In this document: one piece after another, positions 1 to 64,000 of the stretch
Layout: each line of letters begins with the position of its first letter
How positions within the stretch are numbered: position 1 is the stretch's first letter
Assembly (NCBI GenBank): GCA_018829965.1
Contig: JAHJTG010000016.1
Location: forward strand, 93,537-157,536
Direction of reading: 5' to 3'
DNA: 64,000 nt
DNA from: Patescibacteria group bacterium
GTDB lineage: Bacteria; Patescibacteriota; Minisyncoccia; Minisyncoccales; Staskawiczbacteraceae
Made by a program: the position numbers and the translations under genes
Notes under the pieces: model-generated
What the model was told of the DNA's origin: nothing
Database searches by the model: none
The model's input: the letters and a program-made list of their open reading frames with translations, nothing else

Positions 1-2004
1 CCAGAAAGAATTTCAATGCCTGATATTGATTTGGATTTTACTGACCGACGCAGAAATGAGGTTATAAATTATATCGGCCAGAAATATGGCAAAGACCATG
101 TTGCTCAAATTATTACATTTGGAACTATGGCCGCCAGAGCTGTTATTAGAGATGTCGGCAGAGCATTAGCTATCCCCTATAGTTATTGCGACAGAATAGC
201 AAAAATGATTCCCTTTGGTATGTCTTTAAAAGAGGCGCTTGATGGCGTAAGCGAATTTAAAGAACTTTATGAAAGCGATGCTGAAGCAAAAAGATTAATT
301 GATTTGGCAAAAAATCTTGAAGGAGTTGCCCGCCACGCTTCAACTCATGCCTGCGGTGTTGTTATTTCTGAAAAACCTTTAACCGATTACGTCCCTTTGC
401 AACATCCGACTCAAGATGACGAAACTATTGTTACTCAATATGAAATGCATGCCATTGAAGATTTAGGACTTTTAAAAATGGACTTATTGGGTTTGAAAAA
501 TTTAACTATTATTGAAGATTGTTTAGCGCGTATTTATCAGATTTATGGCAAATCAATTCAAGTTGATAACATTCCCGCAGACGATGAAAAAACCTACAAA
601 CTTTTTCAAGAAGCGAACACAATAGGTATTTTCCAATTAGAATCATCAGGAATGCAAAATTATTTAAAACAATTAAAACCAACTAGTTTTGATGATATTG
701 TGGCAATGGTTGCTCTATATAGACCGGGACCGATGCAATTTATTCCTGATTTTATCAAAGGAAAACATAAAAAGAAAAAAATAGAATATTTGCATCCTAA
801 ATTACAACCTATTTTAGAAAGCACCTACGGCATTTGCGTTTACCAAGAACAATTAATGCAGATCGCCCAGCATTTAGCCGGATTTTCTTTATCCGAAGCC
901 GATGTTTTAAGGAAAGCAATCGGGAAAAAAATAAATGATCTACTCCAAGCTCAAGAACAAAAGTTTATTTCTGGCTGTATCAAAAATGAAGTGCCTAAAA
1001 AAACCGCTCAAGAACTTTGGCAATGGATTTTACCTTTTGCCTCTTATGGATTTAATAAAAGTCACAGCGTGGGTTACGCCACGATTGCCTGCCAGACAGC
1101 TTATTTGAAAGCTCATTACCCTGTTGAATTTATGGCAGCTCTTTTAACTTCTGAAAAATCAGACATTGAAAGAATCGCTGTCCTAATAAAAGAATGCCAA
1201 AAAATGGGAATCCCTGTTTTACCGCCAGACGTTAACGAAAGCTTTAGAAATTTTTCTGTAATTCCAAATGAAAATAAAATACGTTTTGGATTGCTGGCGA
1301 TAAAAAATGTCGGCGAAAATATAGTTGAAGCAATTTTAGCAGAAAGAAAAGCCAAAGGAAATTTTAAATCAATGTATGATTTTATTTCCCGAATACAATC
1401 CAAAACCTTAAACAAGAAATCGTTTGAAAGTTTGATAAAAACCGGAGTTTTTGATAAATTAGAGGATAGGAGCAAGCTTTTATACAATATGGAGGATATA
1501 TTGGAAGCTAATCGGGAAATCAAGCAAAACATGAATAATAACCAAACAAGTCTCTTTGCAAATTCCTCTTCATATAATCCCTCTGTATTAAGATTGAAAG
1601 AAGCTCAAAATATATCTCTAAACGACCAACTAAATTGGGAAAAAGAACTTCTAGGCCTTTACATCTCTGCCCACCCTTTAGATAGCTTTAAATCTGTTTT
1701 AGAAAAAAACTCTTATCCCCTATCAAGGCTAGACAATGACGTAGTCGGCAAGCTGGTAAAAATCGGCGGGGTGATATCAACAATCAAGAGGATTATAACA
1801 AGGAACGGAAAGCCGATGCTTTTTATGAGCCTTGAAGATTTAACGAATAAGGTTGAGGTAGTTGTTTTCCCAACAGTTATTGATAGAAATCCCACTGTTC
1901 TTCAAGAAAATAAAATCGTGTTTGTAAAAGGCAAAGTTGACAACAGAGATGGCGAGATAAAAGTTATCGCAGATGAAATAGAAGAAATTATAAACACGGA
2001 TTAA
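1..2004 (+). CDS. dnaE: DNA polymerase III alpha subunit, C-terminal ~660 aa (gene starts upstream of the window)
   Basis: Frame is open to the window edge. Motifs LLKMDLLGLKNL, YRPGPMQFIP, GFNKSHSVGYA and a C-terminal OB-fold-like region. Confidence 0.9.
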   Translation, partial: PERISMPDIDLDFTDRRRNEVINYIGQKYGKDHVAQIITFGTMAARAVIRDVGRALAIPYSYCDRIAKMIPFGMSLKEALDGVSEFKELYESDAEAKRLIDLAKNLEGVARHASTHACGVVISEKPLTDYVPLQHPTQDDETIVTQYEMHAIEDLGLLKMDLLGLKNLTIIEDCLARIYQIYGKSIQVDNIPADDEKTYKLFQEANTIGIFQLESSGMQNYLKQLKPTSFDDIVAMVALYRPGPMQFIPDFIKGKHKKKKIEYLHPKLQPILESTYGICVYQEQLMQIAQHLAGFSLSEADVLRKAIGKKINDLLQAQEQKFISGCIKNEVPKKTAQELWQWILPFASYGFNKSHSVGYATIACQTAYLKAHYPVEFMAALLTSEKSDIERIAVLIKECQKMGIPVLPPDVNESFRNFSVIPNENKIRFGLLAIKNVGENIVEAILAERKAKGNFKSMYDFISRIQSKTLNKKSFESLIKTGVFDKLEDRSKLLYNMEDILEANREIKQNMNNNQTSLFANSSSYNPSVLRLKEAQNISLNDQLNWEKELLGLYISAHPLDSFKSVLEKNSYPLSRLDNDVVGKLVKIGGVISTIKRIITRNGKPMLFMSLEDLTNKVEVVVFPTVIDRNPTVLQENKIVFVKGKVDNRDGEIKVIADEIEEIINTD

Positions 2005-2075
2005 TACGGATTTTAGCGGATTAATACTAATAAAAACCATCCGCATAAATCTGTCTTATCCGCATAAATCAGCGT
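2001..2075. repeat. Arm-inverted array of short degenerate words (CGGATTA... then ...ATCCGCATAAAT)
   Basis: Left arm acggattaatacggattttagcggattaat and right arm catccgcataaatctgtcttatccgcataaatcagcg are roughly reverse-complementary. Fills the dnaE-thrS spacer. Confidence 0.6.
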
Positions 2076-2078
2076 CTT

Positions 2079-3809
2079 ATGAACATAGAAACAATTCGTC
2101 ATTCATTGGCTCATATTATGGCTTATGCCATTCAAGAACTTTATCCGAAAACAAAATTCGGAATCGGCCCGGCAGTAGAAAACGGGTTTTATTACGATAT
2201 TGAAACTCAAAAACCGATAAGGCCAGAGGAATTGTCAAAGATTGAGGAAAAAATGAAAGAGCTAATTAAACAAGACATCAAGTTCAAGAAAAAACTAACC
2301 AATAAAGCCCAAGCGAAAAAGATATTTAAGAGCCAGCCGTATAAGCTGGAGCTTATCAAGGAACTCAAAGAAAAGAATGCCACTATCTACGAATCAGGCG
2401 ATTTCATTGATTTGTGTAAAGGACCGCATATAAAGTCTGGTAAGGAGATAACTCCTGATGCTTTTAAATTAACAAGGATTGCCGGAGCTTATTGGAAAGG
2501 CAGCGAAAAGAATAAAATGCTGACCCGCATTTACGGATTGGCTTTTGCTTCTAAAAGAGAATTGATTGATTATTTAAACAACCTTGCTGAGGCAGAAAAG
2601 AGAGACCATAGGATTATCGGGCAAAAATTAGACTTATTTGTTTTTTCTGATTTAGTTGGACCAGGCCTTCCTCTTTTTACATTCAAAGGCGCCACCATTT
2701 TAAAAGAGATAAAAGATTATTGCAACGAACTTCAAAATGAAATCGGCTACCAGGAAGTACAAACTCCCAACATGAATAGAGCCGAACTCTTTAAAATTTC
2801 TGGCCATTATGAAAAATTCAAAGACGACATGTTTAAAGTTGTTTCACATTATACAGAAGAAGACTATTATCTAAAACCGATGAACTGCCCTCAACATACG
2901 CAGATATATGCTTCGAAACCAAGAAGCTATAAAGACCTGCCTATAAGAATTGCTGATTTTGCCCAACTTTATAGAGACGAAAAAACAGGGGAACTTTCTG
3001 GCCTTACGCGTCTGCGTGGATTTGCCCAGGATGACGGCCATTCCTTTTGCAAAGAAGATCAGATAAAAGATGAGTTTAAGTCTGTACTTTCTGTTATTGA
3101 GAAAGCAATGAAAACTTACGGGATGAATTATAAGATAAGATTTTCACTATGGGATCCGAAACATCCCGAAAAATATTTGGGCGATACTAAAATTTGGAAA
3201 AAATCGCAACAAATGCTTGAAGAAATCTTAATTGAAAACAAAATTGAATATTTCAGAGCAATCGGAGAAGCAGCTATGTACGGCCCGAAAATGGATTTAA
3301 TATCAAAAGATTCTTTAGGAAGAGAATGGCAGATATCAACTATCCAATTAGATTTCATTATGCCTCAGAGGTTCGGCTTAAAATATGTTGACTCTGACGG
3401 AAAAGATAAAACTCCGGTCATGATACACCGGGCAATAGTCGGCTCTCCGGAAAGATTCTTCGGCATTCTGATTGAACATTACGCGGGCAGTTTTCCTGTT
3501 TGGCTTTCCCCTATTCAAGCTTGGGTTGTGCCAGTGGGAGATAATCACAAAAAATATGCCAAAGAAATTTGCGAGAAATTATTAAATGAAAAAATAAGAG
3601 CGGAGATAAAAGACGACAATAATACTATTTCAAAAAAGATTAGAGAGGGGGAAATACAAAAAATCCCTTATCTTTTAATTGTTGGTGATAAAGAAATTAA
3701 ATCAGGTTCCGTAGCAGTAAGGGAAAGAAAGAAAGGAGATGTCGGTATGATAAAATTTGCTCAATTTATTGAACAAATTAAAAAAGAAATAGAGACCAAG
3801 AAATCCTAA
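2079..3809 (+). CDS. thrS: Threonine--tRNA ligase lacking the N-terminal TGS domain
   Basis: 576 aa. Starts at editing-domain motif RHSLAHIMA. Class II core YRDEKTGELSGLTRLRGFAQDDGH, HRAIVGSPERF, and a C-terminal anticodon-binding domain. Confidence 0.95.
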   Translation: MNIETIRHSLAHIMAYAIQELYPKTKFGIGPAVENGFYYDIETQKPIRPEELSKIEEKMKELIKQDIKFKKKLTNKAQAKKIFKSQPYKLELIKELKEKNATIYESGDFIDLCKGPHIKSGKEITPDAFKLTRIAGAYWKGSEKNKMLTRIYGLAFASKRELIDYLNNLAEAEKRDHRIIGQKLDLFVFSDLVGPGLPLFTFKGATILKEIKDYCNELQNEIGYQEVQTPNMNRAELFKISGHYEKFKDDMFKVVSHYTEEDYYLKPMNCPQHTQIYASKPRSYKDLPIRIADFAQLYRDEKTGELSGLTRLRGFAQDDGHSFCKEDQIKDEFKSVLSVIEKAMKTYGMNYKIRFSLWDPKHPEKYLGDTKIWKKSQQMLEEILIENKIEYFRAIGEAAMYGPKMDLISKDSLGREWQISTIQLDFIMPQRFGLKYVDSDGKDKTPVMIHRAIVGSPERFFGILIEHYAGSFPVWLSPIQAWVVPVGDNHKKYAKEICEKLLNEKIRAEIKDDNNTISKKIREGEIQKIPYLLIVGDKEIKSGSVAVRERKKGDVGMIKFAQFIEQIKKEIETKKS

Positions 3810-3998
3810 ATCCCAAACCCTAAACTCTAAATAAGCCCAAATTCCAAAACCCCAAATCCAAAAGTGTTTATAATTATAAGCGAGGATGGAAAAGAAAAAT
3901 TTATTTTTATTTTTCAACCGAGCGAAATAATTATGTGGCAACGCCACAATAATTTAGATATTTGGATTTTGAATTTGTTTAGAATTTAGAGTTTAAAA
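3801..3998. repeat. Composite intergenic palindrome: AAATCCY heptamer arm, AGCGAGG...CCGAGCGA core element (3871-3952), TTTAGRR heptamer arm
   Basis: Read directly: aaatcctaaatcccaaaccctaaactctaaat (3801-3863), then tttagatatttggattttgaatttgtttagaatttagagttt (3953-3998) in inverted orientation. Confidence 0.7.
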
Positions 3999-4003
3999 AA
4001 CTT

Positions 4004-5641
4004 ATGCCTCAATTATCGCAAGCAACCAAAGATCTTCTGTCGCAATATCGTTCCGGAGATAAAGTTAATCAACTCCCAGAAGGAGTAACCACTGTTCATG
4101 TAGATGAAGTCGCAGCAAAAGTCGCTGTTTTCTATGAAAAAATAAGAGGGATTATTGATTGGAGAGAAGAGCATCTTCTAAAGAGAGGGGCTATACAGAG
4201 GACGTTAAAAAGACATTTTTTTGTAGGTATTGATATCCTCCAGGAAAAATTGACCCGCGAATCTATCGCCGAGCCTTTGGTCTTAGAATTAATACGCGGC
4301 GGGCATTATCCAAATGATAAAATTCCAGAAACGAAGATAACTGACGTTCAAAAAATAATTGAAAAATATATTTTTATTCTGAAGAATATACCTCAAGCCG
4401 AAAGCGGACAAGACTCCTTGCATTTTTACAATTGGCTTTTATCAATTGCGGCCTGCGAAATTGAAGAAACCCTTAGCTCCTCTTACAAAGAAAGAGCCCT
4501 TATCTCCTATATGTACGAATTAATGAAAGAACGCATTGTTCTAAATGAAGGAGCTCTCGCTATAAAACCGCTTAAGGAGGAAGAAAAAAACGTCCAAATA
4601 TACATCGCCGTCCAAAGAGCTCTCTTCAAGCTTGATGCGCCAGTAATAAGCTACCATTTATTGAAATACAAATATCCGGATTGGAGAGATATAGGACAAG
4701 AAAAATTGCTGGAAGCCGCAAAAAATATGCTCTTGTTGGAAAAAAAGATAGAAAGAAATTTATCGCACCCCTTATCGGGCAAGTTTTATCAAATTTGTGA
4801 AAAATATGACACCCCATACTTGCTTTTAGGAGACATTTTATCTGAAGAGAATCCCGAAGAGCTCTCTAAAAAAATAGCAGAACCGGAAGCTATGGAGAGT
4901 TTAATTAAAAATACCTACAACAAAAGACTATCTACTCTTAAAACCAGGGTTCATCGCGCCGCTTTTTACTCAACACTTTCTGTTCTATTGACTAATGCTT
5001 TTTCAGTTCTGATTTTAGAAATACCAGTAGCAAAATTAATCTACGGCTTTTTCAGCAACTCCCCTTTTCTTACAATATCAGTGGATATTTTAGGACCAAC
5101 ATTCTTAATGTTCTTAATGGTAGCCACAATTAAACCGCCGACGAAAAATAATCTGAACATTGTAATAATGGAAACAATGAAAATTATTTATCAAAAAGAA
5201 AAGCAGGATGTTTATGAAGTAAGACATTCTCGACAAAAGGGACTTATCATGAAATCAATTATTGGTCTTATTTATCTTTCTGTAGCTTTAGTCTCTTTTG
5301 GAGCCATCTATTGGATTTTCTATCTTGCTAAATTCCCTATAACTTCAGCGGTAATCAATATTATGTTTATAGCTATAATTATGTTCACTGGACTAGCTAT
5401 CAGACGAAAAAGTGAAGAGCTCACGGTTGAAGAGGCAACGCCGGGTTTCTTGGGTTTTATATTTGATATTCTTTCCTTGCCAATTGCCAGCACGGGCCAG
5501 TGGCTATCTAACAAATGGAAAAAATACAATATTATCTCCGCCTTCTTCAGCGCGTTGATAGATCTGCCGTTTATGACATTTGTGAGGTTTATAGAACAAT
5601 GGAGATATTTCCTAAAAGAGAAAAAAGAAAAAATGCACTAA
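4004..5641 (+). CDS. Hypothetical protein: soluble N-terminal half plus C-terminal polytopic membrane domain
   Basis: 545-aa ORF with several hydrophobic helices after about aa 320. No motif I recognise. Confidence 0.5.
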   Translation: MPQLSQATKDLLSQYRSGDKVNQLPEGVTTVHVDEVAAKVAVFYEKIRGIIDWREEHLLKRGAIQRTLKRHFFVGIDILQEKLTRESIAEPLVLELIRGGHYPNDKIPETKITDVQKIIEKYIFILKNIPQAESGQDSLHFYNWLLSIAACEIEETLSSSYKERALISYMYELMKERIVLNEGALAIKPLKEEEKNVQIYIAVQRALFKLDAPVISYHLLKYKYPDWRDIGQEKLLEAAKNMLLLEKKIERNLSHPLSGKFYQICEKYDTPYLLLGDILSEENPEELSKKIAEPEAMESLIKNTYNKRLSTLKTRVHRAAFYSTLSVLLTNAFSVLILEIPVAKLIYGFFSNSPFLTISVDILGPTFLMFLMVATIKPPTKNNLNIVIMETMKIIYQKEKQDVYEVRHSRQKGLIMKSIIGLIYLSVALVSFGAIYWIFYLAKFPITSAVINIMFIAIIMFTGLAIRRKSEELTVEEATPGFLGFIFDILSLPIASTGQWLSNKWKKYNIISAFFSALIDLPFMTFVRFIEQWRYFLKEKKEKMH

Positions 5642-5642
5642 T

Positions 5643-5735
5643 CTAATCGCTGATAAGACGCTGATTTCTACGCTGATAAAAGGCTGATTCAGCGTAAATT
5701 CTGCGTATATTTCAGCGTTAACTCAGCGGAAATAA
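5643..5735. repeat. Arm-inverted array of GCTGAT / ATCAGC words
   Basis: cgctgataagacgctgatttctacgctgataaaaggctgat followed by tcagcgtaaattctgcgtatatttcagcgttaactcagcgg. Confidence 0.6.
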
Positions 5736-5737
5736 GT

Positions 5738-7363
5738 ATGTCTAATTCAATAAAATTATTTTTAACCATAACAGTAATCTATTCTGGATTAGTAATGGGT
5801 TTATCCGTTTCCGCTCAAACATTAATCCCAGAAAAAGCGCTTACTGCAACTGCAAATTCACAAAGCTTAGAAATTAAAGACCAAAATTTATTGCCAGATA
5901 GTCCTTTTTACTTTCTGAAAGAATGGAGTCGCGGAATCCAATCTCTTTTTACCTTCAATGATGTGAAAAAAGCCGAACTGAAAGAAAAGTTTGCCAATGA
6001 AAAGCTGCTAGAGCTACAAAAACTGATAGATAACAACGCCAGTCAAAAGATAATAGAAAAGGCAGCTGACAAGTACGGAGCAGAAATGGAAAAGATAAAA
6101 CAAGCTGTAGATAAAATAAAAGATAAAACAGAAGATAATTCTAAGGTAGAAGAATTTCTAGACAAGTTCACCAAACAAGCGCTTTTACACGAAGAGATCC
6201 TCCAAAAATTAGAAGATCAGGTTCCAACCGAGGTTTTTCAAAAGATAGAAGAAGCGCGGAAGAATCACATTGATAAATTTTGGGAAGTAATGCAAAAACT
6301 GGAAAACAACAAAGAAGAGATTAAAAATAGAATAGAAAATAAAATACAGGAACAATCGGGTCAAGAACTTTTAGGAATCAAATCATTGGAAATATTAAGC
6401 GGTTTAGAAGAAAATGCGTCATCGGAAGATATTAAAAAGATGATATGGGGAATAAAGCAAAACGCCATTCAAAATCTAGGACAAAAAATAGAAAACTTAA
6501 CAATAGAGGAACAAGAAACACTTAAAAGCTACATAAGTAATCCAGCTGGCGACAAAACAAGAAGACTCCAAGCGATAGAAACGTTAAAGTCAGAAATAAC
6601 AAATAATCCGCCAATTAAAGAAAAGCTTATGGAGTCCCGCCAAAATGTATTAGAAAAAATAGGAGAAAAAAATCAAACGAGAAATTGCCCAATTCTTTCA
6701 ACCCCAGGACTAGATTTTTGCACCAATGGCAAAATAGCGACAGAAAAAAATGATGCTGGTTGCGTTAATTTTGAATGCACCGAAGAAACACAGGACGGAA
6801 ATACAGGAAATAATAAATGCTCCCCTATTTGCTTAAACATTAATACCGGATCAGAGGGTTGGTATAACTCATGCGACAATGAATTAATAAAATATGACAG
6901 CTGTAAAGATTGTAAAGTTACTTGTAAAAATATCGGGGCTAACTCTGAAGGATTATACAATTCTTGCTCTGGAATTTTAATTAAAATGGAGAAATGCGGC
7001 GAGAAACCAGCAATATGCGCGCAGGTTTACGACCCCGTCTGCGGGAAAAATGGAAAAAATTATAATAATGAATGTTTTGCAAAAAATGCCGGTAAAGAAA
7101 TTGCCTATAAAGGAATTTGCAAATTAGAGTGCCAAAAAGATACTGATTGTCCGCAAAAATGCGCTGTTAGTTTCGTTGCCGCAAACTGCAATACAAAAGT
7201 AAAATGCGTAAATAATAAATGCGTTACAATAGAAGTAAAAAGCACAGGGAATGAAAACACTGGTAAATCAACCAACTCAACTAATTCAAGTGAAGGATGG
7301 GAACCGCGAGAAGGAAGCAATGAACCAGAGGTACCATTTGTTGACACAGGCGAACAGGAATAA
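5738..7363 (+). CDS. Secreted coiled-coil protein (DUF5667-like N-terminus) with a Cys-rich C-terminal region containing a Kazal-type module
   Basis: N-terminal signal/TM segment. DSPFYFLKEWSRGIQ motif. Long Lys/Glu-rich helical region. C-terminal CAQVYDPVCGKNGKNYNNECFAKNAGKEIAYKGIC. Confidence 0.6.
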   Translation: MSNSIKLFLTITVIYSGLVMGLSVSAQTLIPEKALTATANSQSLEIKDQNLLPDSPFYFLKEWSRGIQSLFTFNDVKKAELKEKFANEKLLELQKLIDNNASQKIIEKAADKYGAEMEKIKQAVDKIKDKTEDNSKVEEFLDKFTKQALLHEEILQKLEDQVPTEVFQKIEEARKNHIDKFWEVMQKLENNKEEIKNRIENKIQEQSGQELLGIKSLEILSGLEENASSEDIKKMIWGIKQNAIQNLGQKIENLTIEEQETLKSYISNPAGDKTRRLQAIETLKSEITNNPPIKEKLMESRQNVLEKIGEKNQTRNCPILSTPGLDFCTNGKIATEKNDAGCVNFECTEETQDGNTGNNKCSPICLNINTGSEGWYNSCDNELIKYDSCKDCKVTCKNIGANSEGLYNSCSGILIKMEKCGEKPAICAQVYDPVCGKNGKNYNNECFAKNAGKEIAYKGICKLECQKDTDCPQKCAVSFVAANCNTKVKCVNNKCVTIEVKSTGNENTGKSTNSTNSSEGWEPREGSNEPEVPFVDTGEQE

Positions 7364-7376
7364 ATTATTTATAAAA

Positions 7377-7401
7377 ACAGCCCTTGAACGGGCTGTTTTT
7401 C
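7377..7401 (+). terminator. Rho-independent terminator
   Basis: acagccc-ttgaac-gggctgt stem-loop followed by a T5 run, 14 nt after the stop codon. Confidence 0.75.
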
Positions 7402-7425
7402 TATTATAATATAAGCCGTATGAAA

Positions 7426-7551
7426 CCCCGTTAGAAGTTTACAAAAATTAGATTTACTTTACTCTATTTTTTTTATAATATAATTCAATTTTAGCAAAAG
7501 AGAGTTTTCCTCTCTTTTACCGCAGAGAAATATGGCAAACTTCTAACGGGG
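7426..7551. mobile_element. MITE-like element (126 bp) with 15-bp perfect terminal inverted repeats and a 5-bp flanking direct repeat
   Basis: ccccgttagaagttt (7426-7440) versus aaacttctaacgggg (7537-7551). tgaaa lies immediately outside both ends (7421-7425, 7552-7556). Confidence 0.6.
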
Positions 7552-7564
7552 TGAAATAAATCGA

Positions 7565-8938
7565 ATGACACAAAAATATTACATAATAACTTTCGGCTGC
7601 CAGATGAATGTATCGGATTCGGAAAGAATCGCAGCGGTTTTAGAATCTATAAAATACAAACCTGTTCAGAAAATAGAACCTGCTGATTTGGTTGTAGTAA
7701 ATATGTGTTCTGTGAGACAATCAGCCGTTGACCGAGTTTTTGGTTTAAACCAAAAACTCGTCAAACTCAAAAACCACAACCCACAACTCACAACTATATT
7801 AACTGGCTGTGTTCTAAAAAAAGATGAGAAAAAATTATCCAGATTTTTTGATTACATTATCAATATTAAAGATATTGGAAAACTGCCTAAAATTTTAAGA
7901 AACAAAAATGAGGGAAAAAAAGATTACCTTAGAATAAAACCAGCGCACGTTAATAAATTTTCTGCAATAGTGCCGATTATGACTGGATGTAATAATTTTT
8001 GCGCCTACTGCGTTGTCCCATACACTCGTGGAAAGGAAGTTTCAAGGCCGGCCAAAGATATTATCTGCGAGATTAAAAACTTAATTAAGCGCGGATACAA
8101 AGAAATCTGGCTGATGGGACAAAACGTGAACTCTTACGGAGTTCAACGCGAAACTGATGCGAAACAAAACGCGAAACTGATGCGAAACAAAATAAACTTT
8201 CCTAAATTATTAAAGATGGTAAATAATATTCCAGGAAACTTTTGGATAAGGTTTACCTCTTCCCATCCTAAACCCAGCACTAGGGCAAAGCTCAGTGCTG
8301 GACTAGTCCCGTACCGAAACAAAGTTTCTGGTACGGGGGATTTTTCTTGGAATGAATTAATCAATATTATAGCTAAAGGAGAGAAAATCACCCCCTACCT
8401 TAATCTTCCGGTCCAAGCTGGTGACGATAAGGTTCTGAAAAGAATGAATAGGCCTTATACAATAAAACAATATATAAATATCATTAAGAAAGTCGGAAAG
8501 AAAATTCCTGATATTTGTCTTTCAACAGATATAATTGTCGGCTTCCCCGGAGAAACAAAAAAACAATTTCAGAATAGTGTTAAATTGTTTAAAGAGATAA
8601 ATTACGACATGGCATATATCTCAGAATATTCTCCAAGACCAAAAACAATGTCCGCTAAAATGAAAGACGATATTTCCATAGAAGAAAAATCTGAAAGAAA
8701 AAGAATTCTAAATAATATCTTAAAAGAAACTGCGTTGGGAAAAAACAAACGATACGTCAATAAAGTTGTAGAAGTTTTACCAATGGAATATAAGAACGGA
8801 CTCTTATTTGGTAAATCTTGGCACTATAAAACAGTGAAGTTTAAAGGGAATAAAAACCTGATCGGAAAATTCGTTAAAGTAAAAATTACTAACGCTTTGC
8901 CTTGGATACTGGAAGGAAAAATAGAATATAGAATTTAG
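7565..8938 (+). CDS. miaB: tRNA-i6A37 methylthiotransferase MiaB (radical SAM)
   Basis: N-terminal UPF0004 domain (YIITFGCQMN), CNNFCAYC radical-SAM cluster, C-terminal TRAM domain. Carries two internal repeat insertions. Confidence 0.9.
   Translation: MTQKYYIITFGCQMNVSDSERIAAVLESIKYKPVQKIEPADLVVVNMCSVRQSAVDRVFGLNQKLVKLKNHNPQLTTILTGCVLKKDEKKLSRFFDYIINIKDIGKLPKILRNKNEGKKDYLRIKPAHVNKFSAIVPIMTGCNNFCAYCVVPYTRGKEVSRPAKDIICEIKNLIKRGYKEIWLMGQNVNSYGVQRETDAKQNAKLMRNKINFPKLLKMVNNIPGNFWIRFTSSHPKPSTRAKLSAGLVPYRNKVSGTGDFSWNELINIIAKGEKITPYLNLPVQAGDDKVLKRMNRPYTIKQYINIIKKVGKKIPDICLSTDIIVGFPGETKKQFQNSVKLFKEINYDMAYISEYSPRPKTMSAKMKDDISIEEKSERKRILNNILKETALGKNKRYVNKVVEVLPMEYKNGLLFGKSWHYKTVKFKGNKNLIGKFVKVKITNALPWILEGKIEYRI
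8273..8338 (+). repeat. 66-nt twin-hairpin insertion, in frame inside miaB
   Basis: ccagcact...agtgctgg and cccgtacc(gaaac aaa gtttc)ggtacggg. Splits the conserved SSHPK|DF motif and is translated PSTRAKLSAGLVPYRNKVSGTG. Confidence 0.7.
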
Positions 8939-8970
8939 GATTTAGGATTTAGAATTTAGAATAAAAAATC

Positions 8971-9882
8971 ATGGATAATAAAAACAAAAAAATTATTGTT
9001 ATCGTTGGGCCGACGGCTTCTGGAAAAACCGATCTATCTATTAAACTCGCCAAAAAATTCAAGGGCGAGATAATTTCTGCTGATTCAAGGCAGGTCTATA
9101 AAGGAATGGATATTGGTACTGGAAAAGTGACCAAAAAAGAAATGAGAGGTATCCCCCATTATCTTTTAGATGTTATATCGCCTAAAAAAAGATTTGATGT
9201 TGCTCAATATAAGAAGCTGGCAGAGGAAGCAATCAATAGGATATATAAGAAAAATAAGCTTCCTTTTTTAGTCGGTGGCACTGGTTTTTACATCCAAGCC
9301 GTAATTGATAATATTTCAATGCCTAAAATTAAGCCAGACTGGAAATTAAGGAAAAAGCTGGAAAAGAAGCCTATTCCCGAGCTATATAAAATGCTGGTTA
9401 AATTAGACCCTAATAGAGCCTCTAATATTGATAAAAATAACCCCAGGCGTCTAATAAGGGCCCTAGAAATCGTTCTAAAATCAAAGAGGCCTGTGGGTCC
9501 GCTAATCCCTCAAAAACCACGATTTAAGGCATTATTCTTAGGAGTAAAAAAAGACCAAAAAGAATTAAAAAACTTGATTGAAAAACGACTATTAAAACGA
9601 CTAAAAAGCGGAATGATAAACGAAGTTAAAAAACTCCATCGCTCCGGAGTTTCTTGGAAACGATTAGAAGAATTCGGCTTAGAATACCGTTTTGTCGCAC
9701 AATACCTGCAAAAGAAATTAACTTACAATGAAATGATCCAAAAACTGGAAAAAGAGATAGAACATTACGCCAAAAGACAAATGACTTGGTTTAAGCGCGA
9801 TAAGCGAATTAAATGGATTAAGAATATAAAAGAAGCGGATAAATCAGTTAAAAATTATCTAATATTGACAGATAAAAAATAA
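8971..9882 (+). CDS. miaA: tRNA dimethylallyltransferase
   Basis: P-loop GPTASGKT, SADSRQVYKGMDIGTGK, typical length of 303 aa. Confidence 0.92.
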   Translation: MDNKNKKIIVIVGPTASGKTDLSIKLAKKFKGEIISADSRQVYKGMDIGTGKVTKKEMRGIPHYLLDVISPKKRFDVAQYKKLAEEAINRIYKKNKLPFLVGGTGFYIQAVIDNISMPKIKPDWKLRKKLEKKPIPELYKMLVKLDPNRASNIDKNNPRRLIRALEIVLKSKRPVGPLIPQKPRFKALFLGVKKDQKELKNLIEKRLLKRLKSGMINEVKKLHRSGVSWKRLEEFGLEYRFVAQYLQKKLTYNEMIQKLEKEIEHYAKRQMTWFKRDKRIKWIKNIKEADKSVKNYLILTDKK

Positions 9883-10063
9883 AGCTATATAATATTTGAA
9901 TAGAAGTAGACTATCTGAAGATAGAATTGTTATTTAAAAATTTTTTTGGAATAGGAGCGATATAATGAAAAAGAAAGTGTTCCAAATATGGTACCAAGTA
10001 TTTCTACATGAATCATTGATGCGATTCCGATCGGCGCTAATAATAGGAGAAGGTGATAAAACC

Positions 10064-10345
10064 ATGCCAAAAAAATCTTGCAGGAAGGATTGGCGAAAAA
10101 TTATTATCCTCATGCCGACAGGCGACCCTAAGACTCGTTTTTCGATTGGGTTTTATAAAGACGACATATATAAACTATCAACTGCCACCAGAAAGGTTAG
10201 AAATGGTCCATTTGGAATGAGGATGGGTCCAGAGAACTGCGGATTCTTTATAGTAAGCAATAAAAAAGATAGACGACTTGGGTTAAAGTTTGTGGAGTAT
10301 GCCGATATAGATGATAAAACTTATTCTAAATTGCCTCTTTATTAG
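10064..10345 (+). CDS. Small hypothetical protein (93 aa from the ATG at 10064)
   Basis: ggagaaggtg Shine-Dalgarno-like sequence 8 nt upstream of the ATG. The longer ORF from 9965 lacks one. Confidence 0.35.
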   Translation: MPKKSCRKDWRKIIILMPTGDPKTRFSIGFYKDDIYKLSTATRKVRNGPFGMRMGPENCGFFIVSNKKDRRLGLKFVEYADIDDKTYSKLPLY

Positions 10346-10367
10346 GTGGGATAGCATACATAGGACT

Positions 10368-10403
10368 AAAAACCAGTGCAGAATTTTTTGCTCTGGTTTT
10401 TTT
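10368..10403. terminator. Bidirectional terminator between convergent genes
   Basis: aaaaaccag...ctggttttttt stem flanked by an A-run and a T-run. Lies between the 10345 stop and the gatB stop. Confidence 0.7.
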
Positions 10404-11925
10404 ATTTGAGAATATTTTTCAACAATTTTTGAACCATTTCGGGATTAGCTTTGCCTCGGGTTTCTGCTATAACCTTTCCTGCTAAAAACTGCAAAGCATT
10501 CTGTTTTCCTTTTTTAAAGTCGTCTACTGCACTTTGGTTTTTTTCGATTACACTTTTAATCGCTTTTTCAATTTCTTTTTCGTCGCTAATCTGACTTAAG
10601 CCTTTTTCTTCAATAATCTGTGAAGGATCTTTACCAGTTTGCAACATTTGCACTAAAACTTCTTTCGCTGTTTTGCTAGTTATTTTTCCGTCGTTTATAA
10701 GAATTATAAATTCAGAGAAGTCTTCCGGAGTTATCGCGCATTCTTTCTCTGAAAATTGTTCTCCTAATAAGCCTTGTAGGTCTGTAATGATATAATTACT
10801 AGCTAATTTAATTAAAGACTGTTTTTTATCTTTTTTTGCCTCTGTTTCAATCTCGCTGATAACTTTTTCAAAATATTCTCCTAGGTCTTTGTTATCGGTA
10901 AAGATTTCTATAGATTTTGCATCCAAGTCATACTCTTTTTCAAATCTTTTTCTCTTATTCGCCGGCAATTCTGGGATTTCAGCCTGAACGCTGTTTATAA
11001 GTTGTGAGTCCAATATGATAGGTGGTATATCTGGCTCTGGAAAATACCTATAATCATGCGCTTCTTCCTTCTCCCTCTGACTGAATGTCTCCTCTTTGTT
11101 GTCATCCCAGCCACGTGTTTCCTGAATTACTTTTTTCCCGTCGTCTAAAACCTCTGTTTGCCTTTTAATTTCGTAATTAACTGCCTTCTCCGCCGCTTTA
11201 AAAGAGTTTAAATTCTTTATTTCCACCTTTGTCCCGAGTTTAGGATTTTGGACTTTCGATTTTGAATTTGTTTCGGATTTAGAATTTAGGATTTCGGATT
11301 TGAGTGGAAGTAAGCTTATGTTTACTTCGACTCTTAGTTGTCCTTTTTCCATATCAGCATCGGAAACCTCCAGATATCTTAAAATTAATTGCAGCTCCTC
11401 GGCAAAACGTCGTACTTCTAATCCTGATTTCAAATCAGGCTCTGTTACTAGTTCCATTAAGGGCATGCCTGCTCGATTATAATCAACTAAAGAATAGTCC
11501 ACGCCTTTTGGATGTAAAAGACGACCAGTATCTTCTTCTAGGTGTATCCTCGTAATTCTAATTTTCTTTAAATATAACTCTGAAAAATCTTGAGATACTG
11601 GTATTTCTAAAAAGCCTTTTTCACAAAACGGTTTATCATATTGAGAAATCTGATAACCTTTTGGCAAATCTGGATAGAAATAGTTTTTCCTATCAAACTT
11701 TGACTCTTCATTAATCTTGCAGTTTAAAGCTAATCCTGTTTTTACAACTTTTTTTATTGCTTCTTCATTAGCAACCGGAAGCGTCCCCGGGTGCGCCATA
11801 CAAATCGGGCAAATATTAAAATTCGGCTTTTTCTCATCCGGATCGTTCTTACAAGAACAAAACATTTTAGAGTTAGTTTTCAACTCCACGTGTATTTCTA
11901 ATCCTATTGTTGTTTTGTAATTCAT
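10402..11925 (-). CDS. gatB: Asp/Glu-tRNA(Asn/Gln) amidotransferase subunit B
   Basis: MNYKTTIGLEIHVEL, CPICMAHPGTLP, C-terminal GatB/YqeY domain. Contains a heptamer-array insertion at 11239-11301. Confidence 0.93.
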   Translation of the reverse strand: MNYKTTIGLEIHVELKTNSKMFCSCKNDPDEKKPNFNICPICMAHPGTLPVANEEAIKKVVKTGLALNCKINEESKFDRKNYFYPDLPKGYQISQYDKPFCEKGFLEIPVSQDFSELYLKKIRITRIHLEEDTGRLLHPKGVDYSLVDYNRAGMPLMELVTEPDLKSGLEVRRFAEELQLILRYLEVSDADMEKGQLRVEVNISLLPLKSEILNSKSETNSKSKVQNPKLGTKVEIKNLNSFKAAEKAVNYEIKRQTEVLDDGKKVIQETRGWDDNKEETFSQREKEEAHDYRYFPEPDIPPIILDSQLINSVQAEIPELPANKRKRFEKEYDLDAKSIEIFTDNKDLGEYFEKVISEIETEAKKDKKQSLIKLASNYIITDLQGLLGEQFSEKECAITPEDFSEFIILINDGKITSKTAKEVLVQMLQTGKDPSQIIEEKGLSQISDEKEIEKAIKSVIEKNQSAVDDFKKGKQNALQFLAGKVIAETRGKANPEMVQKLLKNILK

Positions 11926-12413
11926 TTTCTTTCTAAAATTACGAATGAATAATCAAACTTATTCTTTTCGTCAGCTTTATTGTCTGTTCTTTTTACTTCC
12001 CTCCATTCCTTTATATCAAATTCTGGGAAATATGTATCGCCTTCGAAACTGTGATGTATAAAGGTTAAATAAAGGCGGTTGGCTAATGGCAGAAGTTGCT
12101 TATACACCAATGCTCCTCCGCAAATCATTACTTCGTTTTCATTTTTTACCATATCTAAAAGTTCTTCTATAGAGTGCGCGACGAAGCAACCTTCTGGCGG
12201 AACATAACTTAAGTCGTTGTTTAAAATAATATTCTTTCTGCTTGGCAGGGGTTTTTCTCCAATTGATTTGAAAGTGTTCAAACCCATAACAATAGGTTTA
12301 TTCAGCGTGGTTTCTTTAAAATATTTAAAGTCGTCTGGCAGATGCCATGGCAAAGAGTTTTTGTTTCCAATCACTCTATTCTCTGCTACTGCTGATATTA
12401 TTGAAAGTATCAT
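11922..12413 (-). CDS. folA: Dihydrofolate reductase
   Basis: MILSIISAVAENRVIGNKNSLPW start. The upstream part of the ORF track covers a repeat element. ATGA overlap with the gatB start. Confidence 0.85.
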   Translation of the reverse strand: MILSIISAVAENRVIGNKNSLPWHLPDDFKYFKETTLNKPIVMGLNTFKSIGEKPLPSRKNIILNNDLSYVPPEGCFVAHSIEELLDMVKNENEVMICGGALVYKQLLPLANRLYLTFIHHSFEGDTYFPEFDIKEWREVKRTDNKADEKNKFDYSFVILERK

Positions 12414-12420
12414 ATATTTT

Positions 12421-12507
12421 ATAATTACAAGTGAAGGAGGAATATATGGAAACGAGTTTCTATATATTCCGACCGAACGACTAATTATATAAATTGCGGA
12501 GCAATTT
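12421..12507. repeat. AGCGAGG...CCGAGCGA-family modular hairpin element (variant GTGAAGG...CCGAACGA)
   Basis: ataattacaagtgaaggaggaatatatggaaacgagtttctatatattccgaccgaacgactaattatat, plus a second small hairpin. Confidence 0.7.
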
Positions 12508-13332
12508 CTAAACAGCCATTGGCGCTTTAATCGACGGATGATATTTATAGTCAACCAGCTTTATGTCTTCCATCTTAAAACTAAATATATCTTTTACTTC
12601 TGGGTTCAGCCATAATTTTGGCAAAGGATAAGGCTCTCTCGCCAACTGCTCTTTTACCTGGTCAAAATGATTTAAATAAATATGCGTGTCGCCTAAAATA
12701 TGCACAAATTCCCACGGCTCCAATCCCACAACCTGAGCCACCATATGTAAAAACAATGAATAAGAAGCAATATTAAACGGCACGCCTAAAAATGTATCGC
12801 AACTTCTTTGATACATTAACAAAGACAATTTGCCTTGAACGGAAAAAAAATGGAAAAGTAAATGGCAAGGCGGAAGAGCCATCATATCTAACTCTGCCGG
12901 ATTCCATGAAGACGCAATAATTCTTCTGTCTCCAGAATTTTTTTTCAATTGAGAAATAACATTGCTTATCTGATCTATCGGCACATCAGTATAAGGCGAC
13001 CTCCAGTTTCTCCATTGAACTCCATAAACTCTGCCCAAATCTCCCTCAAACTTTGCTTTTGGCTTCCAATAATCTGCATTAGCATTGCCATCCCAAATAT
13101 GACAACCTAGTTTTTGTAACTCTTTTACATCACTGCTTCCAGATAAAAACCAAAGTAATTCTGCTTTCATTGATTCAAATGCTAATTTTTTTGTTGTCAC
13201 TGCAGGAAAACCGTCTTTCATATTAAATCTCATCGGAACTCCGAAAATAGCTCGAGAACCAACTCCAGTTCTGTCAGGTCTATCAACACCCTCATCCATT
13301 ATTTTTTTTAAAACATCTAAATATTGCTTCAT
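12508..13332 (-). CDS. thyA: Thymidylate synthase (ThyA type)
   Basis: 274 aa. DRTGVG, PPCH (LPPCHLLFHF), DTHIY motifs. Confidence 0.95.
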   Translation of the reverse strand: MKQYLDVLKKIMDEGVDRPDRTGVGSRAIFGVPMRFNMKDGFPAVTTKKLAFESMKAELLWFLSGSSDVKELQKLGCHIWDGNANADYWKPKAKFEGDLGRVYGVQWRNWRSPYTDVPIDQISNVISQLKKNSGDRRIIASSWNPAELDMMALPPCHLLFHFFSVQGKLSLLMYQRSCDTFLGVPFNIASYSLFLHMVAQVVGLEPWEFVHILGDTHIYLNHFDQVKEQLAREPYPLPKLWLNPEVKDIFSFKMEDIKLVDYKYHPSIKAPMAV

Positions 13333-13340
13333 GTTTTTTT

Positions 13341-13400
13341 AATTATAATTTCTAGCGAGGGAGGAATGAAAATAAATTTTCATTCCAACCGAGAGACAAA
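13341..13400. repeat. AGCGAGG...CCGAGAGA-family modular hairpin element
   Basis: aattataatttctagcgagggaggaatgaaaataaattttcattccaaccgagagacaaa. Confidence 0.7.
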
Positions 13401-13401
13401 A

Positions 13402-14106
13402 TTATATTAATTTTTTTAAAAAAATTAATATTTTTTGATTTATTATTTCCGGTGACAATAACTCACTTTTATCCAAACATTCCACAACTTTAAAATCCTT
13501 TGGAAATTCTTTCGCTGCCGTTAAATAAGAATTAAGAGCGTTTTTTAAATGACTTCTGTCTTTTTCGTGTATATCTTGTTTTTTACTACTTCCCAAATAA
13601 GCTTTTCTTCTGTTTTGTTTATCTTTATCTGTTATGTTGTGTGCTAGCTTTAAAGAAAACTCTGGTGACGTTTTCAAAATAAACGTACAATCCGGCTTTG
13701 GTATTTTAAAAATATTATATTCTAAATTATACAACCAATTTACATATTTCTTCCATTCTTTTTTGCTTTTTATCTTTCCTCCTTGATGCCCAATATTTGA
13801 AACTAAATACCTGTCCGAAATAACAATCTTGCCTTCGTTTAACCATTTTTTAATTTTAAAACTAGCGTCATATCTATCACAAGCATAAAAAATAGAGGGA
13901 ACATAAGCCCCCACTTCTTCTGAGCTCCCGTATTTACCTGTTAAGTAATCATCTACTAATGCCGAGGATCTTTCTCCATGTTGTGGAAAATCAATTTTTT
14001 CTACTTTATATCCTTTATCTTTAAAATACTCAATCGCCAATTTTGCCTGAGTGGCTTTGCCACACCCATCAATTCCCTCGAAAACAATAAATTTTCCTTT
14101 TTTCAT
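13402..14106 (-). CDS. tmk: Thymidylate kinase
   Basis: FIVFEGIDGCGKATQ P-loop, DRY motif (SDRYLVS). Confidence 0.85.
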   Translation of the reverse strand: MKKGKFIVFEGIDGCGKATQAKLAIEYFKDKGYKVEKIDFPQHGERSSALVDDYLTGKYGSSEEVGAYVPSIFYACDRYDASFKIKKWLNEGKIVISDRYLVSNIGHQGGKIKSKKEWKKYVNWLYNLEYNIFKIPKPDCTFILKTSPEFSLKLAHNITDKDKQNRRKAYLGSSKKQDIHEKDRSHLKNALNSYLTAAKEFPKDFKVVECLDKSELLSPEIINQKILIFLKKLI

Positions 14107-14198
14107 AATTATGAGCGAGGAAGGGATATATGGAAACTCGTTTCCATATATTCCGACCGAGCGATTAACTATATAAACGGCTTCGCCGTTTATATAGT
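14105..14198. repeat. AGCGAGG...CCGAGCGA modular hairpin element (best-preserved copy)
   Basis: ataattatgagcgagg-aagggatatatggaaac-tc-gtttccatatattcc-gaccgagcga-ttaactat, then the perfect hairpin actatataaacggc-ttc-gccgtttatatagt. Confidence 0.75.
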
Positions 14199-14812
14199 CA
14201 TATTTTTTTTAAATATTCATTATAAACTATTTGCATCCAAACACTGTGACTTATTTTGTCACCCGACAAATCTTTTAAGCCTATCATCATTCCATCCATT
14301 TTATCGGCTTCTTTCACATTAATATTCGAGCTATCCCCCACGAAATGATAGACTAATCCTAAATGCACTTGCTCCACTGATCTTGATTCGTCGTTTATTA
14401 TACCGATTAATTTTTTTTGTATTAAATTACCTTGAAAATTAACTTCTTCATTCCACTCTCTCATCATACCAACCTCTAAAATATTCTTACCCCTATCGCC
14501 ATCTTTTTTGTTTATGTGTCCACCAACTCCTAGCTGATAATCATTATTAACTAATCTTTGATCGCCAGCTGCTTTTAAATACTTGTAAGCAAAAAATTGG
14601 TCTTCAAAACTAAAAAGGATATATGGAATTATCTGCTGAAAAGAAGAATCATTTTCCATATCTCCCCTTCTTTTAAATTGGCTTTCCTTTTTTATTAAAT
14701 CGATATAATAATCCAAATTATCAGTTTTCAATCCTTGCCACTTCCCATTTTTGAAAAGAATTTCTGATTTTATGACCAATACCTGCTCGTCCTCTTTTTT
14801 TATTTTTTCCAT
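14198..14812 (-). CDS. Hypothetical protein with a degenerate Nudix-like box
   Basis: GGHINKKDGDRGKNILEVGMMREWNEEV resembles the GX5EX7REUXEEXGU box. Sits inside the dTMP cluster. Confidence 0.45.
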   Translation of the reverse strand: MEKIKKEDEQVLVIKSEILFKNGKWQGLKTDNLDYYIDLIKKESQFKRRGDMENDSSFQQIIPYILFSFEDQFFAYKYLKAAGDQRLVNNDYQLGVGGHINKKDGDRGKNILEVGMMREWNEEVNFQGNLIQKKLIGIINDESRSVEQVHLGLVYHFVGDSSNINVKEADKMDGMMIGLKDLSGDKISHSVWMQIVYNEYLKKI

Positions 14813-14875
14813 TGTTCTTAATTATTATCATAAATTATTCAAAAGTAAAAGGGCTCATTTTTTGAGCCCTTTTAT

Positions 14876-15274
14876 CTAATCAATTTTCATCCATTCAAAT
14901 GAACCCGAGAAATAAGCACCACAATTTTCGGAGCAGTCAAATTCATATATATTTCCTACATGTTTTAAATTGCCGTAACTTCTTGCGCCTCTTGAAAAAA
15001 TGGGCTCTATTTTTGTTAACCTGATATGCCCTTTATTACAAAACGGACAAAAAACTTCGGTAACTTTCCCAACAGAACGGTCATCGCAAGGATCACCCAT
15101 ATCTAATTCTTTGATAAGAAAATCCTTATAGAGAATAATTGACTTACTTCTATTCCCGAAAGGAGAGACCATACCCATTTCGTGAGGTTCAAACTTTTTA
15201 GGAAATTCAATTTTCTTTTGACCGGAACAATCTTTCGGCAAATGCTGTTCTGGAAGGTCGCTATTGTCGTTCAT
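14876..15274 (-). CDS. Hypothetical small protein with putative zinc-ribbon cysteines
   Basis: CPFC...CSENC pattern. 132 aa. Confidence 0.4.
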   Translation of the reverse strand: MNDNSDLPEQHLPKDCSGQKKIEFPKKFEPHEMGMVSPFGNRSKSIILYKDFLIKELDMGDPCDDRSVGKVTEVFCPFCNKGHIRLTKIEPIFSRGARSYGNLKHVGNIYEFDCSENCGAYFSGSFEWMKID

Positions 15275-15310
15275 CTTTATACCTCCTTTTTCAGTTTTAA
15301 AAGTTCTTTT

Positions 15311-15841
15311 TTATTTTAAATTCTCTTTTATATTCCTGTCTGCGCCATACTGATATTTATCGTCATAAATATCTTTTTCCCGCCACTCTTTAATCCAATC
15401 ATCTACTATAAATATTTTAAGCTCACCTTTGTTAGTATGACAAATTACCCTATCCAAACCTGCGTTTATAATCATTCTTTTGCAAAAAAAACAAGGGAAA
15501 GAATCATTTTTTTCCCCGTTTTTTGGATTTAAACTATGAATATATATATCTCCGCTTAAAAGACTTACTCCAGCACGAGCAGCATTAATTATAGCGTTCA
15601 TTTCCGCATGAACGCTTCTACAAACCTCATAACTTGTGCCATGAGGAATTTTAAATTTATCTCTTAGGCATTCTCCCCTTTCTAGACAATCTTTAGTTTT
15701 TCTCGGAGCGCCAATATATCCCGTGGCAATAATTTGATCGTCTCTAACGATTATTGCTCCACACTTATGCCTAAAACAGGTGCTTCTATCACCAATTTCT
15801 TTAGCAATCCCTAGATAGTATTGATCTTTAGATGACCTCAT
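15311..15841 (-). CDS. Deoxycytidylate (dCMP) deaminase
   Basis: HAEMNAI and PCFFCKRMIINAG zinc-binding motifs of the cytidine/dCMP deaminase family. Confidence 0.85.
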   Translation of the reverse strand: MRSSKDQYYLGIAKEIGDRSTCFRHKCGAIIVRDDQIIATGYIGAPRKTKDCLERGECLRDKFKIPHGTSYEVCRSVHAEMNAIINAARAGVSLLSGDIYIHSLNPKNGEKNDSFPCFFCKRMIINAGLDRVICHTNKGELKIFIVDDWIKEWREKDIYDDKYQYGADRNIKENLK

Positions 15842-15908
15842 AGTTTAGGTTTTAGGTGTTAGGGTTTAGGGTCTAGTTAATTATACGCTAAACGCTATAC
15901 CTTATACG

Positions 15909-16334
15909 CTATTCGCTTATTTCAATACCCATATTCTTGGCCGTACCTGCAATAATCTTCATTCCTTGCTCAACATCATTAGTATTCAAGTCTTCTAATT
16001 TCTTCTGGGTTATTTCTCTTAATTGGGCTTTTGTAATCTTGCCAACTTTTGTTTTATTCGGAGAACCAGAGCCTTTTTCAATCCCAGCTGCTTTTTTCAA
16101 TAATTCTGATGCTGGTGGCTTTTTTAATTTAAAGGTGTAAGTTCTATCAACATAAATTGTGACTTCTACTGGAATAATAAAACCGGCTTGGTCTTTTGTG
16201 GCATCATTAAATTTCTGACAGAATTCAGAAATATTCAAACCATGAGTAGCTAAAGCTGGTCCTACTGGAGGAGCTGGGTTAGCTTTTGCAGCTTGTATCT
16301 GAAGTTTTACTATAGCTTTTACTTGCTTTGGCAT
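15909..16334 (-). CDS. rplK: 50S ribosomal protein L11
   Basis: [35 protein letters not shown]. Start moved to the second Met of the ORF. Confidence 0.93.
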
Positions 16335-16450
16335 AAATTTTATCAGCATTAATCCGCCAAAATCAGTATTAATCCGTGGTCTGCAATTGAAGTATTATTA
16401 ACCGCGGATTTATGCTGATACGACTGATTTATACGGATTTTTGTGTAATT

Positions 16451-16996
16451 TTAAAGTTTTTTAATCTGTAATGAGTCAAGCTCCACCGGAGTATCTCGAC
16501 CGAACATATTTACTAATACTTTTATCTTTCCTCTTTCTGCATCAAGCTCTGATATCTTTCCGTCAAAACCTTTAAACGGGCCGTCGGTAACCTTAACCAT
16601 TTCTCCGACTTCGACATCAATCTTGAAATTAGGCTCTTTAACTTCCATTCTTTTCATCAAATAGTCCACTTCTTCTTTTGAAACTGGGAGAGGCGTAGTA
16701 CCGGCTCCGATAAATCCTGTTACTCTCGGAGTATTTCTAACTACATACCAAGAAGCATCAGTAACAACCATTTCAACTAAAACATAGCCGGGATAAATCT
16801 TTTCTTCTATTGTTTTCCTCTTTCCATTTTTAATTTTAATCTTCCTTTCTTTTGGAACAATAACATTAAAAATCTTGTCTTCCATACCTAAACTCTCAAT
16901 CCTCTGTTTTAGGTTCTTGGCAACTGCATCCTCATAGCCTGAATAGGTATGAATCACATACCAGTTTTTACTTTGTTCAACTACTTGTTTTGGCAT
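16451..16996 (-). CDS. nusG: Transcription termination/antitermination factor NusG
   Basis: NWYVIHTYSGYE NGN domain and C-terminal KOW (VKVTDGPFKGFDGKI). Confidence 0.93.
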   Translation of the reverse strand: MPKQVVEQSKNWYVIHTYSGYEDAVAKNLKQRIESLGMEDKIFNVIVPKERKIKIKNGKRKTIEEKIYPGYVLVEMVVTDASWYVVRNTPRVTGFIGAGTTPLPVSKEEVDYLMKRMEVKEPNFKIDVEVGEMVKVTDGPFKGFDGKISELDAERGKIKVLVNMFGRDTPVELDSLQIKKL

Positions 16997-17017
16997 ACAC
17001 TTTTTGTTTCACAAAAG

Positions 17018-17149
17018 AAACTCTAAATTCTAAGCTCTAAACTCTAAACAATATCAAAACTCTAAATTCAAATAATTAAAACGTTTTTAGATTTTGAATA
17101 TTTAATATTTGGATTTATTTAGGATTTAGGATTTGGGATTTAGGATTTT
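17018..17149. repeat. Arm-inverted heptamer arrays (CTCTAAA-type arm, then TTTAGGA-type arm) forming a ~130-bp imperfect palindrome
   Basis: Left arm 17018-17074, right arm 17084-17149. Fills the secE-nusG spacer. Confidence 0.7.
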
Positions 17150-17156
17150 ATTAATA

Positions 17157-17366
17157 TTATTTATATAAGATGAATCTCTTAATTAATTCCGTAAAAATAT
17201 AGTCCAAACCGCCCAAGAAAGCAGCTGCCACAAAGGTAATTAAAATTACAATCATTGTGTATTTAAAAAGTTCCTGGCGGTTCAACCAATTAACTTTTCT
17301 GAGTTCTATATATACTTCCTTCAAAAAACTTTTAGTTTTAGCTGGAATATTAGAAATTTTGATCAT
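17157..17366 (-). CDS. secE: Preprotein translocase subunit SecE
   Basis: 69 aa. KEVYIELRKVNW motif plus a single C-terminal TM helix. Classical position upstream of nusG. Confidence 0.8.
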   Translation of the reverse strand: MIKISNIPAKTKSFLKEVYIELRKVNWLNRQELFKYTMIVILITFVAAAFLGGLDYIFTELIKRFILYK

Positions 17367-17515
17367 GCCCAGTATATCATCTTCCAGACAACCAAAAAAT
17401 TATATTATTTATTTGGTTAAATGGATTAATTATTATAGTATCTACATACCCAGAACCAACTTCTTATCTTTTTGTTTGATGCGAATTAAGAATACTGGAA
17501 GTTGTATTACTGGGC
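17367..17515. mobile_element. Foldback (MITE-like) element, copy 1 of 2
   Basis: Terminal inverted repeats gcccagtatatcatcttccag and ctggaagttgtattactgggc (17/21 complementary). Shares termini and the internal ttggttaaatgRattaa with 49547-49691. Confidence 0.6.
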
Positions 17516-17565
17516 ATGTTAAAATTATATTAAGATTTTGGCTAAAAGTCAACGAATTAAGGTAA

Positions 17566-17587
17566 TTAAAAACGGCCGCGAGGCCAT
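17566..17587 (-). terminator. Rho-independent terminator after the NUDIX gene
   Basis: Minus strand reads atggcc-tcgc-ggccgt followed by TTTTT. Confidence 0.55.
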
Positions 17588-17646
17588 CTATTTCTAGATT
17601 AGCCGAGATGATAAAAGAAGTCAATGCTTTTAAAATACTTGTAAAT

Positions 17647-18135
17647 TTATTCTTGCATAGTGTGAGTCAATAAATCTAATGGATATCTTTTGCCTGAAAA
17701 ATAATCTTTAACCATTTGTTTTATATCCATATCCCTAAGAGTCTTGGAATCCATCGCCTCTATTTCTTCAGGGGTGAACCATTTTGTCTCTGAAACATCA
17801 TCGGCAAGATCAGCAACCCTTTTATCAGAAATTGTACCAATGAAAATAATTTTTACAGGATGATGAATTTGCCCTAATTGCTTTTCTAAATCTTTTCTAA
17901 TAAGAGAATATATTCCTAAGATATGAATTGGAGTAAAAGAAAAACCCGTTTCTTCTTCTATTTCTCTTAATACCCCCGTTGGATCTTCACCTACTTCAAT
18001 CCATCCTGCTGGATGATTCCATTTTCCCTCATCTGGTCCCTTTTTTTGAGATTCTTTAACTAAAAGAATTTTACCATCTCTTTCAATAATAGCTCCCACT
18101 ACTCCAAATGTTTGTGTAAAAACTCTATTTGCCAT
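17647..18135 (-). CDS. NUDIX hydrolase
   Basis: Canonical Nudix box GWIEVGEDPTGVLREIEEETG. Confidence 0.85.
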   Translation of the reverse strand: MANRVFTQTFGVVGAIIERDGKILLVKESQKKGPDEGKWNHPAGWIEVGEDPTGVLREIEEETGFSFTPIHILGIYSLIRKDLEKQLGQIHHPVKIIFIGTISDKRVADLADDVSETKWFTPEEIEAMDSKTLRDMDIKQMVKDYFSGKRYPLDLLTHTMQE

Positions 18136-18139
18136 AAAT

Positions 18140-20779
18140 TTATATATCTAAGTTCTTTACCGTCTTTGCATGAGTCTGGATAAATTTCTTTCTTGGCTCT
18201 ACCTCTTCGCCCATTAAAATATCAAAAATTTTATCTGCCTCTCTGGCGGTATCAATTGTAACCCTTAATAATAATCTATTTTGAGGATTCATTGTTGTCT
18301 CCCAAAGCTGTATTGAATCCATTTCTCCCAAACCTTTATATCGTTGGATAGAAATACTTTGATTTTTATTAACTGTTTTCAAAAGCTTCTCTTTTTGTTC
18401 GTCGTTATAGACATGCTTTATTTCTCTGCCAATCTGTATTTTATAAAGCGGTGGCTGAGCGATATAAATATATCCAGCGTCAACCAATGGTCTGAAGTGA
18501 CGATAGAAAAGAGTTAAAAGTAATGTCCTAATATGGGCGCCATCAACATCAGCATCAGTCATAATAATAACTCTATGATATCTTAGTTTTTCTATATTAA
18601 AATCTTCGCCAATCGCTGTCCCTAGAGCAATAACCAAAGCTCTTATCTCTTTTGAATCCAACATTTTGTCCAAACGAGCCCTTTCCACATTTAGAATCTT
18701 GCCTCGTAAAGGTAAAATCGCTTGAAAATGCCGGTCTCTTGCTTGTTTTGCGCTATTATGAACAAAAACCCCCGATGCCAATGCAAAGTTATGAGTATTC
18801 TTAACTTCTAAATCATAAACATCTACCCTTTCTTTCAATTTAACTATTCTTTTAATTTTATGGTTATAGCTTGAAACTGTTTGTTCTAATACTCTTTCTT
18901 TTCTAAAACATTCTTTATGAAAAGGCATTAAAGAATCTTCTGTTTTTAAGTCTTTTGCCATTTTGTAATTTCCGCCCCTCAACATAAACTTGTGATCTGG
19001 CGTACAAATCATCTCTTCGTCATTATCTAAAACAACTTTAATAACTTCTGCGTTTTCTTTTGTTTTTCTTGGATTATCAATTGGCTCGATTCCAACACTA
19101 CCGTCATTTTTAATTGTATAACAATAATTCTTCTTTCCTTGTTTATGTTCTTCAACCAAATTTTCAAAAGATAAGTTTCTTCCATCAGCTAAAGCAACTT
19201 CAGTTTTTCCAAACCAACAACCACCGGCACTCTCTCCTTCGACGATATACAATTCTGATTCTTCTGGTTTTCTTGAAAGACAATCTGCAAGTTTTCCAGG
19301 CAACGCTAATCCTTCTAATACTCCTTTTCTTAAAACTGTCTGACGAGCGCTTTTTGCCGCTTGCCTGGCTTTTGCCGCCAATAAACAGTTTTCAACAATT
19401 CCTTTAGCATCTGATGGGTAACGTTCTAAATAATCGCTTAAACCTTCTGCCACAGCTGTCTCTACGGCGTTTTTGGCTTCTGGGTTTCCTAATTTTGCTT
19501 TTGTCTGGCCCTCAAATTGAGGATTCCTTATTTTTACAGAAATTACTGAAGTTAATCCTTCTCTTACGTCTTCACCTGAAAGATTTTCATCTTTTTCTTT
19601 TAAGTATCCTTCCCTTCTAGCATAATCATTTAATGACCTCGTTAAAGCCGCCCTAAAACCAGTTAAATGAGTGCCTCCTTCTGGAGTATAGATATTATTG
19701 GCAAAACTTTCTTCAATGCATTCCATCTCTTGGGTATATTGAAAAGCTGCTTCAACTGCGATTTCGTTTTTTGTAGTAGCTATGCTGAAAACATTAGGAT
19801 TTCTTGGTGTATTCCCAGTAGTTAAATATTTTACGTAAGAAGCCACTCCCCCTTCAAAATAAAAGGCGTAGCTAAATTTCTCTTTAGAATTTCTTTCATC
19901 TGAAAAAGAAATCCTAACCCCCTTAGTAAGATAAGCCTGTTGGCGTAAATGATTTAGAATCTTCTTAGAATCAAATTTTATCTCTTTAAAAATATCTGGA
20001 TCTGCTTGGAAAGTAACAGTGGTTCCTGTCTTTCTGCAAGCTCCTATTTTTTTAACCGGAGACTTTACATCACCCTTAGCATATTCCTGCATATACAAAC
20101 CGCCATCTCTGCAAACTTCTGCTCTCATTTGAATAGACAATGCGCAAACAACAGAAACGCCGACACCATGCAAGCCTCCAGATACCTGATATGCTTTACT
20201 ACCAAATTTACCACCAGCATGTAAAACCGTCATTACAGTTTCTAATGCTGATTTTTTAGTTTGAGAATGTTTTTCTACTGGAATGCCTCTGCCATCATCA
20301 GAGACTTTAACCAAATTGTCTTGCAAAAGAGAAACCTCTATATTTTTACAATGACCAGCCATCGCTTCATCCAAGCTATTATCAATAACCTCCCAAATTA
20401 AATGATGAAGACCATCCAAACCAGTTGAGCCAATATACATTGCTGGTCTTTTTCTTACCGCCTCAAGACCTTTTAAAACATAAATATCTTTAGCTGTGTA
20501 TTCGTCCTTTCCTGTTTTTTCTTTTAAAGGCTTCTCGTCTCTCACTGTCTCAATAACCTCTTTTTCTACTTTAGTTTGTCTTGTTTTAGTTTTAATAGAT
20601 TCAACCTTAGTCGGTTTAACTTTAGCCACAACAGCTTTCTTGACTATTTTTTCAGCTTTTGGTTTCTTCTTTCCCTCACCTGCAACGCTATGCCAGCCCG
20701 CAGTAGATACAGCGTTTCTGGCGGGCGAAACATTGCGGGCAGGTTCTTTTATCTCTCTTATTTTTATTTTTATAGCCAT
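18140..20779 (-). CDS. gyrB: DNA gyrase subunit B, interrupted by a mini-intein. The long Lys-rich 5' extension is of uncertain translation.
   Basis: VLKGLEAVRKRPAMYIG, GGLHGVG, EGESAGG|intein|SAKQARDR, Toprim and C-terminal motifs. Possible alternative GTG start at 20545. Confidence 0.9.
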   Translation of the reverse strand: MAIKIKIREIKEPARNVSPARNAVSTAGWHSVAGEGKKKPKAEKIVKKAVVAKVKPTKVESIKTKTRQTKVEKEVIETVRDEKPLKEKTGKDEYTAKDIYVLKGLEAVRKRPAMYIGSTGLDGLHHLIWEVIDNSLDEAMAGHCKNIEVSLLQDNLVKVSDDGRGIPVEKHSQTKKSALETVMTVLHAGGKFGSKAYQVSGGLHGVGVSVVCALSIQMRAEVCRDGGLYMQEYAKGDVKSPVKKIGACRKTGTTVTFQADPDIFKEIKFDSKKILNHLRQQAYLTKGVRISFSDERNSKEKFSYAFYFEGGVASYVKYLTTGNTPRNPNVFSIATTKNEIAVEAAFQYTQEMECIEESFANNIYTPEGGTHLTGFRAALTRSLNDYARREGYLKEKDENLSGEDVREGLTSVISVKIRNPQFEGQTKAKLGNPEAKNAVETAVAEGLSDYLERYPSDAKGIVENCLLAAKARQAAKSARQTVLRKGVLEGLALPGKLADCLSRKPEESELYIVEGESAGGCWFGKTEVALADGRNLSFENLVEEHKQGKKNYCYTIKNDGSVGIEPIDNPRKTKENAEVIKVVLDNDEEMICTPDHKFMLRGGNYKMAKDLKTEDSLMPFHKECFRKERVLEQTVSSYNHKIKRIVKLKERVDVYDLEVKNTHNFALASGVFVHNSAKQARDRHFQAILPLRGKILNVERARLDKMLDSKEIRALVIALGTAIGEDFNIEKLRYHRVIIMTDADVDGAHIRTLLLTLFYRHFRPLVDAGYIYIAQPPLYKIQIGREIKHVYNDEQKEKLLKTVNKNQSISIQRYKGLGEMDSIQLWETTMNPQNRLLLRVTIDTAREADKIFDILMGEEVEPRKKFIQTHAKTVKNLDI
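18755..19219 (-). mobile_element. Mini-intein (155 aa, no endonuclease domain) in the GyrB EGDSAGG-SAKQGRD site
   Basis: Starts CWFGKTEV (Cys1), block B TPDH, ends GVFVHN followed by Ser+1. The exteins rejoin to the conserved EGESAGGSAKQARDR. Confidence 0.85.
20676..20742. repeat. GC-rich palindromic element type B (core tgccagcccgcagtagatacagcgtttctggcgggcg)
   Basis: The 37-bp core at 20691-20727 is 35/37 identical to 53807-53843. Outer stem acctgc/gcaggt. Confidence 0.75.
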
Positions 20780-20842
20780 ATTTACTTTAATAATTTTTAA
20801 TTTTTAATTTTTAATGATTAAATTTTGAAAACTATTTAGACA

Positions 20843-22048
20843 TTAACGCAATGTAGCTCCCAAGTCCTGTTTAGTCTTTTCCCTAATTTCTTCTTGAATT
20901 TTATTTATCTCTTCATTTGTCAGCGTTCTTTCTGGCGAACGATAAACAATCCTGAACGTATAGCTCTTCTTGTCTTTTCCAAACTTACTTTCATCTTCGT
21001 ATTCGTCAATTAATTTCACCTCTTCAATAATTCCAACATTTGAATTTTCTGTCCCGACGGCTCTGCCGTCGAGGATCCTCGATGACGAAGTCATCGGGAC
21101 AAAATCTCTTACAATTTCGTAATAATTATTCAAATTTATATTTTTGTCTATCACAAAAGAAATATCTCTTGAGGTTTCCGGATACTTGCTTACTTCTTTA
21201 TACTTGCTATTAATATCTTTAAATTGGCTGGTAATTCTTAGGTCATCCGACCAAAGAACTCTAATATCTGGTATTCCCATTTTTACCATTGCTAACCTAT
21301 CTATCCCGAAGCCGAAAGCCCAGCCATTGTAAACTTCCGGATCTAAACCAAAATTCTTCAAAACCTGCTTATGAACAAGTCCCGACCCAACAACTTCCAT
21401 CCATTGCTCACCCAACTTAATATCCATCTCTACTGACGGATCCGTAAAAGGGAAAGAGTCAACGATAAACTTATGCTCAACCTTTTCTCCAAAGATACTT
21501 TTTCCGATATCGGCTAAAATATCTTTCAAATCTTCTAGGGTGATAACTTTTTGGTCTTTTTTGCAAATATATAGTCCGTCTATTTGATGAAAGGCAGGAA
21601 AATGATTTTTATCAATTTCATCTTTGCGGAAAACTATTCCAGTTGATAAAGCCCCAACACTCCCCTTTTCTTTTAATCTTTTAAAAATCTCAGGATCTCT
21701 TAAATAAAAAGGCCACATAACTGTTGTCTGCGTTCTTAAAACATATTCGTCTGTAAGGTAATAGGTATCTGTTTCTCTGCGACTCGGGTGGCCTTCTGGA
21801 GTATTTAAAACATCGAAGTTCTCTTCTAATGTAACCACTCTAGGAAAATCGACTAAATCAAAATCAGCAAATCTTGACAATTTTATTATCTGATTAGCTA
21901 AAATCTTTACAGGAGAATTCTGCTTCTTTGTAAGGTCAGGAAGGTTTAATAATTTTTTGATTCTCTCTGCTTTAATATCTTTCCTCTTCCCCAACTCCTC
22001 AATAATAGCGCCTTCTTTAGAGTTTTCTATTACGATATTTTTACGCAT
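20843..22048 (-). CDS. pheS: Phenylalanine--tRNA ligase, apparent single-chain type: PheS catalytic core fused to a C-terminal FDX-ACB (anticodon-binding) domain
   Basis: Motif 2 FRKDEIDKNHFPAFHQIDG. Motif 3 GWAFGFGIDRLAMVKMGIPDIRVLWSDDLR. C-terminus YPETSRDISFVI...KSYTFRIVYRSPERTLTNEEIN. Confidence 0.85.
   Translation of the reverse strand: MRKNIVIENSKEGAIIEELGKRKDIKAERIKKLLNLPDLTKKQNSPVKILANQIIKLSRFADFDLVDFPRVVTLEENFDVLNTPEGHPSRRETDTYYLTDEYVLRTQTTVMWPFYLRDPEIFKRLKEKGSVGALSTGIVFRKDEIDKNHFPAFHQIDGLYICKKDQKVITLEDLKDILADIGKSIFGEKVEHKFIVDSFPFTDPSVEMDIKLGEQWMEVVGSGLVHKQVLKNFGLDPEVYNGWAFGFGIDRLAMVKMGIPDIRVLWSDDLRITSQFKDINSKYKEVSKYPETSRDISFVIDKNINLNNYYEIVRDFVPMTSSSRILDGRAVGTENSNVGIIEEVKLIDEYEDESKFGKDKKSYTFRIVYRSPERTLTNEEINKIQEEIREKTKQDLGATLR
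21051..21100. repeat. GC-rich palindromic element type A, in frame inside pheS
   Basis: gtcccga-cggctctgccg-tcgaggatcctcga-tgacgaagtca-tcgggac. Translated VPMTSSSRILDGRAVGT. Confidence 0.8.
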
Positions 22049-22146
22049 ATTGTTTAAAAAATATAATCCAAATAGTACAAGGATTACTCTCTTATTTTAC
22101 CCTAAAAACAAACAATAATCAACGCTTTTTTGTGGAAAACTTTGTA

Positions 22147-22176
22147 ATAAAAAGGGCAGATTTTTAGGTCTGCCCT
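22147..22176 (-). terminator. Rho-independent terminator
   Basis: Minus strand reads agggcaga-cctaaaaa-tctgccct followed by a T-run. Lies downstream of the 22209 stop. Confidence 0.7.
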
Positions 22177-22208
22177 ATATCTCGGAGTTTTAAAATCTCG
22201 TTTTAGAC

Positions 22209-22881
22209 TTAATTCACAAAAGCAGGCTGTATATAAAGACGAGAAGGCGTAATACTTTGGTTATTTACCTCGTTGGCATCAATCCATTTAAGAACTGGCC
22301 CACTAGCATCAAGACACAAACTCACAATTTTGTTTTGCATACTACGCCGAGACCAAACTGCGTTTATAGAATACTGTGAAAGCACATTAGTGTAAATACC
22401 GAAAGAAATAACCTCGGCAACTGTAAGACATCTATGATTCATATTTCTGTTAAAAGCTTCTGCTGCACACGGAGTAAAATTAAGAACATCTTCACCGTTC
22501 TTTATGCCGATAATCCAATAACAAGCGGTAAAAAACCCTTCCAAAATCTTGATCTTGTATCTCATCCGGATCAATCTCGCATCTGCCAATTTTTCCGTTA
22601 CATTCAATTAATTGCGCTTGTACGGAAACGCCTAAAATGTTTTTTGGAATAATTGGCAAAAGAAGGGGCGTCTGTTCTTGCAAAATCGGTGTATTCATAA
22701 CTACTCCGATAGCACTTTCACGACTTTGTTCTAAGCTCTTAAAAATCGCGTCGGCTTTCTTTTGTTCAATTATCTTGCTGGTATGCTGTCTTTCGAATAT
22801 AACGGCCAAACGACCTAATTGGTGTGCGGTTAAAGCATACAACTTGTTCTTTGTTTCATATCTTTTATTTTTATCAATCAC
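22209..22881 (-). pseudogene. Hypothetical gene split into two overlapping frames at a T6 homopolymer (frameshift, or a sequencing or slippage artefact)
   Basis: ORFs 22492-22881 and 22209-22607 overlap by 116 nt. The frames can be joined by a +1 shift at gggttttttacc (22530-22535). Strong SD aaggagg before the GTG at 22881. Confidence 0.5.
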
Positions 22882-23126
22882 TGGAATTCCTCCTTATTTT
22901 AAAAGAACTTATTATTGCTATTTTTTATAACTAAACCAGAACCCTTCTGGAATTTGTTATTATATAATAATGTTTTCGAAAATGCAAAAACCTGTATGAT
23001 GCCACTTACTAGTGGTTTTCTGTAGCTCAAATTTATATATTATGCGCCCCTTACTGTGTGCGTTTAGAACACTAAACTGGGATTTAATGAAGGTTGAGAT
23101 GGATATAGTTTGAGCTTTATTTAGAT

Positions 23127-25817
23127 TCACCCCACCCTGCGACTCAATATAGTTTTTGTAACAAAAATCCTCTTTTTGAAAAATTCAATCAATGAAATTT
23201 CTATCAAACTGACGCTAAAAATGGCTAACCATTCCATTATGCTTAACGGCTGGGTGGCTAAAAGTTTTTGCAGCGGCGGAAGATAGATGCTGGAAAAAAG
23301 CAAAACGAATCCAATAATAACACCGCCAACCAAGTAGCGGTTAGAAAATATGTCTTTCCTAAAGATGGTTCTTTGAAACGAGCGGACTGAAAAAGCGAGG
23401 ATAAGAGAAGCGACGCACATAAACGCAAAAACCATTGTTCGTGTTTTATCAAGGTCTTCAGTAAACTTCCAGAAAAAAATAAAAAATAGGAACGCATTTA
23501 TCCCAGTAATAAAGAAAATGGTGGTCATCCAGCGTTTCATATCCTTATTTAGTATCGGTTCTTTAGGATTCCTTGGTTTCTCGTCCATCAATCCTTTGGT
23601 CTCTTGTTCTGTGGTAAGGGCAATATCTGGAAATCCGCTTTCAACAAGGTTTATCCAAAGAATCTGGGCTGGCAATAATGGAAGCGGAAGCCCCATTGCC
23701 ATACTTACCAAAAATAAAAATAGTTCTGAAAAATCATTTACTACAAGATAAACAAACACTTTACGAATGTTTCCGAAAATCACCCTGCCTTGCTCAATGG
23801 CTTTTAATATCGTTTTGAAATTGTCGTCCAATAATATCAAATCGGCCACTTCTTTTGCCACATCTGTGCCAGAACCAACGGCAACCCCAATATCGGCTAA
23901 TTTAAGGGCTGGAGCGTCATTAACGCCATCACCAAGCATTGCCACCACCTCTCCATTAGCTTGAAGGACGCTAACAATTCTTAATTTATGGCGTGGGGAT
24001 ACACGGGCGTAAATAGAGATAGTCTTTGCTTTTTCTTTTAACTCGTCATCGCTTATTGTCTCCAAATCCTTACCCTCAATTATGTTATCGTCTTCTGCCC
24101 CAAGACCAATCTCTTCAGCAACGGCTTTAGCGGTAAATTTATGGTCTCCCGTAACAATAACTGTGCGGATACCAGCCTTTTTAGTGATTAAAATTGATTC
24201 CTTGGCGTCTTGACGAAGCGGGTCTTTAAGAGCGATAAAACTAACAAGTGAAAGGCCATTAACTAATTCTGTAAGATTTTGATATTTTGTTTTGGAATCG
24301 TAATCCCTATGGGCACAAGCAAGAACACGTAATCCTTTCTGTGTGAGCGTTTCTAATTTCTTTATTAATTTATTCACTTGAGCCGTACCTAATTTATCCG
24401 TTCTGCCATCAACATCCAAATCAACAGAACGAGCAATAATCTCCTCTGGCGCTCCGACAACATAAAGCATATTTTGCTTCTCGTCTTTGCGATGAAAAGT
24501 GGCGGCAAATTTGTAATCCGATTCAAAGCTGATTCTATCCAATATGGGATATTGCTCTTCCAGTTCTTTTTTATTCAAACCCAACTGCATTCCTGCCAGA
24601 AGCAATGCCTGTTCGGTTGGTCTGCCTCGCACCACCCATTTTTCCAATTCCGCCTCTGGGTTTTCCACAAAGGCTTCGTTTGTCAAAATGGCGATTTTTA
24701 ACGCCAAGAGATGTGATTCAACGCCATTAATATTTTTGTCTTTAGCGAGCCCTCTAATGTTGCCTCCCATCAGTTCTTTTGTGCTCGTCAAAATATGGCT
24801 TACCTGCATTTTTCCTTCGGTAAGAGTACCCGTTTTATCAGTGCAAATGACAGTTACGCTTCCCAAAGTCTCTGTGGCGGCAAGTTTTCTTACCAGACCG
24901 CCCTGTTTGAAAATACGCCTCATCCCTAAAACTAATATAACTGTAATAGCTGGAAGCAATCCTTCGGGTATCGCTGAAACTGCAAGGGCAAGGGAGGCTA
25001 TAAAAACATCTATAAAATTCTTTTCAGTAAAATAACCCTCAATGATGATAATGGCGATTATAGACAGAATGAAAATGCTAAGCCACCCTGAGAGAGTTAC
25101 AATTTTCCGTTGCAGAGGAGTTTTGCGTTCTTTTGTTTCTTTAAGAAGCGACACAACTTCTCCGATTTGCGTATTAATTCCAGTAGCGATAATTACTATT
25201 GTAGCTCGTCCTTCCTCTACAATCGTACTCATAAAAACCGTATTCGTTCTTTCGGAAAGCGACGCTGATTCAGAAAGGTTATCACCAGCCTTTTTTTCAA
25301 CCGCCAACCATTCTCCCGTAAGGCTCGCTTCATCTATCTTTAAGTTTTTTGATTCAATAATGCGTCCATCTGCTGGCACTTTATCTCCTGATTTTAGAAA
25401 CACCACATCTCCAACAACTAATTCCTCGCTGTCTATTTCTTTTTCATAGCCATTCCGCAAAACTTTCGTCCTCACTTTTACCATTTTCTTTAGAGCGAGA
25501 AGCGACTGATTGGCTTTATTTTCTTGATAAAATCCGACAGTAGTGTTAATAAGCAACACAATAATAATAAAGATGGAGTCTGAATAGTGCTTCAATAGAA
25601 AAGAAACAACAACGGTCGCAAGCAAAATATACATTAATGGACCGTTGAACTGACTCAAAAACAGCCGCATCTTGGAATACGGTTTTTCTTGAGGGAGAGT
25701 ATTTCTTCCAAACCTTTTAAGTCTCTCCGCCGCCTCTTGGTTGGTGAGACCATCTTTTCTGCTTCCTGTTTCGACAAAAATTTTCTCTAATGAAATTGTG
25801 TGCCAATTTTTTTTCAT
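23127..25817 (-). CDS. P-type cation-transporting ATPase (type II, Ca2+/Mg2+-like)
   Basis: DKTGTLT phosphorylation site, TGDHKFTA, GDGVNDAPAL, about 10 TM helices. Start taken at MKKNWHTISLEKIF. Confidence 0.9.
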   Translation of the reverse strand: MKKNWHTISLEKIFVETGSRKDGLTNQEAAERLKRFGRNTLPQEKPYSKMRLFLSQFNGPLMYILLATVVVSFLLKHYSDSIFIIIVLLINTTVGFYQENKANQSLLALKKMVKVRTKVLRNGYEKEIDSEELVVGDVVFLKSGDKVPADGRIIESKNLKIDEASLTGEWLAVEKKAGDNLSESASLSERTNTVFMSTIVEEGRATIVIIATGINTQIGEVVSLLKETKERKTPLQRKIVTLSGWLSIFILSIIAIIIIEGYFTEKNFIDVFIASLALAVSAIPEGLLPAITVILVLGMRRIFKQGGLVRKLAATETLGSVTVICTDKTGTLTEGKMQVSHILTSTKELMGGNIRGLAKDKNINGVESHLLALKIAILTNEAFVENPEAELEKWVVRGRPTEQALLLAGMQLGLNKKELEEQYPILDRISFESDYKFAATFHRKDEKQNMLYVVGAPEEIIARSVDLDVDGRTDKLGTAQVNKLIKKLETLTQKGLRVLACAHRDYDSKTKYQNLTELVNGLSLVSFIALKDPLRQDAKESILITKKAGIRTVIVTGDHKFTAKAVAEEIGLGAEDDNIIEGKDLETISDDELKEKAKTISIYARVSPRHKLRIVSVLQANGEVVAMLGDGVNDAPALKLADIGVAVGSGTDVAKEVADLILLDDNFKTILKAIEQGRVIFGNIRKVFVYLVVNDFSELFLFLVSMAMGLPLPLLPAQILWINLVESGFPDIALTTEQETKGLMDEKPRNPKEPILNKDMKRWMTTIFFITGINAFLFFIFFWKFTEDLDKTRTMVFAFMCVASLILAFSVRSFQRTIFRKDIFSNRYLVGGVIIGFVLLFSSIYLPPLQKLLATQPLSIMEWLAIFSVSLIEISLIEFFKKRIFVTKTILSRRVG

Positions 25818-25834
25818 AACTAATTTAATTCTAA

Positions 25835-25866
25835 CAAAAAACCACCTCAATTAAAAGGTGGTTTTT
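25835..25866 (-). terminator. Strong stem-loop plus U-tract located 18 nt upstream of the ATPase start codon (leader terminator or attenuator candidate)
   Basis: Minus strand reads aaccacct-tttaattg-aggtggtt followed by TTTTTG. Confidence 0.55.
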
Positions 25867-25869
25867 AAC

Positions 25870-26035
25870 AACGCGCCCAGTGCTTTGCCCGTCCGTAGCT
25901 TTAGCGAAAGAGGGCTTTGTCCTGCCGTAGTTTTAACGAAGGCGGAGGACGCAGTTCCCTGCCCGCAATGCTAAAGCATAGCTTTTGCAGACGGGGAACT
26001 TGGTTTTGGGAAAACTTCCCAGTGGTAGAACCGAA
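25870..26035. repeat. Array of four GC-rich hairpins, two with the GCTAAAGCTACGG-type loop
   Basis: gcccgtccgtagctttagcgaaagagggc, gtcctgccgtagttttaacgaaggcggaggac, agttccct...ggggaact, gggaactt...aacttccc. Confidence 0.6.
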
Positions 26036-26198
26036 TATTGGCCTAAAATAAAAAGCCCTGACTCCATTTATTCTCGTAAATTGTGGCTGACCCCATTTAT
26101 TTCATTTATTGGAACCTTTTTTCTAAAATCTTGCTGGCTATACAAACATTGCCAATCAAATAAATTAAAGTATTACACAGAGACTTAACGATAAATTC

Positions 26199-27056
26199 TT
26201 AAGATTTCGCTTGGTGAACAACTCGTTGAGGAAACGGAATTTCAATCCCCTCTTTGTCAAAAGCAATTTTAATCCTTTTTCTCAATTCACCTGTTACATC
26301 CCACTGCTTAAGTGGTTTTGTTTCTCCGAGAATTTTAATAATAATCGCCGATTCTCCGAAATCATCCACCCGCAAAAATTGCGGAGGCTTTATAATATAA
26401 CTCTTCCACGCACTATCTTCAGCGAGTTCTTGACCAATTTTATTCACCACGGAAATAACCTGCTCAAGATTAGAACCATAAGAAACCCCGATGTTTAAAT
26501 TCACTCTAGCAAAAAGCTTAGAGAGATTAGAAACTTTTTTGATTTCTCCATGCGGAATATGATGAACTGTTCCATCTAAATCTCTTAATGTAGTCATTCT
26601 TAAGCTTATATCTTCAACCAATCCGCAAGTTCCATCAAAACAAACAACATCGCCAATTCGGTATTGATTTTCCATTATGATAAAAAGCCCACTGATAAGG
26701 TCGCGGATAAGGTACTGCCCGCCAAAACCAAAAGCCAATCCAACAATTCCAGCCGCCGCCAGAAGCGGACCTATTGCAAAACCGACTTCCTGAAGAATCA
26801 TCAGAAAAGCAAGAATCCATATAAAAATACCGAGCGAAGTTGAAAAAATTCTAATTAAGGTATCTTCTCGTTTCTTTTCGGCTTCTTTGTTTAAAAAATG
26901 GTCTGCCACAATAAGTTTCCTTGTGAGTTTTTCAATAAAAATACCAGCGAATTTACGGATGATGTGCGCAATAATTATAATTGCGACGATTTTAATTCCG
27001 TGATTAAAAAGCCAAGAAGGCGTGCTTTGGGTAATTTTTTGAATAAAATCTTGCAT
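26199..27056 (-). CDS. mscS: Small-conductance mechanosensitive channel (MscS family)
   Basis: Three N-terminal TM helices, then IMENQYRIGDVV and the beta-domain typical of MscS. Confidence 0.85.
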   Translation of the reverse strand: MQDFIQKITQSTPSWLFNHGIKIVAIIIIAHIIRKFAGIFIEKLTRKLIVADHFLNKEAEKKREDTLIRIFSTSLGIFIWILAFLMILQEVGFAIGPLLAAAGIVGLAFGFGGQYLIRDLISGLFIIMENQYRIGDVVCFDGTCGLVEDISLRMTTLRDLDGTVHHIPHGEIKKVSNLSKLFARVNLNIGVSYGSNLEQVISVVNKIGQELAEDSAWKSYIIKPPQFLRVDDFGESAIIIKILGETKPLKQWDVTGELRKRIKIAFDKEGIEIPFPQRVVHQAKS

Positions 27057-27154
27057 ATTTATGAAAAAATTTTGTCTTTATTAATAATTTATTTTTATTC
27101 TAGCAAAAAATCATTTCTTTAGCAACTCTTTGATTTTCATTTTGTAAAGGCTAA

Positions 27155-28625
27155 GTTAAAACGTCATACCTGTCGGCAAAGTTAAAATGTCATACTTGCC
27201 TCAGGTCTTATCGTTCCACTGCCGATAAAATCGGCTGTTTTTTATTGATTAAAAATTGCTTTCGCCAAGGATGATTGGCTGGTGGCGTCCAACTAGCTTG
27301 TTTTCTGCTTGTAAGAGCCGCTAACTTTATATCCATCTCCTTCTTCGGCCTTTCTGGCAAACAGAAGTAATTTAAACAATGATTTCTCAGAGAAATTTTA
27401 ATCTCGCCGCTTAAATGTTCTTCAATCGTTATTTTCTCTTTCTTGTAAACCGTGGTCGGTTGGGTTTCCTCTAATTGGTAATAATTACCTTTAAACCGAA
27501 TCGTGTAATCATTATTAATTTTTCTTTCTGACTGGACTGATAATATTTTGTCCAATTCTTTCATTTTTTCTGCATCTAATATTTGATGCAGATCGCTTTT
27601 CTTTTTTGGCAACACCGCAAACTGTTTGCTGAATTTAGGAATGAATATTTCCTTTAAAAATTTGCTGGCATCGGCGATGGTGTTAATATTGCTAAGTCTT
27701 AATTCTTTCACTAACCGTCTCTGAAGCGTGTTGTTCATTTTTTCCACTCGGCCATTGGCCTGTGGGCTATTGGCGCTGATTACTCTAACGCCTAACTGAT
27801 TCATTGCTCGTTGAAACTGTGTCATTAACTCCTTATTATCAACTGCATTTTTATGATTAACCTTATAGGTGCTGAATTTGTCTAAATAGATTGATATTGG
27901 CAGGCCGTTGGCTACAAAATATTCTTTCCAGAACCTGAATACCGCCCCTACGCTTTCATTGCTCTCAAATATGGCTCCAGTGAGCTTGCCGGTGGCGTCA
28001 TCCACCGATAGAAGCAAACATTGTTCAAGCCCTAACTCTTTTTCATTCCTACCCTCAAACCAATTATGATAAGAGCCGTCAAATTGCTGCATTTCGCCAT
28101 AGTTGTCTTTTCTTTCTCGCCAAAAATGTTTTTTAGTAATACCCTTTTTCCGCGGTTTCCATAACTGCTCGCTAATCATTAATTTCCTGACAGTTTCTTT
28201 ACTCAATTTCACTTTGTTTATTTCAAATAGTTTTTCCTGAGCCAAGAGAGGATTAAAATCGTGATAATCTTTGTGTAAATATTTCTTGGCTTTTGCTAAA
28301 ATTACTGGGCATGTTTTGTTATGACTAACTTTCCCCCTGTTGCCATGAATAATTCCCTTAATACCTAAACATTTAACAACTGCCTTTATTCTTTTGATTT
28401 GCCTCACTGAGCGAGACAGTAATTTAGCAGCTTCTGCGCCATCTATCTTTTTAGATAGCAGTTCCTTAATAATTTCGTAACGATTAACTTCTTTTTGAGT
28501 CATAGTTATTAGCTGATTTTGATTCATAATTTAGTCTAAATTAATTATTAATAATTTAGATAAATTATTACACAAAACTTGTTAACTATGACATTTTAAC
28601 TTTGCCCGTACTATGACATTATCAC
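27155..28625 (-). mobile_element. Insertion sequence (~1.47 kb), ISNCY-like, with ~38-bp imperfect terminal inverted repeats
   Basis: Left end acgtcatacctgtcggcaaagttaaaatgtcatac matches the reverse complement of the right end, atgtcatagtacgggcaaagttaaaatgtcatag. Single transposase ORF. Confidence 0.75.
27208..28527 (-). CDS. DDE transposase (N-terminal HTH plus rve integrase core)
   Basis: MTQKEVNRYEIIKELL...RSVRQIKRIK HTH. DDE candidates QFDGSYH, IYLDKFS, ANGRVEKMN. Confidence 0.85.
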   Translation of the reverse strand: MNQNQLITMTQKEVNRYEIIKELLSKKIDGAEAAKLLSRSVRQIKRIKAVVKCLGIKGIIHGNRGKVSHNKTCPVILAKAKKYLHKDYHDFNPLLAQEKLFEINKVKLSKETVRKLMISEQLWKPRKKGITKKHFWRERKDNYGEMQQFDGSYHNWFEGRNEKELGLEQCLLLSVDDATGKLTGAIFESNESVGAVFRFWKEYFVANGLPISIYLDKFSTYKVNHKNAVDNKELMTQFQRAMNQLGVRVISANSPQANGRVEKMNNTLQRRLVKELRLSNINTIADASKFLKEIFIPKFSKQFAVLPKKKSDLHQILDAEKMKELDKILSVQSERKINNDYTIRFKGNYYQLEETQPTTVYKKEKITIEEHLSGEIKISLRNHCLNYFCLPERPKKEMDIKLAALTSRKQASWTPPANHPWRKQFLINKKQPILSAVER

Positions 28626-28895
28626 TTGGGCGGGACACCTTTCTTCTGCTGTAGCTTTTGATAATTGCCCAGTTCTAATGCAAGTTGGACAGCGTTGGGT
28701 TGCGTGAAAAAGGAATACTTCAACTTTTTCAGGGCTTGTGAATGATTGCATCGTTTGACTTGAGAACGTATTGTTTTGACTGTTTTGATTGTCTTGAACT
28801 ATTCCAGGCAATCTAGGCGAACCCGAACTGGCAATCACTAAAATTAAAATAATTCCCAATCCGATTACAAACCCGACGATGATTTTTTTGTTCAT
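28611..28895 (-). pseudogene. Membrane-anchored thioredoxin-like (CPTC) protein whose 3' end runs into the IS terminus
   Basis: N-terminal TM helix and HATQRCPTC motif. The last codons (VIMS, stop) are encoded by the IS inverted repeat. Confidence 0.5.
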
Positions 28896-28900
28896 AGCTT

Positions 28901-29875
28901 TTATTTCACAAATAAATTAAAAAGATATCCAATGATAATAATATTTATGGCGGTCACGCCAAAAAAATAAACCAGTAGCTTTATTTTCATTACTCGTTTT
29001 AGTATTAAGGCCTCTGGCAAAGATAGACCCACCACAGCCATCATAAAAGCCAAAGCAGTACCGATGGGAATACCTTTTTCAACTAGCGACTGCATAATTG
29101 GAATAACTCCTACGACATTAGCATACATAGGCACGGCAACAATTGTGGCTATTGGCACGGCAAACAAATTTTCAACTGTAATATATTTTTCAAAAAACCC
29201 AGCAGGAATATAGCCATGGATTAAAGCGCCCACAGCTATTCCCAAAAGAACATAAGGTGTAATTTTCTTGGTTAATGAAAAACCCTCTTGCCAAAAAATT
29301 TTAACAAGCTTTCTAAGAGACTCCTTTTTATTTACAGCTTTACTCTTTTTACTTCTAATCTGCCAGACATAATCAGCTACTTGTTTTTCCAGATTTAATT
29401 TACCCAAAATAAATCCGCCGGTTACCCCCAAAATCATAGCTGAAATAACATATAAAATTGTTATTTTCCAACCGAATAGCCCTGCGAATAAAACAACTGC
29501 CACCTGATTAACAAGGGGCGAAGTGATCAAAAAAGATAAGGTTACGCCAAGCGGAATCCCGGCCTCCAAAAATCCTATAAACAAAGGAATTGAGGAACAA
29601 GAACAAAAAGGAGTAATTGTGCCAAAAATAGAAGATAGCAGATAATCTAAACCATACCATTTTCTGGAGGCCAAAAAATCCCGCAGTTTTTCCACTGACA
29701 GATAATATCTAATTATGGCCATAAAATAATTTATGACCAAAAGTAGAAAGATAATTTTTAAAGAGTCATATATAAAAAAATTCAGTGACGTGCCTAAGTG
29801 CGACACTTTTCCAAGATTAAAAATTCCGTAAACTAACCAATCAGATAATAATTGCAAGGGATAAAATATGTCCAT
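28901..29875 (-). CDS. Permease of the YraQ/ArsP (DUF318) type
   Basis: Polytopic protein with the TPFCSCSSIPLF motif characteristic of this family. Confidence 0.8.
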   Translation of the reverse strand: MDIFYPLQLLSDWLVYGIFNLGKVSHLGTSLNFFIYDSLKIIFLLLVINYFMAIIRYYLSVEKLRDFLASRKWYGLDYLLSSIFGTITPFCSCSSIPLFIGFLEAGIPLGVTLSFLITSPLVNQVAVVLFAGLFGWKITILYVISAMILGVTGGFILGKLNLEKQVADYVWQIRSKKSKAVNKKESLRKLVKIFWQEGFSLTKKITPYVLLGIAVGALIHGYIPAGFFEKYITVENLFAVPIATIVAVPMYANVVGVIPIMQSLVEKGIPIGTALAFMMAVVGLSLPEALILKRVMKIKLLVYFFGVTAINIIIIGYLFNLFVK

Positions 29876-29876
29876 A

Positions 29877-30131
29877 TTATTTTATAATTTCTTTTATGGT
29901 TTCTTTTATTTTTTTTATGTCAGGCGATAAGCCAGCTATTACTGGTTTTCCGCCTATTGCCAAAACGGGGCTGGATATTACGCCCATTTCCACAATTTTT
30001 TGAATATCAGTAATATATTCAACCTCTATTCTCAAATTAAGTTCGTTGACGGCCTGTTTGGTTAATTCAAACAATTTTTTACATGTTGAACAACCCGAAC
30101 CAAGAACTTGTATTTTAATTTCTTTATTCAT
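29877..30131 (-). CDS. Thioredoxin-fold redox-active disulfide protein
   Basis: 84 aa. GSGCSTCKKL CxxC motif. Confidence 0.8.
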   Translation of the reverse strand: MNKEIKIQVLGSGCSTCKKLFELTKQAVNELNLRIEVEYITDIQKIVEMGVISSPVLAIGGKPVIAGLSPDIKKIKETIKEIIK

Positions 30132-30135
30132 ATTA

Positions 30136-30438
30136 TTATAAAAATTTATTCAATAATTTTAGATATTTTTTAATGATAATTTTGTTTAATTTATAAAAAA
30201 CTTTCAAACCGTCTTTTCTTGAAGATATTAAACTAAAACCCTTTAGAACTTTTAGGTGGTGCGATGTTAAATTTTGTGGGGAATCTAAGTATTGCCAAAT
30301 CTCACAAACACACATTTCTTGTTCTTTCAGAATACATAAAATCCTCAGACGATTTTCTTCTGAGATAACTTTCAGAAAATCAACTATGCCCTTTAATTCG
30401 CTCCCCACTTTTTTATTTTTGCAACATTTTATCTTCAT
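30136..30438 (-). CDS. ArsR/SmtB-family metalloregulator
   Basis: ENRLRILCILKEQEMCVCEIWQYL winged-HTH with a CVC metal-site motif. Confidence 0.85.
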   Translation of the reverse strand: MKIKCCKNKKVGSELKGIVDFLKVISEENRLRILCILKEQEMCVCEIWQYLDSPQNLTSHHLKVLKGFSLISSRKDGLKVFYKLNKIIIKKYLKLLNKFL

Positions 30439-30448
30439 AAATTAAAAC

Positions 30449-30470
30449 AATATCAATATGTATTGATATT
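30449..30470. promoter_or_regulatory. Perfect 10-2-10 palindrome, candidate ArsR operator
   Basis: aatatcaata-tg-tattgatatt, 11 nt upstream of the arsR-like start codon. Confidence 0.55.
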
Positions 30471-30507
30471 ATATCAAGCGATTATTTATAATTCAAGCTA
30501 TACAAAT

Positions 30508-30534
30508 AAAAAATCGCCTAAAAGGCGACTTTTT
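30508..30534. terminator. Bidirectional terminator-like hairpin
   Basis: aaaaaatcgcc-taaaa-ggcgacttttt. Confidence 0.55.
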
Positions 30535-30542
30535 ACCAAATA

Positions 30543-30830
30543 CCCACGACGGGATTTGAATTAAAAATAATCGGGAAAAGTTCTGAAATACTTTTACCCC
30601 TCTAAAATATGCCTGTTTTCAGAACCGTCAAAATAAGTTTAAAACAGGCGATTTTCGTCTACTTATTCCGTCGTGCGCGGGCGACGGGCCTCCTTTGCTA
30701 AAGCTACGGACGGCCAAAGGATTTGAATAACGGGTTCATTCACCCACCACAACAACACATAAAAATAAAATGCCCACGAGGGGCATTTATTTTTATGCGC
30801 CCGCGTGAGGATTTGAACCGGACGGGTCAC
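30543..30830 (-). other. Cluster of three decayed tRNA 3'-end-like fragments (integration scars)
   Basis: 30543-30575, 30669-30750 (tgcgcgggcgacggg...atttgaataacggg, split by a hairpin insertion) and 30796-30830. Compare the tRNA-Asp 3' end tgcgcgggtgacgggatttgaacccg. Confidence 0.55.
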
Positions 30831-30854
30831 TCAGAAAAAAGTGCTACGCCATCA

Positions 30855-31445
30855 CTATACAATAATTCCCAATCTTAAAAGTTTTTGGAAATGGTTAGGA
30901 TTATTTATTCTTAAATATTCGACTACTTTACCTCTGACAACAGTGTCAGAATTTATATTATGTCGTTTTGCAAATTCAATAATAGACCTTGTTGCCTCTT
31001 CCATTTCTAATTCTTTATTCGTCATATATTCTATTTCTGTAATAGTATAACCAAAATCCATAAAATCTAAATCGATGTTAAACTTTGACTTTTTATATTT
31101 TCTTCTCGTAGTAGTTATTGCGCAGAAAGGGTTAAATTCATTTTTTACTAAAAAATCGGCGAGTGATCCATCGATATTAGCTTTAAAATAATTTAATATA
31201 TCTTTATCATTTTCTATCTCTTTGTACTGATCTGATACTCTATCTTCAATACACACATTCATTGGAATTTTTAACTCAAACCTATTATCTCTACTACGAA
31301 GCCAAATATCTTTACTTGTTAAAGAATAATTTGAGTCGTCATAATATATATCAGTAAATTTTTTCCCACCTAAAAATTCTGCGCCATCAATAAGAGCTTT
31401 CTCTTGTTCGTTAGTTAAAATAAATTTCTTTTCTACCTCAATCAT
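30855..31445 (-). CDS. CYTH-domain protein (triphosphate tunnel metalloenzyme; CyaB / thiamine-triphosphatase-like)
   Basis: N-terminal ExExK signature (MIEVEKKF). 196 aa. ATGA overlap with the upstream gene. Confidence 0.7.
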   Translation of the reverse strand: MIEVEKKFILTNEQEKALIDGAEFLGGKKFTDIYYDDSNYSLTSKDIWLRSRDNRFELKIPMNVCIEDRVSDQYKEIENDKDILNYFKANIDGSLADFLVKNEFNPFCAITTTRRKYKKSKFNIDLDFMDFGYTITEIEYMTNKELEMEEATRSIIEFAKRHNINSDTVVRGKVVEYLRINNPNHFQKLLRLGIIV

Positions 31446-32212
31446 AAACTTAATTTAGTAATAATAGCTGAATGATCGCTTAATCTCTCTTTCCTTGGAT
31501 TATGTAAATAATAACACTCTTTAATAGACGGCAAAAGGTCTTTTGATACAAAACAGTAGTCATATCTATAACCATCTCCTGTGCGACCAACCCAGCTGTA
31601 ATCTTGTTTTTTGGGATTTAAATGACGAAAAGAATCGAAAAGTCCATAACTTATCAGAGAATTATAAAAACCATACTCCCAATTTTCAAAAAAAGGATAA
31701 TGAGGAGTATGGTTAGGTTCTAAAATATTAAAATCTCCACAAAAAATTCTATTAGAATTATTATTATATAATTGAAATGATTTTCTAAGATTTTCAATAA
31801 ATTGTTTTTTTCTTTGGACTTTATCAAAACTTTTATCTCGCGATGGAATATATGCACCTATAATTTCTACAAACTTATTACTTAAAAATACTTTTACTGA
31901 AACTATCCTAGGCTTAAGATTATCATTTAAATTATAAAAGCCTATCGGCTCTAACTGATGCTTACTTATTACCATTGAACCATATTCTTTTCCATCTGGT
32001 TTTGTAAAAATTACACTATAATTATTTTTTTTAAAATATTCTTCAATAAATGCACACCCTTTACTGTTTTTTGTTTCGGTTAATACAAAAATATCCTCAT
32101 TTCTCTTAGATAACCAATCGACTTGCCTACTCGCCCGTTCAATAGACGGATTTGCTATGTTCCAACAAAATATCGAAAAATTATTTTTTAGATCTTTTTT
32201 CTGCTTAATCAT
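31442..32212 (-). CDS. Exonuclease III-like endonuclease/exonuclease/phosphatase (EEP) family protein
   Basis: CWNIAN, VLTETK, CGDFNI, LSDHSAI motifs. Confidence 0.8.
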   Translation of the reverse strand: MIKQKKDLKNNFSIFCWNIANPSIERASRQVDWLSKRNEDIFVLTETKNSKGCAFIEEYFKKNNYSVIFTKPDGKEYGSMVISKHQLEPIGFYNLNDNLKPRIVSVKVFLSNKFVEIIGAYIPSRDKSFDKVQRKKQFIENLRKSFQLYNNNSNRIFCGDFNILEPNHTPHYPFFENWEYGFYNSLISYGLFDSFRHLNPKKQDYSWVGRTGDGYRYDYCFVSKDLLPSIKECYYLHNPRKERLSDHSAIITKLSL

Positions 32213-32225
32213 TAATACAGTATAA

Positions 32226-32266
32226 CAAAAAAAATCCTTATCGAGAACAAACTCTCAATAAGGATT
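32226..32266 (-). terminator. Rho-independent terminator between the radical-SAM gene and the EEP gene
   Basis: Minus strand reads aatccttat-(16 nt)-ataaggatt followed by T8. Confidence 0.65.
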
Positions 32267-32275
32267 ATAATAAAA

Positions 32276-33370
32276 TTAACCATTTTTATCCTCCGATAAT
32301 AGATCTACTATAGGACAAACTTCTTTGTCCATTCCACCCAACTTATTGCCAGATGCAATAATAGCAGCAGGACAACCCTTTCCGCAAACTGACCTAAGGT
32401 GGCATTTCTGACATTCAGGATTATTCCCTGATTGGCACAACTCTTGAAAATTGTATTTGTCGAGCTTTTTACTAATGTCGGCGTCCTTAAAAATATTTCC
32501 AATGATGAACTCGCTTGATTTATGCTTACTTTGAGGAGTTCTCGCAGCAAATATAAGATACGGGCAAATCGTGACTTCGCCATGCGTAAATACATAAATA
32601 ATATTTCCCGCTTCGCACGAAGAAAGTGGGAGCTTTTGTTCATTTGGAAATCTAACATCTACAACTTCTATCCTATCTCTAAACGGTTGTATAGCTTCTT
32701 TAATTTTTCTCATCATTTCATCTGGAGATCCCAACTCACCAATAGACGCAACCCCTCTTCCCATTCGAGATAGAGGGTTCATAAGCACATAAGATGCATG
32801 ATTCTGGATAGCAAATTCGCATATCTCTGCATATTCGTTTATGTCGGCCAATGTGTTAGGAGTGACTAAAATTCCCCGCAGAAGACGGTTATCTCCCAGT
32901 AACCTAATCCCAGATATTGTTTTTAAAAAGGATTCTTCATTTCCACGAAACTTTCCGTGGCTTTCTGGCTTAAATCCATCTAAACTGACATTAACATGAA
33001 CATCGCCGATATTCGTTAGTGACTCAATTTGCTCCGGTTTTATCACAGAAGCATTTGAGCAAATACCGACTTGAATATTGCTTGCTTTAAATAGCAAAAC
33101 TATATCCAAAATATCTGGATGTAAAAACGGTTCTCCTCCAGTTAAGGTAATACTGACCACTCTGCATTCTCTTAACCGTGGTATTACCATTTTACGAATA
33201 TTATCAATCGACACATAATTACCCTTGGGACCCGCCGAAAGAAAACAATGAGCACAATTCAAATTACATCGTTCTGTAATTTGCAATAATGCCTTACGTT
33301 CTGGTGGCGTAACTGATGACCTAAAATAGCAAGACGATGCCATATTTCTATTAGCAAGTGCTTTCTTCAT
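32276..33370 (-). CDS. Radical SAM enzyme with a C-terminal SPASM/twitch Cys-rich domain
   Basis: CNLNCAHC (CX3CX2C), GGEPF, C-terminal CEAG...CPYL...CQKCHLRSVCGKGCPA. Confidence 0.85.
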   Translation of the reverse strand: MKKALANRNMASSCYFRSSVTPPERKALLQITERCNLNCAHCFLSAGPKGNYVSIDNIRKMVIPRLRECRVVSITLTGGEPFLHPDILDIVLLFKASNIQVGICSNASVIKPEQIESLTNIGDVHVNVSLDGFKPESHGKFRGNEESFLKTISGIRLLGDNRLLRGILVTPNTLADINEYAEICEFAIQNHASYVLMNPLSRMGRGVASIGELGSPDEMMRKIKEAIQPFRDRIEVVDVRFPNEQKLPLSSCEAGNIIYVFTHGEVTICPYLIFAARTPQSKHKSSEFIIGNIFKDADISKKLDKYNFQELCQSGNNPECQKCHLRSVCGKGCPAAIIASGNKLGGMDKEVCPIVDLLSEDKNG

Positions 33371-33617
33371 ATTCCACCTCTCTTTTATTTATTGTTTGAT
33401 TTTCAAAGCCGAAAAACATTTTCGGCGAACTATTATCAGTCTACAACTTTTATGCCAATCCGTCAAATTTTTGGCGAACAAAAAATCCGCCTATTTATCG
33501 GATTTTTTCATTATTTTATCCTATTTTTTCAAATCCCTTCGGGGTCACGGCGACGGGATGTGAACTTTCTCCTATTTTTGTGAGGCCTTCGGGTCTCTCG
33601 ATACTAAAAGCTTCGTG

Positions 33618-33692
33618 CGCGGGTGACGGGATTTGAACCCGTGATCTGATCCGTGACAGGGATCCGAGGACTCCAGACTCCTCCACACCCGC
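33618..33692 (-). tRNA. tRNA-Asp (GUC)
   Basis: Manual cloverleaf: GCGGGTG/CACCCGC acceptor, GATCC-CTGTCAC-GGATC anticodon arm, ACGGG-TTCAAAT-CCCGT T arm, G73. CCA not encoded. Confidence 0.9.
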
Positions 33693-33759
33693 AGGACTAA
33701 ATATAAAAATAATTAAAGTTTTCGTTTTTTGTTTTAAAAATTGGCATTTTTAATTTCTG

Positions 33760-33831
33760 TGCCGACGGCTGGAATCGGACCAGCGACCTTAGCCTTATGA
33801 AGACTCTGCTCTACCACTGAGCTACGCCGGC
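33760..33831 (-). tRNA. tRNA with CAU anticodon (elongator Met or Ile2-lysidine type)
   Basis: GCCGGCG/CGTCGGC acceptor (one G-U pair), GCTC-AGTGGTA-GAGC D arm, loop TTCATAA, unusual T loop TCCGATT. Confidence 0.8.
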
Positions 33832-33835
33832 TTTT

Positions 33836-34528
33836 TTATACGACCCTTAACAAACCTTCTATCCAACCAATAATTTTTCTTCTTATTTTAACCCCTTTAT
33901 GCACAGAAACCCTTACAGTACCATAATGGTTATTATAATTTGAATAAATCTTTTTTGATTTTGTATTAATTAAAACTGTTTTTGTAAATTGGGAAGATGG
34001 AATTTTCGTTAATCTTGACCAATAACCCTCTATTTCTCTTATCCTGTTTTTATGAATTTTGTTTATTCTAATTTGTAACGCGAACCTATCCATAGATACT
34101 TCGCAAACTTCTTTAAACCATTTAAGCATATAAAGAACCATTTTAGGATCTGAATTAGAAAAACTTGTTTCCTCAGCATTCACAGATGTTGTCCCTTCAC
34201 TACAATACATCGCTATCCCACCAATTAATAAATCTCTATTACTTAGTTTCCCAATTTCCTTTAACCCTTCTTCTTTGAGTTTTATTGTCTCTTCTTTTCT
34301 TGCTTTTCTAACATTCTCTAAAAATTTCATCCGACCCTTATAACTACCTTCCATCATTTTTTCGTGTAATCTTTCAATTTGTTTATTTGTTAATTTAATG
34401 TTCCTACACCAACGACTAACTACGCTTTTAGAAACCCTTAATGCTTCCGAAATGTCCTTTATGCTCTCTCCTTTTTCCCTTAATTGAATTGCTTTATATT
34501 TCTCTTTAAATTTTGCCATAGAACCCAC
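33836..34528 (-). CDS. HTH plus LAGLIDADG-like (homing-endonuclease-like) protein, free-standing
   Basis: N-terminal HTH (IKDISEALRVSKSVVSRWCRN). LLIGGIAMYCSEGT resembles a single LAGLIDADG motif. Lies between two tRNA genes, next to the group I intron. Confidence 0.45.
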   Translation of the reverse strand: MGSMAKFKEKYKAIQLREKGESIKDISEALRVSKSVVSRWCRNIKLTNKQIERLHEKMMEGSYKGRMKFLENVRKARKEETIKLKEEGLKEIGKLSNRDLLIGGIAMYCSEGTTSVNAEETSFSNSDPKMVLYMLKWFKEVCEVSMDRFALQIRINKIHKNRIREIEGYWSRLTKIPSSQFTKTVLINTKSKKIYSNYNNHYGTVRVSVHKGVKIRRKIIGWIEGLLRVV

Positions 34529-34579
34529 GTTTAATATTATTATTTAATTATAACGTGGGTTCTAAAATATTGCAATTTG

Positions 34580-34913
34580 TTGCGCTGCCTGGAATTGCAC
34601 CAGGGCCTTCAGCTTCTTTTTATACCTTTTATTTCTAAAAGGAATGGACTATACCATGTCGCCCGAGGCGACTTCCTATTATAGTCTCTGAACCTCCCGC
34701 CTTTATTTAAAGGACGGTTTGGATGCTGATTGCCAAATCTCTTTTCTTTTCAAACGTTCGCGTTTATCCTTACGGATTCCGCTGTCGTGAAAAAAGCTCT
34801 AATGGGTTTCCAGCAGTTTAAGGAATTTTTCCGCTGAGTGTTGCCACTCAGGGTCACACTTGGGCCTTTGGCCTTTATATGAGACTGACGAGGTACTACT
34901 CCTCCACAGCGCT
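34580..34913 (-). tRNA. tRNA(CAU) gene interrupted by a group I intron in the anticodon loop (exons 34913-34879 and 34615-34580)
   Basis: Exon 1 AGCGCTGTGGAGGAGTAGTACCTCGTCAGTCTCAT. Exon 2 AAGCTGAAGGCCCTGGTGCAATTCCAGGCAGCGCAA. Joined, they give a 71-nt cloverleaf with loop CTCATAA. Confidence 0.8.
34616..34878 (-). ncRNA. Group I intron (~263 nt)
   Basis: The 5' exon ends in U, which is pairable with an internal GTGTGA guide (U-G wobble). Conserved TTCAGAGACTATA core. The last intron nucleotide is G. Same insertion site (after CAU) as the cyanobacterial tRNA-fMet introns. Confidence 0.75.
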
Positions 34914-35024
34914 ATTTAAATACTATCATAAAAGGAGATGTAATCAATAGCTCATATTTCAGCCGATATAGGTAAAACAAAAAAACACCCGCCCAAGGCA
35001 AGTGTTTTTCATACTGCAATCTAA

Positions 35025-35282
35025 CTAAGATAAATGTTTTGAAACTAATTTTGTCATTTCAAACATATTCACTACTTTCTTTCCGCCAAAAACTGCTTTC
35101 AAGTTTTCATCAGCGTTGATGTTCCTTCTATTTTTGCTATCCTGTAAGTTGTTTTTCTTTATATACATCCAAAGTTTCTTTACAACCTGGGGACGGGACA
35201 TAGGACCCTTGCCTACTACTGCTTCTAAATCAGCAGTGAGCTTTAACGGCTTCATAAAAGCCGAATTTGCTTTTCCTGGCAT
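35025..35282 (-). CDS. SWIB/MDM2-domain protein
   Basis: PLKLTADLEAVVGKGPMSRPQVVKKLWMYIKKNNLQD...MFEMTKLVSKHL. Confidence 0.8.
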   Translation of the reverse strand: MPGKANSAFMKPLKLTADLEAVVGKGPMSRPQVVKKLWMYIKKNNLQDSKNRRNINADENLKAVFGGKKVVNMFEMTKLVSKHLS

Positions 35283-35390
35283 ATTTTTTTTATTCGACTT
35301 AACCCAGTATTAACCGTAAGCTATGTCGAAAGTTAATTATAATTATTGTATCTAATATAATACTACCATATATCCTAAATCAAGACAACC

Positions 35391-37319
35391 TTACTGCCTG
35401 CTCTTAAATATCTCCAAGAATGCCCGATGGGAGATTTCAACCCTCCCCTTCTCCTTTAATAGCTTTTTTCCTTTCTTCTGTTTCTCTAAAAGTTTTCTTT
35501 TTCTTGTCACATCTCCTCCGTATAGATAACCGGTGACATCCTTTCTTCTGGCCCTGATTGTTTCACGGGCTAAAACCTTGCCTTGAACTACTGCCTGCAA
35601 AGCAACTGAGAATTGTTCCGGAGGCAAAACATCTTTTAATTTTTCTACCAAAAACTTTCCTTCCCTATATGCTTCGTCTTCGGAAACAATCTTTGAAAAC
35701 GCTTCTTCTGAGTGTCCTGCAATCCAAATTTCCATTTTTACCAAATTACCTGGCCTAAAACCTAAAACCTTATAGTTCATTGAAGCATAACCTTGGCTTA
35801 CGCTTTTTACTTTATCGTAAAGATTGCTAATAATCCCGCGCAAAGGCACTTCATAAATAATAATTGCCCTATCTTGGCCAAAATATTGGGTATCAACATA
35901 GATTCCTCCGGTATTTTTTAAAATATCAGAAAGCTTGCTTATGTAAACACTCGGGGTAATAAGCTCTAAAGACACCCAAGGCTCTTCAGTTTTTTGGATA
36001 AAGGTAGCATCCGGCCAATCCGAAGCTGAATAGATAAATTCTTCTTTGCCCTTTTGATTAAAGATTTTATAAACAACCGATGGCGTTGAAATCACTAGAT
36101 TAAGACCGAATTCTCTTCTTAGTCTTTCAGAAGCAATCTCAACGTGTAAAGTACCTAAAAATCCGCATCTGTATCCTCTGCCTAAAGCTTCTTTTGTTTC
36201 GGGCTCAAATATAAAAGATGGGTCGCTTAACTTTAGTTTTGCCAATGCGTCTTTTAATAAATCAAAGTCGCCAGCATCCTGCGGATAAAAACTGGCAAAA
36301 ACCATTGGTCTTGGTTCTAGATAACCATGCAGGGGTTGGATTTCAGAGGCTTTTAATTTAAACTGCTGGCTTGAAACAATTGTATCGCCGACCCTTACCT
36401 TGCCTGGCTCTTTAATTCCTGTAGCAATATATCCGATTTCACCTGCTGAAATCTTTCCTTGAGCAACAGGTCCTGGCATAAAATATCCTATTTCTTTTAT
36501 CTCTGCTTCAGTATTCGTAACCATCAACCTTACTCTCTCGCCTGCGTTAATTTCACCATCAACAACTCTGATAAAAGCAATGACTCCTTTATAGGCATCA
36601 TAATCTGAATCAAAAATTAAAGCCCTAAAAGGTTTTTGAGTATTTATTTCTGGAACAGGAACTTCTTCAATAATTTTACTTAAAAGAGTATCTACATTAG
36701 CTCCTGTTTTCCCAGAGATTCTAAGAATTTTCTCCGGATCAATGCTTAAAAGATTAGCGATTTCTAAAGCGCTTTCTTCAATTCTGGCATCTGGCGCATC
36801 TATTTTATTCACCACAGGAATTATTACTAAATTTTGTTGTTTAGCCAACTCTAAATTAGCTAATGTCTGGGCTTGAATGCCTTGAGTGGCATCAACCAAT
36901 AAAACTGCTCCTTCAACTGCAGCCAAAGCTCTTGAAACTTCGTAGGAGAAATCAACGTGGCCTGGAGTATCTACCAAGTTCAAAACATATTTTAAACTTG
37001 GAAACTCTAAATTCGAAGCACTAAATTCTAAACTATTGGTTTCGGATTTTGGGTTTTGGGTTTTGGGTTTATTTAGAATTTCGGATTTAGGATTTAGGAT
37101 TTGCGAATGATATATCATTCGTACTGGTTTAAGTTTAATTGTAATCCCCTTTTCTCTTTCTAAGTCCATTCTATCCAAAAACTGCGGTTTCATTTTACCC
37201 GGCTTTACCGCTCCAGTTATTTCTAAAAATCTATCGGCTAAGGTAGATTTCCCATGGTCAATATGGCTAATAATTACAAAATTACGTATATTCTCCTGCA
37301 TATTTATATTTTTTACCAA
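35391..37319 (-). CDS. lepA: Elongation factor 4 (LepA)
   Basis: NFVIISHIDHGKSTL, DTPGHVDF, NKID, LepA C-terminal domain. Contains a ~37-codon heptamer-array insertion. Confidence 0.93.
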   Translation of the reverse strand: MVKNINMQENIRNFVIISHIDHGKSTLADRFLEITGAVKPGKMKPQFLDRMDLEREKGITIKLKPVRMIYHSQILNPKSEILNKPKTQNPKSETNSLEFSASNLEFPSLKYVLNLVDTPGHVDFSYEVSRALAAVEGAVLLVDATQGIQAQTLANLELAKQQNLVIIPVVNKIDAPDARIEESALEIANLLSIDPEKILRISGKTGANVDTLLSKIIEEVPVPEINTQKPFRALIFDSDYDAYKGVIAFIRVVDGEINAGERVRLMVTNTEAEIKEIGYFMPGPVAQGKISAGEIGYIATGIKEPGKVRVGDTIVSSQQFKLKASEIQPLHGYLEPRPMVFASFYPQDAGDFDLLKDALAKLKLSDPSFIFEPETKEALGRGYRCGFLGTLHVEIASERLRREFGLNLVISTPSVVYKIFNQKGKEEFIYSASDWPDATFIQKTEEPWVSLELITPSVYISKLSDILKNTGGIYVDTQYFGQDRAIIIYEVPLRGIISNLYDKVKSVSQGYASMNYKVLGFRPGNLVKMEIWIAGHSEEAFSKIVSEDEAYREGKFLVEKLKDVLPPEQFSVALQAVVQGKVLARETIRARRKDVTGYLYGGDVTRKRKLLEKQKKGKKLLKEKGRVEISHRAFLEIFKSRQ

Positions 37320-37454
37320 TCGCTTGGCTTGACAGCGCTTGTTGATTTGCTATTATTAATATGTGCTTGTGGGCGAAAGCCCCGTTCAGCCAAGGATTTC
37401 CTAAGCTGAAGGCAAGCACGACAAAAATGCTGTCCATTGGACGGCTTTTTTGTT

Positions 37455-37919
37455 TTATTCGTCTTCAATGCCATCGGTATATAATTTTTGTCCTCTCTTA
37501 AGGTTTGAATCTGGCATAACGCTCCAAAAAATAATATTGCCATCACCTACCCTTTTCAAAACTACTCTAATTTTAATATTAGAATCGCCAATAATCGCTA
37601 TAAATGTCCAAAACTCTACGTTTTTTGTTTTTTTGAGTCCATCTTTACCCGTCTTACCAATAGGGGCAAATCCCCTCCTAATTTCTTGGAGTGTCCCAGA
37701 ATTTCTAATAACTTTTAAAGCCAGCGGTAAAAGACTGAATTTAAGAATTTGTTCTCTTTTATTTCTTTCTCTCCTCGCAGAAAATTGTAAATGATGAAAT
37801 CCATCGGAATTCAAAACAATATCGCTTTTAAAATAAGGGCTGTAAATCGTTTTTTGGGTGTAATATATAGCCCTTGCTTTTTCCTTTTTTTGATTGAAAT
37901 ACTCAATATTTATATCCAT
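37455..37919 (-). CDS. Hypothetical protein (154 aa)
   Basis: ORF only. No motif recognised. Confidence 0.4.
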   Translation of the reverse strand: MDINIEYFNQKKEKARAIYYTQKTIYSPYFKSDIVLNSDGFHHLQFSARRERNKREQILKFSLLPLALKVIRNSGTLQEIRRGFAPIGKTGKDGLKKTKNVEFWTFIAIIGDSNIKIRVVLKRVGDGNIIFWSVMPDSNLKRGQKLYTDGIEDE

Positions 37920-37926
37920 TGTTTTT

Positions 37927-39597
37927 TTACTTTTTATTCTTCCCGTTTAAAAATCCGACTTGGCTTAAAACAAAATTTTTGAGATGTTTCACTTCGGGGG
38001 ACTTAAAAATATAGGTAGCCAATAGATAGAATGAAAATCCTAAACCTCCGGAAATTAAAGCTTGGAACAAAATTGTCAAAAAAGTTTTCTCGCCTATATA
38101 ACCACCAACAACCTGACGAACGAAATAAGTGAAAAATATCGTTAAAAAGGTTGCAACTAAAACTTTTTTTAAGGAGGACAAAATTTCTTTTGTATGGAAA
38201 TTAATAACTTTCTTTTTAAAAATAACAATTAATAAAAATAATTGTAAAACAGCATTTAACGAAATTGCTAATGGCAAACCGACAACGGCTAAATTTTGCA
38301 TACCTTCAATTTTTAAAAATTGACTTAATAAAATAGAAAAGAAGTTTTGGAAACCTAAAGCCCAAACAAAAAAATAACCGAACGCGGCCGTACTGGCTAT
38401 ACTGATAATACTGATTAAGGCTGGAGTTTTTGTATCGTGCATTGCGTAAAAAGCTTTGGCTAAAAGATAAATTAATCCCTGGGCAAAAAGACTTAACATA
38501 AAAATTCCAAAACAAGCAGCGGTCAATTTAGTGGCTGACCAATCAAACTTTCCAGCGCCGAAAGCAATTCTTACGAGATGAGCTCTTAAAATAAATGCGA
38601 TGGCGCTTATGGGAATTATTAGAAATAGAATTTGGCGAAAAACCGAAGTAAATTTAGCAAGCATTTCTTTTTTATCTCCTTTTGAAAAAGCCAAAGACAA
38701 AGCCGGAAAAACAGCAATGGCAAACGGAATAGCAACCAAGCCAATTATCGGCAAGGACAAATCGTTAGCTAAACTAAAAACACCAATGCTCCCAGGAATT
38801 AATGTTGAACCGATGATAGTAATGACAACCAAGTTAATTTGAGCGGCAGCTAAACCAATTGCTCTAGGCACAGTGAGTTTTAAAGTTAACAAAAATTCCT
38901 TGTCAAGAAAATTAAAGACATTCTGGATTTTAAAGCCAATTTTAAATAATGTGGGCAACTGAATTATAAGATGGAGAATGGCTCCCAAAACAATACCCCA
39001 TGCAAGGCCTGAAATCCCCATCCTGGGAACAAAAAATATAATACCGATTATACTGCCAAGATTATAGACTATTGGAGCTAAAGCAGTTATTAAAAACCTT
39101 TGGAAAACCCTTAAAATAGCAGAGATTATATTACTAATACCCATTAAAATCGGGCTTAAAAACATTATTCTGGTCAGCGTAGTTGTAATTTCCCTTTTCT
39201 CTCCTGAAAAACCCGGCGCAATTAAAGAAATCAATTGAGGGGTAAAAATAAATAAAATCCCACAGATTATAATCAAACCAACCAAAGCTAGGTTTAAAAG
39301 ATTAGATATATAGTTAAAAGCTTCTTTCCTGCTTCTTATTAAGTTTTTAGTAAAAATTGGAATAACTGCGACACCGATAGCGCCAGTCATTAAAACCATC
39401 GCGACAAAGTCCGGAATACGAAATGCAGTATAATAAACATCAAGCTCATTCCCCAATCCATATCTTCCGGTTAATAAACGGTCTCTTAATATCCCTAAAA
39501 CAAAACTTAGAAAAGAGAAAACGGACAAAATTAAAGCGGCCAAAGAAATATTTTTGGCCTCATGATTATATATTTTTTTAAGAAGATTTTTTAACAT
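37927..39597 (-). CDS. murJ: Lipid II flippase MurJ (MviN family)
   Basis: 556 aa, about 14 TM helices. N-terminal LGILRDRLLTGRYGLGNELDVYYTAFRIPD is typical of MurJ. Confidence 0.85.
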   Translation of the reverse strand: MLKNLLKKIYNHEAKNISLAALILSVFSFLSFVLGILRDRLLTGRYGLGNELDVYYTAFRIPDFVAMVLMTGAIGVAVIPIFTKNLIRSRKEAFNYISNLLNLALVGLIIICGILFIFTPQLISLIAPGFSGEKREITTTLTRIMFLSPILMGISNIISAILRVFQRFLITALAPIVYNLGSIIGIIFFVPRMGISGLAWGIVLGAILHLIIQLPTLFKIGFKIQNVFNFLDKEFLLTLKLTVPRAIGLAAAQINLVVITIIGSTLIPGSIGVFSLANDLSLPIIGLVAIPFAIAVFPALSLAFSKGDKKEMLAKFTSVFRQILFLIIPISAIAFILRAHLVRIAFGAGKFDWSATKLTAACFGIFMLSLFAQGLIYLLAKAFYAMHDTKTPALISIISIASTAAFGYFFVWALGFQNFFSILLSQFLKIEGMQNLAVVGLPLAISLNAVLQLFLLIVIFKKKVINFHTKEILSSLKKVLVATFLTIFFTYFVRQVVGGYIGEKTFLTILFQALISGGLGFSFYLLATYIFKSPEVKHLKNFVLSQVGFLNGKNKK

Positions 39598-39607
39598 TAA
39601 AGTTAGA

Positions 39608-39862
39608 AAGCGAGGTGTTAGCGTTAAAAGTAAATTTCACAGGCTCAATTCCCAATCTGTTGAGCGAGGCGACGAGTTTAAAGATAAATTTCGCAGGCTC
39701 AATTCCCAAACTGTTAAGCGAGGCGACGAGTTTAAAAGTAAATTTCGCAGGCAATTTAGCATGGTTTCGCCGATTGGCGACCGCAACCGACCGCAACACC
39801 GGGTGTTGCGGAGTAAGGGGTTTGGATTATCGCCACTTTTATGGCTACTGCCGAGCGACATT
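39608..39862. repeat. Expanded AGCGAGG...CCGAGCGA element: ~2.6 tandem 54-55-bp units plus a conserved ~110-bp GC-rich module
   Basis: Units start at 39608, 39663 and 39717. The tail gcatggtttcgccgattggcg...ccgcaacaccgggtgttgcgg...attatcgccacttttat...ccgagcgaca is shared with 44618-44826. Confidence 0.7.
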
Positions 39863-40549
39863 TCTAATAATGATAATCGGTGTTTGTTCGTCTGATTGCC
39901 CAGCTGGGTTGTCTTTCAAGATTTTAAGCAATAATTTTTCCTTGCCAATTAAATCCCGACTCCTGCCTAAAATATTGCCACCTAAATCATTGACATCAGA
40001 CACGCAAAAAGAAAAACCAAATTTTTCTTCTAATTTGTCGCACAATGAGTCGCAGCCAACAGGGCCAAAAATTCCCATTTCTGTATATTGAGGAAAAAAT
40101 TTCCCATAAAATCCGTCTAACTCGTTTATCTGATTACCGACTATCCTATAAAAAATACCTGATATCCCAAATAATTTACAGATCATGCCACAAAATCCGG
40201 CAAAAAAAATCCGGGGAAGGCCGGCCAAATTTATCGCGACTTGCATTTTTAATGGATTCCCTACTGAAAAACCGTAAGGTGTTTTTTTAGCGAATTTTGA
40301 TAAAAATTTTGCCCAAAAACCAACTCTAATGTCTTTTTTATAAACAATCCTTTTCTGCAGAATTGAAACTATCTTTTGACCCAAAGCAACAATATCGCCC
40401 TTCTGGGCAACTGACAAAACATATTTTTCTATAATATCCTCAAAACCATCTTCAACTCCAATAAAATGAGTTTTTATAGGATAGCGAAACCATTTCTGAC
40501 TGCCAACTTCAATTATTAAATTTTTCCCAAAATTTGGAACAGCCTCCAT
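39845..40549 (-). CDS. F420-0:gamma-glutamyl ligase (CofE)-like domain protein
   Basis: KGDIVALGQKIVSILQKR and VSDVNDLGGNILG resemble CofE-family motifs. This is a weak call from memory. Start taken at MEAVPNF. Confidence 0.45.
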   Translation of the reverse strand: MEAVPNFGKNLIIEVGSQKWFRYPIKTHFIGVEDGFEDIIEKYVLSVAQKGDIVALGQKIVSILQKRIVYKKDIRVGFWAKFLSKFAKKTPYGFSVGNPLKMQVAINLAGLPRIFFAGFCGMICKLFGISGIFYRIVGNQINELDGFYGKFFPQYTEMGIFGPVGCDSLCDKLEEKFGFSFCVSDVNDLGGNILGRSRDLIGKEKLLLKILKDNPAGQSDEQTPIIIIRNVARQ

Positions 40550-40563
40550 GTTTATTAAAAAAA

Positions 40564-41694
40564 TTAGATTGAACCCCAAACGTCATTAGTCCTTTGACCA
40601 CTGGTTAACATTCCTCCCATAAAAAATAACCTATTTTTAAAATCCACGCAAGCGGAATCTTCTCTCCCCTTCCAAGGGGATTGAGCTTCTGGTTTTTGCC
40701 AACCAATGCCATCTTTTGAAAACCAGACATCGTTAAATCCTTTTCCGTAGCCTGACCATCCGCCAATTATCCAAAGATAGCCTTCATAACCGATAAAACA
40801 ATGCCCATGCCGTCCAGTCCAAGGAACTTTTGGGACAACGAGCTCCCATTTTATGCCATCATCAGAAACCCACACCTCAGACATACCCATCTTACCAGGA
40901 AAAACGCCGGCAGAAAGCCATAATCTATTATTAAAAACTTCTATAGCCATGTCGTATCGCGGAGACCAGCTTGCGTTATCTACAGCTAAAAGCCAATCCT
41001 TGCCATTTTCTGAATACCAAACGTCATTTTTCATTCCTTCTGAAGACGCTCCGCCGAATACCCAAATTTTATCGTTATAAACAGCTGAACTAAAACCTTT
41101 TCTTGGAGACCAACCAGCACTCTTTGTGGCTTGAACCCAATTTATCCCATCTTCCGAGCTCCAAACATCATTTAGATATTTTCCATCTGTAGTCACTCCA
41201 CCCAAGAGCCAAATTTTATTGTTAAAAACTACTGAATCGTGAGCTCGTCTTAAGCCCCAAGGAGCTTTATTTGTAACTAAAGTCCAATTTATTCCATCTT
41301 CTGAACTCCAAACATCACTATAATTTTGAGTGTAATCAGGAGCTTTACCGCCTATCCCGCCCAAAAGCCAGATTTTATCTTTAAAAACAACTGCGGTGTG
41401 AGCATCTCTTCCAAGCCACTGCGCTTTAACGCTAACCATTTGCCAATTTAATTTTATTGGTTCAAAAAGCGGATTATCGTTTTTAACAATCGGGACTATT
41501 TCTCCTTCTTTATTTATCTCCGGTGTATCAATATTAGGCATATCAGCTACAGAAATCGGAGTAACTATTGTATATGAGACAACAACTTCATTTGTTTTCA
41601 AAATAAAAAAAGAGATAGGAAATAATATCCCTACAAATATAAATAAAAATAATACTATTTTTTCTAATAAATTATAGTCTATGGAGTCTTGCAT
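40564..41694 (-). CDS. Membrane-anchored beta-propeller protein with Kelch/Asp-box-like repeats
   Basis: N-terminal TM helix, then about 6 repeats of DVWxSxDGxxW...W..R.....V.F..K.W..GG. Confidence 0.7.
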   Translation of the reverse strand: MQDSIDYNLLEKIVLFLFIFVGILFPISFFILKTNEVVVSYTIVTPISVADMPNIDTPEINKEGEIVPIVKNDNPLFEPIKLNWQMVSVKAQWLGRDAHTAVVFKDKIWLLGGIGGKAPDYTQNYSDVWSSEDGINWTLVTNKAPWGLRRAHDSVVFNNKIWLLGGVTTDGKYLNDVWSSEDGINWVQATKSAGWSPRKGFSSAVYNDKIWVFGGASSEGMKNDVWYSENGKDWLLAVDNASWSPRYDMAIEVFNNRLWLSAGVFPGKMGMSEVWVSDDGIKWELVVPKVPWTGRHGHCFIGYEGYLWIIGGWSGYGKGFNDVWFSKDGIGWQKPEAQSPWKGREDSACVDFKNRLFFMGGMLTSGQRTNDVWGSI

Positions 41695-41873
41695 AAAATT
41701 TTATTTAACAGGATTTTATAGACTTATTCTAATCATTTTTTAACAATTTTACAAATTTAGCCAGTAGAGACTCGCCCTCCACGTAATTTTATTGCAGGTA
41801 TTGCAGGGTCGGACCTTGCAATAATTTTGAACCGACAGAAGCCTGTCCTCTGCGGAATTACTTCCACGGAATT

Positions 41874-41901
41874 AAAAAGCCCGTCATATAACGGGGTTTT
41901 T
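41874..41901 (-). terminator. Terminator after rnpB
   Basis: Minus strand reads aaaaaccccgt-tatatg-acgggc followed by TTTTT. Confidence 0.6.
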
Positions 41902-41904
41902 AAT

Positions 41905-42280
41905 ATCTCAACAAGACTATAAGCCGAATTCTGTTCTATGTGATCATCTGTCTGGACCAAAAATTACTCTTTGGTTCTTGCGAACTACTTTTAACAGAAA
42001 TTCAAGATGAAATTAACCTAAATTTCTGCTTTGTTCTTGCGCCCAGTAAGGATTTAGCCGTTTCATTTCCGTATTACTACGGAATTCGCCCCCCTTCGCA
42101 TAAAGCTACGGAAGGGCGTTTTAATCCTTTCGAATTAAAACGTTTCTGCTCGCACCTCTAACCTCGCGGTCGACGGCTGTTAGCCGCTACTTTTTTAGAG
42201 TCGCCTAAGCGACAATGGGTGTTCGGACTTTCCTCCCTTTATCAATTAAGATAAAGAGCGATCACTCGTCTTGTTGAGAC
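41905..42280 (-). ncRNA. rnpB: RNase P RNA (bacterial type A)
   Basis: P1 TCTCAACAAGAC/GTCTTGTTGAGA. P3 hairpin CTTTATC-TTAATT-GATAAAG. CR-I GGGAGGAAAGTCCGAACACCC. CR-V ACAGAATTCGGCTTATAG. Confidence 0.85.
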
Positions 42281-42286
42281 AATTAT

Positions 42287-42315
42287 ATAATACCAAACCT
42301 TTAACCCCTTGTCAA
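42287..42315 (-). promoter_or_regulatory. Sigma-70-type promoter for rnpB
   Basis: TTGACA (42315-42310), 17-nt spacer, TATTAT (42292-42287). The P1 helix starts 6-7 nt downstream. Confidence 0.7.
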
Positions 42316-42380
42316 ATTAGAATTGGGGTGTCCGACATAGAATTGGGGTGTCCGACACCCCAATAACTCAATGAAATTAA

Positions 42381-42421
42381 AAGAAAACCCGCTAAAACAG
42401 TTTTCTTCTGCTTTAGCGGGT
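42381..42421 (-). terminator. Rho-independent terminator
   Basis: 10-bp stem acccgctaaa/tttagcgggt followed by TTTCTTTT on the minus strand. Confidence 0.7.
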
Positions 42422-42432
42422 TATTATACCCT

Positions 42433-42786
42433 TCATTCTTCTGACGACCAGTCTGTCCCTATATGTGGAGGTATTATAGGCTGAACGACACATCTGACGT
42501 AAGCTTTTTGAAAGTATGAACGTTTGGTTGCTTCACTAAGACGCCTGCAAACTTCTTTCAGTAATTCTGCGGTTACATATAAACCGACGACTGAAATAAT
42601 TATTTCTCCTCCTAATCCTTTTTTGTAAAGATCCTGGGGGAAAAATATTGAAACCCCATCTTGAGAAACGTTTAACCCCTTAACGCCACTGATGAGAATC
42701 TGGAAATCGGCTATCATTTCTGCCAACAATTCCTGACTAGTACATAGGGGCACCCCATAAACGATAATAGTAACTTTATTATTCAT
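42433..42786 (-). CDS. Hypothetical protein (117 aa)
   Basis: AAGGAG 7 nt upstream of the ATG at 42786. No motif recognised. Confidence 0.45.
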   Translation of the reverse strand: MNNKVTIIVYGVPLCTSQELLAEMIADFQILISGVKGLNVSQDGVSIFFPQDLYKKGLGGEIIISVVGLYVTAELLKEVCRRLSEATKRSYFQKAYVRCVVQPIIPPHIGTDWSSEE

Positions 42787-42905
42787 CAATCATCTCCTTA
42801 TCAAAAAATTTTCGTCACATATTTTGCTAACAAACAACTATTTATAACATAACATTTTATATCTTTTTTTGTCAAACTAAAATAGAGGGACCAGCCCTCC
42901 ATTTC

Positions 42906-43349
42906 TTATATCAACTTCTGATTCTTATAAGTATTATCCAGTGCCTCATTTGCCATCTTATCGGCTTCCCTATTCTTTTCGCGAGGAATATGTTTAAATT
43001 TTATCTTTTTAAAGTCTAATCTCAGATTCCATAATTCCAAAAATAGTTTTTGTATTTTTTCGTCTAAAATTTTATATTCGCTATTAACCTGGCTAACCAA
43101 TAATTCGGAATCAGACCTTATTTCAATTTCTGTGTTTTCGGCAAGCTTTTTGCCAAAAAGAGCTTTAAACTTCTTTAGAGCAAAAATTACTGCCTTGTAT
43201 TCAGCTTCATTATTGGTCAGATTATCTCCTAAATATTCCCCGTATTTTTTAAGCTCTTGCTCTTTCTCATTGCAAATTACAACTCCTATTCCTCCCTGAC
43301 CGGGATTACCGCGAGAACCGCCATCTGTATATATAATAAATTTTTTCAT
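42906..43349 (-). CDS. rnhA: Ribonuclease HI
   Basis: IYTDGGSRGNPG, NNEAEYKAVIFAL, DSELLV, NREADKMAN (DEDD catalytic residues). Confidence 0.9.
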   Translation of the reverse strand: MKKFIIYTDGGSRGNPGQGGIGVVICNEKEQELKKYGEYLGDNLTNNEAEYKAVIFALKKFKALFGKKLAENTEIEIRSDSELLVSQVNSEYKILDEKIQKLFLELWNLRLDFKKIKFKHIPREKNREADKMANEALDNTYKNQKLI

Positions 43350-43350
43350 G

Positions 43351-44508
43351 TTATTTCTTTTTAAAATATTCTATTAAACAGCTTTTAAATTTTTCTAAAT
43401 TTTCGTTTTTAATTCTAAATCCGGAAGCTGGCGGATGTCCACCGTAAGTTATTAAAAGGTCGGCACAGGTAGCCATGGCATCAACAGAATTTACATTCTT
43501 TGGTACCCTCACAGACCCGCAGCTTTCTGTATCGCCTTTTTTAAAAATAAAAGTTGGCTTCTCGTATCTTTGAGAAATAGTTGAAGCGACAGAACCAGCT
43601 AAAATTAACGACCAAAATGAATCCCCCTCAAATATAATTGGCTCTAATGTTTTTGACTCTACTCTGTTTTCAACTTCTCTTATTATCTCTTTGATTCGAA
43701 ATTGTTTTCCTTGAGAATTTTCAATTAACCTTTGGGCTATTTTCTTGGAATCTTCTAAAGAAGAAGAGATTAAAAGTAAATATGTTTCATTAACCCTGCC
43801 AACTCTTTTACAAGTATTTAAAGCGCCGATAATTTTTTGAAGATTATTTTGGCTTTGAATATTATCCCCAAAAATTTCAAAAAAAGCTCTCAGTCCCGGC
43901 CGAAAAGTATTCCCTAGAGAGTCTAACCCATTTTCAATAAAAATTTTATTTTCATCCACTATTGGCATCATATCTGCTAAAGTGCCCAAAGCCGTAAGTT
44001 CTAAAAAACTATTTCTTAAACTTTGAGACATATTTTTTCCTAAAAGAATTTCTGATAATTTGAAAATTAAGCCAACATTCGCAAAATTTTTAAAAGTAGA
44101 TTTATCGCTCTCCTGCTTCGGAGCAACAATAATTGAAGCCTTTGGCAACCCATTTAATGGCTGATGATGGTCAATTATTATTACTTCAAAACCCATAGAC
44201 TCCGCTATTTCTACCTCTGCAAAACTGCTGATACCCAAATCCATTGAAATAAATAATGCTGGAGACAAATCCTTTAATTCCTCTATGGCTTTTTTTGTTA
44301 TGCCATATCCATCACTTTCCCTGTCAGGGAAAAAAACTGCGGAGACTTCTCCACCTAAATTCTGGATGCTTTCTTTCAAAATTATAACCGACGTTTCTCC
44401 ATCCAAGTCTGAATCGCCATAAAGTATAATGCGCTCTTTATCTTTTACTGCCTTTTTTATCCTTTCAGCCGCTTTTTTTAAATTTTTTATTTGTATTTCT
44501 TTAGGCAT
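43351..44508 (-). CDS. DHH-family phosphoesterase, RecJ-like
   Basis: ILYGDSDLDGETS (motifs I/II), IIIDHHQP (DHH motif), C-terminal DHHA1-like GGHPPASG. Start taken at MPKEIQ, downstream of a repeat element. Confidence 0.75.
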   Translation of the reverse strand: MPKEIQIKNLKKAAERIKKAVKDKERIILYGDSDLDGETSVIILKESIQNLGGEVSAVFFPDRESDGYGITKKAIEELKDLSPALFISMDLGISSFAEVEIAESMGFEVIIIDHHQPLNGLPKASIIVAPKQESDKSTFKNFANVGLIFKLSEILLGKNMSQSLRNSFLELTALGTLADMMPIVDENKIFIENGLDSLGNTFRPGLRAFFEIFGDNIQSQNNLQKIIGALNTCKRVGRVNETYLLLISSSLEDSKKIAQRLIENSQGKQFRIKEIIREVENRVESKTLEPIIFEGDSFWSLILAGSVASTISQRYEKPTFIFKKGDTESCGSVRVPKNVNSVDAMATCADLLITYGGHPPASGFRIKNENLEKFKSCLIEYFKKK

Positions 44509-44544
44509 AATAATTTTAATTTTCAATTCCCAATTTTCAATTTT

Positions 44545-44587
44545 TCCCGACTTCGTCGAGGATCCTCGATGGCTTCGCCATCGGGAC
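44545..44587. repeat. GC-rich palindromic element type A, intergenic copy
   Basis: tcccga-cttcgtcg-aggatcctcga-tggcttcgcca-tcgggac. Confidence 0.8.
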
Positions 44588-44617
44588 AATGAATTTTTAA
44601 TTATCTAATCTTCAAAA

Positions 44618-44826
44618 TGTTAAGTGAGGCAATAATGTATACGGAGCACTTCGCGGAGCCAAGCTAAACTGTTAAGCGAGGTGGTAGTTATAAAAGTGCC
44701 TCTCGCGGGCGATTTTGCATGGCTTCGCCGATTGGCGGCCGCAACACCGGGTGTTGCGGAGTTGGTGTTGCGAAGTGAGGGGTTTGAATTATCGCCACTT
44801 TTATAACTACTACCGAGCGACACTCT
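44618..44826. repeat. Expanded AGCGAGG...CCGAGCGA element with a 15-bp perfect stem enclosing the conserved GC-rich module
   Basis: gtagttataaaagtg (about 44684) pairs with cacttttataactac (about 44796). The cargo contains the ccgcaacaccgggtgttgcgg hairpin. Confidence 0.7.
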
Positions 44827-45887
44827 CATTGTATTAAAGGTTGTAATCCAACAAGCTGTTCCCCTGAAAGAAAACTTAACATTGCGCCTCCTCCGGTTGA
44901 AACATAATCAAACTTTGATGCCAATTTTGTTTTAGTTAAAAATTCAACCGTCTCGCCTCCACCAACTAAAGTGAAACAAAACCATTTTTTAGTAATTGCT
45001 TTGGCAATCGCAAGCGTCCCCTTCGCAAACTCTTCTTCTTCTGTCTGGCCGAGAGGACCATTCCAAAAAATAGTCTTTGCTTTTTTAATTTTTTTCCTAA
45101 AAAGTTTAACCGTCTCCGGGCCAATATCTAATTTTCTTCCGTCCGACTCAATGGCATCAATCGGTACCACTAACTTCTCCTTAAAACTAAACTCTATTCC
45201 CATTTTTTCTATTTCCTGTTTTATCAACTCTCCGATTATAACAACATCTGCAAACTTTAAGATATTTTCGATTAATTTCGTCTTTGTTTCTACTTTCTTA
45301 CCGCCAATAATAGCTAACATTGGCCTCTTTGGTTTTTGCATCACTTTTTCCAATGTCCTTATTTCTTTTTCAAGTAAAAGCCCGACTCCTTTCTCTTTTA
45401 TATATTGCGGCACGCCAACAACCGAGGCGTGAGCTCTATGACAGACGCCGAAAGCATCATTAATATATATCTCTCCCGTTCTTGAAAGAAACGATGCAAA
45501 CTCTTGATTATTTTCAGTTTCTTCTTTATGAAACCTTAGATTTTCCAAAAGAAAAATATCACCGGGATTCAATCCATAAGTGTATTTTTCTATTTCATAC
45601 CCTATACAATCTGGGGCTTTGGTTACAGGACGGCCCAAATGAGCTACAAGATTTTCTTGAACCTTATCCATTGTTAAAGTCGGGACAATCTTGCCGTCCG
45701 GATTCCCCAAATGACTCATTAATATTATTTTTGCCTTTTTTTTAATAAGATATTTAATAGTTGGAAGAATTTTCACAATTCTTGAATCATCTAAAATGTT
45801 CCCTTGTTCATCCAAGGGAACATTAAAATCACATCTGACCAAAACTCTTTTATTTCCGACATTAAGGTCGTAAATTTTCTTAATCAT
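44826..45887 (-). CDS. pgk: Phosphoglycerate kinase
   Basis: RCDFNVPLD, HLGNPDG, GGGETV/STGGGA motifs. Short at 353 aa. Confidence 0.93.
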   Translation of the reverse strand: MIKKIYDLNVGNKRVLVRCDFNVPLDEQGNILDDSRIVKILPTIKYLIKKKAKIILMSHLGNPDGKIVPTLTMDKVQENLVAHLGRPVTKAPDCIGYEIEKYTYGLNPGDIFLLENLRFHKEETENNQEFASFLSRTGEIYINDAFGVCHRAHASVVGVPQYIKEKGVGLLLEKEIRTLEKVMQKPKRPMLAIIGGKKVETKTKLIENILKFADVVIIGELIKQEIEKMGIEFSFKEKLVVPIDAIESDGRKLDIGPETVKLFRKKIKKAKTIFWNGPLGQTEEEEFAKGTLAIAKAITKKWFCFTLVGGGETVEFLTKTKLASKFDYVSTGGGAMLSFLSGEQLVGLQPLIQ

Positions 45888-47645
45888 TTAAAGTTTAATT
45901 GTTTCTCCGGGGTTAATTACGCCTTTTTTGATCTTGTTTTCCCCAGTAGTAGTCGCTTTGGGCGACACTACGGGGCTACGCTCGCCCTGCGGGGCTCGCT
46001 TGTTTTTTTCAGGGACAGATTCTTCTTCCAGCGATTCTTCTAATGCTTTTTTAAGTTCGCTAATATCCACTTCTTTTCTTTTCGGTTTCTCTTTCTCAGT
46101 TCTTTTCCTTGGAGAAGAAAAAGAAACTACTTCTTTCTCTATGGCCTCTTTTAAAGATACTGTCGGAGCCCTATTAGTTTCTGTCTTCTCGCTTTTTCCA
46201 GAATTTTCCCTAACTTTTTTTAAACAATTTTTACAATAAATAGGCCTTCCTTTTTCTGGTTGGAAAACAACTTTAGTTGGTTTATTACAATTAGAACAAA
46301 TAGCATCATAAAGCGTAGGGGGGGTTCCGGCAGGAGCCGATGAATGAGTTTTCATTGTTCCTTCATCAGTTTCTCCAGTCCAGCGCCTAATTTTATCTTC
46401 AACCAGCTCTCTTCTAACACCGTATCTTTCACGGCTGGTTTTAATAATTTTATCCCTGCTTGATTTTTCTGGCGCTTCTATCGGAGGGAGAGTCTGCGCT
46501 GAGAACGGACGGCCAGCAACTCCATCAATCATTAATTTTAAATAAATATTATACTTTGTTAAACCTACTAAATCTTGGGCGAGAAATTCTGGAGTAAACT
46601 CTCTCTCTAAATATTCTGCATCTTCAGCGCCAATACGGAAAAGAATTAAAGTACCTACGTTTCCAAAAACAGCATCTCTTACTTCGTCCTCCATTTGGGC
46701 TATATATTGATGACCTAAAGTTAAATCTAAGCGATATTTTCTCGCTTCAGATAAAATATTGGCAAATGATTCAGTGGCAAAGTTTTGAAATTCGTCAACA
46801 TAAAGATAAAAATCACGCCTTTCTTCTTCTGGAATATCAACTCTAGACATTGCTGCTAATTGAAGTTTAGTAATCAATAAAGCTCCCAACAGCCTTGAAT
46901 TATCTTCTCCTATTCTGCCTTTAGATAAATTCAAAATTAATATTTTTCCTTCATCCATAATCTTTCTCATATCAATGGTAGATTTCACTTGGCCAATACT
47001 ATTTCTTATTAAAGCGTTTGAAACAAACTGTCCGACTTTATTCTGGATAGCAGCCGTTGCCTCTACTTCATATCTTTGAGTATAGCGGGAGTATTCATTA
47101 ACCCAAAATGACTTAATAACAGGGTCAGTTACTTTTTCTACTACTTTTGCCCTATATTCCGGGTCTGCTAACATTCTATTAACTCCAAGTAAGGTTGAAT
47201 CAGGATATTCTAAGAGCGCTAAAATTGAATTATTTAAAATATATTCCATTCTAGCCGACCAAACATCCGGCCAAACTTTTTTAAAAACACCCATCAAACC
47301 GCCTGCAACTAAATGACGATACCTAAAATCTACTTTTTCCATAACATTAAAAGCTATCGGAAAATCAATGTCAGCTGGATTAAAATAAACTACGTCATTG
47401 ATTCTGCTTGAAGGAACAAAATCAAGCAGTCCCTCTGCCGCTTCACCGTGAGGGTCAACAAAAGCTACGCCCCTTCCTTGCAGAATGTCTTGTCTTGCCA
47501 TATTTTCCATTAAGACGGTTTTGCCCATACCTGTTTTACCAATAATATAAATGTGCCGCCTTCTATCGTCGGTTTTAATTCCGAAATTCTTTTCTTGATT
47601 TCTGAAGGTTGTTTTGCCTATAATAGTTATTTTTTTCTCTATCAT
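45888..47645 (-). CDS. P-loop ATPase of the VirD4/TraD/HerA (DUF87-like) type with a C-terminal CxxC...CxxC zinc ribbon and a Lys/Glu-rich tail
   Basis: Walker A GKTGMGKT, Walker B FYLYVDEFQNF, CSNCNKPTKVVFQPEKGRPIYCKNC. Confidence 0.75.
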   Translation of the reverse strand: MIEKKITIIGKTTFRNQEKNFGIKTDDRRRHIYIIGKTGMGKTVLMENMARQDILQGRGVAFVDPHGEAAEGLLDFVPSSRINDVVYFNPADIDFPIAFNVMEKVDFRYRHLVAGGLMGVFKKVWPDVWSARMEYILNNSILALLEYPDSTLLGVNRMLADPEYRAKVVEKVTDPVIKSFWVNEYSRYTQRYEVEATAAIQNKVGQFVSNALIRNSIGQVKSTIDMRKIMDEGKILILNLSKGRIGEDNSRLLGALLITKLQLAAMSRVDIPEEERRDFYLYVDEFQNFATESFANILSEARKYRLDLTLGHQYIAQMEDEVRDAVFGNVGTLILFRIGAEDAEYLEREFTPEFLAQDLVGLTKYNIYLKLMIDGVAGRPFSAQTLPPIEAPEKSSRDKIIKTSRERYGVRRELVEDKIRRWTGETDEGTMKTHSSAPAGTPPTLYDAICSNCNKPTKVVFQPEKGRPIYCKNCLKKVRENSGKSEKTETNRAPTVSLKEAIEKEVVSFSSPRKRTEKEKPKRKEVDISELKKALEESLEEESVPEKNKRAPQGERSPVVSPKATTTGENKIKKGVINPGETIKL

Positions 47646-47654
47646 CTTAAAAAT

Positions 47655-49052
47655 TTATTCTTCAAAAGGTAAATTAGCAGGTGGACCGCCTCTTTTAGCC
47701 TCTACGCCAGCCACCGCAGAAGAGCTAATTCCGCTAATTTTGGTTGGAAAATGAAAAATAGTAGCTAATTCTTCGGTATTTAAAATAGGGTTTCCTTCTC
47801 CGAACAATACTGGAAATTTATATGGATACCTCTTTATATAATTCCGGAAAATCTTTTTAGCCCTTAAACGTTCCCTGGTTTTTCTTAAAATATAATGAAT
47901 TTTAGTCCTTGTATCAAGTGAAAATCTAATATAGTTTAGATTCGCAGCCGCAAAATGCATAAAATAAGTTCTGGCAATTTTCCCGTTAGGACCCTTAAAA
48001 GAACCTTTTTTTGCGATGTAAACAGCTCTGATATTGGTTTTATAGGCCGCTTTTTTAATTTTTTCCTCAACGCCAGAAAGAATTTCTCTTTCCCCTGGAG
48101 TAATTATCATTTCTCTTTCCGTACTTTCAGATTTAGCCGGCGATAAAGATTTGGCTTTTCCCTTATCATCAACTCCCGCGCTTCCTGTTATTCCAGCAAA
48201 AAGCTCGTTAAACATATTGCCTAACATATCCCAAAATGATTCCTTTTTCTCTTCTGGGCGCTTGGCAATCTTATTAATTATTTTTTTTGCCTCTTCTTTC
48301 CATGGAATCTCGTGATCAACAGCAGGATTGATTATAATCTGAAGCCAAAATTGCTCTCCTGGATCCAATGTCGCAAGGTTTTCTAATAAAGAGGCTATCG
48401 GGTCAATCCTTTTTTCTTCTTGGGATATTTTTTCGCCTTGAGGCTCAAAAAACTTTGAATATGTTTTAATGGGATAAGCATTCCCCCTGCCTAAAATATA
48501 ATCTTCTGCGTATATCTGCCATTCTTCGTTAGGAATATCTTGAGGAACATTTTTAGTATAATCGGATGTTTCCACAATTTCTACTTCAGGATAATGCGAA
48601 TAAAGAACCGATTCAATAATGTTACGGTGTTGGGCCAAGCACCTGACATAAAAATGAACTTTTCCTTCAATGCTTGCTATTTCCCAAGAACACCAATAAG
48701 GGCATATCGGCAATTCTCCTTCGCACCAAGTCTCTCTCCAATTTGCCGAGTCTATAATACTCCAGACAACATTAAAAACATCGTCCATCGCAGAAAACGG
48801 GGCAAGAACTTCTTTTGGCGGGATTAATTCCAACATCACCCATTTTTGCTTCTTATACTCAAAATCCCAACTTATCCACCAAAGATAGTATGTTTGAAGA
48901 TGATAAACAAGAAATATCGGTATTATCAGCCACCACCAAACATTAATTACTGGCACTAACAAAACAATTGCGGATAAAAACAAACTCCAAAATGGCTTCC
49001 AAATTACTCTTTCAGGAACCTCTAACCAGAAAAAATAATCTTTAAATTTCAT
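47655..49052 (-). CDS. Membrane protein (two N-terminal TM helices plus a large soluble domain), partner of the ATPase
   Basis: 9-nt gap to the ATPase gene, same strand. No motif recognised. Confidence 0.55.
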   Translation of the reverse strand: MKFKDYFFWLEVPERVIWKPFWSLFLSAIVLLVPVINVWWWLIIPIFLVYHLQTYYLWWISWDFEYKKQKWVMLELIPPKEVLAPFSAMDDVFNVVWSIIDSANWRETWCEGELPICPYWCSWEIASIEGKVHFYVRCLAQHRNIIESVLYSHYPEVEIVETSDYTKNVPQDIPNEEWQIYAEDYILGRGNAYPIKTYSKFFEPQGEKISQEEKRIDPIASLLENLATLDPGEQFWLQIIINPAVDHEIPWKEEAKKIINKIAKRPEEKKESFWDMLGNMFNELFAGITGSAGVDDKGKAKSLSPAKSESTEREMIITPGEREILSGVEEKIKKAAYKTNIRAVYIAKKGSFKGPNGKIARTYFMHFAAANLNYIRFSLDTRTKIHYILRKTRERLRAKKIFRNYIKRYPYKFPVLFGEGNPILNTEELATIFHFPTKISGISSSAVAGVEAKRGGPPANLPFEE

Positions 49053-49157
49053 AAAAGGTTTTTGTAAAACAAAAAATGTTTTTTTACTATTATCTTAGTG
49101 ATTTTAACACATAAAAGTAAAAAAACATAGCTATATTTGAAAGAAAAATCTTACTTT

Positions 49158-49337
49158 ATTACTTTGAATTACGAAATGCATTATTAAAAGCAAGTTTCAG
49201 GTCTTTTCTCCAAATTTCAGCTGAAAATTTGCTATAATTATTTGGCGTATGCGTTGCATATGCCTCATAGTTCTATCAAATTTTCGCTCTGAAATTTGGA
49301 GAAAATCCCAAGAAAGCATTCCGTAATTCAAAGTAAT
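49158..49337. repeat. ~180-bp extended imperfect palindrome (long hairpin)
   Basis: Outer 21-bp stem ttactttgaattacgaaatgc/gcattccgtaattcaaagtaa. 17-bp perfect inner stem ttttctccaaatttcag/ctgaaatttggagaaaa. 9-bp gaaaatttg/caaattttc. Confidence 0.7.
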
Positions 49338-49546
49338 TAAAAAAGCTGCGGGACATATTCCAACAGTATAGATAGAATAATTACTATTAAAAAACCTACT
49401 AAAAAAAACTTAAAGGAAAACATTAATGGCACTAAAATATAAGTTAATTCTTTTTTATGCCAGTAGTAAACGAATCCGAAAAAGATTGCGTAGTAAACAA
49501 TTGTTAATAAAAAAAGGATTTTTATCAACAAAAGAAAATATATCAT
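49337..49546 (-). CDS. Small hydrophobic protein (69 aa, two TM helices)
   Basis: ORF only. The start codon abuts foldback element copy 2. Confidence 0.35.
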   Translation of the reverse strand: MIYFLLLIKILFLLTIVYYAIFFGFVYYWHKKELTYILVPLMFSFKFFLVGFLIVIILSILLEYVPQLF

Positions 49547-49691
49547 CCCAGTATATCAACCTCCAGAGCCAAACAACACATAGGTTCTTGGTTGGTTAAA
49601 TGAATTAAATTAATAAATACCATTGCCCAGAGACAACTTTCGTGTTCTTTGTTTGGCATAGACCAAGAACACTGGAGGTTGTATTACTGGG
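49547..49691. mobile_element. Foldback (MITE-like) element, copy 2 of 2
   Basis: cccagtatatcaacctccag and ctggaggttgtattactggg. Internal pairings ccaaacaa/ttgtttgg and ggttcttggt/gaccaagaac. Confidence 0.6.
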
Positions 49692-49699
49692 TCATCTTA

Positions 49700-50728
49700 T
49701 TAAGCAGTTTGGGTTTTTCTTAATATGTATTTTCCTTTATCATCTATTGAAAAATATTTCCTATCGTTCAAGTTCATTAAAACAGTATTTTTTGCAACTA
49801 TTCTTTGAGAAAGAACCTTATTAACTAACGCATCTTTTGTTAATGGTTGTTTATGCTCTCCCATAATTTGAGCGATTACGTCCCTAACTGTTCCAGGATT
49901 ATATCCCCATTCTCTTAAAGCATACATACCCCTTCCCACTAAGACAAACCTATTATCTTTTATTAATTCGTTATGAACTGTTTGAGGAAGAGTTTTTTTG
50001 TTAGGTAAATTATAGTTTAAAGTGTCAATTAAAGTAGCCACTTTGGTAAAATGAAGCGGTTTATTTTCTTTTTGAAATACTAAGAATGATTTATCTCTTA
50101 CGCCCCTTGGGCTAATTTCTGGCCAATTAATTAAACCGATCCTTCCTTCATTATTTTCCTTAATGTTTTTTGAAACTTCAAAATAAGAATCTAAAATCAC
50201 CGGAGTTAAATTATATTTGCCAGTGAATTGAGTTATAAATTCTTTTTTAACTAAAGGTTTACCCATTTTTTCAAGTCCGCCAGATAAAGAAGCTAATACT
50301 TTTTTAACTCCTGTTTCTCCATTAATAACATTGGCCCAGAAAGAATAGAAATCTCTCTTTTCGCAAACACGCGAAAATTGCTCACCTAAGGTTAACAAAA
50401 ACAATACATATGGTTGAGCATTATTCCCGCCAAAATCTGCTAAAATTAAATCCTCTCTTCTAAAACCGCCTTTATTTTTAAAATAATTTGAAAAATCTTT
50501 AAATATTTTTTCTAAAATTTCTTTGTTCTGATTTTTTATATGAGAAAAACCAACTGCCTCTATTTGACGCACTCTTTCACGAGTAATGCCCATGCTCTTG
50601 CCGATTGAATCCAAGGTCTCTCTTTCTTTTTGATTAATGCCAAAACGCCGACTAAAAATCTCTTTTGTTTTGTCGGATAAACCTTTAGTAAGGTTTGCGT
50701 ATGTCGTAGAATAATTTATTTTTTCCAT
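49700..50728 (-). CDS. Sigma-70 region-4-like HTH protein with C-terminal HARE-HTH-like winged helices
   Basis: LDSIGKSMGITRERVRQIEAVGF, then GRGMYALREWGY. Confidence 0.6.
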   Translation of the reverse strand: MEKINYSTTYANLTKGLSDKTKEIFSRRFGINQKERETLDSIGKSMGITRERVRQIEAVGFSHIKNQNKEILEKIFKDFSNYFKNKGGFRREDLILADFGGNNAQPYVLFLLTLGEQFSRVCEKRDFYSFWANVINGETGVKKVLASLSGGLEKMGKPLVKKEFITQFTGKYNLTPVILDSYFEVSKNIKENNEGRIGLINWPEISPRGVRDKSFLVFQKENKPLHFTKVATLIDTLNYNLPNKKTLPQTVHNELIKDNRFVLVGRGMYALREWGYNPGTVRDVIAQIMGEHKQPLTKDALVNKVLSQRIVAKNTVLMNLNDRKYFSIDDKGKYILRKTQTA

Positions 50729-50989
50729 TGTTGTATATTTTAATTTATATATGACGGATTACGACATCCAGCATATTGTTCTATTCAATCATACTTATCA
50801 ATATGTGTCAAGACTTTCACCTTGTAAAAGCAAGGTAAGAGGCGCGGACCCTTGCACTTATTTTGCCATATTTTTACTTATCAATAAAACTATTAGATAA
50901 AGTCTGGAAATATTTTACAGTCCGCGTGGGGCGAATAGCCACATCCCTTGTTGGGCGAAGCGGACTGCCGTAGAACTTTTTCGCAAAAT

Positions 50990-51108
50990 TGTGATTCACC
51001 ACATAATTAATCGTTCGGTCAAAATGAAAATTTCGGTTGTCAAAAATAAAAGTAAATTTTTATTTTTTTCCCTCAATTTTCATTTTTCCCTCACTCATAA
51101 TTATAAGT
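50990..51108. repeat. AGCGAGG...CCGAGCGA-family element in reverse orientation
   Basis: The minus strand reads ataattatgagtgaggg-aaaaatgaaaatt...aattttcatttt-gaccgaacgattaattat. Confidence 0.6.
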
Positions 51109-51139
51109 GGCGGGGCCAAGCTCTTACCAAGCCCTAATG

Positions 51140-52051
51140 TTATTTTACCGCTCTTTTCTCTTTTCTTTTTAACCAACTTACTAAAATCTGACTAGCAATA
51201 AACAAAGACGAGTAAGTGCCGATAATAATACCAATTATCAAAGCTAAAGAAAAATATTTGAGAGATTGTCCGCCTAAAAAGAAGATGGCAAAAAGTGGAA
51301 ATAAAGTCGTAAGAGATGTGCTCAAGCATCTGCTCAATATTTGATTCAAGGATACATTTACAATTTCATCATAATTAGAAGAACTTTTTCTTAAAAGATT
51401 TTCCCTAATCCTATCAAAAACTACAATTTTATCGTTAATTGCATAACCAACTATGACCAATAAAGCCGTAACAACAGGGATTGTCACCTGCACCCCGTAA
51501 AACTTTCCTAAAATACTAAAAACCCCTAATGTTATTAAAACATCTTGAGAAAGAGTTAATAAAGAAGCGACTCCATATTGCCAAGAAGAAATCGGCCTTG
51601 CGACCCTGCCGAAAGCAATGGCTATATAAAGTACTATCACTAATATTGATAAAATTGTAATAATCTGAGTTTTTGCCCTTAGCTCTTTACCGATGACTGG
51701 ACTGATTGTTTCAAAGCTTAAAGAGCCATCCTCTACCTCTCCCAGTGTTTTTAATTTATCGCTTATTTTTTGTTGTAAATCGTTAGTAATGTTTTTTTCA
51801 CTAATCCTTAAGTTGATATTTTTTCCCCCTATTAATTTGATTTCTATTTCTTTAAAATCAAACTCTGAAAGAGTCTTTTTAAGATTATCAATCGTAGGTC
51901 TTTGATTATTATAGCTAATATCAATAAGCGTACCCCCGGTAAATTCAATGCCTGGTTGCAAGCCAAAAATAAATAAAGAACCGATAGAAGCAACTATCAA
52001 AATACCAGAAAAGATAAAGAAAATTATACGATATTTTAAGAAATCTATCAT
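51140..52051 (-). CDS. secF: Protein translocase subunit SecF
   Basis: 303 aa, 6 TM helices. GIEFTGGT motif. Confidence 0.9.
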   Translation of the reverse strand: MIDFLKYRIIFFIFSGILIVASIGSLFIFGLQPGIEFTGGTLIDISYNNQRPTIDNLKKTLSEFDFKEIEIKLIGGKNINLRISEKNITNDLQQKISDKLKTLGEVEDGSLSFETISPVIGKELRAKTQIITILSILVIVLYIAIAFGRVARPISSWQYGVASLLTLSQDVLITLGVFSILGKFYGVQVTIPVVTALLVIVGYAINDKIVVFDRIRENLLRKSSSNYDEIVNVSLNQILSRCLSTSLTTLFPLFAIFFLGGQSLKYFSLALIIGIIIGTYSSLFIASQILVSWLKRKEKRAVK

Positions 52052-52071
52052 ATTTTAATTTATAGTTTAAA

Positions 52072-53502
52072 TTACGCCCACAGCCATCTCCATCTTTCAA
52101 GCCTGGTTCCTTCAAATAATCTTAAAAGGTTTCTCGTAATTACAATCGCTGAAAACACACTGATGACAATACCAATGCTTAAAGTTAAAGCAAATCCTTT
52201 AATAAAACTTGTGCCCAAGAAAAAGAAAATAAAGGCAACGATTATAGTAGTTAAGTTGCCATCGCGAATTGACGGCCAAGCTCTTTTGAAACCATCTGTA
52301 ATACTTTGACTGAATATTTTGCCATCTCTTAACTCTTCTTTCATGCGGGAAAAGATTAGAACATTAGCATCTACGGCCATGCCTATTGATAGAATAAAAC
52401 CGCCTATGCCGGCCAAAGTTAAAGTAACTGGGATAAGTTTAAATAGTGCCAGTATTAAGATTATATAAATTGTCAAAGATAAAGAAGCAACAACGCCAGA
52501 ACCCCGATAAACAATTATTATAAATACAACAACTGCCAAAAGACCGACTAGTCCCGCCCATAGTGATTTTTGTAATGATTCTTTCCCTAATGTAGGGCCT
52601 ACTATTGTTTGAGAAATCGGTTCCCCTATTTTTACCGGTAAAGCCCCGGAATTTAATCTTTTAACAATTTCGTTTGCTCTTTGAATGCTCATATCACCCG
52701 TAATTACTGCCTTGCCACCAGATATTTTATCTTGTACTATCGGCGCATATAAATCATTGATGTCAATTTTTCCGTCGCCATTCGTATCAACAATAGACAT
52801 ACTGTCTAAAAAAATAGCCAAAGGCTTTTTTATGTTTCTTTCTGTAATTTGTTCAAACAATTCTGCGCCCTCATCGTCAAACTGAAGTTGAATTGTTGGT
52901 TTATAACTTGTTTGGTCAAAAATAACTGTTGTTTTTGATAAATATTTTCCAGTTAATTCGGTTGGTTTAAAATAAGGATTTTGAAAAGCTATTTGCCAAT
53001 CTTCAACTTTTTGCATTTCTTCTAAATTCTTTTCTTCTAATTCTTTTATTTTATCCAAAATAGTATTTGTTTCTTCCTCTGCTCTTTGTTCCAAAAATTC
53101 AAGATACGGCGTTTCTCCAATCATTCTTATTGCTTCATCAACATTTTTAACACCGGCTAATTCTACAAGTAAACGATTTTCCCCTACTACTTGAACCAAC
53201 GGCTCTGTAACCCCAAGGATATTAACTCTTCTTTCAATAATGTCACGAAGCCCTGCCATTACTTCTGTTTTGTTCCTATCACCAATAGTGCTTAAATCTG
53301 CCTCATAAGTCAGACTCACCCCACCTTGCAAATCAAGACCTAATCTAAATGGTCTTGTCCAAAAATGAGGGATTTTAAAAGCAACTTTCGTATTCAAAAA
53401 ATCAACTCCTTTATCAAAATAGTCGGGGTAAACAAAAGTCCCAGCTAAGAAAACCAGAACTAAAATACCAATAAAAATTAAATATTTTTGTTTCACCCCC
53501 AC
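52072..53502 (-). CDS. secD: Protein translocase subunit SecD (GTG start as called)
   Basis: LGLDLQGG, large periplasmic domain, C-terminal 5-TM bundle with the GIGMAVDANVLIFSR motif. Confidence 0.9.
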   Translation of the reverse strand: MGVKQKYLIFIGILVLVFLAGTFVYPDYFDKGVDFLNTKVAFKIPHFWTRPFRLGLDLQGGVSLTYEADLSTIGDRNKTEVMAGLRDIIERRVNILGVTEPLVQVVGENRLLVELAGVKNVDEAIRMIGETPYLEFLEQRAEEETNTILDKIKELEEKNLEEMQKVEDWQIAFQNPYFKPTELTGKYLSKTTVIFDQTSYKPTIQLQFDDEGAELFEQITERNIKKPLAIFLDSMSIVDTNGDGKIDINDLYAPIVQDKISGGKAVITGDMSIQRANEIVKRLNSGALPVKIGEPISQTIVGPTLGKESLQKSLWAGLVGLLAVVVFIIIVYRGSGVVASLSLTIYIILILALFKLIPVTLTLAGIGGFILSIGMAVDANVLIFSRMKEELRDGKIFSQSITDGFKRAWPSIRDGNLTTIIVAFIFFFLGTSFIKGFALTLSIGIVISVFSAIVITRNLLRLFEGTRLERWRWLWA

Positions 53503-53606
53503 ACCAAACGAATTTATATCCTACAATCAGGTAAAATTTTCATTCGTTGGTATATTTTATTTTTTATTTTATTGCCCCCACATTGATTATTCGTTTGGTG
53601 TGGGGG
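53496..53606 (-). promoter_or_regulatory. secDF leader with mutually exclusive helices, one of which covers the start codon
   Basis: 18-bp perfect inverted repeat cccccacaccaaacgaat (53496-53513) / attcgtttggtgtggggg (53589-53606), plus a competing local 8-bp pairing with cccccaca at 53575-53582. Confidence 0.5.
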
Positions 53607-53658
53607 TTCATAAACTAATTTTAATATTATATCCTATTATGAAAAATAATCAAGGATT

Positions 53659-54231
53659 TTATAGTCTTTCCACAATTTTTAATTCTACACTATCCTTCTC
53701 CGTATCATAAACAGCGAAAGTTGGCTTAAAGATTTGACCTGCAGCTTCACCGGGGTTAATTAATAAGCATCCTTTTTCTTCCCCGCTCGCAACGCTTCGC
53801 TTCGCTTGCCAGCCCGCAGTAGATACAACGTTTCTGACGGGCGTAGCGATGCGGACGAGCCATGGCTTATGAGTATGGCCGTAAAAAACTATATCGTATT
53901 TTCCTGATTCGGCTAATTGTTTAGCCGGCTCTAATTTATGGATAACAGCTATTTTTTTACCGTCTAATTCTATTTCCAAGGGTTCTTGAACAACTTTGAT
54001 TGTCGACGGATTTTGATATTCCTCTATCCTTATATCCCAATCTTTATCCATATTGCCAAAAATCCCAAGAAATTCTCCTTTGAAATTTGCCAAAGACTCC
54101 TTCAATGATTCCGGGCTGCCGATATCGCCGCAATGCAAAATAGTCTTTATATTTTCTTTGTTTACCCATTCAACAATTTTTTTAAAAGTTGCAGTATTAC
54201 CGTGAGTATCAGAAATAATTACGATTTTCAT
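53659..54231 (-). CDS. Metallophosphoesterase (YfcE/MJ0936 family) with an in-frame repeat insertion
   Basis: MKIVIISDTHGN, HCGDIG, GNMD, GHTHKP...INPG. Confidence 0.8.
   Translation of the reverse strand: MKIVIISDTHGNTATFKKIVEWVNKENIKTILHCGDIGSPESLKESLANFKGEFLGIFGNMDKDWDIRIEEYQNPSTIKVVQEPLEIELDGKKIAVIHKLEPAKQLAESGKYDIVFYGHTHKPWLVRIATPVRNVVSTAGWQAKRSVASGEEKGCLLINPGEAAGQIFKPTFAVYDTEKDSVELKIVERL
53781..53860. repeat. GC-rich palindromic element type B, in frame inside the phosphoesterase gene
   Basis: Core 53807-53843. Translated RIATPVRNVVSTAGWQAKRSVASGEE between the conserved GHTHKP and INPG motifs. Confidence 0.8.
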
Positions 54232-54235
54232 CGTA

Positions 54236-54478
54236 TTATTTAATATATTTAAATCTTGGAACTTTTTTACCACCAATTTCTACCTTTTCTAAAAACATTT
54301 TAAGCGGTCTAACCCAAAGCTCGCCGTCGCCCCTCATCCGCTTGCGAGCTTCGGACGGACAAGCATAAAGCGATTTATAGACAACTAATTCTTCTAAGGT
54401 TTCGCTATGTTTGGCAGTGCCTAAAACCTCGTAATTATTCCCTTTAAAATGCTGGTAAATTCCTGTTTTGATTTCCAT
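54236..54478 (-). CDS. DUF1653-domain protein
   Basis: GIYQHFKGNNYEVLGTAKHSETLEELVVYKSLY...LWVRP. Confidence 0.7.
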   Translation of the reverse strand: MEIKTGIYQHFKGNNYEVLGTAKHSETLEELVVYKSLYACPSEARKRMRGDGELWVRPLKMFLEKVEIGGKKVPRFKYIK

Positions 54479-54481
54479 AAT

Positions 54482-55003
54482 TTAAATAATTATTCTCTTA
54501 TAATTATACTTTTTAAGAAATGTCTCCAAGTCTGAATATTTTTTTCCTGCTAACATACCGCCAGCAAAAACTTTTTCCTGCGTAACATCTGCCAAACAAA
54601 AACTTGGCATTTTAAATCCATCTTTTTCTCCCCGATTATTAAATTCAAAATCAATTAAAATAAGTCCTTTTAAATCGTCTAAATAGACATCTACTTCTGC
54701 TGTTCTGTTGTTATAAGGATAAAAATAACGTATTTTCCGAAATCTTTTTCCTTTAAGCTTTGACAATTCATTAAATTCTTCTTTTGACAAAGAAATAGTA
54801 TGCTCTCCCTGTTCCGAAGAATCATTTCCTTTAACTGGGCATTTTTTAGTTATTTCAAAAGAATCCCCTCTTTTACGAATTCTTAAAATAGGGTGTTCTG
54901 TAATCTCTGGGATATAGATATCAATAATCTCAATCAATTTACAGCTTTCCAATCCTGAAGGAATATCTTTTAATAAAAATGTTCTCTCTAATTCTATTTC
55001 CAT
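54482..55003 (-). CDS. CYTH-domain protein (second paralog in the window)
   Basis: MEIELERTFLL (ExExK-like). Start moved downstream of a GC-rich hairpin that the long ORF reads through. Confidence 0.7.
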   Translation of the reverse strand: MEIELERTFLLKDIPSGLESCKLIEIIDIYIPEITEHPILRIRKRGDSFEITKKCPVKGNDSSEQGEHTISLSKEEFNELSKLKGKRFRKIRYFYPYNNRTAEVDVYLDDLKGLILIDFEFNNRGEKDGFKMPSFCLADVTQEKVFAGGMLAGKKYSDLETFLKKYNYKRIII

Positions 55004-55086
55004 ATTATTTCCCATGACACTTTTTATATCCCAGTAGTAGAACTCGCTTCGCTTGTTCACTACGGGACTGCGCTTCGGCTTGTTTT

Positions 55087-57576
55087 TTATTTTCCATGGC
55101 AGTGTTTGTACTTTATCGGACGACCATCTTCATGCTTCGCTCCGCATGGACAAGGATCATTTCTGCCAACTTCTCCTTTAGGTTTTGGTGCCTGCCCGCC
55201 TAAATGCGACGGCTTTTGGCGGGTTAATTCAGCTTTTAAAATATTATTAGCAATAGCAATCTCTGTCTCTTCTAAAAATCTTTGGAACATTCTTCTCCCC
55301 TCTCTTTTATATTCTATCAACGGATCCTGCTGGCCGTAAGCCCTTAATCGCACGGAATCCCTTAAATAATCCATATCTTCCAAATGTTCTATCCAATAAG
55401 TGTCTAAAACTCTAAGAGAGACAAATTTTAGAATTTGCTCCATATTCTCTTTGCCGATTTCTTTTTCTTTCTTATTATAATCCTCTTCTGTAAATCCAGC
55501 CTTTTTAATAATCTCTAAAATATATTCTTTTAAATTATTTTGGTCATTGGTTATTGGGGTTTGTCCCGCGAAGCGGGATCCCGTCTCGCGGGAGGATTTT
55601 TCTAGTATCTCTTTTCTCTTTTTATAAAATACCTCTCGGTGTTTATTCATTACCTCGTCGTATTCTAAAATATGTTTTCTGGAGTCAAAATGAAACCCCT
55701 CAACTTTTTCTTGGGCTGAAGCGATTGCTTTTGAAATCATTCCTGATTCTATTGGCTGGTCTTCTGGAATATTAAAAGTATTCATTATGTTCTTTATCCT
55801 GTCCCCGCCGAAAACTCTCATCAAATCGTCTTCTAAAGACACGAAAAACTGGGAAGAGCCGGGGTCTCCCTGCCTGCCAGACCTTCCTCGCAACTGGTCA
55901 TCAATTCTTCTTGCTTCGTGCCTTTCTGTGCCAATAACGTGAAGCCCGCCTGCTTCTATAACTTTCTTCTGCTCTTCCAAGTCCGGCGGATTCCCCCCCA
56001 AGATTATATCCACGCCTCTTCCTGCCATATTAGTAGCAATGGTTACAGCTCCAAGTTTTCCTGCTTGAGCAATAGTTTCAGCTTCTTTCTCATGATTCTT
56101 GGCATTTAAAATCTGGTGCCGAATCCCCTCTCTTTCTAATAGTTTCCCCAAAAACTCATTCTTTTCAATTGAAACCGTTCCGACTAAAACTGGCTGGCCT
56201 TTTTTATTCCTTTCTTTGATTTCGTTCACAACCGACTTAAACTTTCCTTCAATAGATTTATATACCCTATCTGGTAGATATTCTCTTATAAGTGGCTTAT
56301 TCGTAGGGATAGAAACGACTTCTAATTTATATACTTTATCAAATTCTTCGGCAGAAGTCTGGGCAGTGCCGGTCATACCAGATAGTTTTTTATACATCCT
56401 AAAATAGTTTTGAAAAGTAATTGTTGCCCATGTTTTTGATTCCTCCTGAACATCAACTCCTTCTTTGGCCTCAACTGCCTGATGCAGACCCGCAGACCAG
56501 CGACGGCCAGGCATTAACCTGCCGGTAAATTCATCTACGATTATAACCTTCCCGTCTTTTACAACATAATTTTTATCTTTTTGAAATAATGTTTTTGCTT
56601 TTAGAGCTGATTCTAATTGATGAATCGTCGTAATGTCGCTATCTAACCAAGGGTCGGAACCAAGGCTTTTTATCATTTTTACCTGACCCTGTTCAGTAAA
56701 AGTAGCTACTCTTAATTTCTCGTCTAATTCATAGTCTTCTTTTTCTTGTAAGCCTATTACTAATTTCGCAAATTGATAATATTTTCCGGTCGGCTCCCCG
56801 CCTGGAGAAGAAATAATTAAGGGGGTTCTTGCCTCATCAATTAAAATAGAGTCTATCTCATCAACAATCGCATAGTTATGACCCCGCTGGGATTGCTCTT
56901 GCAAGCTATGAACCATATTATCTTTTAAATAATCAAAGCCGAATTCATTGTTCGTGCCATAAGTAATGTCAACTGAATACGCTTCTTTTCTGGAAACCGG
57001 CCTTAAGAAGTCTTCCATGACCTTAAAGCTTCCTATCGAGTCTCTAATTTTATCTTCTGTCTCTTCTGCTTTCTTATATCCAGAATCATAGACAAAAGAT
57101 TGTTCGTGATTCAAACAACCTACTGTCAAGCCAAGAAAATGGTATATCTGGCCCATCCAAACAGTGTCTCTTCTTGCTAAATAATCATTGACCGTAATAA
57201 TATGAACGCCCTTTTCAGTTAAGGCATTTAAGTAAGCTGACAAAGTAGCGGTTAATGTTTTTCCTTCTCCTGTTTTCATTTCTGCAATTTGGCCTTGGTG
57301 TAAAACAATGCCACCGATCATTTGAACGTCAAAATGACGTTGTGAAAGTACTCTTTTTGATGCCTCGCGGACTACGCCAAAAGTCTCTGACAATAAATCG
57401 TCCACTGTTTTCCCATTAGCTAATTGTTCTTTAAACTCTTTAGTCTTATTTCTTAATTCCTCATCAGAAAGCTTTTGAAGAGCTGCTTCAAAAGAGCCTA
57501 TTTCAGCAATTATTGGGTCTAGTTTTTTTAGATTTTTCTGATGGACATCACCGAAAATCTTTGTGAAGATTGACAT
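55087..57576 (-). CDS. secA: Preprotein translocase ATPase SecA
   Basis: MKTGEGKTL, DEIDSILIDEARTPLIIS, TNMAGRGVDI, C-terminal zinc motif CPCG...HCHG. Confidence 0.95.
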   Translation of the reverse strand: MSIFTKIFGDVHQKNLKKLDPIIAEIGSFEAALQKLSDEELRNKTKEFKEQLANGKTVDDLLSETFGVVREASKRVLSQRHFDVQMIGGIVLHQGQIAEMKTGEGKTLTATLSAYLNALTEKGVHIITVNDYLARRDTVWMGQIYHFLGLTVGCLNHEQSFVYDSGYKKAEETEDKIRDSIGSFKVMEDFLRPVSRKEAYSVDITYGTNNEFGFDYLKDNMVHSLQEQSQRGHNYAIVDEIDSILIDEARTPLIISSPGGEPTGKYYQFAKLVIGLQEKEDYELDEKLRVATFTEQGQVKMIKSLGSDPWLDSDITTIHQLESALKAKTLFQKDKNYVVKDGKVIIVDEFTGRLMPGRRWSAGLHQAVEAKEGVDVQEESKTWATITFQNYFRMYKKLSGMTGTAQTSAEEFDKVYKLEVVSIPTNKPLIREYLPDRVYKSIEGKFKSVVNEIKERNKKGQPVLVGTVSIEKNEFLGKLLEREGIRHQILNAKNHEKEAETIAQAGKLGAVTIATNMAGRGVDIILGGNPPDLEEQKKVIEAGGLHVIGTERHEARRIDDQLRGRSGRQGDPGSSQFFVSLEDDLMRVFGGDRIKNIMNTFNIPEDQPIESGMISKAIASAQEKVEGFHFDSRKHILEYDEVMNKHREVFYKKRKEILEKSSRETGSRFAGQTPITNDQNNLKEYILEIIKKAGFTEEDYNKKEKEIGKENMEQILKFVSLRVLDTYWIEHLEDMDYLRDSVRLRAYGQQDPLIEYKREGRRMFQRFLEETEIAIANNILKAELTRQKPSHLGGQAPKPKGEVGRNDPCPCGAKHEDGRPIKYKHCHGK

Positions 57577-57669
57577 TGCGCTTATTTTACATAAAATTAC
57601 CCTCTTTGTAAATCAAAAAGCCACCCTTTGTTGCTTAAAGCGACTAGGTGACTTTTTATGTTCTTTATA

Positions 57670-58992
57670 CTAATAAATCCTATACGTATGCTTATCTACC
57701 AGAAGACCACTTTTATCTCTTAAAATAATCGTATCAACACTTCTGTTGATAAGATTTTGGTTCATATAAATATGCCATTCGTTTTGAAAAAAGTCTTGGT
57801 CTTTTGAGTGCTTACTAACGCAACCCGAATAACTAAAATTATCATTAATATATGAGGTACACTGGGAATCTGTAGAAATAGCATAATTTGATCCATAGTC
57901 AGGTATTTCGCAAGTTCCTAATACAAGAATGTAATTCTGACAAGAAGACCTAAGGCTTGTAACTTCATAATTTTCTGTCCTTGGGCAATTGTCATAAAAG
58001 TAAATTGGGAATGTTTGATAGTTCTTTAAATAGCCAAGACATTTATTGAGACGGAAATTATTATCCCTCCCTAACGGATTTTGGCTACTTGAAAGATATA
58101 TTCTATCTCCGGATTTAACAAAAATATTGCTTGTAAACGTATTAGAAGGATTATACTTTTCCATTCCTTGAGGGATAGGAAATTTTCCCTGCATGCTTTC
58201 AATGCTCCATCCCGTAATATCAATTTTATTTTCGTTATAGAAATATGCTCCTAGCGTTATTAACGAAGAAGAAGGATTGGTTTTATTTTCAACGCTTGAA
58301 ACCTTTATCTTTCCGAAATAAGGAGAAACTTTAATGCTAAAGGTTCGTATTGCTGGAGTTTTATCAACCAAATTGCCAACTTTTACTCTAACAGAAAAAA
58401 CATATGATTTTGACTCTGCTGGTAAATATATAGTTCTCTCTTTGCCATAAGCGGTTTGCCAATTACTATCTAACCCATATACCATTGTTTCAAACGTAAC
58501 TTGCTGATTGTTCTTGTCTGCTGGAATCTGAGCATCAAATTTAAAAGTAATATTCTCTGTTGATTCTAAAATATCTCCGTTATTAGGACCTGAAATAATA
58601 AAAGTATCTATTGCTTCTGGTAATATTTGCGTGTTTGTTTGCGGTACATACGAGTTTGATTGTCCTACAGCTTTTTTAACAACCGGCGGAACATAGTCAT
58701 AGTTATAAGTAATTAAGGGTTTATTTTTAGAACCGACAGGAGAATTAGAAGCAGCGGATGGAGAAGTAGAAGGATTGATTTGATTATTATTTTGCGCCAC
58801 AACATTAGTATTAACGCTTCCTGAATAGCCAACCAATTGAGCAGTTAAAAACCTCCCGATGTCTTTTAGCTCAATACCTAATTTATTGATTGATGATTTT
58901 TCATTTTTAAAAGACTCAAAAAACGACATGCCAGATAATGTCAAAGCAATTATAATGACAATAATAATGATAATGGGGAAAAATCTTTTCAT
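57670..58992 (-). CDS. Membrane-anchored or secreted hypothetical protein with a possible lamin-tail-like domain and a Cys-rich C-terminus
   Basis: N-terminal TM helix. IDITGWSIES...GDRIYLSS is LTD-like. Weak call. Confidence 0.45.
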   Translation of the reverse strand: MKRFFPIIIIIVIIIALTLSGMSFFESFKNEKSSINKLGIELKDIGRFLTAQLVGYSGSVNTNVVAQNNNQINPSTSPSAASNSPVGSKNKPLITYNYDYVPPVVKKAVGQSNSYVPQTNTQILPEAIDTFIISGPNNGDILESTENITFKFDAQIPADKNNQQVTFETMVYGLDSNWQTAYGKERTIYLPAESKSYVFSVRVKVGNLVDKTPAIRTFSIKVSPYFGKIKVSSVENKTNPSSSLITLGAYFYNENKIDITGWSIESMQGKFPIPQGMEKYNPSNTFTSNIFVKSGDRIYLSSSQNPLGRDNNFRLNKCLGYLKNYQTFPIYFYDNCPRTENYEVTSLRSSCQNYILVLGTCEIPDYGSNYAISTDSQCTSYINDNFSYSGCVSKHSKDQDFFQNEWHIYMNQNLINRSVDTIILRDKSGLLVDKHTYRIY

Positions 58993-59123
58993 AATTTATA
59001 GACAGACTGTATCATACTAACATTGTTCTGTCAAGTCCGCCTTAGGCGGGCACAGACCAGCCAATTAAAAAAGCCTTGACTCTTGACTTGGGCTTTAATA
59101 ATTATCTCATCAAATAGTTTAAA

Positions 59124-59666
59124 TTACGGCACAAAAATTGCGGCTGCTATTACTGTCGTCCATAAACCATTTTTATTGCCTTCGGCTGTTTGGGTAACAT
59201 TGGAGGTATAAACAATCTTACCTGACATTTTAAAAACTTTTTCTTTCTCATCCCAAGCGCTATCTGAATTAAACTCAACTCCTAAAGTTGTAGCGAGCAT
59301 TGAAGCGGCTAAATCTTCTGTGTAATCACTTACTTTTTCCTCTGTTTCGCCGAAAGAATGGTGCTCCGAAAGATAGCCATACTGATTTCCTTCAGCTGGA
59401 ATAGCGCAACCGACAGAAGCTGCAACCAACCTATTCGGCTCATTGGTTTCGTTCCTTGCTAAAACGCAATAAACTATTTCACCAGCCTTTAAATCTTCTA
59501 AGCCTTTCTCTCTTGGAACTTTTTTACAGCCGGGCGGTAAAATGCTGGATACAGAAACTAGATTAAATTTCTCAATGCCGGCGTTTCTTAAAGCCAATTC
59601 AAAAGAAGTAAGCTTTTCTTTGGCAGCGCCGACTCCTTTGGTAAAAAAAACTTTTGTTGGAATCAT
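59124..59666 (-). CDS. pdaD: Pyruvoyl-dependent arginine decarboxylase
   Basis: [13 protein letters not shown]...[12 protein letters not shown] (self-cleavage Ser-Ser site). 180 aa. Confidence 0.85.
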
Positions 59667-59681
59667 AATATTAGATGTTGG

Positions 59682-59767
59682 GTGTCCCGACTTCGTCGAG
59701 GATCCCCGATGGTTCCGACTTTGTCGAGAATCCTCGACTTTGTCGGGACTTCGCCATCGGGATTAGT
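59682..59767. mobile_element. Nested or double GC-rich palindromic element type A, flanked by a 13-bp perfect direct repeat
   Basis: tattagatgttgg occurs at 59669-59681 and 59768-59780. Interior: gtcccgacttcgtcgaggatcc...ttccgactttgtcgagaatcctcgactttgtcgggac...ttcgccatcggga. Confidence 0.75.
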
Positions 59768-60152
59768 TATTAGATGTTGGATATTTAGAATTTTTTATGC
59801 TTCTTGCGTCCCTTTGTTCTAAATCAATTTTTCTTAATTTATATTTTTTAATTTCCTGCTGCATCTCATTTTTAACTTCAACAATTGCCGTTTTTAAATC
59901 TTCTCCTTTTGCCTCAACTCTTAAGGTTCTACCCGATAGATAAACCTGAGCTTCGGCTCGAAAATAAGGGCCTTTTTTATGATGCCTTGTTTCTTTTTCT
60001 ATCTCAACAAAAACTTTAACTGTTGGTTTGCCTATTTTTCCGTCTTTTCTTAATAAATCAATAAATTTTTTGAGACCTCCTATTTTCTCTTCAATAAAAT
60101 CCCCTATTGCCTCACTTGGTGTTATGTTTTTCGATCTAACAATAATCTTCAT
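59763..60152 (-). CDS. hpf: Ribosome hibernation promoting factor (HPF/RaiA family)
   Basis: MKIIVRSKNITPSEAIGDFIEEK...YFRAEAQVYLSGRTLRVEAKGEDLKTAI. Confidence 0.85.
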   Translation of the reverse strand: MKIIVRSKNITPSEAIGDFIEEKIGGLKKFIDLLRKDGKIGKPTVKVFVEIEKETRHHKKGPYFRAEAQVYLSGRTLRVEAKGEDLKTAIVEVKNEMQQEIKKYKLRKIDLEQRDARSIKNSKYPTSNN

Positions 60153-60306
60153 CTATTTTAAAATTAAAAATTAAAACATTAAGAAATTATTTAAAAATAG
60201 AGATTAAGTAACCTATATAATTGGTTCGCTCGCTCGGAATAAATAAGCAAAGCTTCTTTATTCTTCACTCGCTACCAATTATTAAAAATTACAAAATTAA
60301 AAATTG

Positions 60307-61257
60307 TTACTTAAGGTATTGTATTTCCTCTTTTAATTCTATTCCAAACTTTTCTTTTATTTTTTTCTTAATAATTTTTATTAATTTTACCACATCTTTT
60401 GTTTTCGCTCCACCTAAATTAACAATAAAGTTTGCGTGTTTTTCAGAAATTTTTGCCTTGCCTATCACTTTTCCTTTTAATCCGCACTTATCAATTAAAT
60501 ACGACGTTGGAATTCTACTTCCTTTATTAAATTCGTTAAGTTCTGGAAATTTTTTAAGTAAGTTTTTATTTTTTATTTTTTTAGCATAATTTTTAAAAAC
60601 ACAGCCGGCTGATGGAAAATTCAAAGGATGATTTCGTTTTCTATAGTCGGAGAATCTTTTTATTTCTTTTTGAATTTCTTCTTTATCCCTTTTTTTCAAT
60701 TCTAATATGACGGATAAAATAACAAGGTTTTTTTTCTTTTTAAAAACACTGCTTTTATTACCGAACCTGCATTCTTTATTAGAAAAAGTTTTAATCTTTA
60801 AGGTTTTAATGTCTAAAGCTTTTATACTATGAACGCTATCTGCCATTGAAGACCCAAAGGCTCCAACATTCCCATAAACAGCAGCGCCAACAGTACCCGG
60901 GATACCAACCGCCCATTCTAAGCCGGTTAATTCTTTGTCTGTTGAAGTATTAACTAATTCTCTTAATTTTGTTCCCGCGCCAGCAATAATTTTATTTTTT
61001 TGAAACTTGAAACTTGAAACTTGAAACTTGATTACTAGTCCTTTATACCCTTTATCCGAGACCAGAATATTGCTTCCGCTACCTAAAATAAAAAACGGCA
61101 AATTAAATAATTTTGCCGCTTTTATGGCTTTGATCAAACCTTTTTGATTTTTGGCTCCAAAAAAAAACTTCGCCTGCCCACCAATTTTGAAAGTGGTGTG
61201 CCCAGCCATTAATACATTTTCTTTTATCCCATGTAATATTTTTTTGATGTCTTCCAT
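60307..61257 (-). CDS. murB: UDP-N-acetylenolpyruvoylglucosamine reductase
   Basis: HTTFKIGGQAKFF, ILGSGSNILVSD, AGAG, PSAGCVFKN motifs. Confidence 0.9.
   Translation of the reverse strand: MEDIKKILHGIKENVLMAGHTTFKIGGQAKFFFGAKNQKGLIKAIKAAKLFNLPFFILGSGSNILVSDKGYKGLVIKFQVSSFKFQKNKIIAGAGTKLRELVNTSTDKELTGLEWAVGIPGTVGAAVYGNVGAFGSSMADSVHSIKALDIKTLKIKTFSNKECRFGNKSSVFKKKKNLVILSVILELKKRDKEEIQKEIKRFSDYRKRNHPLNFPSAGCVFKNYAKKIKNKNLLKKFPELNEFNKGSRIPTSYLIDKCGLKGKVIGKAKISEKHANFIVNLGGAKTKDVVKLIKIIKKKIKEKFGIELKEEIQYLK
61001..61031. repeat. Heptanucleotide tandem repeat (TGAAACT) x4.4 inside murB
   Basis: tgaaact tgaaact tgaaact tgaaact tga. Translated KFQVSSFKFQ. Confidence 0.85.
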
Positions 61258-61374
61258 ATTTCTTACTTTTAAACTTTAAAAAGTTAGTCAATGATGAGGT
61301 AACTTTATAAGGTTACCCGAAGAGAACGCCTTACAGATTCAAATGAATTATCTAATTCTTCTTTGCCCAGCCTT

Positions 61375-62466
61375 CTATAATTTTCTATATCTTGCGCTTC
61401 TGCCAAGGCCTATTCGTTCAATCTTTTTTAGACGCAAAAGCTTATCAAGAGCCTGTTTTACAGTAGGCCGCGCTATCTTGGTGTTATTTACTATTTCACC
61501 AGTTGTAGTTTCATTTATTTTCTGTAAATATTCCCACACGGCGAGCTGTTTTACTGATAAAAGTTTTTCAACGTTTTCTTTAGACAGTAAGTCAATTGCC
61601 ATTTTCGATTGTTTTAAGAAAATCTCTAAGAAAAAATCCAGCCATGGGACTATATCTTCTTTTTCTGTCTTAAATGTTTTTTGGCTTCTGCGCAACGCCA
61701 CATAATAATCTGGCTTATTGTCCTCAATTAATTTTTCGTGAGAAACATAAGGCACATAAAAATATCCTTTTTTTAATAGAAGAAGGTTTGTAAGTATGCG
61801 TGAGACGCGACCGTTGCCATCCTCAAAAGGATGTATCTGTAGAAACTCAACAAGAAAATTTCCAATAATAAGCAAAGGATGGAATTTTTTCTCATCAAAA
61901 GCCTGTTGGCTCCATTCCACTAATTCCTGCATTTCTTTTGAAGCAAGATAAGCTGGCGTAGTATCAAAAAGAATACCAATAGGTTTTCCGGCTATATCAA
62001 GCATATGTACTTGGTTTTCTTTCTTTTTATAATCGCCTCGGTGTTGTTCGTCTTTTTTTACATATTTTAAAAGTTCTTTATGAAAATGTTTAATGGTGTT
62101 TTCTGAAAATTTAATCAATTTCCATGCATCAAAAACATTTTCAAGCAATTTAAAATACCCCCTTACCTCTTGCTTGTCGCGATTAGTAAATTTCTGTATA
62201 TCTATGCCTCGCATTAACTTTTCTACATCTTCATCAGACAGCCTTGCGCCCTCAATACGCGTTGAAGAACCAGTTGAAGTAACCAAAACAGAACGTTTTA
62301 ATCGTCCCAAAACTTGAGGACTTAATTGAACGCCAGCAATCCATTGTCCTTTTAGCCCATCTATCTGTGCTATTTTGGACCAGATTTCTGTTGGCATACT
62401 ATCAATCCTTTGATCAAATTGTTTATTTGTTGCCATAAATTCATTGGATATATTAACTATATCCAA
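61375..62466 (-). CDS. Fic-family protein with an N-terminal inhibitory-helix motif and a C-terminal winged HTH
   Basis: HPFEDGNGRVSR Fic motif. STRIEG matches (S/T)xxxE(G/N). Confidence 0.85.
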   Translation of the reverse strand: MDIVNISNEFMATNKQFDQRIDSMPTEIWSKIAQIDGLKGQWIAGVQLSPQVLGRLKRSVLVTSTGSSTRIEGARLSDEDVEKLMRGIDIQKFTNRDKQEVRGYFKLLENVFDAWKLIKFSENTIKHFHKELLKYVKKDEQHRGDYKKKENQVHMLDIAGKPIGILFDTTPAYLASKEMQELVEWSQQAFDEKKFHPLLIIGNFLVEFLQIHPFEDGNGRVSRILTNLLLLKKGYFYVPYVSHEKLIEDNKPDYYVALRRSQKTFKTEKEDIVPWLDFFLEIFLKQSKMAIDLLSKENVEKLLSVKQLAVWEYLQKINETTTGEIVNNTKIARPTVKQALDKLLRLKKIERIGLGRSARYRKL

Positions 62467-62531
62467 TTATATCCAATTAATGGCGGGCGGTCAAGTAAGC
62501 GACGGAAACCCGCCAAATCCGTCCTACAGAG

Positions 62532-62565
62532 TTATTTATTCAACAAAAGATTTAATTGGGTTCTA
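62532..62565. repeat. 34-bp direct repeat upstream of each Fic gene (second copy at 63858-63891)
   Basis: ttatttattcaacaaaagatttaattgggttcta is identical at both positions, 1326 bp apart. Confidence 0.85.
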
Positions 62566-62588
62566 TCCCCGATGACGATTTTTATTTT

Positions 62589-63731
62589 CTAACTCCTAAA
62601 TAATTCGACATATTCAGATAACTCAAACGAACGATTTCTTGAAAAACCGGTAATTTCCTTTAAGATTCTTTCTTTTTCAAAATCTTTGATTATTCTTGTA
62701 GCTGTTACAAAAGAAACGTCAAGCACATTCGCAATCTCTTGCGCATTTATTATCGGTTTAGAAAACAGGGCGATAAGCAGTTTCTGTCCAGATTCTGCTC
62801 GACGGCCCATCTTTATTATACTTTTTTCATAATTTTGACGTAAAGAAACTATAGCCTCAAAGGTTTCTTTACCCTTGCTGGCAGTTTCGATAACACCTGA
62901 AATAAAAAATTTAATCCACTGCTCTAAATTATTAGAGTTTCGAACAATGGTCAAAGAATCGTAATATGATCCCTTATGTTTTTCAAAAAAATCTGAGAGA
63001 TAAAGTGTTGGTTTTTGTAGTATTTTACTATCCACTAATTGCAAGGTTATAAGCAAACGTCCTATCCTACCATTACCATCTAAAAATGGGTGAACTGTTT
63101 CAAATTGATAATGGCTAATTGCTACCTTAATTAAAAATGGTATTTCAAGATTTTTGTTATGCCAAAATTTTTGTAAATCAGAAAGCAACTCTTCTATCTC
63201 CTCGTGGTGCGGTGGTATAAAAAAAGCATCTTTTAAATTTGAACCACCGATCCAATTTTGGCTTTTTCTTATTTCGCCCGGAGTTTTATGCTCACCCCTA
63301 ACGCCAGAAAGTAAAATTTTGTGGGCATCTTTTAATAAACGTATTGATAGGGGTATATTTTCCAACTCTTTAATGGAATAATTTATTGCTTCTATATAAT
63401 TATGAACTTCTTTCCAGTCGTCACGGCGTTCCGGATTAATGTCTTCCTTAACCTTCAATACATCGTCGATGGCGGTTTTTGTTCCCTCAATACGACTCGA
63501 TGTCGTTGCTTCTTTAGCTATGTGCATTTTTATAAAATAATCAACATCAGGCACAAGCGTTGAATATGCGTTAAGTTCACCTAAAAGACGCATCGCTTCA
63601 TCAGAAAGCATGTTGATTTTTTTATCTTGCCATTCAAATGGCTTATTAACTAAAGATGGACTGAAACTTTTATATTCCAGCTGTTGTTTATACAAGCCTG
63701 CCTTAAATTCTTGACTCATATGTGAAAACAT
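62589..63731 (-). CDS. Fic-family protein with an N-terminal inhibitory-helix motif and a C-terminal winged HTH
   Basis: [12 protein letters not shown] Fic motif. SSRIEG inhibitory motif. Confidence 0.85.
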
Positions 63732-64000
63732 AAATATTTATACTTTCAGTTTACCATAACAAGTGAAAGTATGCAACAACATACTTTCAATTGTAATTAT
63801 CTAATTATATCTGGCTAACTTCAATAACCGATAGAGCAAACTCCAACCTAATTAAACTTATTTATTCAACAAAAGATTTAATTGGGTTCTAGTCCCAATA
63901 CCAACAAAACCGGTAGCACGTATAGCATAACCAGCTATTGCAGATATTGCTGATTTGTATTTATTTTGGAGACATCTTACCGCTTGCAGAGTCAAGGGGC

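Follow-up and report, generated by a model that had tools for sequence, protein, structure and literature searches.

The window analysed here, a 64-kb stretch of DNA from an ultra-small Patescibacteria group bacterium, carries on its minus strand the gene for the essential elongation factor LepA/EF4 (35391-37319). The open reading frame is intact and comprises 642 codons from a TTG; the annotated form begins at an ATG six codons in. The encoded protein is 100% identical to the NCBI entry 'translation elongation factor 4 [Patescibacteria group bacterium]' (636 aa; P0001), and its Pfam domains (GTP_EFTU, D2, EFG_III, EFG_C and LepA_C) are exclusively of the EF type. Between the residues RMIY and YVLNLVDTPGH, the gene holds 40 extra codons (HS...LK; HSQILNPKSEILNKPKTQNPKSETNSLEFSASNLEFPSLK) at 36990-37109 of the minus strand, in place of a loop of two to six codons in relatives. 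The closest ortholog (P0002, 85% identity) has two codons (GG) at this site and typical relatives have six. Against solved EF4 structures (5imq/4w2e), residues 67-103 of the query take the place of 4 residues, and the E. coli structure 3cb4 is aligned from residue 70. The insert is free of stop codons and its length is a multiple of three, and the G motifs and domains downstream of it are all intact.

An earlier reading of this DNA, referred to below as the original prediction, had counted about 37 extra codons at this point. The insertion is real and spans 40 codons, which include inverted copies of the LepA flanks, 6 and 12 nt long, at its two ends. An assembly artefact was ruled out: records of the identical LepA protein come from several sources and include two contigs, and many independently made assemblies contain equivalent inserts. 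The observation is confirmed.

The inserted DNA is built from head-to-tail 7-nt units, detected by TRF as period-7 and period-14 arrays at 37038-37102. Two stretches of 31 nt each (37002-37032 and 37072-37102) are 74% complementary to one another, so that the repeat is palindromic as well as being placed in frame inside the gene, as had been claimed. On the sense (minus) strand, the C-type arm (37040-37103) reads (AAATCCN)x4 - AAATAAA - (CCCAAAA)x3 - TCCGAAA and holds the family core AAATCCTAAATCCGAAATTCTAAATAAA, which encodes the peptide NPKSEILNK. A short centre, CCAATAG in the sense direction (37033-37039, minus strand), separates it from the G/A-type arm (37002-37032, minus strand; sense TTTAGAATTTAGTGCTTCGAATTTAGAGTTT, peptide LEFSASNLEF), which mirrors the start of the C-type arm. 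The ends of the element read AAATCCTAAATCCGAAAT ... ATTTCGGATTTAGRRTTT. One frame of the element core is open and encodes hydrophilic residues (NPKSEILNK...LEF.S.LEF); in the other two, stops come at a median of 6 and 1 codons. We had considered that stop codons were purged at individual loci, as TTTCGGA units seemed confined to coding copies and TAA to GAA and TAG to TCG changes seemed to separate these from an intergenic copy at 17018. This proposal was withdrawn, since CCG is part of the family consensus among metagenome copies and is found in short-ORF copies too; what remains is an open frame that is a property of the family.

The original prediction also held that the two heptamer arms would give the mRNA a hairpin of about 100 nt. 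This was not borne out. The mRNA-strand fold of the arms reaches -10.8 kcal/mol (z -1.0), 30 of 200 shuffles fold as well, and we reject this hairpin as the main structure of the mRNA. The z of -1.0 refers to 36980-37115, and the same segment folded as DNA gave a z of -0.3. Significant values were obtained only for the opposite strand, on which the arms pair via G.U (-28.4 kcal/mol, z -3.1), and for the mRNA region together with its flanks (196 nt, -30.9 kcal/mol, z -3.35). Much of the latter structure is due to two short junction hairpins, not noticed in the original prediction, in which insert DNA pairs with LepA codons. The asymmetry of the arms, which oppose C.A on the sense strand and G.U on the other, is systematic, and we count it against the explanation proposed below. 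An Rfam search gave nothing above noise at 36900-37200, and elsewhere in the window only RNase P RNA and two tRNAs.

Copies of the element in the window and in other genomes

The core motif AAATCCTAAATCCNAAAT, allowing up to three mismatches, occurs 22 times in the window against an expectation of 1.66, and none of 100 shuffles reached this count. The matches lie in six loci: four intergenic, one in GatB and one in LepA. A full-length intergenic copy upstream of nusG (17018-17148, minus strand) is 74% identical to the LepA copy over 122 aligned nt, with the unit variants in the same order. Another full-length copy (3801-3998, plus strand) occupies the spacer downstream of ThrRS and has a centre of about 85 nt; the centre is generally longer and variable in intergenic copies. 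GatB carries a single-arm copy in frame (11239-11305, minus strand; peptide LPLKSEILNSKSETNSKSKVQNPK). A short array of LepA-element units spans the MiaB stop codon and the MiaB-MiaA spacer (8922-8962, plus strand), and a short related array of GTTTAGG units lies in the spacer downstream of rplK (15843-15876, plus strand). The copies in LepA, GatB and two spacers are collinear with each other and with LepA inserts from other genomes. Motif enrichment, collinearity and the identity to the copy at 17018-17148 thus bear out the proposal that the LepA insert is made of the same repeat that fills intergenic spacers. A role of the intergenic copies as terminators seems unlikely: their positions and orientations follow no consistent pattern, and one of them lies in a divergent promoter region.

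Beyond the window, the 27-nt core encoding NPKSEILNK was found in at least 120 metagenome contigs. It lies in frame in LepA and at least 16 other Pfam-confirmed protein families of these contigs; with GatB, the families besides LepA number at least 17. Among the hosts are TopA, TruB, a MocA-type oxidoreductase, a P-type ATPase, class V and class III aminotransferases, PGK and MiaB, as well as GT4, GT2, RadA, a class I aminoacyl-tRNA synthetase, a MetH-like protein, UvrA, UvrC and MnmA. Copies with a conserved internal order occur across genomes whose LepA proteins are only 50-67% identical. In viral contigs, a scan detected no more than perfect (AGGATTT)n arrays, which vary in copy number and are confined to one locus of one phage family, and it gave no tie to the element. 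The extra codons of LepA are very probably a copy, placed in frame, of an inverted-repeat element that is dispersed across the Patescibacteria and has arms built of 7-nt units in ordered arrays.

Inverted flank copies at the junctions

Both joints between the insert and LepA carry inverted copies of the adjacent host codons. At the left junction (37104-37121, minus strand), host CGA ATG ATA (37113-37121) is followed directly by its exact reverse complement, TAT CAT TCG (37104-37112), which gives a palindrome of 9+9 nt with 100% pairing; the His-Ser codons are new sequence. At the right junction (36974-37001, minus strand), inserted CCAAGTTTAAAA (36990-37001) is separated by the loop TATG (36986-36989) from host TTTTGAACTTGG (36974-36985), the codons for V-L-N-L-V. 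Here 11 of 12 positions are paired, and the inserted arm encodes new Pro-Ser-Leu-Lys residues. These are the only two hairpins with at least 9 matches and at most one mismatch in the 1929-nt gene, one per joint. The left junction of the GatB copy (11302-11333, minus strand) has a comparable arrangement: host GAGTCGAAGTAA, a loop, an inverted copy TTACTTCCACTC with 11 of 12 positions paired, and then the array. In the following, L' and R' denote the inverted copies of the left and right flanks. In several LepA copies, the element end beside R' mirrors the start beside L' (TTCGGATTTAGRRTTT versus AAATCCTAAATCCGAA), as terminal inverted repeats do.

The association of such hairpins with the element extends to other genomes. 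Hairpins of at least 10 matches were present in 6 of 10 LepA genes with inserts and in 1 of 79 without (Fisher p = 2.4e-6). The negative controls were drawn from 80 loci found by a contig scan with the whole LepA protein (best 58% identical), one of which, L018, bears an insert; the conserved peptide patterns used in that scan matched bacteria in general. In insert-bearing LepA genes, the joint hairpin covaries with synonymous codon changes. The inserted arm and the host codons exchange C-G for T-A at Leu first positions and T-A for C-G at the Asn third position. Host Arg codons CGT, CGC, CGG and CGA are mirrored by ACG, GCG, CCG and TCG in the inserted arm. Joint hairpins also adjoin the element in other host genes: the matches listed (101 non-redundant copies) include 20 upstream hairpins, of which 15 end 4-20 nt 5' of the core, where 2 would be expected. 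Strong junction hairpins accompany only about 38% of the coding copies (10/26) and about 7% of the short-ORF copies (5/75), again among the matches listed, which counts against the explanation proposed below. Lineages differ in the centre of the junction palindrome. Between L' and the conserved core lie 4 to 17 nt, so that the element ends are ragged, and overlaps at the presumed switch point are A-rich. At the 3' side the element reaches variably far, and single-arm copies are common. No direct target-site duplication was found at LepA, GatB or the other host genes examined, where the flank copies run in inverted orientation.

Ragged ends, together with inverted copies of the flanks, lead us to favour copying by template switching or break repair over classical transposition. 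A break or a stalled 3' end in the loop codons would first copy its own complementary strand, yielding L' and R', and the 3' end would then switch, at an A-rich microhomology of 1-3 nt, onto a resident heptamer-array element or its RNA. If both ends switched, the two self-complementary copies could anneal to give the order flank-L-L'-C arm-G arm-R'-R-flank seen in LepA; if one end switched, a single-arm copy such as that in GatB would result. The joint arms might stay complementary owing to a recent date of the events or to conversion of one arm by the other. Simple intramolecular fold-back cannot account for perfect palindromes with zero loop, which would call for strand switching or a closed-hairpin intermediate. 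Judged from the scars alone, a template-switch origin of the LepA insert comes close to an even chance. A comparison of the 59 ORFs of the 64-kb window with Pfam gave no candidate polymerase, reverse transcriptase, Ku/LigD or transposase, which counts against this origin. In one relative only (L002), an RVT_1 gene adjoins LepA.

The strongest competitor is a classical non-autonomous transposon (a MITE or RPE-like element) mobilized by a transposase encoded elsewhere. The junction hairpins would then be secondary, arising by post-insertion correction of quasi-palindromes or from a preference of the transposase for hairpin targets. The symmetric termini do behave as terminal inverted repeats; they are equally expected of a MITE and also count against the template-switch origin. 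The many dispersed copies, whose internal order is retained among genomes with divergent LepA proteins, and their presence in both spacers and genes, as for the Rickettsia and Coxiella elements, fit this explanation too. Against it stand the absence of direct target-site duplications from every copy examined, the 4-17 nt raggedness of the element end relative to the conserved core, the frequent and variable single-arm copies, and the lack of a transposase among the ORFs of the window. Furthermore, insert-free alleles have no hairpin, which indicates that the hairpin was not a pre-existing target. On balance, we consider a transposon origin unlikely.

Apparent recurrent gain and probable translation of the insert

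The original prediction had named, as the finding that would speak against it, an ancient insertion conserved in amino acids across relatives whose DNA shows no repeat structure. The orthologs present a different picture: those nearest to the query lack the insert, and those that bear it keep heptamer DNA. Many relatives carry the element in this same LepA loop. The query LepA is nevertheless closer to eight orthologs that lack an insert or carry another one (79-85%) than to the nearest ortholog with an insert of the same family (75%), and the insert-bearing proteins are scattered across a neighbour-joining tree. At least four unit families occupy the LepA loop (AAATCCT, ATTGAAA, TTTCAAG and CCAACAC), and among 120 GatB homologs, about 45% show a like pattern in the GatB loop. 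Different heptamer families thus appear to have entered the loops of LepA and GatB many times. The LepA insert is one case of a recurrent, phylum-wide phenomenon and not a single curiosity. On this neighbour-joining tree, one old insertion, with arm conversion and numerous precise losses afterwards, would be a less probable alternative. Repeated targeting of the LepA loop may reflect the small number of sites at which essential proteins tolerate inserts, and the junction palindrome, possibly fragile itself, could be a further reason.

The segment might instead be an old, vertically inherited extension of LepA with a function, for example in contacting the ribosome or a partner, that was lost from the relatives without it. 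A peptide pattern, LNPKSEI..NK...LEF.S.LEF.DSEY, does recur at constant frame in LepA proteins 50-75% identical. We nevertheless regard this explanation as very improbable, since the nearest orthologs are insert-free and have a conserved short loop in common, and the repeat DNA is found in spacers of the same genome as well as in frame in GatB and at least 16 other families. Other unit families in the same loop, the predicted disorder of the segment and the shifting palindrome centre argue in the same direction. Growth of the array within LepA itself, in which a short seed among the loop codons would have been extended by replication slippage like a microsatellite, is likewise a very slim prospect for this family. 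The tandem structure of period 7 and nearby native codons that resemble the units (ILNL in LepA, KNLNS in GatB) would suit slippage, and in MiaB the array directly follows a flank-derived palindrome of similar sequence. However, the LepA copy has a unit-variant order, a phase shift (AAATAAA) and an arm end (GCTT.GAATTTAGAGTTTC) in common with unlinked copies, and its 27-nt core recurs in the metagenome contigs counted above; slippage would not recreate such features. For some other heptamer arrays, slippage may still hold.

For the protein, the original prediction proposed a low-complexity loop next to the G domain. In the AF2 model, pLDDT drops below 50 for residues 69-101, which are bounded by strands 60-66 and 103-111; the rest of the protein is modelled, so that the predicted fold is left intact around a surface loop. 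This agrees with the first part of the proposal. The second part has to be revised, as the loop falls inside the G domain, in the β2-β3 'interswitch' hairpin. The alignment fixes the position of the insert in the sequence, and the predicted structure places it at the tip of that hairpin, which corresponds to residues 70-75 of T. thermophilus EF4. Most likely, translation of the insert yields a disordered loop of about 38 residues that LepA tolerates. That the segment is translated is itself probable from its reading frame, and SETNSLEFSASNLEFPSLK and MIYHSQILNPK are candidate peptides of the translated segment. We read the insert as a passenger and not as a functional module. Removal of the segment from the mRNA or its bypass, in the manner of an intron or of the 'byps' of yeast mitochondria, is hardly credible. 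In its favour, hairpins lie on the mRNA at both sides of the segment, and rRNA genes of Patescibacteria are well known to contain intervening sequences. In LepA, GatB and at least 16 other families, however, the segment has no stops and a length divisible by three, although the element's remaining two frames end within 1-6 codons. Moreover, the region matches no intron or ribozyme of Rfam, and LepA contains no intein domain.

Blended into a single judgement, the explanation that combines an element copy, its translation and an origin by template switching is reasonably likely to be correct. A bolder proposal, which we regard as possible but doubtful, is that Patescibacteria have a distinct, non-transpositional way of writing into genes. 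A snapped-back 3' end would copy a resident G/U-rich hairpin element, possibly as RNA, through a reverse transcriptase or repair polymerase; the palindromes would be actively kept complementary, new disordered loops would be seeded across the phylum, and the open hydrophilic frame would have evolved for survival in proteins.

Should the element behave as outlined, reduced genomes with almost no spacer DNA would accommodate a selfish or structural repeat by translating it in tolerant loops of core proteins (LepA, GatB, TopA, UvrA/C and aminoacyl-tRNA synthetases), and the element would be a steady source of new disordered segments. The inverted flank copies form a readable scar that makes the mechanism of insertion testable, and they suggest template switching or break repair in organisms about whose DNA repair very little is known. 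In practice, the inserts inflate protein lengths and disturb marker-gene alignments and phylogenies, intergenic copies give rise to spurious 'hypothetical proteins', and the inserts could act as strain markers.

Comparison with known systems

A full-text literature search returned analogues and no description of the element in Patescibacteria, a result that is not proof of absence. The closest known analogue appears to be the Rickettsia palindromic elements (RPEs), reportedly described by Ogata et al. in 2000. Like the LepA element, RPEs are short dispersed palindromes in a reduced genome that lie between genes and in frame in unrelated, often essential proteins, to which they add a surface peptide while function is kept. 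The LepA element differs in host phylum, is presumably unrelated to RPEs in sequence, has arms made of ordered 7-nt arrays and forms a family conserved across a phylum-level radiation. Moreover, one loop is targeted repeatedly by different families, and the joints carry covarying inverted copies of the host flanks, a feature that to our knowledge has not been described for RPEs. As the host belongs to the Patescibacteria, the LepA element is at most an analogue of the RPEs and not a member (for reviews of RPEs, see PMC10969869, PMC1779305).

The junctions resemble coding palindromes of hairworm (Nematomorpha) mitochondria, for which an origin by template switching and arm conversion has been proposed (PMC6649704). 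Both are near-perfect inverted repeats in coding sequence with one or both arms formed by conserved codons, and both show scattered gains and losses. In the hairworm case, conserved protein is encoded by both arms and a dispersed element plays no part, whereas the junction palindromes described here are short (9-16 bp), lie at the edges of an inserted repeat element and have one new arm. Separately, a hairpin in PGK (45795-45824) has both arms in conserved coding sequence and is of the Nematomorpha type.

Bacterial MITEs such as Correia, Nezha and the Coxiella QMITEs (PMC5896051, PMC3184786) are also small and non-coding, are present in many copies, have inverted ends and sometimes lie in frame in genes. 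The LepA element differs from them by its lack of direct target duplications, its ragged ends, its frequent one-arm copies and the absence of a partner transposase from the window. Cyanobacterial STRR and TAACTGA repeats (Beggiatoaceae, Cyanobacteria, Bacteroidetes) are abundant, mostly intergenic 7-nt direct repeats in distant genomes, for which the vehicle is not known, and their scarcity in coding regions is attributed to the stop codons that they contain (PMC4679880). These are simple arrays of one unit, whereas the LepA element has two complementary arms in which the variants keep a fixed order, and it has a single open frame that is probably often translated. Nor is it a one-unit array that varies locally, given that its ordered variants and phase shift are common to unlinked copies and other genomes.

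The proposed origin has its counterpart in the snap-back or templated insertions of microhomology-mediated end joining, carried out by Pol theta or the bacterial G2L4 reverse transcriptase, in which inverted copies of the break side precede a template switch at 1-4 nt of homology (bioRxiv 10.1101/2022.03.14.484287). End-joining scars usually measure from a few to about 30 nt and draw on no set repeat family, whereas the filler of LepA-type inserts is always a resident hairpin element. Finally, the tandem repeats of Borgs provide recurrent new in-frame segments that are intrinsically disordered (PMC9879509). Borg repeats are local, perfect direct repeats whose unit in genes is a multiple of three, whereas the element in LepA is a dispersed inverted repeat.

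A dispersed heptamer element within the LepA gene

The AT-rich window (35% G+C) derives from a Patescibacteria (candidate phyla radiation) bacterium near Ca. Staskawiczbacteria and carries a complete LepA/EF4 open reading frame (35391-37319, minus strand), whose protein is identical to a database entry for translation elongation factor 4. The conserved segments RMIY and YVLNLVDTPGH are separated by 40 codons (HS...LK; 36990-37109, minus strand), at a site where most relatives have 6 codons and the closest ortholog (P0002, 85% identity in the alignment) has 2. Compared with solved EF4 structures, 37 residues replace 4 in the Thermus protein, and alignment to E. coli LepA gives the same pattern. 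The inserted DNA is a period-7 array with two 31-nt arms that are 74% complementary, and its unit motif has 22 matches in the window when 1.66 are expected (no shuffle reached 22). The original prediction had described a heptamer palindrome adding about 37 codons to LepA, and this description is correct.

That the insert consists of the same material as the intergenic spacers was also borne out. We aligned, all oriented alike, the LepA insert, both full-length copies from spacers (17018-17148 and 3801-3998), the GatB copy (11239-11305) and LepA inserts from three other genomes. These copies are collinear and share a unit order that begins with four AAATCCN units, a phase-shifting AAATAAR and three or four YCCAAAN units, and proceeds through a variable centre to a second arm of TTTAGAR units with the terminus ...GCTT(A/C)GAATTTAGAGTTTC. 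With 74% identity, the window's LepA insert is as close to the intergenic copy at 17018 as it is to a LepA insert from a different genome. Local growth of the LepA array by slippage is excluded by this order of unit variants common to separate copies. The LepA segment is very probably a copy of a dispersed element and, judging from its sequence, is likely to be translated.

When metagenomes were scanned with a degenerate first-arm 27-mer (AAYCCTAAATCCGAAAYYMTAAAYAAA, peptide NPKSE[IT]LNK), at least 120 contigs matched. Of the non-redundant copies among the matches listed, about one quarter are in frame within long ORFs; the remaining three quarters, in short ORFs, are presumably intergenic. 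Hosts confirmed by Pfam are LepA, topoisomerase I, TruB, a MocA-type oxidoreductase, a heavy-metal ATPase, class V and class III aminotransferases, PGK, MiaB, GT4 and GT2 glycosyltransferases, RadA, a class I synthetase, a MetH-like protein, UvrA, UvrC and MnmA. The NPKSEILNK frame is the only open frame of the element, the other two closing after medians of 6 and 1 codons. The CCG that avoids an in-frame TAA belongs to the family consensus and is not a repair made in LepA. Five IMG/VR contigs (L213, L214, L220, L222 and L224) carry a perfect (AGGATTT)n array of about 8 to 16 units, differing between contigs, at one phage-family locus; no relation of these arrays to the Patescibacteria element was established.

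The window also holds a 54-nt tandem repeat (39623-39752; 91% match over 2.4 copies) and, in two copies 5 kb apart (39791-39811 and 44739-44759), a palindrome of 21 nt that is rich in G+C, CCGCAACACCgGGTGTTGCGG; this is a further dispersed repeat family. Between MurJ and LepA lies a 154-aa ORF (37455-37919, minus strand) with no Pfam match, which looks like a recent arrival because MurJ directly abuts LepA in two relatives (L001 and L091). RNase P RNA (class A; 41904-42277), tRNA-Asp (33617-33692) and tRNA-Met (33759-33831) are all encoded on the minus strand.

Probable repeated insertion and inverted flank copies

About one quarter of 120 LepA homologs have an insert in this loop. Alignment of orthologs, the check proposed with the original prediction, revealed that the nearest ones lack it: the window LepA is more similar to eight orthologs lacking this insert than to any ortholog that has it, and LepA proteins of the NPKSEI...LEF type are scattered on a loop-free tree, each beside insert-free sequences. 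Other heptamer arrays occupy the same loop, namely (ATTGAAA)n read as KIENLKLKI, (CCAACAC)n as PTPNTQH and (TTTCAAG)n as KFQVLSSKFQ. Arrays of these other unit families also occur in the window, in a MiaB-like gene, in MurB ((TTTCAAG)n, 61000-61031, minus strand, read IKFQVSSFKFQ; the family found in the LepA loop of Parcubacteria P0079) and upstream of a DHH/RecJ-like gene ((ATTGAAA)n, 44512-44544; the family in the LepA loop of Parcubacteria P0024 and P0063).

GatB (10402-11925, minus strand) carries a single-arm in-frame copy (LPLKSEILNSKSETNSKSKVQNPK; array 11239-11305, hairpin 11302-11333) in its NISL-x5-LGTKV loop, where about 45% of 120 homologs have inserts of many kinds. At the left joint, GatB's RVEV codons recur in inverted form (11 of 12 positions paired), and many inserted forms start with Leu-Leu-Pro, the mirror of Arg-Val-Glu-Val codons. 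A single old gain followed by many precise losses would be a less simple account of these distributions than many independent gains at both loops, which we favour as the simplest reading. At a second LepA site, G+C-rich near-perfect palindromes with arms of 16-17 bp lie in frame in two relatives (L088, gene nt 648-682; L090, nt 595-629), indicating more than one insertion-tolerant loop in this protein.

Each edge of the LepA insert is itself a palindrome. The left joint, in gene sense, is CGAATGATA followed directly by TATCATTCG, such that the Arg-Met-Ile codons precede their exact reverse complement, which makes Tyr-His-Ser. At the right joint, CCAAGTTTAAAA-TATG-TTTTGAACTTGG, Pro-Ser-Leu-Lys mirrors Val-Leu-Asn-Leu-Val. 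These are the only hairpins with at least 9 matches in the 1929-nt gene, and none is present at the corresponding empty site in the closest ortholog. Junction palindromes recur in other insert-bearing LepA genes regardless of unit family, for example CCAGATTCAGAATA abutting TATTCTGAATCTGG (perfect 14+14), TTCCAAATTCAAAAT-tt-ATTTTGAATTTGGTA, and AGTTTAGAATA abutting TATTCTGAACT. Hairpins with at least 10 matches just upstream of the DTPGH codons are present in 6 of 10 LepA genes with an insert versus 1 of 79 without (p = 2.4e-6), the latter all from other phyla.

Across 16 non-redundant insert-bearing LepA genes, variable codon positions change in step in the inserted and host arms. The right joint shows T-A or C-G at the first position of both Leu codons and at the third position of the Asn codon, and the covariation extends even to an Ile-to-Thr change; at the left joint, whose palindrome centre varies between lineages, each Arg codon (CGT, CGC, CGG or CGA) has its mirror copy (ACG, GCG, CCG or TCG, respectively) in the inserted arm. 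Joint hairpins also occur in copies within UvrC, a class I aminoacyl-tRNA synthetase, an unnamed protein and a P-type ATPase, two orthologs of which differ by a compensatory change. For 101 non-redundant metagenome copies among the matches listed, the 155 nt upstream contain 20 hairpins, 15 of which stop 4-20 nt short of the core, when about 2 are expected. A 5.6-kb contig labelled 'uncultured Gammaproteobacteria' (L018), probably mis-binned, encodes LepA with a Patescibacteria-type insert and a perfect 13+13 junction palindrome.

RNA folding and the predicted protein loop

The mRNA hairpin of about 100 nt in the original prediction is weak. Without flanking sequence, the two arms give weak folds for the mRNA strand (-10.8 kcal/mol, z -1.0) and for DNA (z -0.3), and a good fold for the opposite strand (-28.4 kcal/mol, z -3.1). 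With flanks (196 nt), the mRNA strand is structured, forming three hairpins (-30.9 kcal/mol, z -3.35), and the opposite strand reaches -51.8 kcal/mol (z -4.36). Unexpectedly, each of the outer two mRNA-strand hairpins pairs inserted sequence with LepA's own codons. Where the arms mismatch, within 36950-37145 and in all copies, the AAATCC strand always has C.A and the opposite strand G.U; the opposite strand therefore folds much better (rounded, z -4.4 versus -3.4). Mutation bias or selection on the RNA could account for this asymmetry; intergenic copies have no consistent orientation with respect to the genes beside them.

An AlphaFold2 model built with 62 homologs has a normal LepA fold (mean pLDDT 76), and residues 69-101 fall below pLDDT 50 between the G-domain strands beta2 (60-66) and beta3 (103-111). 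The insert, expected to adjoin that domain, is instead predicted to form a loop inside it, in the interswitch hairpin that separates switch I from the DTPGH motif. In Ras-like folds, the tip of this hairpin is directed away from the nucleotide.

A possible copying mechanism and known systems

Inverted flank copies measure 9-16 nt and are often loopless, the junction between element and host wanders across one heptamer with A-rich overlaps, and one-arm copies of variable length are frequent. No direct target duplication was present at any copy examined. On these features, copying by template switching fits better than cutting by a transposase, and sequence comparison makes it a tentative but serious candidate for the origin of the LepA insert. 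A broken or stalled 3′ end would turn round on the complementary strand, making an inverted copy of its flank, and would then switch to a heptamer hairpin element already resident, as DNA or RNA. Were this to happen at both ends, the two self-complementary products could pair to yield a complete palindrome flanked by L-L′ and R′-R (host flanks with their inverted copies), as in LepA. Template switching, with conversion keeping the arms identical, has been proposed for coding palindromes in hairworm mitochondria (PMC6649704). No suitable copying enzyme is encoded in the 64-kb window. In another genome, a gene for a 389-aa RVT_1 reverse transcriptase lies directly upstream of an insert-bearing LepA (L002, 793-1962, plus strand); this single case is a lead to a possible copying enzyme.

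The palindrome-making process may be general in this genome. Window ORFs contain 22 coding hairpins versus 10.9 +/- 2.8 in synonymous-codon shuffles (about twofold), including palindromes without insertion in PGK, GyrB and MiaB. The 12-bp PGK hairpin (45795-45824, minus strand) has conserved residues encoded by both arms (NVPL and QGNI), and that of GyrB (12 bp, about 19884-19917, minus strand) has heptamer-like units as arms. In the MiaB-like gene (7565-8938), a perfect 14+14-nt palindrome, CGAGTTTTTGGTTT followed by AAACCAAAAACTCG, leads directly into a (CCACAAC)n array (both within 7733-7795, plus strand); protein length looks normal, such that coding sequence was seemingly overwritten rather than extended. 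GyrB (18140-20779, minus strand) also has an intein (Pfam Intein_splicing, residues 529-675) and an odd apparent N-terminal extension (MAIKIKIREIKEPARNVSPARN...).

A simple tandem repeat is rejected for the LepA element by the ordered unit variants common to unlinked copies. The element differs from a MITE in two respects, its lack of direct duplication and of precise ends, and Pfam and Rfam revealed no intron or intein features in the LepA segment. By functional analogy, the nearest known system is found in Rickettsia, whose palindromic elements are selfish and persist in frame in surface loops of essential proteins; since the phylum differs, and probably the sequence too, the LepA element would be an analogue rather than a member of that family. 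Three traits appear to be undescribed: heptamer-array arms conserved across a phylum, repeated use of the same loops, and covarying inverted copies of the flanks.

Follow-up and report, generated by a model that had tools for sequence, protein, structure and literature searches.

Two copies of one composite repeat interrupt otherwise closed gene junctions in the stretch of DNA analysed here, a 64,000-nucleotide part of a Patescibacteria contig that we call the window. Copy A (39598–39862) lies upstream of murJ, and copy B (44612–44822) lies upstream of a recJ-like (DHH) gene. The two copies are paralogous and represent real lineage-specific insertions, and they are derivatives, not full members, of the GA-clamp module, a widespread structured hairpin module of Patescibacteria that is apparently undescribed. 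On balance we consider it probable that the composite derived from this module, was inserted at two junctions and is generic at most in any role it has there.

A preliminary description of this DNA had reported tandem units upstream of murJ, a GC-rich module at 39.8 kb that recurs at 44.7 kb upstream of the recJ-like gene, and the position of both copies upstream of the next minus-strand gene; all three observations were reproduced. The parts of the two copies are listed below.

39598–39662, plus strand: copy A unit 1, with AGCGAGG at 39609–39615, 11 nt from the murJ start codon (CAT at 39595–39597); its arm at 39619–39631 pairs with the right arm
39663–39716, plus strand: copy A unit 2, with AGCGAGG at 39663–39669
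39717–39762, plus strand: copy A unit 3, with AGCGAGG at 39717–39723; truncated, running into the cargo and homologous to copy B unit 2
39763–39834, plus strand: copy A GC-rich cargo, with the perfect hairpin CCGCAACACC-G-GGTGTTGCGG (39791–39811) and a 10-nt slipped duplication at 39778–39797
39835–39862, plus strand: copy A right end, with the right arm (39835–39847) and right clamp CCGAGCGA (39851–39858); overlaps the last four codons and the TAG stop (39845–39847, minus strand) of the CofE-like gene
44509–44611, no strand assigned: remainder of the 315-nt block at copy B, with AT-rich heptamer repeats (44512–44544), a GC-rich three-way palindromic element (~44542–44592) and an AT-rich spacer
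44612–44674, plus strand: copy B unit 1, diverged, with AGTGAGG at 44623–44629
44675–44698, plus strand: copy B left clamp (AGCGAGG at 44675–44681) and 5' arm of the enclosing helix (44680–44698)
44699–44795, plus strand: copy B GC-rich cargo of 97 nt, with a hairpin at 44739–44759 and a 14-nt slipped duplication at 44750–44776
44796–44822, plus strand: copy B 3' arm (44796–44814) and right clamp CCGAGCGA (44813–44820), ending 3 nt from the PGK stop codon (TGA at 44826–44828, minus strand)

Copy A, as assembled, has three 54-nt units. TRF reports a repeat with a period of 54 and 2.4 copies at 39623–39752 (91% matches, score 214), and a repeat search combined with alignment gives 78% identity between 39609–39662 and 39663–39716, with a third, partial unit from 39717. 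The units differ among themselves by 8–22%, and unit 1 of copy B is similar to unit 2 of copy A. Both copies share a module of ~155 nt with ~85% identity. The repeat search matches 39708–39787 to 44666–44745 at 80% and 39802–39860 to 44764–44822 at 90%, with BLAST E-values between the copies down to 1.5e-14. When the two are aligned pairwise with MAFFT, column identity is 85% (177 columns); a 10-nt indel falls in A and a 14-nt indel in B. This alignment agrees with the consensus that had been written for the module. The homology runs from AAACTGTTAAGCGAGG to CCGAGCGACA; the clamp half-sites and the block GGCGATAAT are intact in both copies, and the slipped duplications flank the cargo hairpin. 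With up to two mismatches allowed, CTGTTAAGCGAGG has 4 matches against 0.74 expected, a count that none of 100 shuffles reaches. CCGAGCGA has 6 matches against 0.54 expected.

The perfect 15-bp helix said to enclose the cargo of copy B is present (44684–44698/44796–44810) and belongs to a pair of 19-nt arms with 95% complementarity, separated by 97 nt. The arms of copy A are short (13 nt), 85% complementary and far apart (203 nt between them), which supports decay of this copy. Its right arm finds its best pairing partner in unit 1, so that units 2 and 3 and the cargo all lie inside the helix. As to the proposed nesting of one element within the stem of another, a GC-rich insert does lie inside the stem of copy B and, more loosely, inside that of copy A.

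Both insertion sites are flanked by genes that are syntenic housekeeping genes in relatives, and there the flanking pairs are 2 nt apart or overlap at both loci. The neighbouring genes are of the MurJ, F420-ligase-like, Kelch, DHH, PGK, RNase H and TrwB-like kinds. In one relative with 85–89% nucleotide identity (L005), the PGK stop codon and the DHH start codon read caaTAGaaATG and the entire 315-nt block is missing; in L006 and L008/L009, the CofE-like and MurJ genes overlap without an insert. Since both blocks are missing in relatives, they are recent insertions. The DHH gene starts at ATG 44508 (385 aa, as in homologues) and not at TTG 44589, which places copy B 104–315 nt upstream of it. 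On the minus strand, the 3' end of the CofE-like gene reads ...ATT AGA AAT GTC GCT CGG CAG TAG, and the proteins of relatives end in PIIIVRKIL* and PIIIIRRSDNA*. As these ends differ, the last four codons and the stop derive from the copy A element, which bears out the earlier attribution of the residues VARQ and the stop codon to it. Neither copy is conserved at its locus, which argues against a dedicated murJ or recJ leader or small RNA and, as far as such junction comparisons reach, against conserved regulators of either gene.

The short end motifs of a 'modular element' that had been recognized at the two loci and elsewhere in the window, AGYGAGG…CCGARCGA, are indeed there and form the core of a two-hairpin module. 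That this small element has a covarying structure and is widespread had been missed. On the GA strand, the module consists of an AT-rich outer helix (ATAATTA/TAATTAT), the clamp, a variable covarying hairpin with a loop of 3–5 nt, and a second small hairpin. In the clamp, GAGYGAGG pairs with CCGARCGA, and the G-C pairs are interrupted by tandem G·A steps (three in the module), which form on the GA strand only. This strand folds better than its complement (5.7 kcal/mol more stable; better in 54 of 56 copies), and the tally of pairing mismatches across the family is 58 G·U against 32 A·C.

A strict pattern for the module matches 87 metagenome loci, with ~5 expected by chance, and the covariance model R1 finds 103 copies in 578 kb of those loci. 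With filters off, the model detects six canonical copies in the window at 55–78 bits, and it detects none in 72 kb of close relatives. The alignment has 92% of its cells paired and contains 131 cells with double-sided changes, compared with 48±5.5 in shuffles (0 of 500 reach this number); the Y:R pair of the clamp is CG in 39 and UA in 28 cases. The canonical copies in the window are as follows.

3859–3968, plus strand: canonical module in sense orientation between two plus-strand genes, with heptamer repeat arrays on its flanks
12410–12521, plus strand: canonical module between thyA and folA, with the thyA stop codon TAG at the H2 edge; 72.1 bits
13334–13439, plus strand: short form of the canonical module between tmk and thyA; 55 bits, outside the seed alignment
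14094–14205, plus strand: canonical module filling the spacer between a Nudix-like gene and tmk (both minus strand), with the tmk ATG overlapping its end; 78.4 bits
50977–51115, minus strand: canonical module in sense orientation, located 25 nt past the secF stop codon; its P2 is enlarged to 70 nt
60183–60293, minus strand: canonical module with the covarying outer helix AATTGGT/ACCAATT, in sense orientation upstream of a hibernation-factor-like gene

The module usually fills the spacer between two genes, and its end overlaps the ATG of the opposite-strand gene in approximately 36 of 60 loci, including genes with genuine N-termini (rplB, dnaA, recA, pth, rplI, rplQ, rplM and rpsF). Read in the sense of these genes, it presents a −35-like box (TAGAAA/TTTAGA), a spacer of 16–17 nt, a perfect TATAAT, a hairpin leader and then the ATG, the canonical distance to the start codon being 7 nt. 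Shine-Dalgarno sites precede 3 of 50 genes in this lineage. Related genomes carry the module at different junctions (L064 compared with the window), and some keep it at orthologous junctions with compensatory changes (L034/L092 and L039/L062). Since canonical modules are kept in this way, the family is probably functional, and copies A and B may retain part of that function.

At the gathering score, Rfam 15 matches only RNase P RNA and two tRNAs in the window, and at E-values up to 10 it gives nothing credible over A, B or the canonical copies. IMG/VR contains 0 matches to the canonical module, and a viral origin was discarded on this ground. Our literature search on repeats, MITEs and motifs of Patescibacteria/CPR, and on the literal sequence, found nothing relevant. 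Two further interpretations were rejected: the clamp is not a K-turn, as there is no 3-nt bulge and the G·A steps lie within a continuous helix, and mini-ORFs behind the GAGG of the canonical hairpin do not fit GC-rich variants without ATG in a lineage without Shine-Dalgarno use.

Measured against the canonical module, copies A and B retain the clamp. Copy A has three AGCGAGG half-sites (39609, 39663 and 39717) and CCGAGCGA at 39851, in the same orientation as the canonical module; copy B has AGTGAGG at 44623, AGCGAGG at 44675 and CCGAGCGA at 44813. The GA strand is opposite to the flanking genes in both, and a hairpin directly inside the clamp is present in B (19-nt arms) and, in degraded form, in A (13-nt arms). 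The outer helix is lost at both loci, where the flanks CTGTTA... and ...CACTCTC or CATTTCT cannot pair. A second hairpin of the AAATTGC-loop-GCAATTT type 3' of the clamp is also absent; the coding sequence of the upstream gene follows directly. Model R1 detects neither copy, even with filters off and E-values up to 10. The 5' end is 11 nt from the downstream start codon in A and 115 nt in B, where two other repeats intervene. The copies are most likely decaying duplicated derivatives carried in operon transcripts, and between the cistrons they could still have a role, at most of a generic kind.

The preliminary description had further presented the GC-rich cargo (~110 nt) as conserved and suggested searching for it in the genome and in metagenomes. 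This claim fails: public genomes and metagenomes yielded no further cargo copies. The two copies are a lower bound, as 64 kb of the source genome was searched and the public collections scanned do not include it. The left block of the cargo has 0 matches in metagenome and viral contigs, and the 17-nt right block has just two chance matches, in viral contigs. Of the cargo, the 21-nt hairpin alone recurs: 596 Gb of genomes contain four matches, of which two are isolated palindromes in a single Omnitrophota MAG (one falls within an ABC-ATPase gene) and the remaining two look like chance. Copy A has no match in phage and plasmid collections, and the variant ends (GTTAAGYGAGG and CCGAGCGACA) and the cargo occur in this genome only, among all sequence searched. 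The GC-rich three-way palindromic element beside copy B belongs to another family, with further copies at 21047 and 59680. Other repeat families in the window lie in frame inside gyrB, pheS, lepA and a phosphoesterase gene.

Could the copies work as intercistronic expression modules for murJ and the DHH gene, providing a promoter, a processing site or a stabilizing 5' or 3' hairpin and so letting both genes be expressed independently of the upstream cistron? The promoter-like layout of the canonical module in gene sense points that way, as do the 11-nt distance of unit A1 from the murJ ATG, close to the canonical spacing, and a weak TCGGCA-17-GATAAT match kept in both copies; with Shine-Dalgarno sites so rarely used, an AU-rich, pyrimidine-rich leader ending at the ATG is normal in this lineage. 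However, the parts bearing the TATAAT box and the second hairpin are missing from A and B, in relatives these genes are expressed from overlapping, insert-free junctions, and promoter-like matches near the copies are not commoner than in shuffles (22 compared with 16.2±3.9). We therefore regard this role as unlikely. Promoter and terminator scans together gave counts close to the shuffle expectation. Intrinsic terminators were likewise rejected: neither copy has a GC-rich hairpin followed by a U-run on the gene (minus) strand, and the scan picks out the cargo hairpin for the plus strand of B alone, with the poor tail AGTTGGTGTT. A discrete structured antisense small RNA from the plus (GA) strand, with the cargo as its functional part, is a still weaker candidate. 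The greater stability of the GA strand across the family, its excess of G·U over A·C and its exclusive G·A steps are consistent with it, and so are the significant plus-strand folds (z=−2.8 for A and −2.7 for B) and the terminator-like second hairpin and T-run on the plus strand of the canonical copy at 14168–14198. Against it, the plus strand of A and B has no evident promoter, folding of the minus strand of B is just as significant (z=−3.0), the cargo lacks conservation elsewhere, the differences between the copies do not preserve the enclosing-helix pairing in A, and Rfam has no match for such an RNA.

That the copies encode small proteins is very improbable. Two minus-strand ORFs (74 aa at 39637–39861 and 69 aa at 44620–44829) share the start M(RV)SLGSS.KSGDN.NP, their ATG is at the same position of the element and the 69-aa ORF is called as a gene in the ENA assembly, but the N-terminus common to both is no more than the element's conserved right end, and the 10-nt and 14-nt indels make the frames diverge after ~20 codons. 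Among 5.8 billion proteins, the 69-aa translation has no homologue besides the ORF itself, and no called protein shares it; the broken frame and missing homologues led us to reject this reading. We give equally little credence to an assembly artefact behind the tandem units or the entire blocks. Short reads make it difficult to resolve how often a 54-nt unit is repeated, and in two read sets the de Bruijn unitigs stop precisely at AGCGAGG (39669 and 44677), which repeats would be expected to cause. Nevertheless, the ENA contig is identical to the window across both elements, and Logan unitigs of ERR2191545 and SRR6514730 have 100% identity over unit A1 as far as 39669 and over cargo B from 44677 upwards, so that three independent assemblies agree base for base on cargo B, on unit A1 and, in the ENA contig, on both whole elements. 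An artefactual expansion would also not give units that diverge by 8–22%.

Returning to insertion of a module-derived composite, the following history would account for copies A and B. The composite probably arose in a Staskawiczbacteria-like (Patescibacteria) lineage from the widespread intergenic GA-clamp hairpin module, whose outer helix was lost together with its second hairpin, and a GC-rich palindromic insert of ~100 nt would have entered at the inner hairpin's tip. Tandem duplication of the left half, which comprises the clamp half-site, the 5' arm and the first bases of the insert, would have followed, with one round preceding the split of A and B and a further one affecting A; replication slippage or unequal recombination is the most likely mechanism. 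The composite was presumably then carried to another gene junction, 5 kb distant. Both sites are junctions at which the stop and start codons of neighbouring operon genes abut or overlap, so that the insert supplies a new stop codon (A) or directly follows the existing one (B), with the downstream ATG kept. The inserts are presumably transcribed in minus-strand operon mRNAs, in which the RNA would form a weaker version of the hairpin with C/U mismatches, and they would act at most as a generic intercistronic structure with no gene-specific regulation. The composite has no terminal inverted repeats, and no transposase was found in a Pfam scan of eight window proteins. Two candidate target-site duplications, TATGA for the tmk copy and AATG, which stands on either side of A, were discarded: in 77 canonical copies, left-edge 4–6-mers are not commoner at the right edge than in the permuted null.

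Taken alone, A and B reflect what repeats ordinarily do (insertion, slippage and nesting) in a genome into which small palindromic repeats have spread heavily, and they show that junctions with overlapping stop and start codons can take inserts of 250–315 nt when the stop codon is restored. Their wider interest is that they lead to a covarying module at the start codons of many essential genes (dnaA, recA and ribosomal proteins), in organisms without Shine-Dalgarno sites. We tentatively suggest, as a possibility somewhat short of even, that the GA-clamp module is an undescribed class of structured nucleic-acid element, a self-contained intergenic cassette for overlapping genes in Shine-Dalgarno-less genomes. 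Such a cassette would contain a stop codon, a small hairpin, a TATAAT box, a mismatch-clamped hairpin and a start codon, and three tandem G·A steps, formed on the strand that opposes the genes, would hold it together. It might be a mobile promoter/leader of a new kind, or a recognition structure (RNA or single-stranded DNA) for a protein, and A and B would show the module to be capable of internal duplication and of carrying GC-rich palindromes of foreign origin. In most cases the strand that folds better is the one opposing the genes, which could point to an antisense RNA or a single-stranded-DNA function. Transcription and translation starts of Patescibacteria are poorly known, and the module offers a concrete, testable handle on them.

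Among known repeats, the BOX elements of Streptococcus pneumoniae, boxA-boxB(n)-boxC, are intergenic, have a long predicted hairpin and are co-transcribed with neighbouring genes; we know of no transposase of their own. The composite resembles them in being a short modular repeat between genes, with end modules that are conserved and an internal one whose tandem number varies. However, the two have no sequence relationship, the ends of A and B form a G·A-mismatch clamp, their tandem unit is the left half of the element and not a separate middle module, and their parent is a strongly covarying two-hairpin module abutting start codons. REP/BIME, ERIC and Correia-type repeats or MITEs are imperfect palindromes whose roles may include mRNA stability, termination and promoter supply. 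They share with our family the dispersed copies in spacers of co-directional genes and the presence or absence among close relatives. Like MITEs, the family has dispersed copies (two composite and six canonical in 64 kb) and empty sites (L005, L006 and L008/L009); terminal inverted repeats and target-site duplications were not detected, and the composite ends are not inverted repeats. A GTAG-type REP head, a RAYT and a transposase were likewise not detected, and the central hairpin varies and covaries, which is more typical of a selected structure than of a transposase-binding end. Rickettsia palindromic elements tolerate or create coding sequence, as copy A does in giving a gene its last four codons and stop, whereas A and B are essentially intergenic, have no sequence relationship to them and come from another host phylum.

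In an attC site, which lies between promoterless cassettes, an imperfect palindrome has an inverse core, RYYYAAC, at one end and a core, GTTRRRY, at the other. The sequence GTTAAGC agrees with GTTRRRY, but its further occurrences are in direct orientation and the right end offers no inverse counterpart; the flanks are syntenic housekeeping genes, and an integron origin was rejected. TIGR arrays are also tandem short units in Patescibacteria, with 36-nt units composed of two alternating repeats of 8–12 nt and variable spacers of 9 nt, in 5–15 copies beside a Nop-domain Tas gene, and tandem G·A pairs of the box C/D-like kind are used by the hairpin-array variants (Faure et al. 2025; PMC12045711). 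The units of A and B are instead 54 nt long, 78–92% identical throughout and without spacers, and Pfam finds no Nop domain in the eight genes at 37.9–47.6 kb; on unit length, missing spacers and missing Tas neighbour, we rejected a TIGR array.

The clamp itself has its closest likeness in a tandem G·A mismatch duplex of the d(ATGAGCGAATA) type, which Li, Zon and Wilson reportedly found in 1991 to be unusually stable in DNA. Whereas that duplex is an oligonucleotide model system and no genomic element, the clamp GAGCGA/GAGCGA has the same GA-GC-GA arrangement, with two tandem G·A steps around a G-C/C-G core, and by analogy the clamp might be able to fold both as RNA and as single-stranded DNA.

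We compared the two expanded GC-rich blocks of the window, copy A (39598–39862), flanked by MurJ and an F420-ligase-like (CofE-like) gene, and copy B (44612–44822), flanked by PGK and a DHH phosphoesterase. The tandem units announced upstream of murJ are confirmed by TRF (39623–39752, period 54, 2.4 copies, 91% matches) and by a repeat search and alignment, which place units at 39609–39662 and 39663–39716 and a third, partial one from 39717. The module also recurs at 44.7 kb upstream of the recJ-like gene, as described: segments 39708–39787 and 44666–44745 are 80% identical, 39802–39860 and 44764–44822 are 90% identical, and pairwise alignment gives a column identity of 85%, the indels being one of 10 nt and one of 14 nt. 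Homology runs from AAACTGTTAAGCGAGG to CCGAGCGACA, and each copy reads as follows.

Copies A (39598–39862) and B (44612–44822), plus strand, in order
Part 1: left clamp half-site AGCGAGG
Part 2: 5' arm
Part 3: GC-rich insert (cargo) with the perfect hairpin CCGCAACACC-G-GGTGTTGCGG
Part 4: 3' arm
Part 5: right clamp half-site CCGAGCGA

The perfect 15-bp helix reported around the copy B cargo is real and belongs to a pair of 19-nt arms with 95% complementarity, between which lie 97 nt. Slipped duplications flank the cargo hairpin (10 nt in A, 14 nt in B). A leftward segment comprising spacer, half-site, 5' arm and first insert bases is repeated once in B, in diverged form, and twice in A according to the alignment; since unit 1 of B resembles unit 2 of A, one duplication is most likely older than the A/B split. 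The right arm of copy A finds its best partner in unit 1's arm (13 nt, 85%, separation 203 nt), in agreement with the MFE fold; a degraded helix thus encloses units 2 and 3 together with the cargo. In the window the short end motifs greatly exceed chance, with four matches to CTGTTAAGCGAGG (0.74 expected) and six to CCGAGCGA (0.54 expected).

Copy A reaches into a gene. The minus strand reads ...AGA AAT GTC GCT CGG CAG TAG, so the element encodes the VARQ-stop of the CofE-like gene, as the preliminary description had proposed. This C-terminus is PIIIIRN-VARQ-stop in the window and PIIIVRKIL-stop or PIIIIRRSDNA-stop in relatives, so the insert has taken the place of the gene's native end. The 385-aa DHH protein starts at ATG 44508, as judged from homologues (named Patescibacteria or Candidatus Staskawiczbacteria), which places copy B 104–315 nt upstream. 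In L005, a relative at 85–89% nucleotide identity, the junction of PGK stop and DHH start is caaTAGaaATG, and the entire 315-nt block 44509–44823 is missing. Gene order is unchanged in relatives L006, L008 and L009 (~69% DHH protein identity); PGK and DHH are spaced by 36 nt in L006 and separated by a 731-aa ORF in L008 and L009, and each of the three has overlapping CofE-like and MurJ genes (ATGA in L006, 8 nt in L008). Both copies are therefore insertions, and neither acts as a leader conserved with murJ or with the DHH gene. Two unrelated repeats, one a heptamer array and the other a GC-rich three-way palindrome, also fall within the block that L005 lacks; the PGK/DHH junction has gathered several inserts.

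Other repeats occur throughout the window (G+C ~35%). The AT-rich heptamer arrays, (TTTAGGA)n and variants, lie at 11238–11302, within the gatB reading frame (...SEILNSKSETNSKSKVQNPK...), and at 3801–3863/3951–3995, 8922–8962 and 17017–17149, often as long inverted pairs flanking other elements. A heptamer-repeat block at 36990–37110 (lepA, minus strand) forms an inverted repeat (AAACTCT.../...TTTAGGA) in frame in the LepA GTPase domain, where it adds 38 aa after KLKPVRMIY and before YVLNLVDTPGH. The insert is absent from L006, and the LepA of the window has 636 aa compared with 597–599 aa in relatives. A second GC-rich family (21047–21105, 44542–44592, 59680–59765) forms a three-way junction, GTCCCGA ... 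TCGAGGATCCTCGA ... TCGGGAC, with one copy in frame within pheS (...VPMTSSSRILDGRAVGTENS...) and two intergenic. One 48-nt GC-rich palindromic element (20691–20738 and 53807–53854, 88% identical) lies in frame in two unrelated genes, at the GyrB N-terminus (...PARNAVSTAGWHSVAG...) and in a metallophosphoesterase (...PVRNVVSTAGWQAKRS...), resembling the in-frame behaviour of Rickettsia palindromic elements. GyrB (18140–20779) also appears to contain an intein, a candidate insert of ~150 aa (CWFGKTEVALADGR...VFVHNS) at the usual GyrB site. The RNase P RNA gene (41904–42277, minus strand, 136 bits) has a near-consensus promoter, TTGACA-17-TGnTATTAT, at 42315–42287, overlapped by a perfect 20-nt tandem duplication (TAGAATTGGGGTGTCCGACA twice) at 42318–42357. 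The minus strand carries all genes from ~10 kb onward; at ~10000, GC skew and gene orientation both flip, from positive skew with plus-strand genes on the left to negative skew with minus-strand genes on the right, a pattern that would fit a replication terminus.

The idea of a conserved GC-rich cargo did not hold up. Its left block has no match in JGI metagenome contigs or IMG/VR, and copy A has none among phage or plasmid records, all collections without the source genome. The cargo hairpin alone gives four matches in 596 Gb of species-representative genomes, which likewise lack the source genome, two of the matches being bare 22–24-nt palindromes in one Omnitrophota MAG. These (TCCGCAACACCCGGTGTTGCGGAG; L011 4745–4765 and L013 7529–7549 of JABDGZ01) belong to an unrelated phylum, and one, within the 3' end of an ABC-ATPase gene, encodes SATPGVAE; they could reflect chance, convergence or a common mobile palindrome.

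The clamp half-sites lead to a larger family. The small elements of the window share AGYGAGG-hairpin-CCGARCGA inside AT-rich palindromic flanks, and the strict pattern TAATTATRAGYGAGG-N20-50-CCGARCGA finds 87 metagenome loci versus ~5 expected, groundwater and sediment being the main sources; one linked protein carries the annotation Candidatus Staskawiczbacteria. The consensus of this GA-clamp module is (tttCA)TAATTATGAGYGAGG[A/G]AG-variable hairpin-CGACCGARCGATTAATTATATAAAT-second hairpin (AAATTGC-n4-GCAATTT)-CTATA. In the clamp, GCGAGG/CCGAGC pairs as G-C, Y-R, G·A, A·G, G-C, G-C. Covariation is seen at the Y:R pair (CG 39, UA 28, UG 6, CA 7), the second step, adjoining it, is AA/GA in 37 copies and GA/GA in 26, and a third GA/GA step is situated toward the AT-rich outer helix. 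The d(ATGAGCGAATA) mismatch duplex, which is very stable, has the same GA-GC-GA arrangement, and this common feature may provide a lead. For the 20 pairs tested, 92% of cells are paired versus 27–52% in slid controls, and both sides change in 131 cells versus 48±5.5 in shuffles (0/500). The outer helix also covaries in copies not selected by the pattern (A-T to G-C, T·T to C-G). Our covariance model, R1, detects six canonical copies in the window at 55–78 bits, three of them outside the seed alignment (reverse strand, at most 20 bits). In metagenome loci totalling 578 kb it detects 103 copies, whereas 72 kb of sequence from close relatives yields none. The module has no Rfam match, and our literature search found no paper describing it. 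The parent module is thus a widespread structure with good statistical support and, so far as our search went, undescribed.

In 52 of 63 judgeable loci, the left-hand neighbour of the GA strand, which carries AGYGAGG, is a gene encoded on the opposite strand. In about 36 loci the ATG of this gene overlaps the module end (CA|TAATTAT, or ...CTCATAATT-ATG in gene sense); these genes are diverse, with genuine N-termini (rplB, dnaA, recA, pth, rplI, rplQ, rplM, rpsF, RNase H, epimerases, membrane proteins). The upstream gene often stops at or inside the second hairpin (e.g., thyA TAG, 12508–12510). The gene-sense order is stop, small hairpin, TATAAT, hairpin, ATG. A -35-like TAGAAA/TTTAGA lies 16–17 nt upstream of TATAAT (one copy scored 10/12). 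In L002, L006 and L008, A/T-rich sequence precedes the start codons and a Shine-Dalgarno-like motif is present at only 3 of the 50 genes called, suggesting that this Staskawiczbacteria group initiates without Shine-Dalgarno sites; in a lineage almost without such sequences, a leader lacking one is thus normal. About 15% of copies (three of the six in the window) are reversed, directly after a stop codon. Among related genomes, some share the junction at which the module sits and show compensatory changes in it (L034/L092, L039/L062), and others have it at different junctions (L064 versus the window). No target-site duplication was detectable at canonical copies, and the viral contigs searched contained no copy. 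Whole-unit tandem duplications occur in L095 (1645–1823), L072 (3311–3482) and L085 (3416–3594), each with two direct modules, both hairpins included, ~74 nt apart; those of L095 are sense-oriented and separate a pilM-like from a pilN-like gene.

On average, the GA-strand hairpin exceeds its complement in stability by 5.7 kcal/mol, and 54 of 56 copies fold better on that strand. There are 58 G·U pairs against 32 A·C pairs (37 to 14 in a simpler count), and tandem G·A arises from the GA strand only, the other giving tandem U·C. Yet the better-folding strand usually runs antisense to the genes beside it. Possible explanations are an antisense RNA, a form made of single-stranded DNA, or selection acting on the weaker sense-strand hairpin together with sequence-specific recognition.

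Copies A and B retain the clamp half-sites and the orientation relative to genes, and copy A also its position adjoining a start codon. Both are without the outer helix, the TATAAT region and the second hairpin; R1 detects neither in the window, and their variant ends (GTTAAGYGAGG, CCGAGCGACA) occur at no other locus in ~640 kb of related sequence. We also weighed whether they could be working intercistronic promoters or processing modules, which we regard as unlikely, or a plus-strand small RNA, which is more doubtful still. That they encode small proteins is hardly credible: the 69-aa ORF over copy B has no homologue that we could find, and the reading frames of the two copies diverge. An assembly artefact is just as improbable, since exact matches covering part or the whole of both elements were found in two Logan unitigs, built from other read sets, and in an ENA contig; the blocks are thus not an assembly invention, and the number of units quoted is the assembled one.

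We consider a lineage-specific composite the probable explanation. It would derive from the GA-clamp family within this lineage, have been enlarged by a GC-rich palindromic insert and a slippage-type duplication of its left half, and then have been copied onto a second junction, with copy A already in decay. Known classes did not accommodate the composite. It does not qualify as a MITE, as neither TIR nor TSD was found, nor as a TIGR array, given its unit structure and neighbours; it qualifies neither as an attC site nor as an intrinsic terminator, and no Rfam family matches. Taken alone, the expanded copies are ordinary, reflecting recent repeat insertion, nesting and slippage in a repeat-invaded Patescibacteria genome; their value is in exposing the widespread parent module. 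In its working the composite most resembles BOX elements, with end modules and a variable tandem internal module, and intergenic palindromes of the REP/BIME, ERIC or Correia type, and Rickettsia palindromic elements intrude into coding sequence in a like manner; to none of these does it have a sequence relationship.

Follow-up and report, generated by a model that had tools for sequence, protein, structure and literature searches.

How does a GC-rich, palindromic stretch of DNA come to be carried within the reading frames of two unrelated housekeeping genes in an AT-rich Patescibacteria genome? This question is raised by the window analyzed here, a contiguous 64-kb (64,000 nt) stretch of a Patescibacteria contig, in which a 37-nt core occurs on the + strand at 20691-20727 and again at 53807-53843. 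The original prediction had reported two sites with 35/37 identity, and both the coordinates and the identity were reproduced; the degenerate core pattern matched exactly these 2 sites in 64 kb against an expectation of 0.00 from 100 dinucleotide-preserving shuffles, and no further core copy was found in the window when up to 3 mismatches were allowed. The two elements form islands of ~60% G+C in a window of 35% G+C. The proposed extent holds for the 37-nt core itself, but the true repeat is larger, spanning 78 nt at 53782-53859 and 69 nt at 20675-20743; when the two copies are aligned, the length beyond 37 nt corresponds to diverged arms that are still imperfectly complementary to each other. 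Both copies lie in minus-strand ORFs in the same orientation and frame, as had been proposed, and read RNVVSTAGW in the phosphoesterase and RNAVSTAGW in gyrB. A local assembly artefact could be excluded because an independent Logan assembly (L001) carries an identical phosphoesterase allele.

We searched for relatives of these elements with a 21-nt core pattern (GCAGTAGATACANCGTTTCTG), which demands 20 exact bases, using one genome per species and extracting pieces of ~8 kb around each copy as loci. This census returned 48 loci with ~50 distinct copies, nearly all from records titled Patescibacteria and distributed over several classes (by title, Parcubacteria/Paceibacterota, Saccharibacteria, Curtissbacteria, Moranbacteria, and Nomurabacteria), together with one MAG for which the record title alone indicates Gammaproteobacteria. 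A single MAG (JBAZNQ01) contained at least 14 copies. Lining up the ~50 copies defined a canonical 69-nt element composed of an 18-nt arm (CCYGCCYGCAWYGCTWYG), a 33-nt core (CCAGCCCGCAGTAGATACAGCGTTTCTGGCGGG), and an inverted arm, such that the arm unit and its inverted copy form a 36-nt imperfect palindrome with the core placed exactly at the dyad.

The modules of this repeat family also occur in other combinations. Among the loci examined, 31 arm-core-arm copies had exactly 33 nt between the arms and 11 were arms-only 36-mers, and arm pairs nested within arm pairs were observed as well (L007 3499-3570, L068). Cores were found without arms (in MetG of L007, and in L009) or at the center of unrelated palindromes (L028, L010/L016, and a JBAZNQ01 subfamily), and could face either way with respect to the arms, which are slightly asymmetric: between class A (L008-type) and class B copies (L047-type), the arm sequences are exactly reverse-complemented while the core keeps its orientation. 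All module lengths (18, 33, 36, 69, 72, and 78 nt) are multiples of three. A further arm variant, CTCG...CGAG, was recovered in a metagenome scan as a subfamily present in UvrC, UvrB, UvrA, RecJ, YchF, L31, and GatB, and its orientation within genes is not uniform, with the UvrA copy in the opposite orientation and the copy of a MiaB-like gene in another phase. In some cases, a single gene or a pair of neighbors harbors two independent arm-family members, including MnmA (L011 612-1907), MetG and TatD (L007, 1357-2796 and 2759-3712), AtpC and HolB (L034), and UvrC and LeuS (L056), which indicates that the load of intragenic copies is high in some Patescibacteria genomes.

Within the window, the family is represented by two cored copies and one arms-only copy. 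The gyrB copy (20675-20743, minus strand, read as PARNVSPARNAVSTAGWHSVAGE) is canonical, with arms at 20675-20692 and 20726-20743 around a core at 20693-20725. The phosphoesterase copy (53782-53859, minus strand, read as LVRIATPVRNVVSTAGWQAKRSVASG between codons W124 and E151) shows the same layout with 9 extra nt. From 5' to 3' on the coding strand, it consists of an arm of the CTCG subfamily at 53842-53859 (CTCGTCCGCATCGCTACG, LVRIAT), the 33-nt core module at 53809-53841 (CCAGCCCGCAGTAGATACAACGTTTCTGACGGG on the + strand, PVRNVVSTAGW on the coding strand), the extra 9 nt at 53800-53808 (CTTCGCTTG on the + strand, QAK), and the second arm at 53782-53799 (CGAAGCGTTGCGAGCGGG, RSVASG). The extra segment, which from its sequence resembles a partial duplication of an arm end, widens the gap between the arms to 42 nt vs 33 and keeps the reading frame. 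The arms-only copy is a related hairpin (CCTGCCCGCAATGCTAAAGCATAGCTTTTGCAGACGGG) at 25958-25996, in an intergenic position upstream of the ORF at 23127-25850.

The original prediction had suggested folding the element, and a stable hairpin was indeed predicted (-31 to -40 kcal/mol), although the z-scores against shuffled sequences are modest (-1.5 to -2.8) and the outer arms lack covariation. Across 31 copies, the core stem is 98.6% paired and includes one truly compensatory pair (C-G to U-A), seen in 6 copies as the double change from CCCGC/GCGGG to CTCGC/GCGAG, and in a diverged core (L039 6737) three apical G·T/A·C mismatches are converted to Watson-Crick pairs. The outer helix of the same 31 copies is 77.5% paired and displays no positive covariation; its variable positions (all either the Y of a YG or W) show less pairing than shuffled controls. 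A long outer hairpin supported by covariation was thus rejected as a candidate, since the variable arm positions pair below the level of shuffles. The absence of outer covariation can be traced to an asymmetric founder arm pair that is found either way round with respect to the core, and the under-pairing suggests that selection may not have maintained the long hairpin, which would simply follow from the inversion of the arm units.

These structural features bear directly on whether the element is a functional nucleic-acid signal rather than merely selfish DNA, i.e. a conserved hairpin bound or recognized by a conserved Patescibacteria factor, with possible roles in mRNA stability, termination, chromosome organization, or recombination, and with genic copies being either tolerated side effects or regulators of host mRNA translation. 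Such a signal would be consistent with the compensatory changes in the core and apical stems, with the stability of the predicted hairpins, and with the fact that a majority of copies are intergenic. It would also be consistent with the core showing little or no variation between Parcubacteria, Microgenomates, and Saccharibacteria, a level of identity between class-level lineages that is unusual for selfish repeats and hints at either function or frequent horizontal spread. This conservation is, however, partly an ascertainment effect, as the search pattern itself required 20 exact bases, and the modest z-scores do not set the fold far apart from shuffled sequences. Intergenic copies occur in tandem, convergent, and divergent contexts without any preferred gene arrangement, the transcribed strand can be either one, and cored copies are sparse, with 2 in the 64-kb window and 0 in 147 kb of loci that had not been selected for the core. 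Similarly, Rfam at gathering thresholds identified within the window just an RNase P RNA and two tRNAs, and even at E <= 10 returned nothing meaningful for the element, i.e. no RNA or intron family. On this evidence, we consider a functional signal unlikely. Two specific roles were evaluated: a main role as terminator was dropped, given the lack of gene-arrangement preference among intergenic copies, and a DNA-uptake sequence was ruled out by the copy density.

The first host gene, the phosphoesterase (53659-54231, minus strand, 190 aa from an ATG at 54231), encodes an MJ0936/YfcE-type metallophosphoesterase (Pfam Metallophos_2, E 3e-30) whose metal-binding motifs are all intact and conserved when compared to its orthologs. 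The element sits between GHTHKPW and INPGE, as originally described, and its 26 codons (78 nt) match the ~26 residues that it had been said to add to an otherwise compact fold, orthologs being typically 166 aa long. A majority of these orthologs (84/118) read GHTHxPWEEKIGNCRLINPGE, with WEEKIGNC at the place of the insert, and the window protein has its 26 additional residues directly after PW. In an AlphaFold model of the window protein (mean pLDDT 86.5), the core fold is predicted with values > 90, and only residues 133-151 fall < 50, as a low-confidence excursion inside the insert; the LVRI of the insert is modelled as the strand that EEKI normally forms. The model thus places the insert at what appears to be a structurally permissive, surface position. 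Separately, in other Patescibacteria, the loop after GHTHxP(W/C) and the next beta-turn are hot spots for peptides of unrelated GC-rich repeats (for example CLARRSFNEGGGRKKE and LVHPKPNGEGGSE, in orthologs P0007, P0008, P0015, P0030, P0034, P0052, P0102, P0118, and others), and an expansion at these places was observed in 34 of the 118 orthologs in total.

Comparing orthologs with and without the insert, a further check suggested by the original prediction, revealed a clean presence/absence polymorphism. Only 3 of the 118 close orthologs carry an insert of this family, and the two carriers other than the window gene, P0002 and P0004, contain the 36-nt arm pair alone at the identical codon boundary (CTCGCCCGCATCGCTACGCGAAGCGTTGCGAGCGGG, read as LARIATRSVASG). 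Their nearest relatives are free of it: P0006 is 89% identical to P0002 at the nucleotide level, P0098 is 89% identical to P0004 at the amino-acid level, and each displays a clean 12-codon gap. P0002 and P0004 are themselves 69% identical to each other, and it looks likely that carriers are scattered among non-carriers in this protein family. No target-site duplication was detected at the phosphoesterase site, where the empty form reads CCATGG|GAGGAT (P0006) and the filled form CCATGG[36 or 78 nt]GAAGAA.

The same comparison weighs on the possibility that the segment is ancient, vertically inherited, and domesticated, having entered the phosphoesterase once in an ancestor and been kept for a useful peptide or hairpin, with present-day absences reflecting precise losses. 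Three lineages share the same arm subfamily at the identical codon boundary, and their arm pairs are nearly identical (36/36 between P0002 and P0004, and 35/36 between the window copy and both) vs host genes that are only 69-74% identical at the nucleotide level and 50-56% at third positions; in addition, a 2-nt GG microhomology would permit precise, hairpin-stimulated deletion. Yet only 3 of the 118 orthologs are carriers, two of which have nearest relatives cleanly devoid of the insert, and the 36-mer shared by P0002 and P0004 is also found unchanged in UvrC and RecJ of other genomes, which points to an active or homogenised subfamily instead of local constraint. We therefore assign little probability to an ancient, domesticated segment. 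The arm-pair identity is better read as that of a circulating subfamily, because the CTCG variant also occurs in other genes, and for the same reason the notion that this variant is private to the phosphoesterase site, as expected from a single ancient insertion, was discarded. A narrow permissive site together with a preference for codon boundaries explains only loosely why one arm subfamily occurs at one codon boundary in three non-sister lineages. As for the 33-nt core, it probably joined the phosphoesterase arm pair secondarily: two lineages bear the 36-nt arms alone at the same codon boundary, and no cored copy apart from the one in the window phosphoesterase has CTCG arms, so that a resident arm pair later gaining a core at its dyad would be the simplest history.

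The second host gene is gyrB (18140-20779, minus strand, with Pfam gyrase B domains), in which the element makes up residues 13-35 of a conserved K/E-rich N-terminal tail. The original prediction had placed this copy in a 5' extension of the gyrB ORF, and homologs now confirm that the extension is genuine coding sequence: parcubacterial GyrB proteins share a common MKLNIK start followed by a K/E-rich tail of 40-110 aa, which makes the ORF start at 20779 credible and locates the element inside the coding sequence. The tail varies in length, and in relatives it holds peptides of other GC-rich repeats (SFAKASADK, RTLTPS..., PSPKASEGRG, and EPFDKTQGK, among homologs P0147, P0151, P0155, P0203, P0209, P0124, and P0207), which suggests that the GyrB N-terminal tail is a general sink for such insertions. 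The same protein also contains a mini-intein (CWFGK...VFVHNS) in its Toprim region (residues 529-675; 18755-19195, minus strand; Pfam Intein_splicing, E 2e-18).

Two alternatives had been offered for the frame and orientation shared by the two window copies, namely selection for a tolerated peptide or a directional insertion mechanism, and these were evaluated across the whole family. The 69-mer can be read without stops in four of its six frames, so that two copies would share one frame by chance in about 1 of 4 cases. In total, ~20 host genes were verified with Pfam domain matches flanking the insert on both sides, including MetG, MnmA, ThrS, HolA, AtpC, TsaD, YchF, DUF362, TatD, and LeuS, along with MiaB-like, UvrA, UvrB, UvrC, RecJ, L31, GatB, HolB, and SufS-like genes. 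Pfam-verified genic cored copies are read as ARNAVSTAGW in both window genes, AtpC, YchF, and DUF362, as PARSRYSVSGG in MetG, MnmA, and ThrS, and as QPAVDTAFLAG in HolA and TsaD, ARNAVSTAGW being the commonest genic reading seen. A protein word search with peptides of the four open frames, for which the word index limits retrieval, yielded 11 proteins, all in the ARNAVSTAGW frame, adding IscU, IF-1, YbeY, and another AtpC. Genic copies use three reading frames and both orientations, so the frame shared by the two window copies is not a rule of the family.

A frame bias is nevertheless present at a different level. Of 21 Pfam-verified genic copies of arm-defined elements, ~17 start on a codon boundary, on either strand (binomial 1.6e-4 against 0.4), the exceptions being TatD, LeuS, the MiaB-like gene, and the second MnmA insert. 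In the 69-mer, the codon-boundary frame encodes a hydrophilic peptide rich in P/A/R/N/S/T/G (GRAVY -0.6 to -0.1), whereas the other open frame is hydrophobic (GRAVY +0.5 to +0.9) and the third contains stops. Cored copies are also in large excess outside of genes, with 10-12 of 50 located in genes and ~80% intergenic, vs a coding density of ~87% in the window. The proposal of a bias in frame and orientation is thus upheld in part, as a frame bias exists and host ORFs are left undisrupted, with neither frame nor orientation being fixed; random frames with most copies disrupting ORFs were not what the census returned. Selection for a tolerated peptide fits this distribution, and we infer that selection is the cause of the frame bias. 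A directional insertion mechanism, on the other hand, is not supported, given copies in both orientations within genes, a core read in three frames, and both orientations of the core relative to its own arms.

These constraints also make it very improbable that the insert is excised in an intron-like manner or bypassed by the ribosome as in mitochondrial 'byp', with proteins made without the extra peptide: strong hairpins inside essential genes and GC-rich hairpins seemingly pervasive in this genome, including in pheS, secA, and a DUF1653 gene, would agree with such a process, but module lengths that are always multiples of three and genic copies that avoid stop frames and favor the hydrophilic one would be needless in an untranslated segment, the 9-nt extra segment keeps frame, and Rfam provided no intron family match. 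The insert is instead probably translated as an extra disordered loop, in which case junction-spanning peptides are predicted, namely HKPWLVRIATPVR, STAGWHSVAGEGK, NVVSTAGWQAK, EPARNVSPAR, and ...STAGWQAK....

Taken together, we consider it likely that the phosphoesterase insert belongs to a repeat family of modular, GC-rich, imperfect palindromes, REP/MITE-like selfish DNA whose genic copies have been filtered by selection. Under this scenario, copies would land or arise throughout the genome and most survivors would be intergenic, with a genic copy surviving if its length is a multiple of three, if it offers a stop-free frame (preferably the hydrophilic, codon-boundary one), and if it falls at a permissive site of the protein. 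Here, these sites would be the loop that follows GHTHKPW in the phosphoesterase and, in GyrB, the disordered N-terminal tail, and the element would be transcribed and translated along with its host gene, adding a disordered loop to the protein. In the phosphoesterase, a resident 36-nt arm pair would have acquired the core secondarily, other lineages keeping the pair alone. Cores would enter arm palindromes at their dyads in either orientation, and could also reside alone or inside unrelated palindromes.

Insertion at the dyad, the occurrence of both core orientations, the retention of recipient arms, and the 9-nt slip are consistent with center modules being transferred by gene conversion between homologous arms or by a putative hairpin-specific enzyme, which we regard as the most probable routes. 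No transposase or other associated enzyme was seen, and the flanks of the ~50 copies displayed neither consistent direct repeats indicative of target-site duplication nor a target consensus, so that mobility is inferred from how the copies are distributed and from their polymorphism. A MITE of the DDE type would be expected to leave target duplications, and their absence speaks against it. A scan of viral contigs for the core yielded no match, leaving a phage origin without evidence. One could tentatively extend this scenario to codon-quantised hairpin modules (the 18-nt arms, the 36-nt arm pairs, and the 33-nt core) that form one system throughout the phylum, insert specifically into palindrome dyads and less often into genes, and move between class-level lineages almost unchanged, although we regard this as possible rather than probable. 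If true, it would imply an undescribed hairpin-targeting mobilisation enzyme or a repair-driven 'palindrome growth', and the repeats would serve CPR bacteria, with their reduced proteomes, as a general source of new surface loops.

Among known systems, the closest analogue is provided by the Rickettsia palindromic elements, repeats that lie in frame within housekeeping genes and leave the ORF preserved (Ogata et al. 2000, as summarised in PMC10969869). Both are palindromic families of small, AT-rich genomes with many in-frame copies in unrelated housekeeping genes and others in intergenic positions, and both add a conserved peptide at fold-compatible positions. The present family is likewise multi-copy and palindromic, and is found in frame in unrelated genes whose ORFs are preserved. 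Compared to the Rickettsia elements, the modules described here are much shorter (33-78 nt vs ~100-150 bp), belong to another phylum, are presumably unrelated in sequence, are codon-sized and nested at dyads, and share a core across class-level lineages rather than within one genus; based on the differences in length and host phylum, we treat the family as an analogue and not a member.

REP/REPIN elements, which are mobilised by RAYT proteins (IS200/IS605-like Y1 transposases), provide a second point of comparison. They are short (20-40 nt), GC-rich, imperfect palindromes that are mostly extragenic, form longer hairpins as inverted pairs, and lack target-site duplications, and the units described here similarly are 33- and 36-nt imperfect palindromes with ~80% of cored copies intergenic. 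However, REPs are essentially extragenic and species-specific, whereas a fifth of the cored copies in this family lie in genes, in frame; no RAYT gene was identified in the analysis, which covered pieces of ~8 kb around copies. Yeast mitochondrial GC clusters and 'byp' elements are GC-rich hairpin insertions in AT-rich genomes, including within protein-coding genes, and resemble the present elements in these respects; both are however organellar, and the 'byp' elements, over which the ribosome skips, can lie out of frame, unlike the codon-quantised and frame-biased modules of Patescibacteria. Bacterial MITEs such as ERIC, BOX, Correia, and Nezha can also be found inside genes, as small, non-autonomous repeats with inverted ends for which in-frame fusions are possible (PMC10969869). 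In contrast to MITEs, whose terminal inverted repeats derive from a parent IS and which generate target-site duplications, no duplication is observed at the phosphoesterase sites, and for the arms, themselves inverted repeats, no parent element is known. The elements also do not correspond to a self-splicing intron or known structured RNA, in that no curated RNA family matches them.

A literature search for palindromic, MITE, or REP-like repeats in CPR/Patescibacteria did not return any report, and as far as we found, in-frame palindromic elements have apparently not yet been described for this phylum. CPR/Patescibacteria proteins often display odd insertions and match profile models poorly. 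A translated palindromic repeat family would account for part of these insertions, and annotators could recognize and mask such segments. The family would also represent a second, independent natural system beside Rickettsia in which to study how selfish DNA makes protein loops when genomes are reduced. An undescribed mechanism of mobilisation or homogenisation is suggested both by the nested, modular anatomy and by a core that is identical across classes. Fresh insertions could be caught in existing population metagenomes of groundwater CPR bacteria.

Several other repeats and features were identified in the window. Another GC-rich palindromic family (GTCCCGACGG...CGTCGAGGATCCTCGATG...), presumably the 'first family' of the original prediction, occurs at 21045-21102, 44554-44589, and 59677-59761, and a copy of it lies in frame in pheS (20843-22048, minus strand), read as PMTSSSRILDGRAVGTENSN between the catalytic and FDX-ACB domains. 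GC-rich hairpin islands were also found in frame in secA (55087-57576, minus strand), at 55553-55602 and 55184-55224 (SRETGSRFAGQTPITN; PSHLGGQAPKPK), and in a DUF1653 gene (54236-54478, minus strand), at 54302-54364, the latter encoding a protein of 80 aa vs a 62-position profile. In-frame hairpin inserts hence seem to be pervasive in this genome. The Rfam matches in the window are a class A RNase P RNA (41904-42277, minus strand, 136 bits) and tRNA genes at 33618-33692 and 33760-33831 (both minus strand).

Between genes, AT-rich arrays of an 8-nt unit (GGATTTAG/GAATTTAG) form long inverted repeats at 3800-3995, 8926-8971, 11238-11320, 17017-17181, and 37001-37103 (families D1-D3 and D8; I1 and I2), and in other genomes several cored elements were observed inside similar arrays (L024, L040, L043). 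Two copies of a 94-nt AT-rich palindromic repeat, 78% identical to each other, occur at 12417-12510 and 14101-14194 (D6, I3, I22). Two regions ~5 kb apart, 39609-39860 and 44666-44822, each contain 54-nt tandem units followed by a shared GC-rich segment of ~140 nt (D4, D11, D16). Finally, three GC-rich hairpins are clustered at 25860-26000, upstream of the ORF at 23127-25850, and the one at 25883-25913 shows 90% complementarity to a partner at 30689-30719 (I18).
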